Source: Armatimonadia bacterium
GTDB taxonomy: Bacteria; Armatimonadota; Zipacnadia; Zipacnadales; UBA11051
NCBI GenBank assembly: GCA_039683575.1
Contig: JBDKRC010000168.1
Span: 1 to 18,903 of the forward strand
DNA: 18,903 nucleotides
Reading direction: 5' to 3'
In this document: one piece after another, positions 1 to 18,903 of the stretch
Position numbering within the stretch: the stretch's first letter is position 1
Layout of the letters: each line of letters begins with the position of its first letter
Made by a program: the position numbers and the translations under genes
Notes under the pieces: model-generated
Database searches by the model: none
Seen by the model: only the letters and a program-made list of their open reading frames with translations
Told to the model about the DNA's origin: nothing

Positions 1-67
1 CCAGATCATCCGGCAGCATGTCGAGCACATATCGCCACTCAGTTCCGATAAGCTCGGTGATTTCCAT
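1..67 (-). CDS. Partial (5' end only) probable IS4-family transposase, MEITELIGTEWRYVLDMLPDDL...
   Basis: Translated by hand from ATG at 67-65 and open to the window edge. The W-x-x-x-L-x-x-LP-x-DL pattern resembles N-termini of some IS4 transposases. It lies just inside the putative IR. Only 22 aa are visible. Confidence 0.55.
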   Translation of the reverse strand, partial: MEITELIGTEWRYVLDMLPDDL

Positions 68-102
68 GCTACAAGTGTAGCCGGAACCGGGATGGACGTA
101 AA
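68..102 (-). promoter_or_regulatory. Putative sigma70 promoter for a leaderless IS transposase transcript
   Basis: Minus strand: TTTACG (102-97), 17 nt, TACACT (79-74), 6 nt, ATG (67). No Shine-Dalgarno. The -10 lies within the palindrome GCTACA-AG-TGTAGC (68-81). Confidence 0.45.
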
Positions 103-123
103 GAGCTTAAGTTTACGCGTATG

Positions 124-344
124 CCCCTTCGGGGTCACCGACTATAGCCAGGGGTGCAACCCCTGGTACCACCGCCATACCTCTCCAGGACCCCGAAAGG
201 ATCGCCAGACACCGCCGGGGAGCGCTCCGCCAAACCCACACCGTTCCCGCCGTCTGACCCCAACGGGGTCACCGAATATAGCCAGGGGTGAAACCCCTGG
301 TACCATCGCCATACCTCTCCAGGACCCCGAAGGGGTCACCCGCC
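124..344 (+). repeat. REP-like palindromic cluster (2 units, 134-bp spacing) directly downstream of the Y1 transposase
   Basis: Hairpins CCCC-TTC-GGGG (124-134), CCAGGGGT-GCA-ACCCCTGG (148-166), degenerate GACCCC-GAA-AGGATC (189-203), TGACCCC-AAC-GGGGTCA (255-271), CCAGGGGT-GAA-ACCCCTGG (282-300) and GACCCC-GAA-GGGGTC (323-337). Same family as 15167-15643. Confidence 0.92.
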
Positions 345-345
345 T

Positions 346-798
346 TTAGTCCCACAAATAACGTTCATCATAAGCCACCCCCTGCTTCATCAAGAAACTC
401 CGGTACTCTTCCTGGAAACTGATCTCCCGGTGGTGCTCCGCCTGATTGTTGATATATCGGGCAACCTGGTTGAGCCCGTTGACGCTCACGCCGAACATGC
501 CGTAACCGGTCTGCCACGCGAAATTGCCCAGATCCGGGAACGTATCGTGAATCCAACGCGATGACCCGACCTTCAAAAGCTTCACAAGCTGCGCTGGCGG
601 CGTCTCCTTGCCCAGCCCAACTAGAAGGTGTACATGGTCATCAGGTCCGTTGATCGCGACCGGGATACAACCATTCGTGCTCGCGATACCGCCGAGATAC
701 TCATGAACCCGAGGCCGAACTCTCTCCGTGAGGTACCGCGCGCGGCTCTTGGTGCCGAAAACAAGGTGCACATGTACACTGAGGAATGACTGCGGCAT
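346..798 (-). CDS. tnpA: IS200/IS605-family Y1 (HUH) tyrosine transposase TnpA, REP-associated (RAYT-like), 150 aa
   Basis: N-terminal HLVFGTKSR, HUH motif DDHVHLL, WQTGYG, catalytic Tyr in RYINNQ, C-terminal EHH...SFQEEY...YDERYLWD. No adjacent tnpB. Palindromic repeats end a few nt past the stop codon. Confidence 0.93.
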   Translation of the reverse strand: MPQSFLSVHVHLVFGTKSRARYLTERVRPRVHEYLGGIASTNGCIPVAINGPDDHVHLLVGLGKETPPAQLVKLLKVGSSRWIHDTFPDLGNFAWQTGYGMFGVSVNGLNQVARYINNQAEHHREISFQEEYRSFLMKQGVAYDERYLWD

Positions 799-806
799 TC
801 TGCTAT

Positions 807-829
807 CCCCCCTGGCGCGATGGGTGACC
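807..829 (-). repeat. Degenerate inverted half-copy of the REP upstream of tnpA
   Basis: Minus strand GGTCACC-CATCGC-GCCAGGGG versus repeat consensus GGTCACC-GANNATA-GCCAGGGG. Its G-run lies 8 nt before the tnpA ATG. Confidence 0.5.
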
Positions 830-850
830 TTCCATGCGGTATCTACCCCC

Positions 851-1882
851 TTACAACTCCACCGCCCGCCCCGTCTCCGCCGCCTCCACCATCGCCACCA
901 GCGCCTTCGTTATCTGCAGCCCGTCCTCGCCCGTGATCAGCGGCGTCTCGTCCCGCAGGCAGCAGTTCACGAAATGCTGGAAAGCCTGGTACACAAACCC
1001 CACCGGCACTCCCATCACCTCGCCATACAACGTCCCACGGTCGCTTTCCTTGGCATTTGTGGCCATCTGGAAAGTCGGCCGCGCCGGGTCAATGTTGACA
1101 TACCCCTCAGTGCAGATCAGCTCGAACTTGCTGTCCACCATGTAGGGCATGCTCTCGGGCATGATCCAGCAACTCTCGAAGTTGCCCACGCACCCGTTCT
1201 CGAACTCCACCGTAGTCTGGTAGAAATCCGGCGTATCAATCCCCATGCTCTTGAGCTTCACCGACCGCGCCACCGCCGTGACTCGCTTGGCCTCCGACCC
1301 AAAGTACCACCGGGCGATGTCATACCGGTGGCAGATCAGCCAGAACGGAAGCTGCGTGTTGGCCGACCATGACAGCATCTTCGTCGGCACATACAGCGTG
1401 TTGTTCAGCCGCGCGTAGCAGTACAGCGGGTCGCCCAGCGCTCCCTGATCGAGGCTGTCCTTGGTCTGAGCAAACGAGTGCATCCAGCGGTTGGACCAGT
1501 TGACCATCAGCTTCTTGCCCGAAGCCTTCTGCGCCTTCAGAATCGCCTCGGCATCCTCGACAGTCGTCGCCATCGGCTTCTCAAGCAGCACGTGCTTGCC
1601 CGCCGCAAACGCCGCCTCCGCCACCTCCCGGTGCAGATGGTCCGGCAGCACCAGCGACACCGCCTCAATCTCCGGCATCGCGAAGAGCTCGTTGTAGTCG
1701 GTGAAAGCGTGCCGCGCCCCGTACTGCAGGGCAGCCGCCCGCGCCCGCTCTTCATTCAGATCGCACACCGCCAGCAGCGTAGCATCCGGCGCCACCGCCG
1801 CGCACTTGACATGGCTCTCCCCCTGCACCCCAGCGCCAACGACGCCATAGTTCAAATTTCCGGGAGCAAATGCCTCGATCAT
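851..1882 (-). CDS. Gfo/Idh/MocA family NAD(P)-dependent oxidoreductase, 343 aa
   Basis: Rossmann motif YGVVGAGVQG, H-x-L-x-EKP motif (HVLLEKPMA), strong SD AGGAGGT at 1896-1890. Confidence 0.93.
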   Translation of the reverse strand: MIEAFAPGNLNYGVVGAGVQGESHVKCAAVAPDATLLAVCDLNEERARAAALQYGARHAFTDYNELFAMPEIEAVSLVLPDHLHREVAEAAFAAGKHVLLEKPMATTVEDAEAILKAQKASGKKLMVNWSNRWMHSFAQTKDSLDQGALGDPLYCYARLNNTLYVPTKMLSWSANTQLPFWLICHRYDIARWYFGSEAKRVTAVARSVKLKSMGIDTPDFYQTTVEFENGCVGNFESCWIMPESMPYMVDSKFELICTEGYVNIDPARPTFQMATNAKESDRGTLYGEVMGVPVGFVYQAFQHFVNCCLRDETPLITGEDGLQITKALVAMVEAAETGRAVEL

Positions 1883-2027
1883 GATCCCTACCTCCTGCAG
1901 TACTCACCAATTCTCTCCCCCATACCCCCGCACCTGCCCCAGGCGCGTCGCCCGTTCCCACCTCTCCCATATAAGCAGGTCCGCGACTCCCGCATTTCGG
2001 CCAAAAACTTCTCCGCCTCGCCTCACT

Positions 2028-2062
2028 CTGACAACTGCTGACTGACAACTGACAACTGACAG
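2028..2062 (+). repeat. Heptamer tandem repeat (CTGACAA)x5, degenerate
   Basis: CTGACAA CTGCTGA CTGACAA CTGACAA CTGACAG at 2028-2062. Confidence 0.85.
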
Positions 2063-2078
2063 TGCTATAATCCGCCCC
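2042..2078 (+). promoter_or_regulatory. Sigma70 promoter with extended -10 for a probably leaderless miaB mRNA
   Basis: CTGACA (2042-2047), 18 nt, TATAAT (2066-2071) preceded by TG at 2063-2064. The ATG follows 7 nt later and there is no SD. Confidence 0.75.
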
Positions 2079-3437
2079 ATGCCTGACCGCTACTACATAG
2101 ACACCATGGGCTGCCAGATGAACGAGCGGGACTCCGAGACCATTGCCGGAGTGCTCGAAGGGCTCGGACTGGTCGCCACTCAAAGCCCCGATGACGCCCG
2201 CGTCGCCGTGCTGAATACCTGCGCCGTCCGCGAAAAGCCCGAGCACAAGGTCTTCTCTCGTCTCGGCGAACTGGCGCGCCTCAAGCAACGCCGGCCGGAG
2301 ATGGTCATCGCAGTCTGCGGCTGCATGGCCCAGGTGGGCGTGGACGAGATTCGCAAACGGGCGCCCTATGTGGACGTAATCCTCGGCCCCCGCAACCTCA
2401 AGTCACTCGGAGAAGCCGTCAAAAACGCTCTCTCTGGCCCTTGCATAACGGTATCCACCGACGTCGGCGAATGCCCTGACGAGAAGCTCCCGGCGGCGCG
2501 GACCCCGGGGCTCTCCGCCTTTGTCAACATCACCTACGGCTGTGACAACTTCTGCGCCTACTGCATCGTGCCCTATACCCGCGGCCGCGAGATCAGCCGC
2601 CCGGCAGACGAGATCCTCGCCGAAGTCCGCGGCCTCATCGCCGACGGCTACCGCGAGGTAACCCTCCTCGGCCAGAACGTGAACAGCTATCACAGCCCCA
2701 GTGAATCCGCTACCGTTGCCTGTAGGAGCGCTCACCAGAGCGCGATCGGGGACTCCATCACCTTCGCCCAACTCCTCCGCCTGGTCGGAGCTGTGGACGG
2801 CCTCTGGCGCCTGCGCTTCACCACTTCCCATCCCAAGGACCTCTCCGAAGACCTCCTGCGCGCCATTGCCGAGACCCCTGCCGCCTGCGAGCACCTCCAC
2901 CTGCCCATCCAGGCGGGCGATGACGTGGTACTGCAGCGCATGGGCCGCCGCTACACCTATGCTCACTACAAAGCGCTCGTGGACCGCGCGCGGGAGATCG
3001 TGCCGGGGATCAGCGTGACCACCGACGTCATGGCGGGCTTCCCTGGAGAGACCGAAGAGCAGTTCAACAACACCATGAGAGCCTTCGAGGAGATCCGCTT
3101 CGACCAGGCTTTCATGTTCAAGTACAGCGACCGTCCTGGAACGAGAGCGGCGAAGATGTCGGACAAAGTGCCCGAAAAGGTCAAGCAACAACGTCTGCAG
3201 CGCCTGGTTGACCTGCAAAACCACGTCGCGCGAGAGATCAACCAGGGACAACTCGGGCAGGTATTCGAGGTGCTGGTGGAGGGACGGGACGAAAAGTCAC
3301 CCGAGAAGATGCGGGGGCGGACGCGACAGAACAAGCTGATGATCTTCCCCGGCGACGAAAACCTCATCGGGAAGTTGGTCAACGTGCGCGCGGAAGAAGC
3401 CTATCTGTGGGGGTTTGTGGGGGTCTCGGAGGGTTAG
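2079..3437 (+). CDS. miaB: tRNA-2-methylthio-N6-dimethylallyladenosine synthase MiaB (radical SAM methylthiotransferase), 452 aa
   Basis: N-terminal TMGCQMN (MiaB-type), NTCAVRE, CGCMAQ, radical SAM motif CDNFCAYC, LLGQNVN, RFTTSHP, GFPGETEE, C-terminal TRAM domain. Confidence 0.96.
   Translation: MPDRYYIDTMGCQMNERDSETIAGVLEGLGLVATQSPDDARVAVLNTCAVREKPEHKVFSRLGELARLKQRRPEMVIAVCGCMAQVGVDEIRKRAPYVDVILGPRNLKSLGEAVKNALSGPCITVSTDVGECPDEKLPAARTPGLSAFVNITYGCDNFCAYCIVPYTRGREISRPADEILAEVRGLIADGYREVTLLGQNVNSYHSPSESATVACRSAHQSAIGDSITFAQLLRLVGAVDGLWRLRFTTSHPKDLSEDLLRAIAETPAACEHLHLPIQAGDDVVLQRMGRRYTYAHYKALVDRAREIVPGISVTTDVMAGFPGETEEQFNNTMRAFEEIRFDQAFMFKYSDRPGTRAAKMSDKVPEKVKQQRLQRLVDLQNHVAREINQGQLGQVFEVLVEGRDEKSPEKMRGRTRQNKLMIFPGDENLIGKLVNVRAEEAYLWGFVGVSEG
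2722..2746 (+). repeat. GTAG-type REP hairpin inside the miaB coding sequence
   Basis: GTAG-GA-GCGCTC-ACCA-GAGCGC-GAT, lying in an elongated loop after GQNVNSY. Confidence 0.65.
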
Positions 3438-3460
3438 CGAGCCAGGAAAGCCACAATCTC

Positions 3461-6328
3461 ATGAAACTCAAGATCGTTGCCTGCGGAGTATTGGAGCCTG
3501 AACTGGGCCATCTGGCCCGCGAGTCAGCTCACTCGATCACACTTGAGCTCCTCGAAGCCGGCCTCCACGACCAGCCGGACAGGTTGCGCCTCGAGGCTCA
3601 GGCCGCCATCGACCGCGCCTCAACAGAGGGCTACGACGCTGTCGTACTCGGCTACGGTCTCTGCGGGCGTGGCACCTCCGGCCTCATCGCCCGCACTATC
3701 CCCGTCGTCATCCCCCGTGCCCACGACTGCATGACGCTCTTCATGGGCTCCCGGCAGGCCTACCGCAACCAGTTCACCCGCAACCCCGGCACCTTCTACC
3801 TCACCGCGGGCTGGTACGAACACAAGGTCCGCCCGCCCGGCCACGAGCGCGAAAAGCACTACGAATCCTCGCCTGATGTCGAGCAGGACCCCCGCTTCGC
3901 CGCCCTCGCCGCCGAGCATGGCGCAGAAGAGGCCAAGTACATCATCCACTTCCAGGATAGCTGGAAGCGCAACTACAGCCGCGCCGCCTACATTGACACC
4001 GGCCTCCCCGCTCCCGAAAAGTACGAAAACTACGCCCGGCAGATGGCGCGCGACCTCGGCTGGCAGTACGAGCGCGTCTCCGGCGACCCCCACCTGCTGC
4101 GCAAGATGCTGAGCGGCGACTGGGACGAAGCGGAGTTCCTGGTCCTCCAGCCCGGCCAACGCTCGGCCACCAGCGGCGACGAGGGCCTGCTGGCAGCCGT
4201 GGACATGGAGCAGCCGCCTGCCACGCCTCCGACCAGCACAAGCGAGACTTCTACGGCCGTACGAGCGGCTTCCAGCCGCGAGGGTGGAGCGCATGGAGCC
4301 GGGCTTCCAGCCCGGCGGGTTACGCAACCCGACCACGTCGAAGAGCTTCCCGTGCCCTCATCCCTCGGCACCCTCGGCCTGGGCATCGACGCCGGCGGCA
4401 CTTACACCGACTGCGTTCTCTACGACCTCACCCACCGTTGCGTGATCTCCAAAGCCAAGGCCATCACCACCCACCACAACCTCAGCGTCGGCATCGCCGA
4501 GGGCCTCAGCAAGCTCGTACTGCCCGAGAACACTCGCGTCACCCTCGTCGCCCTCTCCACCACCCTCGCCACCAACTCCATCGTTGAGGGCAAGGGCGGC
4601 CGTCCCGGCGCCATCATCATGTCTCCCATCTCCTTCCGCCCCGGCGACCTCAAGTGGCACACGCTCCGCCACGTCTCCGGCGCGATGAGCATTCGCGGCG
4701 AGGAACTTGAGCCGCCCAACCGCGAAGAGATCGAGGCCGCGGTACGGAGCCTTCTCGCCGACGGTGTGGACGCTTTCGCCGTCTCCGGCTACGCCAGCGT
4801 CCGCAACCCCGAACACGAACTCCTCGTCCGCGACGTCATCGGGCAGCATTGCGACTTCCCCGTCGTCTGCGGCCACGAACTCTCCATGCGACTGGACTAC
4901 CTCGCCCGCGCCAACACCGCAATCCTCAACGCCCGCCTCCTAAGCGTCATCGGCAATCTGCTGCAGGCCGTCAAAACCTCCCTGGCCGAGATCGGCGTGC
5001 AGGCCCCGCTGATGGTAGTCAAAGGCGACGGCTCGCTCATCAACGAGCAGACGGCCCGCGAGCGGCCCGTCGAGACGATCCTCTCCGGCCCTGCGGCCTC
5101 GGTCTCCGGTGCCCGCCACCTCACCGACATCACCGAAGGCCTCGTCTTCGACATGGGCGGCACCACCACCGACAGCGCGATGCTCAGCCAGGGCCTCCCC
5201 CGCATTCACCCCGAGGGTGCGACCGTGGGCGGCTGGCGCACCAGCGTCGAGGCGGCCGACATCGCCACCATCGGCCTCGGCGGTGACAGTCACATCACCT
5301 TCAACGCTGACCGGGAACTGCTGGTCGGCCCGCGGCGCGTGCTACCGGTCTGCTATCTCGCCGCCGAAGCACCCCAGATCAAGGACGCGCTCCGGCGGAT
5401 GGACCCCAACCTGATCACCAACCGGGGCAACTCCCAGGTGCTCGAGTTCTTCCGCCTTGGGCGTGACCACGAAGACACCCCTCTGGATGACCGCTCGCTG
5501 CGGATCATCGAGGCGCTGCAGGACGGGCCGCTCTCGCGGGAGCAACTCGGCCGCAAAATCGGCCTGATCGAGGCCTCGCTGCTGCGGACGGAAGCGCTCG
5601 AAGACCTCGGCTTCATCCAGCGCTGCTCGCTCACCCCGACAGACCTTTTGCACGTCACCGGCGAGTTCGCGTCCTGGGACCTCGAAGCAGCCCGAATGGC
5701 CTTGAGCGTCTTCGCCGGTCTCTACGGCGTCGATCCCGACACAGTGATCGAGCGCGTACGCGACCAAATCGTGCGGCGTCTCTGTGTGCAGGTCATCCGG
5801 CACGTAGCGGGCGACGAACGGGCGCCCGGAGCCAGGGACTACCTGCTGGACGTCGGCCTCTCGGAAGCCTACACCGGCCCGCTCCAGGTTACGCTGACCT
5901 ACAATGACACCATTGTCGCCTGCGGGGCGCCGGTGCACCCCTTCTTCCCCGAAGTGGCCCGCCGCCTCAATGCCCGTCTGGTCATCCCCCGCCACGCCGA
6001 GGTTGCCAACGCCATCGGCGCCGTGGCGAGCGAAGTGGTCGCCCGCGAGACCGCGATCGTCCGTCCCGGAGAGTTGGCGGCGTACGTGGTCCATTCCCGC
6101 GCAGGCAAGCGGGAGTATGACAAGCTGGAGACAGCGCTGGAGGCAGCCAAAGCCGAGGCACAGCGCCTGGCAGTGGAACGGGCGGGGCGTTCCGGCGCCG
6201 CACAGCCGCAGGTTCGGCTGGACGTGGACGAGCGGCGGGCGCTCCTGGCCGATGGCCAGGAAGAGCTCATTGAAGTCATCGTCGCCGCCACAGCCTCCGG
6301 CCGCCCGGAGATCGGGGCAGCAACGTAG
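3461..6328 (+). CDS. DUF1638-like domain fused to a hydantoinase A/oxoprolinase-family (ASKHA-fold ATPase) domain, ~955 aa
   Basis: Likely start ATG 3461 after AGGAAAG. N-terminal IVACGVL, GLHDQP, LGYGLCG, IPRAHDC, GTFYLTAGW. After a low-complexity linker: GIDAGGTYTD, STTLATN, NPEHE, ETILSGPAAS, DMGGTTTD, GLGGDS, ANAIGA. Confidence 0.85.
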   Translation: MKLKIVACGVLEPELGHLARESAHSITLELLEAGLHDQPDRLRLEAQAAIDRASTEGYDAVVLGYGLCGRGTSGLIARTIPVVIPRAHDCMTLFMGSRQAYRNQFTRNPGTFYLTAGWYEHKVRPPGHEREKHYESSPDVEQDPRFAALAAEHGAEEAKYIIHFQDSWKRNYSRAAYIDTGLPAPEKYENYARQMARDLGWQYERVSGDPHLLRKMLSGDWDEAEFLVLQPGQRSATSGDEGLLAAVDMEQPPATPPTSTSETSTAVRAASSREGGAHGAGLPARRVTQPDHVEELPVPSSLGTLGLGIDAGGTYTDCVLYDLTHRCVISKAKAITTHHNLSVGIAEGLSKLVLPENTRVTLVALSTTLATNSIVEGKGGRPGAIIMSPISFRPGDLKWHTLRHVSGAMSIRGEELEPPNREEIEAAVRSLLADGVDAFAVSGYASVRNPEHELLVRDVIGQHCDFPVVCGHELSMRLDYLARANTAILNARLLSVIGNLLQAVKTSLAEIGVQAPLMVVKGDGSLINEQTARERPVETILSGPAASVSGARHLTDITEGLVFDMGGTTTDSAMLSQGLPRIHPEGATVGGWRTSVEAADIATIGLGGDSHITFNADRELLVGPRRVLPVCYLAAEAPQIKDALRRMDPNLITNRGNSQVLEFFRLGRDHEDTPLDDRSLRIIEALQDGPLSREQLGRKIGLIEASLLRTEALEDLGFIQRCSLTPTDLLHVTGEFASWDLEAARMALSVFAGLYGVDPDTVIERVRDQIVRRLCVQVIRHVAGDERAPGARDYLLDVGLSEAYTGPLQVTLTYNDTIVACGAPVHPFFPEVARRLNARLVIPRHAEVANAIGAVASEVVARETAIVRPGELAAYVVHSRAGKREYDKLETALEAAKAEAQRLAVERAGRSGAAQPQVRLDVDERRALLADGQEELIEVIVAATASGRPEIGAAT
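4259..4316 (+). repeat. Two REP-like hairpins in the interdomain linker of the fusion gene
   Basis: GTAC-GA-GCGGCT-TCC-AGCCGC-GA (4259-4281) and GGA-GCCGGGCT-TCC-AGCCCGGC (4295-4316). Both share a GGCTTCCAGCC core. Confidence 0.7.
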
Positions 6329-6361
6329 GCAGGGGTTCAAGCCCGCGGTCCCGCGGCCGAT

Positions 6362-6390
6362 TTGCGCGAATGCCGAGAATAGGCTATTAT
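6362..6390 (+). promoter_or_regulatory. Putative sigma70 promoter of the XRE/thioesterase/AMP-ligase operon
   Basis: TTGCGC (6362-6367), 17 nt, TATTAT (6385-6390) in an AT-rich intergenic patch. Confidence 0.5.
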
Positions 6391-6441
6391 GTTATGTTTA
6401 CGGGTCTCGATTGACATTCCCATTAGTCGTGAGGGTTGAAC

Positions 6442-7020
6442 ATGCAGTCGGAAAATCGCGTAGGATTGAGGATTCAGCAGCTCCGGGATCTTCTGAACGT
6501 CTCCGTCTCTGATCTGGCCGAGAGGACAGGTCTTGAGGAAGACGTTATCGCCCATATCGAAGGCGGATCTCTCATCCCCTCGCTGACGCCCCTGGTCAAA
6601 ATCGCCCGTGCCCTTGGCGTACGCCTGGGCACTTTCCTCGATGATGAAGAGCAGACGGCCCCGGTGATCACGCGGGCCAATGAGGCGCCTGATGTCGTGC
6701 ACTTCTCGGGCAACGGCCTCGGTTCGCTCCAGAGCACCCTGGACTTCTTCTCACTGGCGCGCAACAAGAAGGACCGCCACATGGAGCCCTTCCTGATTGA
6801 AGTGCACCCCGCTGCGACCCGCGAATTCCCGCTCTCAAGCCATGAGGGCGAGGAGTTCCTTTACGTGCTATCCGGGGAGATCGAAGTAGCGTACGGCAGG
6901 GACCTCCACCGGATCGGAGCCGGCGACAGCGCCTATTATGACTCCATCGTGCCCCATCACGTCCACGCTGCCGCCGATGAGGCAGCGAAAATCCTCGCTG
7001 TCGTCTACACACCCGTATAG
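6442..7020 (+). CDS. XRE-family HTH + cupin transcriptional regulator, ~192 aa
   Basis: HTH region LAERTGL...IEGG...PSLTPLVKIARALGV. Cupin motifs HEGEEFLYVLSG and GDSAYYDSIVPH. SD GAGGG 6 nt before ATG 6442. Confidence 0.92.
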   Translation: MQSENRVGLRIQQLRDLLNVSVSDLAERTGLEEDVIAHIEGGSLIPSLTPLVKIARALGVRLGTFLDDEEQTAPVITRANEAPDVVHFSGNGLGSLQSTLDFFSLARNKKDRHMEPFLIEVHPAATREFPLSSHEGEEFLYVLSGEIEVAYGRDLHRIGAGDSAYYDSIVPHHVHAAADEAAKILAVVYTPV

Positions 7021-7045
7021 AGACTCTGTATTGCGAGCATCAACT

Positions 7046-7462
7046 GTGTTAACCATTGCCATATCCCCCCGTTTCGGAGATGTTGACGGTTTCCGCCACA
7101 TCAACAACACTCGGCTGCCCGAGTGGTTCGAGTCCGGCCGGATGCCACTGTACCGGATCTTCCAGCCGCAAATGGATCTCGACCAGCTCAACCTGATCAT
7201 TGCCCGGATCACCGTGGACTTCCAGTCGCAGATGTTCATGCAGCCCGACGTCGAGATCCGCACCTGGATCAAACGCGTTGGCAACTCCTCCTTCACGGTC
7301 TACCAGGAAGCGTGGCAGCAGGGACGCCTGGGCGCCAGTGGCGAGACCGTGGTCGTACACTACGACTTCGCCGCCGGCCACTCGCTGCCCATACCCGGCG
7401 ATATTCGGCCGCTTCTCGAGCAGCATCTCCTACCCGAGGAACAGCAGAACCAAGATGACTAA
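7046..7462 (+). CDS. Hot-dog-fold acyl-CoA thioesterase (4HBT/FadM-like), ~138 aa
   Basis: [14 protein letters not shown] motif and [12 protein letters not shown]. The GTG start at 7046 is inferred. The stop overlaps the next start (ATGACTAA). Confidence 0.88.
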
Positions 7463-9155
7463 CGAGTACACGCCCAACTACGACGGCTTGTTCACCGATC
7501 TGACGCTCGGCGAGTTCTTCGAGCGCGAGGTCGCCGCCCACCCCGACCGCGAGTGCCTCGTCTACGCGGATCGCGACCTGCGCCTCACCTACGCGGAGTT
7601 CAACGAGCGGGTCAACCGCCTCGCCAAGGGCCTTCTGTCCATTGGCATCACCAGGGGCGACCACGTCGGCATCTGGGCCCGCAATGTTCCCGACTGGATC
7701 ACGTTCCTCTACGCCACGGCCAAGATCGGCGCCGTGCTCGTCACCGTCAACACCGCCTACAAGAGCCACGAGGTAGCCTACCTGCTCAAGCAGTCCGACA
7801 TGAAGTGCCTGGCGCTGGTGGACGGCTTCCGGGACGTCAACTACGTGGACATCATGCACGAGCTCGTGCCCGAACTCCGCCAGTGCGAGCGTGGCCGCCT
7901 GCACAGCGAAGAGTTCCCGCACCTCAAAAGCGTTATCTTCGTCGGCCAGGAAAAGCATCGCGGCATGTACAATACCAGCGAGCTGATCCTGCTGGGCAGC
8001 CACCTGCCGGATGACGAACTCAAGGCCATCGGGCCGACCCTGCACTGTGACGATGTCGTCAACATGCAGTACACCTCGGGGACCACGGGCTTCCCCAAGG
8101 GCGTAATGCTAACCCACCGCAACATCCTCAACAACGGGTACTACATCGGTGAAGGGCAGAAGCTCACCGGCGAAGACCGCGTCTGCCTGCCAGTGCCCTT
8201 CTTCCACTGCTTCGGCCTCACTCTCGGACTGATGGCAATCCTCACCCACGGCGCGACTACCATCCCGATCGAGCAGTTTGACCCCGTCCTTACCCTGGCA
8301 GCCATCCAGAAGGAACGTTGCACTGCCGTCTACGGCGTCCCGACGATGTTCATCGCTGAGATGTCGCATCCGATGTTCAGCATGTTCGACCTGACCTCAC
8401 TGCGCACGGGCATCATGGCCGGATCACCTTGTCCCATTGAGGCCATGAAGAAGGTCATGTCCGACATGCACATGACCGAGGTCACGATCTGCTACGGCCT
8501 CACCGAAGCCTCCCCGGTGTTCACCCAGACCACCACCGACGATGATGCCGAGCACAAGGCCACCACCATCGGCCGCAAACACCCTCACGTCGAGGTCAAG
8601 GTCATCAACCCCGAGACGGGTGAAGAGGTAGGCCCGAACATCCCGGGCGAGATCTGCTGCCGCGGCTACAACCTCATGAAGGGCTACTACAACATGCCCG
8701 AGGAGACGGCAAAGGTCCTTGAGAAGGACGGCTGGCTGCACAGCGGAGATCTGGTGACATACGATGAGGATGGCTACTTCAAGATCGTCGGGCGTCTCAA
8801 GGACATGATCATCCGCGGCGGCGAGAACATCTACCCCCGCGAGATTGAGGAGTTCCTCTACACCGTGCCCGGAATCAAGGATGCGCAAGTGGTGGGCGTG
8901 CCGGATCAGAAGTACGGCGAGGTAGTCGGTGCCTTCGTCACGCTTCACGATGGTGCGGACCTGACGGAGGAAGACGTCCAGGACGCCTGCCGCGCCAGAA
9001 TGGCCCGCTACAAGGCCCCCCGTTACGTCTTCTTCGTGGACGAGTTCCCCCAGACCGCCAGCGGCAAGATCCAGAAGTTCAAGCTGCGGGAGATGGCGGC
9101 CGAGCTAATAGGCGCCCAGAAGCAGGACTTCATCCAGGAATCCGACACCGCCTAG
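7455..9155 (+). CDS. AMP-binding acyl-CoA synthetase, ~566 aa
   Basis: [12 protein letters not shown]-loop, [32 protein letters not shown] and SGKIQK adenylation motifs. Start ATG 7455 overlaps the thioesterase stop. Confidence 0.95.
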
Positions 9156-9207
9156 CACCACCACCACGCACGGCATTGATAGTTGATGGCCAACAGCCAA
9201 TAGCAAG

Positions 9208-9236
9208 AGGGGCCGGATGCATAGCATCCAGCCCCT
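9208..9236. terminator. Stem-loop between convergent genes, probable terminator
   Basis: AGGGGC-C-GGATGC-ATA-GCATCC-A-GCCCCT. The single mismatch becomes a G-U pair in minus-strand (phoH) RNA. U-tracts are short. Confidence 0.55.
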
Positions 9237-9246
9237 TCGTCATTCT

Positions 9247-9271
9247 GTAGGGCCGGGGCTCGTACCCGGCC
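9247..9271 (+). repeat. GTAG-type REP hairpin, intergenic
   Basis: GTAG-GGCCGGG-GCTCGTA-CCCGGCC, a perfect 7-bp stem directly after GTAG. Confidence 0.7.
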
Positions 9272-9292
9272 GCGCCGTCGCCGCTGCCGTCA

Positions 9293-9325
9293 GACGCAAG
9301 ACGTAGGACGTAAGACGCAAAACGC
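9293..9325 (+). repeat. Heptamer tandem repeat (GACGYAR)x4.5
   Basis: GACGCAA GACGTAG GACGTAA GACGCAA AACGC, just beyond the phoH stop. Confidence 0.75.
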
Positions 9326-9329
9326 CCCC

Positions 9330-10670
9330 TCACGCCACCCCCGCCTGCCCATGCTGCATCCTCTCCGCCACAAGCTGCGCAAACTCCGACCGCTGCGAAA
9401 TGTTCAGCGGCGCCACCCCGAACATCTCGCTATCCTTAAGCTTCTCCACCGCCACCGTCGCCCCGCACGACTGCGCATCCACATACGGGTTGTCTATCTG
9501 GGTAATGTCCGCCAGCACCACGCACCTGGTCTTCTCCCCCATGCGCGATAGTGCGGTCGTGGCCTCCAGCTCGGTCGTGTTCTGCATCTCGTCGAGAATC
9601 ACCCAATACCCATGCAGCGTGCGGCCCCGCAGATACGTGTACGACTCCATCTGGAGTTGCCCGTTATCCCGCATCATCTCCAGGTCCAGGCCATTCCGCC
9701 GGTGCATTTGCAGCACGCGCAGGTTGTCAAACACCGGCATCAGCCAGGAGTGGAGCTTCTCGTCCTTATCACCCTTCAGAAAGCCGATGTCACGCCGTCC
9801 CACCGGCACGATGGGCTTGATCGCCAGAATGCTCTCATGCTCGCCGCTCTCCAGGTGCTCCAGCCCCGCTGCCAGCGCCAGCAACGTCTTCCCGCCTCCC
9901 GCCACCCCCAGGAGCGCCACACACTTCACATCGTCATCCATCAGCAGGTCCAGGGCCATGCGCTGGTAGTCATCAAGCGGCTTCACGCCCTGTATGGCCC
10001 GGTGTTTCTCAGGTAACGGCCGCAACAGGCCCTGCTTGTTGCGGCACAGAAACCGCCCCATGTTCTCGTGGCCCTCAAATTCCACATAGCAAAACTCGTT
10101 CTGCACCAGCCCCTCCGGTGCAGGCACCGTCCCGGCGTGCAACTGATCTCCGGCCGCGGCGGGCAGGATGATCGCTTCACTGTGCAGGCCCGTGTACCGG
10201 TGCTCCCAGTCCTTGATCTTGCTGCGCAGGTAGTCCTCAGCCTGCAGGCCATGGACCGAAGCCTTCAGCCTCAAGCCCAGATCTTTGGAGACCATGATCA
10301 CTTGCGGGTGCTGCTCGCTAAGCCGCTGGGCGCAGCGGATGATCATGTCGTCGCGCAGTGACTTGGGGATGTCCTCAACGGCCGGAAACTCGGGGTCTTC
10401 GGGCATGTAAATGGTGAGAGTGCCCAGACCAGGGCCAAGCGGGGCGTCTACGAGGGTGGAAGAAGCGGCACGGAGGGTCTCGAGGGAGCGGAAGACGGCG
10501 TTGGCGGCGGCGCCGCGACCGTTAGGGGCTTTGCGCAGTCCATCTACTTCATGCAGGACAACGTACGGCAGGACGACATCATGTTCGTGAAAGCTATACA
10601 GGGCGTTCGGATCGTGGATCAGAACTGACGTATCCAGCACGAACAGCTTCCGGTTCGGTTGTGGCATCAT
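9330..10670 (-). CDS. PIN-domain + PhoH-family ATPase (PhoH2/YlaK-like), ~445 aa
   Basis: PIN motifs FVLDTSVLIHDP, VLHEVD and SKDLGLRLKA. Walker A GVAGGGKT, RGRTL, Walker B ILDEMQN, QIDNPY. GGAG SD upstream; the start could be 10670 or 10667. Confidence 0.92.
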   Translation of the reverse strand: MMPQPNRKLFVLDTSVLIHDPNALYSFHEHDVVLPYVVLHEVDGLRKAPNGRGAAANAVFRSLETLRAASSTLVDAPLGPGLGTLTIYMPEDPEFPAVEDIPKSLRDDMIIRCAQRLSEQHPQVIMVSKDLGLRLKASVHGLQAEDYLRSKIKDWEHRYTGLHSEAIILPAAAGDQLHAGTVPAPEGLVQNEFCYVEFEGHENMGRFLCRNKQGLLRPLPEKHRAIQGVKPLDDYQRMALDLLMDDDVKCVALLGVAGGGKTLLALAAGLEHLESGEHESILAIKPIVPVGRRDIGFLKGDKDEKLHSWLMPVFDNLRVLQMHRRNGLDLEMMRDNGQLQMESYTYLRGRTLHGYWVILDEMQNTTELEATTALSRMGEKTRCVVLADITQIDNPYVDAQSCGATVAVEKLKDSEMFGVAPLNISQRSEFAQLVAERMQHGQAGVA

Positions 10671-10861
10671 TGGCTCCGTAGGTTCAGATGAGATTCTTCC
10701 TGCGGCTTCGGAGCGCGATGGGTGCGAGGGACACCTGCCTTTCTTCGCTGTCTCGGTCTTATGCTACCCATTCGCCAGCCGCCTCACACTCTCCTGCAAT
10801 GCCTGCACCACAGGTTACTCAACACGCAATAGTCAGCGCCATAGCCCCCTGGAGGTCCACC

Positions 10862-10894
10862 ATGGAGCCACAGCGAAACCCTCCGAACGAATAA
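10862..10894 (+). other. Candidate 10-aa upstream ORF MEPQRNPPNE with a perfect SD
   Basis: GGAGGT at 10851-10856, ATG 10862, TAA 10892-10894. Same frame as the 10922 CDS. Confidence 0.4.
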
Positions 10895-10921
10895 GTCCAT
10901 CGTCGCCGCTGGCTACCAGGC

Positions 10922-12907
10922 ATGACCTCTCCACCGGTCACAGCAGACGACCGCCCCCAGACAGTGCCGGCCGCAAAGGCCCGGTGCGTGCCCGAGGCCG
11001 TCAGCCCCCGCGCCGTCATTCTCGGCGTCGTGCTCATCCCCGTCAATGCCTGGTGGCTCGCCCAGATCGAGTATGTCCGCTACTCTGACAATGCCACCAC
11101 CTCCGCCCTCTTCTTCAACTGCCTCGCGGTCTTGCTCTTCCTGATCGGCCTCAACCACCTCATACGCCTCATCGCGCCGCGGCACGCCTTCTCGCGCGGC
11201 GAACTCCTCACCGTATACGCCATGCTCGTCATCGCCAGCGCCCTCGGCGGACATGACCAGCTTCAGATCCTCTTCACCACCATCACCTGGATCTTCCGCA
11301 ACGCCACCCCGGAGAATGGCTGGGAAAAGGACCTCATGCCTCATCTCCCGGGGCACCTGGTCATGAACGACCCTCGCGCCCTGGAAAGCCTCTACTCCGG
11401 CGACAGCACTCTCTACTCCTGGCCCCTTCTCCGCCCCTGGTTGGCCCCGCTCGGCTGGTGGGCGCTCTTCGCTCTCACGCTCGTCTGGACTCTCTACTGC
11501 CTCATGGCGATGTTCCGCAAGCAATGGGATCGCGAGCGCCTCAACTACCCCATCGCGGGCGTCCCGCTGCAGATGACCGCCCCGGACGGCGAGCTCTATC
11601 ACAGCAAGCTCTTCTGGGTCGCGTTCGCGGGCGCGATGCTAATCCAGCTCTGGCGACTGGCCCACAACCTCTGGCCCGCCGTACCCAACCTCAACATCGG
11701 TGTCTTCAACTACAGCTTCAAAGCCATGCCCCTCTCCGCCGCCGGAGCCATCCCCCTGTCCTCCTACCCCTTCAGCTACGGTATGGCCTATCTGCTCCCC
11801 GTCCAGCTTGCCTTCTCTGTCTGGTTCTTCTTCTGGCTGGCCCGGCTGGAGATGATTCTCACCGCCATGGCCGGCTTCACGCAGTTCCGCCGCTTCCCCT
11901 ACGTCCAGCAGCAGGGCGTCGGCGCCTACTTCGGCGTCGCCCTCTTCGTGCTGTGGGCCGCCCGGATGCACCTGCGGACCATCTGGCTCCTGGCTTCCGG
12001 CCAAAAGCGCAACGAGGGCGAGGACGCCGGCGAACCTCTCCCCTATCCCACCGCCTTCTGGGGCTTCTTCGCGGGAGCCTGCGGCCTCGTCGTCTTCGCC
12101 GTGGCAGCGGGCATGAGCCTCCTGACCGCCCTGCTCTACTTCGCCCTCTTCCTCACCATCTCGCTGACCCTCACCCGCCTGCGCGCCGAGCTCGGCCTGC
12201 CGACCATCGAACTCTACCAGGTCGGCGCCGATGACATCCTCCAAAACCTCGCCGGCACCCGCGCCTTCACCAGCCGCGATCTCGCGGCAATGAGCCTCTT
12301 CTTCTGGCTGCACCGCACTCACCGGCAACTGCCCATGCCCATCCACGGCGACCTCATGCGCCTCGGCGATCAGTCTCCCCTGAACCTGCGCGGCCTCTCC
12401 CGCGTGGTCCTGCTCGCCTCCGCCGTGGCCATCGTCGCCGCCTTCTGGGGCATGCTCCACGTCACCTACCAGACCGGCTACGAATCCGCCAAGTTCGTCG
12501 GCCCCGCCAAGTGGGCGTTCGGCAACGACCCCTGGCGCAAGCTCCAGCAGGCCTACAGCAGCCCCCGAAGCATCGACTACGGCGCCAGCGGAGCCTACCT
12601 CTTCGGTCTAGGCTTCACCCTCTTTCTCGCCGCCATGCGCTCCCAGTTCCTCTGGTGGCCCTTCCACCCCGTCGGCTACCTCGTCTCCGGCAGCTTCGGT
12701 CTCTTCCGCCTGTGGCTCCCGATCTTCATCACCTGGACCATCAAGAGCCTGCTCCTGCGCTACGGCGGCCTCGACGCCTACCGCAAGGCCTGGCCCTTCT
12801 TCATCGGCCTCATCCTCGGCGAGTTCAGCGGTGCTTTCCTCCGCACCGTCCTGGACCTCGTCTTCACCCTCTATCTACCCCCGTCGTCCGGCGTAGGAGG
12901 CCTCTGA
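10922..12907 (+). CDS. Polytopic inner-membrane protein, DUF6785/DUF6784-like (putative transporter), 661 aa
   Basis: Many hydrophobic helices. Family-like motifs RAVILG, ELLTVYAML, QWDRERLNYPI, RLRAELG, WWPFHPVGY, YGG...YRKA.PFFIGLILGE. Confidence 0.75.
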   Translation: MTSPPVTADDRPQTVPAAKARCVPEAVSPRAVILGVVLIPVNAWWLAQIEYVRYSDNATTSALFFNCLAVLLFLIGLNHLIRLIAPRHAFSRGELLTVYAMLVIASALGGHDQLQILFTTITWIFRNATPENGWEKDLMPHLPGHLVMNDPRALESLYSGDSTLYSWPLLRPWLAPLGWWALFALTLVWTLYCLMAMFRKQWDRERLNYPIAGVPLQMTAPDGELYHSKLFWVAFAGAMLIQLWRLAHNLWPAVPNLNIGVFNYSFKAMPLSAAGAIPLSSYPFSYGMAYLLPVQLAFSVWFFFWLARLEMILTAMAGFTQFRRFPYVQQQGVGAYFGVALFVLWAARMHLRTIWLLASGQKRNEGEDAGEPLPYPTAFWGFFAGACGLVVFAVAAGMSLLTALLYFALFLTISLTLTRLRAELGLPTIELYQVGADDILQNLAGTRAFTSRDLAAMSLFFWLHRTHRQLPMPIHGDLMRLGDQSPLNLRGLSRVVLLASAVAIVAAFWGMLHVTYQTGYESAKFVGPAKWAFGNDPWRKLQQAYSSPRSIDYGASGAYLFGLGFTLFLAAMRSQFLWWPFHPVGYLVSGSFGLFRLWLPIFITWTIKSLLLRYGGLDAYRKAWPFFIGLILGEFSGAFLRTVLDLVFTLYLPPSSGVGGL

Positions 12908-12933
12908 GCCCGCGCAGCGAACTCTCTTTCATC

Positions 12934-15144
12934 ATGCGCACGACCTGCTCGCTGCTCTGCCTGGTGGCCGCCTCCGTCGCGCTTGCAGGCGACATCACTT
13001 GGACCAACTTCGGTCCCGGCGGCGGCGGCTGGATTCAGTCCCTCGCCTGCGACCCGCGCGACCCCGACCTCCTCTACCTCGGCTGCGACGTCGGCGGTTT
13101 CTACCTCTCCCGCGACTTCGGCCAGACCTGGACCATCCGCAACAACGGTCTCGCCGACTACTTCGTCGAGTGCCTCGCCGTCCACCCGCAAAACAGCCAG
13201 ATACTGCTTCTCGGCACCGAGGGCGGCCTCTACAAGTCCACCGACCAGGGCCTGACGTGGCAGGAGAAACGCCAGGGCTTCCCGGCGCCTACCCGCTACA
13301 GCTATTCCGCCCCCATCGGCGCCCTCTGCTTCGACCCAACCCGTCCCGACACCCTCTACGCCGGGATAGGCCGCCCCCGCTTCGGCAAGGACGGCGCTGG
13401 CGCGATCTATAGGAGTAACGACTGCGGCGAGACCTGGCAACTCGCCACGCCCCCCGGAACGCTCCCGGACAAGGCCATCGTCAGCGACCTTGAGATGCCC
13501 GTCGATGGCTCCTACCTCCTCGCCGCCACCGACTCCGGCCTCTTCCGCAGCGCCGACTCTGCGCGCACGTGGCAGCGCGCTTCCGGCCTCCCCGACCAAC
13601 CAGTACCCGAACTCGCCATCGCGCCCAGCAACCCCTCGGTCGTCTACTGCACCGTCCGCACCACCGCCCGCGACGCCCAGCCCTGGAACGGTGGCGTCTG
13701 GCGCTCCGACGATGGCGGCCAGACCTGGCAACGCCGCAGCGACGGTCTCGCCACCCGCGTCGGCAAGTCCACCGATCACCCCGCGATGACCTCCGGCTAC
13801 AAGGAGATCGTGGTTGACCCGCATGACGAGAATGCCGTCTATGTCGGCGACACCGCCTGGGTCTCCGCGGGTGTCTACAAAACCACCGACGGCGGCCGCT
13901 CCTGGCGCAAAGCCACACAACACGTGGCCCCCGGCAATAACATGGACTACGGCTGGATCAAGCAGTGGGGGCCCACCGTCGAATGCCTCGCGCTCAGCCC
14001 GGCCCGTCCCGACCGCCTGCTCTTCGGTACCTCCGGCCACGTCTTCCTCACCGATGACGCCGGCGCGACCTGGCACCAGCGCTACTGCCGCGAACTCCCC
14101 GACGGCCGCATTGCGGGCACCGGCCTCGAAGTCACCTGCTTCAACGACGCAATTCCCGACCCGCTCATCCCCGGCCGCGTCTACTGCTGCTACATGGACA
14201 TCGGCCTGCTCATCAGCGACGACCGTGGCGCCACCTTCCGCACCGCCTATCAGGGCATGAAGTCCAGCGGCAACTGCTTCACCGTCGCCCGCGATCCCGC
14301 CGACAAGCAGAAGCTATGGGCCGCCACCGGCCAGTGGGGCCACAACGAGGGCTACATCTGCCGCAGCAGCGACGACGGCGCCACCTGGCAACTCGTCGGC
14401 CAGCAATCCTCCGGCCTGCCCTGCGGCCAGGTCCGCTCCCTGCTCGTAGACCCCACCAGCCCCCCCAACCAGCGCCGTCTCTACGCCACCTGCAGCGGCT
14501 ACGGCGTCTACACCAGCGACAACGACGGCGACACCTGGGCCTGCATGAATGCAAACCTCCCTGAAGCCGCCAAGTCCCCTTGCCGTCTCCTCATGAACCC
14601 GCAGAACCCCAAGCACCTCCGCCTGGCCCTCGCCGGCAATCCGGACAAGGGCAGCGGCCTCTACGAAACCCGCGACGGCGGCCAGACCTGGCAGAAGCTC
14701 ACCCGCGAACCCCTCTTCTGGGACCTCAAGCACCTGATCGCAGACCCGCAGAGCTTCGACACGCTCTACCTCTGCCAGCGCCAGTCCCTCGACCGCACCG
14801 GCGGCAAGGAGCGCCTCTTCCAGGGCGGCCTGTTCCGCAGCACCGACGCCGGAGCCACCTGGACCCGCCTGCACGACTTCCACTTCCCGAACTGTCTTGC
14901 CGTCAGCCCCCGTGACAACCAGACTCTCTATCTCGCCACCAATGACCATCCCTACCACGACCGCAGCCGCGCCGCCGGCCTCCTCGTGTCGCGCGACGGC
15001 GGCAAGACCTGGACCGCGGAAAACGACGGCCTCAGCAACTGGAATCTGATCAGCGTGCAGGTTGACCCACTCGACCCGTCTCGCCTATACATCGGCACCG
15101 GCGGCAACAGCGGCTTCGTCGGCATCGATCGGGGCATCCGCTGA
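12934..15144 (+). CDS. Secreted BNR/Asp-box beta-propeller protein, GH74-like putative glycoside hydrolase, ~736 aa
   Basis: Signal peptide MRTTCSLLCLVAASVALA. Start WTNFGPGGGGW...GCDVGG. More than 10 S/T-x-D-x-G-x-T/S-W Asp boxes. A second DIG motif (YMDIGL). Start ATG 12934 is inferred. Confidence 0.8.
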   Translation: MRTTCSLLCLVAASVALAGDITWTNFGPGGGGWIQSLACDPRDPDLLYLGCDVGGFYLSRDFGQTWTIRNNGLADYFVECLAVHPQNSQILLLGTEGGLYKSTDQGLTWQEKRQGFPAPTRYSYSAPIGALCFDPTRPDTLYAGIGRPRFGKDGAGAIYRSNDCGETWQLATPPGTLPDKAIVSDLEMPVDGSYLLAATDSGLFRSADSARTWQRASGLPDQPVPELAIAPSNPSVVYCTVRTTARDAQPWNGGVWRSDDGGQTWQRRSDGLATRVGKSTDHPAMTSGYKEIVVDPHDENAVYVGDTAWVSAGVYKTTDGGRSWRKATQHVAPGNNMDYGWIKQWGPTVECLALSPARPDRLLFGTSGHVFLTDDAGATWHQRYCRELPDGRIAGTGLEVTCFNDAIPDPLIPGRVYCCYMDIGLLISDDRGATFRTAYQGMKSSGNCFTVARDPADKQKLWAATGQWGHNEGYICRSSDDGATWQLVGQQSSGLPCGQVRSLLVDPTSPPNQRRLYATCSGYGVYTSDNDGDTWACMNANLPEAAKSPCRLLMNPQNPKHLRLALAGNPDKGSGLYETRDGGQTWQKLTREPLFWDLKHLIADPQSFDTLYLCQRQSLDRTGGKERLFQGGLFRSTDAGATWTRLHDFHFPNCLAVSPRDNQTLYLATNDHPYHDRSRAAGLLVSRDGGKTWTAENDGLSNWNLISVQVDPLDPSRLYIGTGGNSGFVGIDRGIR

Positions 15145-15166
15145 TCCTGTGCGAGCACCCTTCCGA

Positions 15167-15643
15167 GCCGTCTGACCCCGAAGGGGGTCACCGATTATAG
15201 CCAGGGGTGAAACCCCTGGAACGCGCACCGCCAATGCCTTCTGACCCCAACGGGGTCACCCGCCGTTGGACCCCGAAGAGGTCACCGATTATAGCCAGGG
15301 GTGAGACCCCTGGAACACGCACCGCCATCACCTTACTCCCAACGGGGTTCTCCCGCCGCTGGACCCCGAAGGGGTCACCGAGCATAGCCAGGGGTGAAAC
15401 CCCTGGAACGCGCACCGCCAATGCCTTCTGACCCCAACGGGGTTCTCCCGCCGTTGGACCCCGAAGGGGTCACCGATTATAGCCAGGGGTGAAACCCCTG
15501 GAACGCGCACCGCCAATGCTCTCTGACCCCAACGGGGTTCTCCAGTCGTTGGACCCCAAAGGGGTCACCGAGCATAGCCAGGGGTGAAACCCCTGGAACG
15601 CGCACCGCCAATGCCTTCTGACCCCAACGGGGTCACCCGCCGT
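15167..15643 (+). repeat. Tandem array of 5 REP-like units (93-95 bp period), three hairpins per unit (BIME-like)
   Basis: Central hairpin CCAGGGGT-GA(A/G)-ACCCCTGG starts at 15201, 15295, 15388, 15483 and 15578. Each is preceded by a GACCCC-GAA-GGGGTCACCGANNATAG-type segment and followed by GACCCC-AAC-GGGGT, with small variants. Linkers are conserved, not unique. Confidence 0.96.
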
Positions 15644-15690
15644 GAAAAACCGCCGCAACCCACCAAGCCCCATCAACCCGGAGTAAGCAA

Positions 15691-18543
15691 ATGTCCACCA
15701 TCATCGCCCAATACTTCCTCAACCACCGTCTCGACCCTGACGAACTGCGCTGGCAAATGCGCGAGATCGCCGAGCAGGGCTACGATGGCGTCTACGCCCA
15801 CGCCCGCCCCGGCATGCTCACCCCGTACTTTTCCGCCGACTGGTGGCGCGCCTGTGACACCCTCGTGGAGTGCTGCGAGAGCCTCGGCCTGCAGTTCTGG
15901 ATCTGGGACGACGACTTCTTCCCCAGCGGCCTCTGCGGGGGCCGCGTCGTCTGGAGCGACCCCTCCCTCGCCGCCCGCGACCTCCGCTTCAAGATCGCCG
16001 AATTCGACGGCTCCGGCCCCTTCGAACTCGACCTCGAACCCGGCCTGCTCGTTCGCGCCTATGCCCTCACTCCTGGCGCTCAGGAGGCGACCGACCTCAC
16101 GCCCTTCACCGGCACTCGCCGCCAGAACTGGCCCTGGCGCAGCCTCCTGCATCGCGCCTACTCCCCCGGCATCAACCCCGTCGGCCCCCCTCACTGGCGC
16201 GATGCCCACAAGGACAACCAGTTCTGCATCGTCTGGACGCCCCCGCAGCCCGGCCGCTACACCCTCGTCGGCGTGACCACCGGCGTCTGCTCTGACACCC
16301 ATCCCGACCTGCTGCGCCCCGAGGGCATCGCCAGCTACCTGAAAATCAACCACGAGGAGTACGCCACCCGCTACGCCGACCGCTTTGGGCGCAGCATCGT
16401 CGGCTCTTTCACCGACGAGCCCAGCCCCGGCGCGCTGCTCTTCCCGTGGAGCCCCGGCTTCGACGCCGAGTTCCAGCGCGATCACGGCTACAGCCTCCTC
16501 GACCATCTCCCCCACCTCGCCCTCGACCTCGGCGACCGCAGCCCGCTCATCCGCCATCACTACCGCCAGACCCAGCACCGCCTTGTGAAGACCAACTACG
16601 TGGACCAGGTCGGCGACTGGCTACACTCACACAACCTCCAGCACGTCGGCCACCTCACCCGCACCGAATGGCTCTGCCTCACCGCCGTCTGGTGGCCGAA
16701 TGAGATCCGCTGCTACGATGCCATGGACATCCCCATGGCCGACCCCCTCGGCGCTGGCGTCGGCTACGTGGACGCTGCTGCCTACCACACCGGTCTCAAG
16801 GTCGTCTCCTCCGCCGCCCATCTCTTCGGCAAGGAGCAAGCCGGCGCCGACTGCTTCGCCGTCATCGGCGACGAAGCCAACCTGCGCGAGCTAAAGTACC
16901 TCGCCGACTACCACCTCGCCATGGGCATCAACCATTTTGCCCTCCACGGCCTCAGCTACAGCAACGACGGCCCGCGCAAGGACGAGGTCCCGCCCTCCCT
17001 TTCCTACCAGCACACCCAGTGGCAGCAGATGCACGTCTGGCTCGACGACCTCAAGCGCACCGCCGCCGCCCTCACCGGCGGCAAGCACCAGTGCCAGATC
17101 GCCATGCTCTACCCCTCCACCAGCCTCTACTGCCAGTCCCGCCCGGATACCGACTGGATGCAGCACCCAGACGAGCCGCTCATCCACAGCGTTTCCGAAA
17201 CTCTCCTGAGCCACCAGCGTGACTTCGACCTCATTGACGAACTGACCGTGCAGGAGCAAACGGACGCGGAAGGCCGCCTGAACACCCCTGAGCCCTACCA
17301 GACCATCATCCTCCCCTACCTCCGCTACCTCGACGCCAACACCGCCGCCGCCCTCGACCGCTTCCAGGGCCACGGCGGGCAAATCATCGCCCTCGGCCGC
17401 CGCCCGCAGCTACTGGGCGACCTCAACACGCCCCTGCGCGACTGGCAGACGCCCGCTCTCCATGCCGAACTCACCGCCGACCTCATCTCGACCCTCCCCG
17501 GCCCCGACGTCCAGGGCGACGGCGCCCGCGACGTCTTCGTCCTCAGCCGCGAGCGCGACGGCCAGCCTGTCTCGTTCCTCTTCAACCGCAGCACCCAATG
17601 GTTCCACGGCACTCTCGACGGCACTAACATCGCCCTCCCGCCGCGTCAGGGCCGCCTCCTCGACGACGCCCGCGAACTCGCCGCCGCACCAGCCAGCGGC
17701 ACCGCGCTCGACCTCTCCTCCGGTTGGGAAGTCACCTTCCAGCCCAACCACCTCCCGCTCAGCTTCTGGCATGTCCACACCAGCGAACCCAAGCTCAGCG
17801 TCGGTCCCACTGGCGGCCAGACCTATGACCTCATGCAGCGCCAGACCGACCCCGCCGGCCCCGGCGAAAACGAGATCATCTACTACTGCCGCTTCATGCT
17901 CAGCGGTGAAATCCCCGACGCCCGCCTGGTCAGCGAAGACAGCGCCATCGCCGGAAACTGGCGCCTCTACGTCAATGACGTGGAAATCACCGACTGGCGC
18001 CGCGCCCGTGTCTATGACTGCCTCAACCTCGAGGCCGACGTCGCGCACGCCCTCCGCACCGGCACCTCGCCCATGCTCAATCTCGTCAAAATCGTCACCA
18101 GCGGCCCCGGTCGCGGCCTGACCGAGCTTCCCTACCTGTACGGTTCCTTCACCGCCCAGTACCGCTACGCCCACCTGTCTTTCCCCTTCGTAGCCGGAGC
18201 CGATAGCACTCTCGCCCTGCCCAACCTGCAACCGTGGAACGCCCTCGGCTACCCCACCTTCTCGGGCACCGCCACCTACCGCCGCACTCTCGACGTTCCC
18301 GAAGCCGGGACCTACCTCCTCGACCTCGGCCGCGTGGAGGACACGGCTGTCGTCCGCGTCAACGGCACCGAAATCGCCGCCCTCGGCTGGGAGCCCTACC
18401 GCTGCCAGATCGCCCTGCCCACAGGCCAGAGCGTCCTCGAGGTCGCCGTATCCAACCCTCCCGCTAACCGCAATCGCGGCGCGAACATGCCCGCCGGCCT
18501 TCTCGGCCCCGTTACTCTCACCCGTCTCGGAGCATCCCAATGA
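15691..18543 (+). CDS. GH106-like (alpha-L-rhamnosidase-like) glycoside hydrolase, cytoplasmic, 950 aa
   Basis: N-terminal ELRWQM...G...HARPG...YFS..WW, WIWDDDFFPSG, FTDEP, GINHFALHG, C-terminal beta-sandwich FSGTATYR...LDLGRV...VNG. No signal peptide. GGAG SD at 15680-15683. Confidence 0.78.
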   Translation: MSTIIAQYFLNHRLDPDELRWQMREIAEQGYDGVYAHARPGMLTPYFSADWWRACDTLVECCESLGLQFWIWDDDFFPSGLCGGRVVWSDPSLAARDLRFKIAEFDGSGPFELDLEPGLLVRAYALTPGAQEATDLTPFTGTRRQNWPWRSLLHRAYSPGINPVGPPHWRDAHKDNQFCIVWTPPQPGRYTLVGVTTGVCSDTHPDLLRPEGIASYLKINHEEYATRYADRFGRSIVGSFTDEPSPGALLFPWSPGFDAEFQRDHGYSLLDHLPHLALDLGDRSPLIRHHYRQTQHRLVKTNYVDQVGDWLHSHNLQHVGHLTRTEWLCLTAVWWPNEIRCYDAMDIPMADPLGAGVGYVDAAAYHTGLKVVSSAAHLFGKEQAGADCFAVIGDEANLRELKYLADYHLAMGINHFALHGLSYSNDGPRKDEVPPSLSYQHTQWQQMHVWLDDLKRTAAALTGGKHQCQIAMLYPSTSLYCQSRPDTDWMQHPDEPLIHSVSETLLSHQRDFDLIDELTVQEQTDAEGRLNTPEPYQTIILPYLRYLDANTAAALDRFQGHGGQIIALGRRPQLLGDLNTPLRDWQTPALHAELTADLISTLPGPDVQGDGARDVFVLSRERDGQPVSFLFNRSTQWFHGTLDGTNIALPPRQGRLLDDARELAAAPASGTALDLSSGWEVTFQPNHLPLSFWHVHTSEPKLSVGPTGGQTYDLMQRQTDPAGPGENEIIYYCRFMLSGEIPDARLVSEDSAIAGNWRLYVNDVEITDWRRARVYDCLNLEADVAHALRTGTSPMLNLVKIVTSGPGRGLTELPYLYGSFTAQYRYAHLSFPFVAGADSTLALPNLQPWNALGYPTFSGTATYRRTLDVPEAGTYLLDLGRVEDTAVVRVNGTEIAALGWEPYRCQIALPTGQSVLEVAVSNPPANRNRGANMPAGLLGPVTLTRLGASQ

Positions 18544-18903
18544 GCCTCACGGTCACCGACCGCCTGCAAACCACGCTCTGCGTCATCGGCGGCGGCATGT
18601 CCGGCTACTGCGCCGCGCTAACCGCCGCCCGCCACGGTTGCCCAACAGTGCTCATCCACAACCGCCCCGTCTTCGGCGGCTGTGGCAGCACCGAGATGCG
18701 CATTCCCTTCTCCGGCGCGGGCAGCCACAACCCCGCCGCCAACGAAACCGGCCTCATCCTCGAACTGCTCACCGAGGAGCGCGCGCAGTCACCCTACCGC
18801 GGCGGCGACGGCATGGTCGGGGCCCACTGGGACCTGATCCTCTACGACCGCGTCCGCCGTGAGACCAACCTCACCGCCCTCCTCAACACCCACGTCTACG
18901 AGG
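18540..18903 (+). CDS. FAD-dependent oxidoreductase (PF12831-like), partial, runs off the window
   Basis: Translated by hand: MSLTVTDRLQTTLCVIGGGMSGYCAALTAARHG...RPVFGGCGSTEMR...ETGLILEL. ATGA overlap with the upstream stop. Absent from the ORF track because it has no stop in the window. Confidence 0.9.
   Translation, partial: MSLTVTDRLQTTLCVIGGGMSGYCAALTAARHGCPTVLIHNRPVFGGCGSTEMRIPFSGAGSHNPAANETGLILELLTEERAQSPYRGGDGMVGAHWDLILYDRVRRETNLTALLNTHVYE

Follow-up and report, generated by a model that had tools for sequence, protein, structure and literature searches.

The window analysed here (18,903 nt) is an entire contig, C168, of an assembly of 352 contigs (6.23 Mb, 96% complete, 63.5% G+C). 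It opens with the end of an insertion sequence (IS) cut by the contig start, followed by two tandem REPIN-like units and a Y1 (IS200-like, RAYT-like) transposase gene (table 1). Because the window begins at a contig end, the body of the IS is unassembled and nothing can be read to its left. Beyond the Y1 gene lie ordinary neighbours, a gene for a GFO/IDH/MocA oxidoreductase (851–1882, minus strand) and one for a radical-SAM methylthiotransferase-like protein with UPF0004, Radical_SAM, and TRAM domains (2079–3437, plus strand).

Table 1. Features at the left end of the window.
Feature	Position	Strand	Remarks
IS left (transposase-start, A) end	1–123	−	100% identity to C10:1-113 and to the last 113 bases of C109; interior lies beyond the contig start
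Transposase, first 22 codons	1–67	−	Translation MEITELIGTEWRYVLDMLPDDL; cut by the contig end; placed and oriented as the IS4 gene in L009
Terminal inverted repeat	105–123		Plus strand GCTTAAGTTTACGCGTATG; from the tip inward CATACGCGTAAACTTAAGC
Target core CCCCTTCGGGG	124–134		Presumed right-hand copy of an 11-bp duplication; CCCC-N3-GGGG adjoins 6/6 ends
REPIN-like unit 1	124–206	+	90% identical to the unit at 258–340; first three bases (TGA) lie beyond the IS
Spacer between tandem units	207–254	+	Query 200–262 matched only C168 and C206 in the genome
REPIN-like unit 2	255–340	+	Two terminal hairpins (T)GACCCC-N3-GGGGTC(A); central hairpin CCAGGGGT-N3-ACCCCTGG
Y1 (IS200-like, RAYT-like) transposase gene	346–798	−	150 aa; Pfam PF01797, E 1.7e-25

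The Y1 gene and the neighbouring repeats

A first reading of this DNA, made from the sequence only, had recognized a Y1 enzyme next to the repeats, and the profile searches agree: besides the Pfam match, the product reaches 68.5 bits with the NCBIfam IS200/IS605 model NF033573 (cut-off 55). The gene is single copy, and the repeats adjoin it on its 3' side only. Two paralogs, 47% and 38% identical, each lie beside a different repeat family. A single-copy gene with paralogs that each sit by their own repeats is the pattern expected of RAYT-type genes. The paralogs (C51:6700-7960 and C331:36850-38120, respectively) are also single copy. Around the former we observed a composite hairpin repeat GCCCCTTCGGGGC...CCAGGGCC..GGCCCTGG, and around the latter a repeat CCGGGATT.AAATCCCGG together with GCGTCCC..GGGACGC, so that three pairs of a RAYT-like gene and a repeat family occur in this genome.

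The REPIN-like family of the window is built on an 86-nt composite unit with two terminal hairpins and a central one, and gave 43 HSPs in 27 contigs. The single-stranded DNA fold of window 252–345, which contains unit 2, has an energy of −22.7 kcal/mol (z = −4.5 against 200 shuffles). The same family forms a second, intergenic tandem array at window 15156–15641, of five units or more, which are 79–83% identical to the units at 124–345. Near the IS, the other copies open with (T)GACCCC (TGACCCCAACGGGGTCA at 255–271 and GACCCCGAAGGGGTCA at 323–338). As the sequence-only reading had remarked, the copy at 124 starts without the GA: positions 124–137 read CCCCTTCGGGGTCA, followed by CCGACTATAGCC. 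That reading had also described the first 11 flanking bases as a CCC-N5-GGG palindrome; this is contained in the 11-base palindrome at 124–134, which has 4-bp arms and a 3-nt loop and is best written CCCC-N3-GGGG.

Ends of the element and probable family of its transposase

The same IS end was found on two further contigs: window 11–123 recurs with 100% identity as the first 113 bases of C10, at its left end, and as the last 113 bases of C109, at its right end. We name these three A ends (the transposase-start end), the opposite end of the element being B. The A-end copies in C168, C10, and C109 share the next four bases, CCCC, then diverge in the loop (TTC, GTT, and GTT, respectively) and diverge again beyond GGGGTCA. 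The terminal 19 bases recur in inverted orientation close to the ends of C206, C199, and C337 (B ends), where they border another internal sequence, and this 19-bp inverted repeat is perfect between the three A and the three B ends. The boundary proposed at position 123 is upheld by the identity among A-end copies, which stops in the hairpin loop, and by the repeat found at the three further contig ends, which is also the matching inverted repeat that had been expected. A blastn search of the genome with window 1–123 returned the three A ends only. Window 1–123 is one end of a multicopy IS, with at least three copies. At each end these copies are 100% identical over 93–123 nt, which points to recent transposition and therefore to an active transposase recognizing the 19-bp repeat.

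All six IS-bearing contigs end exactly 127 bases into sequence shared between copies (123+4, 113+14, and 105+22). The assembler probably used a k-mer of 127, as a de Bruijn assembly with k = 127 would stop in this manner at a collapsed repeat. The IS accounts for at least six contig breaks in the assembly. Genome-wide, very many contig ends share overlaps of 120–127 nt with several other ends (3685 end-to-end HSPs), indicating several other multicopy, assembly-breaking elements. The smallest contig measures 1563 bp, and none is below about 1.5 kb.

The inverted repeat, in line with the terminal inverted repeats of the IS4 family, starts with 5'-CAT. Read inward, CATACGCGTAAACTTAAGC fits the IS231-subgroup consensus CAT-------AA--TAA at 8/8 positions (CAT at 1–3, AA at 11–12, and TAA at 15–17), as this signature is given in Table 1 of PMC2266710, the subgroup being that of IS231A of Bacillus thuringiensis. 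The signature sets the tip of the IS at the C of CATACG, that is, at window base 123.

On the minus strand of the window, an ORF opens with ATG at position 67 and is truncated by the contig start. The B end contains a frame of 35 C-terminal codons, which finishes with ...RRRRSLEQVGLDWDQLSA and has its stop codon within the inverted repeat. Elements with the identical 19-mer were found in metagenomes. L009 holds a complete 1682-bp element bounded by this 19-mer, with a single ORF of 481 codons from stop to stop, while L010 and L012 hold a B end with the 3' part of a transposase gene. The proteins of all three end like the B-end frame, and their stop codons likewise lie in the repeat. In the IS4 family, the DDE transposase is the product of one ORF, with no frameshift (ISfinder; De Palmenaer et al. 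2008). The proteins of L009 and L010 (P0002 and P0003, respectively) match Pfam DDE_Tnp_1 (PF01609, E about 5e-18) and the NCBIfam IS4 model NF033592 (178.6 and 161.8 bits, cut-off 115), so that in both loci a gene for an IS4-family transposase adjoins the 19-mer. The Y(2)R(3)E(6)K motif, as defined in PMC2266710, is present in the two proteins (YGLRWRIEIIFKSWK in P0002, YSLRWRIEIIFKSWK in P0003). The best plasmid matches of P0002 are IS4 elements of the Bacillus cereus group labelled ISBce10 family, at only 23–25% identity.

The IS4/IS231-like type that had been proposed for the element thus agrees both with its end signature and with the DDE transposases of the elements that share its repeat. 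The family assignment of the window IS rests on its ends and on these same-end relatives, its own catalytic domain lying outside the assembly. From them we infer that the IS encodes a DDE transposase of the IS4 family. Of this enzyme, also expected by the sequence-only reading, the 22 N-terminal and 35 C-terminal codons are seen and the body is absent from the assembly.

Searches of the genome for the interior gave the following picture. With the P0002 protein as query, 0 matches were obtained in the genome. A blastp-short comparison of the two terminal peptides with all genome ORFs of at least 60 aa gave no related copy, peptides of 22 and 35 residues being too short for significant homology. 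The sole match to NF033592 above its cut-off is C279:396-1736 (127.5 bits), a different IS4-family transposase gene encoding 446 aa in another element, whose termini are unrelated to those of the window IS; C230 gave a weak match. A phmmer search with the 35-residue C-terminus against 1.84 billion representatives returned three proteins, of 739, 896, and 421 aa, which match in three to six short stretches; we judged them irrelevant.

These results bear on whether the genomic copies might be short MITEs made of the two IS ends only, their transposase being encoded elsewhere or lost. The interior is missing from the assembly, as are contigs below about 1.5 kb, the genome yielded no matching transposase, and MITEs with the same inverted repeat do occur in L006, L007, and G342. 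However, the A end retains an intact ATG and 22 codons, and the B end retains 35 codons that finish, with the stop in the repeat, as do the IS4 transposases of L009, L010, and L012. The recent transposition implied by the identical ends likewise calls for an active transposase. Moreover, an assembler would be expected to collapse several copies of an IS of about 1.5 kb, which could then easily be lost at binning. We therefore regard copies reduced to MITEs as improbable and favor a complete IS with its own transposase gene.

Probable insertion into the terminal hairpin

Read outward, 6/6 assembled IS ends abut CCCC-N3-GGGGTCA (CCCCNNNGGGGTCA). Each sits between the TGA and the CCCC of TGACCCC-N3-GGGGTCA, an interruption of the REP at the same position that corresponds to the "type 1 association" of Tobes and Pareja (2006). 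CCCCNNNGGGGTCA occupies 130 of about 12.46 million oriented positions, a background of 1.0e-5 each, and the chance of three independent insertions at it is about 1e-15. With all six ends in the identical hairpin against this background, the enrichment in REP hairpins proposed by the sequence-only reading is clear. Among the 312 CCCCNNNGGGG sites, 48 intact TGA..TCA hairpins and six IS-adjacent cores make up 54, about 17%. The chance of finding TCA at all six ends is roughly 0.005 for three events, and is not significant when only other REP-type hairpins are taken for comparison. The central REPIN hairpin, of GGGG..CCCC polarity, is unused by all six ends. The three A ends all face the unit body and the three B ends all face the outer boundary, which hints weakly at a fixed insertion orientation.

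The B-end flanks run into canonical outer boundaries: elsewhere in the genome, TCACCCGCC follows the hairpin 14 times and TCAGACGGCGG four times. As the A flanks lead into the repeat body and the B flanks into the outer boundary, the flanks together rebuild normal units plus one extra core. A canonical unit has one core and the interrupted unit one on each side of the IS. Given a full core on each flank against one per normal unit, the flanks are most simply explained by an 11-bp duplication of CCCCNNNGGGG; this explanation is drawn from separate ends, as no copy is assembled across both.

The palindromic arms leave the boundary between IS and flank unfixed when considered by themselves, and both ends show CCCC...GGGGTCA outward; the hairpin could accordingly be taken for a part of the element, within a 33-bp inverted repeat, rather than its target. 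L009 and L011 also carry long inverted flanks. Several observations make this very unlikely. The copies are identical up to CCCC, then vary in the loop (TTC, GTT, AAC) and past TCA, and their flanks continue canonical REPIN units without a shift of register. The 6.2-Mb genome contains 48 intact TGACCCC-N3-GGGGTCA hairpins devoid of IS. Across other genomes, C, G, or T may follow ...CGTATG, which indicates that the conserved repeat stops at ATG. Finally, the loops GTT (C10 and C109) and AAC (C199 and C337, read outward) are reverse complements. Such complementary loops in four ends are predicted by a direct 11-bp duplication and not by an extended inverted repeat. We therefore consider the hairpin as the target.

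For the end in the window, the probable mate is C206, to judge from the repeats around both. Window 207–262 matches C206 at 100% and 96% over 56 nt (query 200–262), and the units closest to the window unit are those of C206 (96%, 94%, and 92% identical), units of contigs other than C168 and C206 reaching at most 88%. The B-end flank of C206 consists of hairpin and spacer, and the A-end flank of the window of hairpin and unit body. As the spacer is common to C206 and C168 only, both belong to one tandem array interrupted by the IS. Written on one strand, the junctions are ...GTCTGA-CCCCAACGGGG/IS/CCCCTTCGGGG-TCACCGACTATAGCC. The mate flank that the sequence-only reading had predicted, ...GA-CCCCTTCGGGG, was not found: C206 reads ...TGA-CCCCAACGGGG, with agreement of the cores at 9/11 bases and both mismatches in the loop (AAC against TTC in the window). 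Hence either a single IS has an imperfect duplication, for which the hybrid flanks ascribed to recombination in ISRm22 (PMC1525189) offer a comparison, or the array contains two IS copies. In the latter case, the intervening piece would be shorter than the minimum contig of roughly 1.5 kb, which would also explain both missing mates.

Comparison with an empty site was attempted in three genus-mates, where genes are 66–82% identical, synteny is broken, and the Y1/REP region has no match. Among public sequencing runs, the best contained 0.36 of the sampled words. In four runs, sequences related to the Y1/oxidoreductase region were found together with many REPIN copies, and window 1–100 remained uncovered. 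One X2 contig runs left from window 130 into an intact ...TGACCCCAG hairpin, which is either the orthologous empty site or another repeat copy.

Altogether, we estimate at about 85% the probability that this is a recently active multicopy IS of the IS4 family, with IS231-type ends, which inserts in the terminal hairpin of REPIN-like repeats beside a Y1 gene. The DDE transposase would insert the IS into the hairpin TGACCCC-N3-GGGGTCA by staggered cuts equidistant from the 3-nt loop, where the CCCC/GGGG core meets its flanks. After repair of the gaps, the IS would have a copy of the 11-bp core CCCCNNNGGGG on either side. The IS thus lies inside a tandem array of the presumed cognate repeats of the Y1 gene, about 220 bp from that gene, and landing in intergenic repeats probably lets it multiply without gene breakage. 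Regarding the earlier proposal that the IS exploits repeats maintained by the neighbouring enzyme, its use of the family clustered beside the Y1 gene stands, and maintenance of this family by the Y1 gene is plausible.

Y1/RAYT enzymes are thought to move REPINs. With such a gene 220 bp away, the order of events might be reversed, the Y1 enzyme having placed REP/REPIN units beside pre-existing IS ends. This would demand two in-register half-units, each with a full core, flanking each of at least three IS copies, and, from the spacer common to C206 and C168, the IS is seen to interrupt a regular tandem array. Such a succession is extremely improbable, and insertion of the IS into existing repeats remains our preferred reading.

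Distribution of the 19-bp end and comparison with known elements

Window 1–123 was found in 0/40 relatives, from genus to order. When at most one mismatch was allowed, 18 matches to the 19-mer were obtained in G342, the sole genome with any among 400 others of the phylum. As G342 and L005, a Chthonomonadaceae locus, have identical flanks, they probably represent one record, which would assign the window's genome to Armatimonadota. Scans for the exact 19-mer identified five loci in GTDB genomes and four in JGI metagenomes. By chance alone, 596 Gb should yield about four matches, and the isolated, unsupported matches L004 and L008 may be of this sort; that of L004 lies inside a long ORF, without a hairpin. 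A scan of the metagenomes with a 34-mer of the IS interior gave 0 matches. The hosts of the 19-bp end are Armatimonadota-like, Bacteroidota, and uncultured, and the 19-mer is identical across phyla.

In most hosts examined, elements with this end sit on the loop of a small G+C hairpin. The hairpin targets are CCCC-N3-GGGG in the genome studied here, CCC-N3-GGG in L006 and L007, GCC-GCA-GGC in L008, and CCT-N3-AGG in L009 and L010. In a Cyclobacteriaceae genome, L006:1843-2019 and L007:2001-2181 are MITEs of about 180 bp, with 18- to 19-bp ends the same as those of the window IS. The L007 element is flanked as GCCCCAGAGGG/MITE/CCCAGAGGGGC, where the loop of a GCCCC-N3-GGGGC hairpin occupies the middle of a direct 9-bp repeat, and L006 shows the same duplication save for one loop mismatch. 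These 9-bp direct repeats lend independent support to a loop-centred duplication. Conversely, the related elements of G342, mostly MITEs and accompanied by transposase fragments only, at contig ends, occupy G-rich, non-palindromic sites, one of them with a 12-bp direct repeat (11/12 bases). Hairpin targeting is thus true of some, not all, elements with the 19-bp end. The full copy in L009 (L009:60-1830) is flanked by inverted, not direct, copies of about 25 nt (CCTGGGAGGGGGAGAAAATTGAGTA), which could correspond to a long palindromic target or to a longer true inverted repeat; this flank recurs at a second contig, L011:1-110. A broader view would be that this IS231-like lineage reads the shape of a hairpin or cruciform and not its sequence, and that it lives as a parasite on REP/REPIN families generated by Y1 (RAYT) enzymes in general, perhaps by way of the ssDNA hairpins on which these enzymes act; we hold this to be doubtful.

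According to PMC1525189, REP-targeting ISs are documented in five families, including IS4, represented by ISRm22, and palindromic target motifs are usual among the IS4-family elements of Table 1 of PMC2577343. The window IS is a REP/REPIN-targeting IS of an already-described kind, of which it is a further member. ISRm22 of Sinorhizobium meliloti (IS4 family, IS4Sa subgroup) is described with all nine copies in REP elements (PMC1525189, PMC2266710). Its insertion point is the axis of the palindromic consensus, and some copies have no perfect direct repeats, which is ascribed to recombination between copies (PMC1525189). ISRm22 belongs to another subgroup and makes 6-bp direct repeats, whereas the window IS has IS231-type ends and a probable duplication of 11 bp and comes from a different phylum.

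The duplication proposed here would fall within the range of about one helix turn, 7–13 bp, of the IS4 family (De Palmenaer et al. 2008), and within the 10–12 bp listed for the IS231 subgroup in Table 1 of PMC2266710. IS231A, with the target GGGNNNNNCCC, is reported to duplicate 11 bp of a palindrome bounded by G/C triplets (PMC2577343), and the window IS would likewise duplicate 11 bp of a palindrome; for IS231A, a MITE-like derivative, MIC231, exists. The GGG-N5-CCC target of IS231A, which the sequence-only reading had brought into the comparison, does not apply here: the window IS has CCCCNNNGGGG at 6/6 ends, of the opposite CCC..GGG polarity and within a REP hairpin. As of 2008, reports of the IS231 subgroup came almost exclusively from the Bacillus cereus group (PMC2266710).

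Other REP-targeting elements are more distant. IS1397/ISKpn1 and ISPsy8 (IS3 family) insert specifically into REP or BIME palindromes; for ISPsy8 the insertion point is invariant and coincides with the symmetry axis of the hairpin (PMC1525189). They differ from the window IS in belonging to another transposase family, in having two ORFs (OrfA and OrfB, described for ISPsy8), and in duplicating 3 bp. All copies of IS621, ISPpu9, ISPpu10, and ISPa11 (IS110 family) are described at one fixed REP position (PMC1525189). These four rely on DEDD recombinases and a bridge/seeker RNA and have 0- to 2-bp repeats and no classical terminal inverted repeats, unlike the window IS with its classical 19-bp inverted repeats and DDE-type relative.

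For biology at large, this is an arrangement of the expected kind, with no new mechanism. It provides a clear case, from a poorly studied phylum, of an IS landing in REP/REPIN hairpins, and it extends IS231-type ends far beyond the Bacillus cereus group. The 19-bp end common to several phyla, with its recurrent small-hairpin targets, offers a testable handle on the palindromic target choice of IS4-family elements.

Follow-up and report, generated by a model that had tools for sequence, protein, structure and literature searches.

The window considered here comprises 18,903 nucleotides of DNA from an Armatimonadia bacterium (contig JBDKRC010000168.1, positions 1 to 18,903). Close to its left end lies tnpA (346..798, minus strand), a single-copy gene for an intact Y1/HUH transposase of 150 amino acids; two copies of a repeat module, 118..211 and 244..345 (plus strand), stand beside it, and five further copies form a head-to-tail array at 15167..15643 (plus strand; period 93-95 nt). 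The array is flanked by two co-directional genes, one of the BNR/sortilin type and one for a glycoside hydrolase of family 106; the extent of the array and the lack of a transposase within it are as the initial annotation described them. An Rfam scan of the whole window returned no family at gathering score.

Each module contains a copy of an 83-nt repeat, located at 124-206, 258-340, and from positions 15177, 15271, 15364, 15459, and 15554; in 7/7 copies ATAG directly precedes, on the 5' side, the perfect 8-bp stem CCAGGGGT-N3-ACCCCTGG, an arrangement that had been correctly recognized. The gene-proximal module (244..345) is inverted relative to tnpA, ends directly at the tnpA stop codon, and consists, in order, of GCCGTC, a small hairpin X (GACCCC-AAC-GGGGTC), ACCGAAT, ATAG (278-281), hairpin B (282-300), a spacer, a second X, and ACCCGCC. 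It is separated by a spacer (212..243, plus strand) from the second module, in which ATAG occupies 144-147 and hairpin B 148-166; the 134-nt-period unit formed by module and spacer recurs three times on contig C206. The second module has a degenerate 3' small hairpin and a 5' small hairpin truncated by the end of a different multi-copy element (1..117, minus strand; ORF start at 67); the three-hairpin consensus originally proposed for all copies thus holds across the repeat family but not for the copy at 118-211, from which this element has removed the 5' small hairpin.

Modules accompany tnpA in the window only on its downstream side. Upstream, a gap (799..850, minus strand) separates tnpA from an oxidoreductase gene that ends at 851; relatives carry an upstream module at such a position, and the gap holds a faint possible remnant, the 8-nt GGTCACCC (gene orientation), which matches the 3' arm and end of the small hairpin.

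The TnpA protein and its lineage

The protein matches Pfam Y1_Tnp (PF01797; E 1.7e-25) and scores 68.5 bits against NCBIfam NF033573 transpos_IS200 (cut-off 55). Its motifs are HVH at residues 55-57 (DHVH), WQ, and Y115-I-N-N-Q119-A-E-H-H with HH at 122-123, followed by a C-terminal tail of about 30 residues; none of H55 and H57 (the HuH motif), Y115, or Q119 varies in 56 sequences. The AlphaFold model (pLDDT 90.7) retrieves ISDra2 and IS608 TnpA as top Foldseek matches (E ~1e-9), and the protein is placed in the Y1 HUH superfamily by its HuH motif, its ferredoxin-like fold, and a catalytic tyrosine carried by a C-terminal helix. The gene was described at the outset as an intact tnpA without tnpB, and this agrees with the uninterrupted ORF and with the zero matches to TnpB domains (PF07282, PF01385) in a search of the whole 96%-complete assembly. 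A tblastn search of the 6.2-Mb assembly found a single identical place rather than the many identical copies of an ordinary insertion sequence, the next best matches being 47% (contig C51) and 38% (contig C331) identical; with the assembly in 352 contigs, some tnpA copies may have been collapsed.

The tyrosine motif, YINNQ, is of the IS200 type (YxxNQ) and not the YxxxNP of E. coli-type RAYTs, as the initial annotation noted, and the IS200 lineage that it proposed finds support from a protein tree, from sequence matches to solved structures, and from the fold, all of which group tnpA with IS200/IS605 TnpA and not with E. coli RAYT. The tree, a quick search that carried long-branch warnings, puts the family and the IS200 references on one side of a branch with 97% SH-aLRT and E. 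coli RayT plus four class-2-like paralogues on the other, so that tnpA falls outside the class 2 RAYT clade. Among solved structures the closest sequences are IS200/IS605 TnpA, with E. coli RayT outside the 12 matches at E<=1; in the Foldseek comparison E. coli RayT ranks 30th, at 12% identity.

Judged by motifs alone against the printed Table 1 of Quentin et al. (2018; PMC6006769), the protein (DHVH, WQ, YINNQAEHH, 150 aa) belongs to subclass 1.2 (DH[IV]H, WQ, Y---Q--HH, ~148 aa, ~30-aa C-terminal domain). In the available text of that paper the subclass has a low copy number and low identity between copies per genome, occurs mostly in Cyanobacteria and Bacteroidetes, lacks typical IS200 terminal structures, and is listed as "REP: no". 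The same text describes class 3 TnpA(Y1) from Planctomycetes and Acidobacteria (Y-x4-Q, NHVH, W[TA], ~178 aa), which has CnGA-footed atypical hairpins. Class 3 resembles the present family in its phyla, its Q-type tyrosine motif, and its atypical flanking hairpins, but tnpA has Y-x3-Q, DHVH, WQ, and 150 aa, and its repeats have a TAG foot rather than CnGA.

Repeat modules across the genome

Modules greatly outnumber the gene, at least 43 to one tnpA, which answers the genome-wide count proposed in the initial annotation. A profile built from the seven window units gave 57 matches at E<=1 in 31 contigs and 43 at E<1e-5, an undercount because many matches sit at contig ends; a genome search for the exact core of hairpin B found 30 occurrences on 19 contigs, with ATAG on one side in 29. 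This abundance is far beyond chance. Dispersed modules, present in at least 28 contigs, differ in their spacers and are conserved in their hairpins and borders.

The complete module is about 95 nt long and reads (GCCGT) - X - 7 nt - ATAG - 8-bp hairpin B (CC...GG) - ~23-nt variable spacer - X - CGCCGT. Over 25 units delimited by strict criteria, the left border (-6 to -1) reads G18 C19 C22 G16 T19 of 25, against a background frequency of 0.2% for GCCGT, and the right end is ACC-CGCCGT in 16-22/25, followed by random sequence. The right border CGCCGT thus matches what immediately precedes most copies on the left (GCCGT[T/C]), and a single CGCCGT(T) lies between the units of the array. A single-strand fold prediction indicates that the two X copies may alternatively pair with each other around hairpin B; X is palindromic, so covariation cannot separate local from long-range pairing, and one variant unit (from 15265), inspected by eye, is ambiguous on this point. 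The possibility that X is a pre-existing independent target was considered and rejected: of the 58 exact GACCCC-N3-GGGGTC hairpins, 46 have a hairpin B no more than 110 nt away and most of the remaining 12 stand next to a variant B; with only about three truly solo, X belongs to the module.

The same genome harbors a second system of this kind. The C51 paralogue, 47% identical to the window tnpA, has inverted copies of its own module on both flanks; this module shares the architecture described above, has a CTAG foot and a CCAGGGCC stem, and is present in 53 exact copies on 28 contigs.

Homologous loci in other phyla

The family occurs at 589 or more loci in Planctomycetota, Verrucomicrobiota, Acidobacteriota, and other phyla. 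That enzyme and repeat are paired, that this pairing is conserved across phyla, and that the two co-vary emerges from a survey of 91 homologous loci, of which the 80 public ones are the best 80 of 589 by similarity and not a random sample; the ORF is intact in 78/80 of these relatives. Loci were scored for a TAG-footed perfect hairpin (stem >=7 bp) beside the gene in the expected orientation. Such a hairpin is found upstream (in gene orientation) in 41/91, downstream and inverted in 49/91, on both sides in 35/91, and on either side in 55/91, at median positions of -66 and +50 relative to the gene; control windows taken at these loci yielded 6 + 4 = 10 matches in 644. The two hairpins of two-sided loci have identical 7-nt stems in 28/35 cases and the same foot in 33/35.

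Across the surveyed loci the feet are TTAG (33), GTAG (29), ATAG (17), and CTAG (11). The proposal of a distinct REP class with an ATAG guide accordingly stands as regards the enzyme's own cognate repeat family, while ATAG itself is one of four NTAG feet. The 55 positive loci contain 23 distinct stems. Mapped onto the protein tree, these take 27 changes, compared with 41.8 on average after shuffling, and the foot takes 15 compared with 28.4 (0/300 shuffles as low in each case). Stems and feet cluster on the protein tree; this falls short of proving co-evolution, because related sequences share labels. The co-varying repeats that the initial annotation suggested looking for beside homologues are present at the 55 loci, with the C51 paralogue and its own repeat family as a further case within one genome. 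The accessory hairpins flanking B, also claimed at the outset, are conserved family-wide: among 50 evaluable modules the 5' small hairpin is present in 44, the 3' small hairpin in 44, and both in 40, compared with shuffled-flank means of 2.0 and 4.0.

The association is uneven. A TAG-footed perfect hairpin is absent from 36/91 loci; 67/91 have either such a hairpin or matching two-sided hairpins, and 24/91 have neither. Clear footed REPs accompany most members from Planctomycetota, Verrucomicrobiota, and Acidobacteriota and are mostly absent from those of Bacteroidota (1/5 positive); Hydrogenedentota (0/3) likewise stand out among the negative loci. In four other genomes, each with 1-3 divergent family tnpA genes, the genome's own repeat is dispersed in 13, 24, 176, and 37 copies, and a reversed-pattern control gave 0 in 4/4. 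The repeats of the family occur as singlets, arrays, or inverted doublets.

Role of the enzyme and alternative explanations

The most probable explanation, to which we assign a probability of roughly 0.78, is that tnpA encodes a single-copy IS200-lineage Y1 single-strand DNA transposase in the role of a RAYT, the cognate enzyme of the ~95-nt non-autonomous modules. The tnpA group, overlooked so far, acts in the manner of the REP-associated transposases of E. coli. As in the RAYT/REP, BIME, and REPIN systems of E. coli, Pseudomonas, and Stenotrophomonas (class 2), a single-copy Y1 gene lies between inverted, dispersed hairpin repeats whose 5' tetranucleotide foot ends in TAG, different paralogues go with different repeat families, and the repeats form singlets, arrays, and inverted doublets. 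This corresponds to the definition of a REPtron, a single-copy gene accompanied by footed palindromic repeats that are dispersed, multi-copy, and specific to that gene, with one flank occupied in the window. The system differs from E. coli-type RAYTs in its Y-x3-Q motif and its position outside the class 2 clade, and from class 2 REPs in an NTAG foot with any first base and a three-hairpin module instead of one hairpin. It also differs from subclass 1.2 as presented in the available text of Quentin et al. (2018), given the 55/91 loci with TAG-footed hairpins; here the description differs and not the protein family.

In this role the tnpA product would not copy itself and would serve the non-autonomous modules, for whose mobilization and amplification it may have been domesticated; the patchy distribution of the gene, together with a protein tree that disagrees with taxonomy, argues against simple vertical domestication, and horizontal spread fits equally well. 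By analogy to IS608 and ISDra2 TnpA and to E. coli TnpA(REP), TnpA would bind hairpin B once it has folded in single-stranded DNA, using the NTAG foot as a guide or recognition tetranucleotide, and would then cut and rejoin at the module borders. More speculatively, insertion might take place 3' of GCCGT, in which case each inserted module would re-create a target at its right border, and this could explain the head-to-tail arrays.

An ordinary autonomous IS200-type insertion sequence that is single-copy by chance, its repeats being short-lived MITE derivatives with both ends and a deleted gene, is an improbable alternative. The NCBIfam score labels the protein as an IS200/IS605 transposase; IS608, ISDra2, and IS200 TnpA are the closest in sequence and fold and form the sister group on the tree, with the same HuH, Y, and Q residues; and the two direct X copies near the module ends resemble the subterminal left-end and right-end hairpins of IS200/IS605 elements. 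In an acidobacterial genome, inverted repeat doublets look exactly like the gene locus minus the gene, and tnpA is patchily distributed, being present in 13/41 related genomes. The ends of IS200/IS605 elements, as known from the IS608 and ISDra2 structures, have their hairpins and guides on one strand, whereas the footed hairpins of this family are mutually inverted in 35/91 loci. Nor is tnpA multi-copy: the members within a genome are divergent paralogues (47% and 38% identical here, with differing scores in genomes G041 and G042) and not several near-identical element copies, and the same search recovers five equal-scoring classic IS200 copies in G042, which is how a true insertion sequence looks. 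The optional tnpB partner is lacking, the protein is extended by a C-terminal tail, there are far more repeats than gene copies, and only 19 of 363 plasmid records span 80% or more of the protein, each at <60% identity.

Slightly less probable still is that tnpA is a relic, inactive after losing its upstream module, and that nothing but local tandem duplication, through replication slippage or recombination, maintains the repeats. The upstream module is indeed missing in the window, the units of the five-copy array share the "variable" spacer, as local duplication predicts, and the last 35-46 nt of the C51 tnpA have been duplicated six more times along with the module, all locally; however, the ORF is uninterrupted and keeps every invariant residue, and the dispersed copies on at least 28 contigs have different spacers.

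No empty site was found near the five-unit array in three same-genus genomes, whose DNA is 66-77% identical and whose flanking genes lie on different contigs. Parts of the window occur in 18 public runs, all as contigs, the best of which holds 0.31 of the sampled words. One such contig links 15122 to 15552 through 215 other letters where the window has 429, and one from another run has 208 letters, against 44 in the window, ahead of the first array unit; short-read contigs collapse tandem repeats, and array length may differ in relatives that are 90-99% alike.

The idea that the repeats serve the host as structural or regulatory elements (terminators, mRNA stabilizers), spread by other means and merely targeted by tnpA is just as improbable as the relic: the array does lie between two co-directional genes, and another element does use the small hairpin as an insertion target, but targeting would not yield the same stem and foot inverted on both sides at fixed distances, separate repeat families for each paralogue in one genome, or stems clustering on the protein tree across phyla.

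Returning to TnpA as the enzyme of its modules, a broader reading can be offered tentatively, as possible rather than probable when all its parts are taken jointly: subclass 1.2 with its X - NTAG-hairpin - spacer - X modules may be a separate REP system on the IS200 side of the Y1 tree, either a surviving IS200-RAYT intermediate or a second, independent conversion of an IS200 enzyme to one that tends repeats, in which the X copies would be old IS200-like ends, B would provide recognition or the guide, and GCCGT re-creation would build in head-to-tail arrays. It bears on the question raised in the available texts of Bertels et al. (2017) and Corneloup et al. (2021), namely whether RAYTs arose from IS200-like ancestors once or more than once. 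The available text of Bertels et al. (2017; PMC5581495) reports that duplicates and plasmid-borne members are absent and that flanking 16-mers are abundant; its Group 3 is comparable with the tnpA family by description only, as the text is without sequences. The repeat structure of subclass 1.2 is described neither there nor in the available text of Quentin et al. (2018; PMC6006769). REPs for this subclass were likewise not found in the literature on the subclass, on RAYTs of Planctomycetota, Verrucomicrobiota, and Acidobacteriota, and on TnpA(REP)-IS200 domestication (2019 on), and per-species REPtron tables (Quentin et al., 2018; Di Nocera et al., 2013) may hold cases. The conserved architecture of the three-hairpin module has no description in the literature examined.

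An enzyme that is IS200-type by sequence and fold shows the full RAYT lifestyle here, at 589 or more loci in several phyla. To our knowledge, REPs and RAYTs have been studied almost exclusively in Proteobacteria, with class-2 enzymes. The small, well-folding protein and the natural variation in the first base of the foot (A, C, G, or T) could be used for testing how guide tetranucleotides choose cleavage sites. In practical terms, such repeats break assemblies and at present carry no annotation other than "IS200/IS605 family transposase".

The element at 1-117 is outside the TnpA/REP system but uses the module as its target. A Pfam search with its 22-aa ORF fragment gave no match, and only the first 107-117 nt of this multi-copy element are assembled, at three contig ends. 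In the window it is inserted inside the small hairpin (GACCCC-NNN-GGGG|), and such precise insertions into the small hairpin occur at 4 places in the genome.

A single tnpA gene and its multi-copy module

The window is the whole of contig C168, from an assembly of 6.23 Mb in 352 contigs (63.5% G+C). The tnpA gene, at 346..798 on the minus strand, is an intact ORF of 150 residues whose product matches the Pfam Y1_Tnp domain (E 1.7e-25), scores 68.5 bits against the NCBIfam IS200/IS605 transposase model (cut-off 55), and carries the motifs HVH at residues 55-57 and YINNQAEHH starting at Y115. The gene is single-copy; the nearest others in the genome are 47% and 38% identical (tblastn). The TnpB domain was found nowhere in the assembly, which is 96% complete, confirming the initial annotation of an intact tnpA without tnpB. 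The genes neighbouring tnpA are ordinary metabolic genes.

The 83-nt repeat occurs seven times in the window, twice at 124-340 and five times between 15177 and 15636; in all seven copies ATAG lies immediately 5' of CCAGGGGT-N3-ACCCCTGG (hairpin B), so the original description of seven ATAG-footed copies was accurate. An Rfam search of the window gave no match. Genome-wide, the exact hairpin core occurs 30 times on 19 contigs, with ATAG on one side in 29 of the 30, and searching with a profile of the seven units gave 57 copies at E<=1 (31 contigs), 43 of them at E<1e-5. The relation of enzyme gene to structured repeat is one-to-many, with at least 43 modules (E<1e-5) to one tnpA; the true repeat number is higher than counted because many copies sit at contig ends.

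Alignment of the 43 copies, together with analysis of 25 strictly defined full units, delimits a bounded module of ~95 nt. The module consists of GCCGT[T/C]; X, which is a small hairpin (GACCCC-N3-GGGGTC), and ACC after it; GAnT; the ATAG foot; hairpin B, with an 8-bp stem and a 3-nt loop; a spacer of ~23 nt that varies among dispersed copies; X again, as a direct copy, with ACC; and CGCCGT, beyond which the sequence is random. At the left border (positions -6 to -1) G, C, C, G, and T are found in 18, 19, 22, 16, and 19 of the 25 units, against a background frequency for GCCGT of 0.2% per position, and in the five-unit array a single CGCCGT(T) separates adjacent units. X is a component of the module, since the 58 exact X hairpins include 46 with a hairpin B no more than 110 nt away, and most others adjoin a variant B. 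The gene-proximal module is inverted relative to tnpA, and its end coincides exactly with the tnpA stop codon.

Folded as single strands, the units do better than shuffled sequences (z from -2.7 to -4.4). The minimum-energy structure does not consist of three local hairpins but pairs the two X copies with one another around B; thus, both folds are possible. Contigs from 90-99%-alike relatives (public sequencing runs X2 and X4) span the same two genes, but the intergenic stretch (window 15122-15552) differs in length: the X2 contig has 215 letters where the window has 429, and the X4 contig has 208 instead of 44. The cause may be an array of variable size or a collapse in assembly.

Lineage of the enzyme

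The solved proteins closest to the tnpA product by sequence are Deinococcus/ISDra2 transposases (E 8.7e-11 to 7.7e-8), with IS608 TnpA at 1.3e-4; E. coli RayT is absent from the 12 matches to solved proteins at E<=1. An AlphaFold model (56-sequence alignment; mean pLDDT 90.7) has the IS200-type fold with the catalytic residues present. Foldseek ranks ISDra2, IS608, and IS200 transposases at the top (E 1.9e-9 to 2.1e-7; 22-31% identity) and places E. coli RayT (4er8) at rank 30 (E 2.4e-4; 12% identity). A tree of 102 rows comprised 91 homologues of tnpA (the family), five annotated plasmid IS200/IS605 TnpA proteins, E. coli RayT, and five paralogues from the same genome. The family and the paralogue on contig C331 form one group (SH-aLRT 99) adjoining the IS200 references, and a branch with SH-aLRT 97 parts these from RayT and the class-2-like paralogues, although the topology among outgroups is unsure because the search was quick, lacked bootstraps, and gave long-branch warnings. 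Sequence matches, structural ranks, and the Y1/RAYT phylogeny thus bear out the IS200 lineage proposed at the outset, placing the family beside IS200/IS605 and away from RayT. Just 19 of 363 matching plasmid records span at least 80% of the protein; typical plasmid IS200/IS605 genes align to residues 8-120 only, and therefore do not have the C-terminal tail.

Repeats of paralogues and homologues

The genome has seven Y1-domain genes in total. The 47%-identical paralogue on contig C51 (locus L021, 5570-9010) has inverted copies of a module on both its upstream and its downstream side. The architecture is that of the tnpA module, but the letters differ: the small hairpins read GGCCC-GAA-GGGCC and GCCCC-GAA-GGGGC, the foot reads CTAG, and hairpin B reads CCAGGGCC-GCAA-GGCCCTGG. 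This module is present in 53 exact copies on 28 contigs. Six additional copies of the final 35-46 nt of the C51 ORF accompany the module, every one of them on C51, so local tandem duplication also adds to copy number. Many C51-type copies adjoin short tandem runs of GCCGTT-like units. Among the remaining genes, C331:37301-37651 belongs to the same subclass as tnpA, and four distant ones (C237:52338-52667, C102:9064-9342, C31:890-1150, and C338:4861-5124) have class-2-like (NP-type) motifs; three of these four, on C237, C31, and C338, are each flanked by distinct inverted repeats or hairpin arrays of their own. The C338 gene appears to lack the catalytic tyrosine motif.

Homologues (E<=1e-10) were found in 13 of 41 genomes (40 relatives and the genome itself), the best being 53% identical; in genomes of the same genus the best were only 44% and 41% identical. 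A scan of one genome per species gave at least 598 candidate stretches, at least 589 of them confirmed. The best 80 of the 589, at most 55% identical to the window protein and with an intact reading frame in 78, come from Verrucomicrobiota, Planctomycetota, Acidobacteriota, Hydrogenedentota, Bacteroidota, Thermodesulfobacteriota, and other phyla. Family members at loci L038, L070, L062, L079, and L068, whose metagenome bins bear the labels Bifidobacterium, Bifidobacteriaceae, Enterobacteriaceae, Klebsiella pneumoniae, and Nanoarchaeota, group tightly with Verrucomicrobiota, Acidobacteriota, or Planctomycetota sequences, and the labels of these bins look unreliable.

The survey covered 91 loci: these 80 public loci and the 11 full-length ones of 22 places in the 41 genomes, the 11 weaker or partial places being excluded. 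Within 300 nt of the gene, a perfect hairpin (7 bp or longer) with TAG immediately 5' of it lies upstream in gene orientation at 41 loci and downstream, inverted, at 49 (both sides, 35; at least one side, 55); 644 control windows, drawn from the same loci no closer than 1.2 kb, contained 6 and 4 such hairpins. Positions are stereotyped (median -66 upstream, +50 downstream), and the gene-repeat geometry is conserved. The feet are TTAG (33), GTAG (29), ATAG (17), and CTAG (11). Comparison of the two sides in the 35 loci that have both shows the same first seven stem bases in 28 and the same foot in 33. Including matching two-sided hairpins with other feet (e.g. CAG or TTG) raises the positive loci to 67 of 91; Bacteroidota (1/5 positive) and Hydrogenedentota (0/3) are mostly negative.

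The 55 footed loci have 23 different stems, which the protein tree accommodates with 27 changes (shuffled mean, 41.8); the foot requires 15 (shuffled mean, 28.4), with 0/300 shuffles as low in either case. This is clustering and no proof of co-evolution, because kin share labels. Flanking repeats in homologues, a check suggested by the initial annotation, are widespread, and every paralogue or homologue is specific to its own repeat. The accessory hairpins that it described also recur: among 50 modules with sufficient flank, from 41 loci, a small hairpin lies 3-13 nt before the foot in 44 (shuffled flanks, mean 2.0) and 12-40 nt past B in 44 (mean 4.0), with both in 40 and at least one complete three-part module in 34 of the 41 loci. 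This three-part layout is a general feature of the family.

Four other genomes, each with one to three divergent family genes, contain 13, 24, 176, and 37 copies of their own foot-plus-hairpin; a reversed-pattern control gave 0 in all four. The 176 copies of TAG-CCCGGCCT-N4-AGGCCGGG are in an acidobacterial genome (G043, with locus L085), mostly as inverted doublets ~127 nt apart (e.g. L122 and L123), each pair forming a ~190-nt palindrome. These doublets are REPIN-like, their layout being identical to that of the tnpA locus minus its gene. A genome from the window's own order has head-to-tail arrays of period ~70 in which adjacent units have one small hairpin in common. Of the four, G042 (with locus L105) carries two divergent family genes and also a classic IS200-type gene in five copies with equal scores; therefore, a single genome contains both an ordinary multi-copy IS and the single-copy REP-associated type.

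Relation to known systems and proposed mechanism

The finding is real and supports the interpretation given in the initial annotation: the REP/RAYT lifestyle is carried here by an enzyme of class 1 and IS200 lineage, whose three-hairpin module is conserved. The principle is not new; what is new is such an enzyme, with such a module, in this role, and the finding extends to a large, little-studied family. The enzyme would bind hairpin B and the TAG foot on single-stranded DNA and then cut and join at the module borders. Insertion 3' of GCCGT would regenerate the target, because the right border repeats the GCCGT found before most copies, and could so give rise to head-to-tail arrays.

The protein signature matches subclass 1.2 as tabulated in Quentin et al. 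(2018; PMC6006769): DH[IV]H, WQ, and YIKNQKEHH (Y---Q--HH), a median of 148 aa with a C-terminal domain of 30 aa, and a copy number of 1.7 per genome, the copies being 36% identical; the subclass is found mostly in Cyanobacteria and Bacteroidetes. The entry there, 'REP: no', is contradicted by the repeat association of members from other phyla, whereas the Bacteroidota agree with it, which may explain the discrepancy. The family is probably the same group as one named 'RAYT-like IS200 Group 3' by Bertels et al. (2017; PMC5581495), which is reported to be unduplicated, absent from plasmids, and accompanied by abundant flanking 16-mers; its repeats are not described there. GTAG repeats and REPtrons are recorded for Planctomycetes and Verrucomicrobia (Di Nocera et al., 2013; PMC3733652), and the literature search found no later description of subclass 1.2 REPs. 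The invariant TAG and free first base agree with the argument, as put in Corneloup et al. (2021; PMC8266576), that GTAG corresponds to the guide of IS608 and that its last two positions select the cleavage site.

Two further repeated elements occur in the window. Direct-repeat families at 12511-15144 (D3-D6 and D13) are BNR/Asp-box repeats (SxDxGxTW) within a sortilin/Vps10-type protein, which rules them out as mobile DNA. Some insertion sequences in Pseudomonas and E. coli target REPs. The multi-copy element at 1-117 (minus strand), also present at the ends of contigs C10 and C109 and partly C206, looks like an insertion sequence targeting these small hairpins. Only its first 107-117 nt are present in the assembly, its body being absent; its ORF starts at window position 67 and continues past the contig end, and in four places the element meets the repeat at the identical point inside the small hairpin (GACCCC-NNN-GGGG|).
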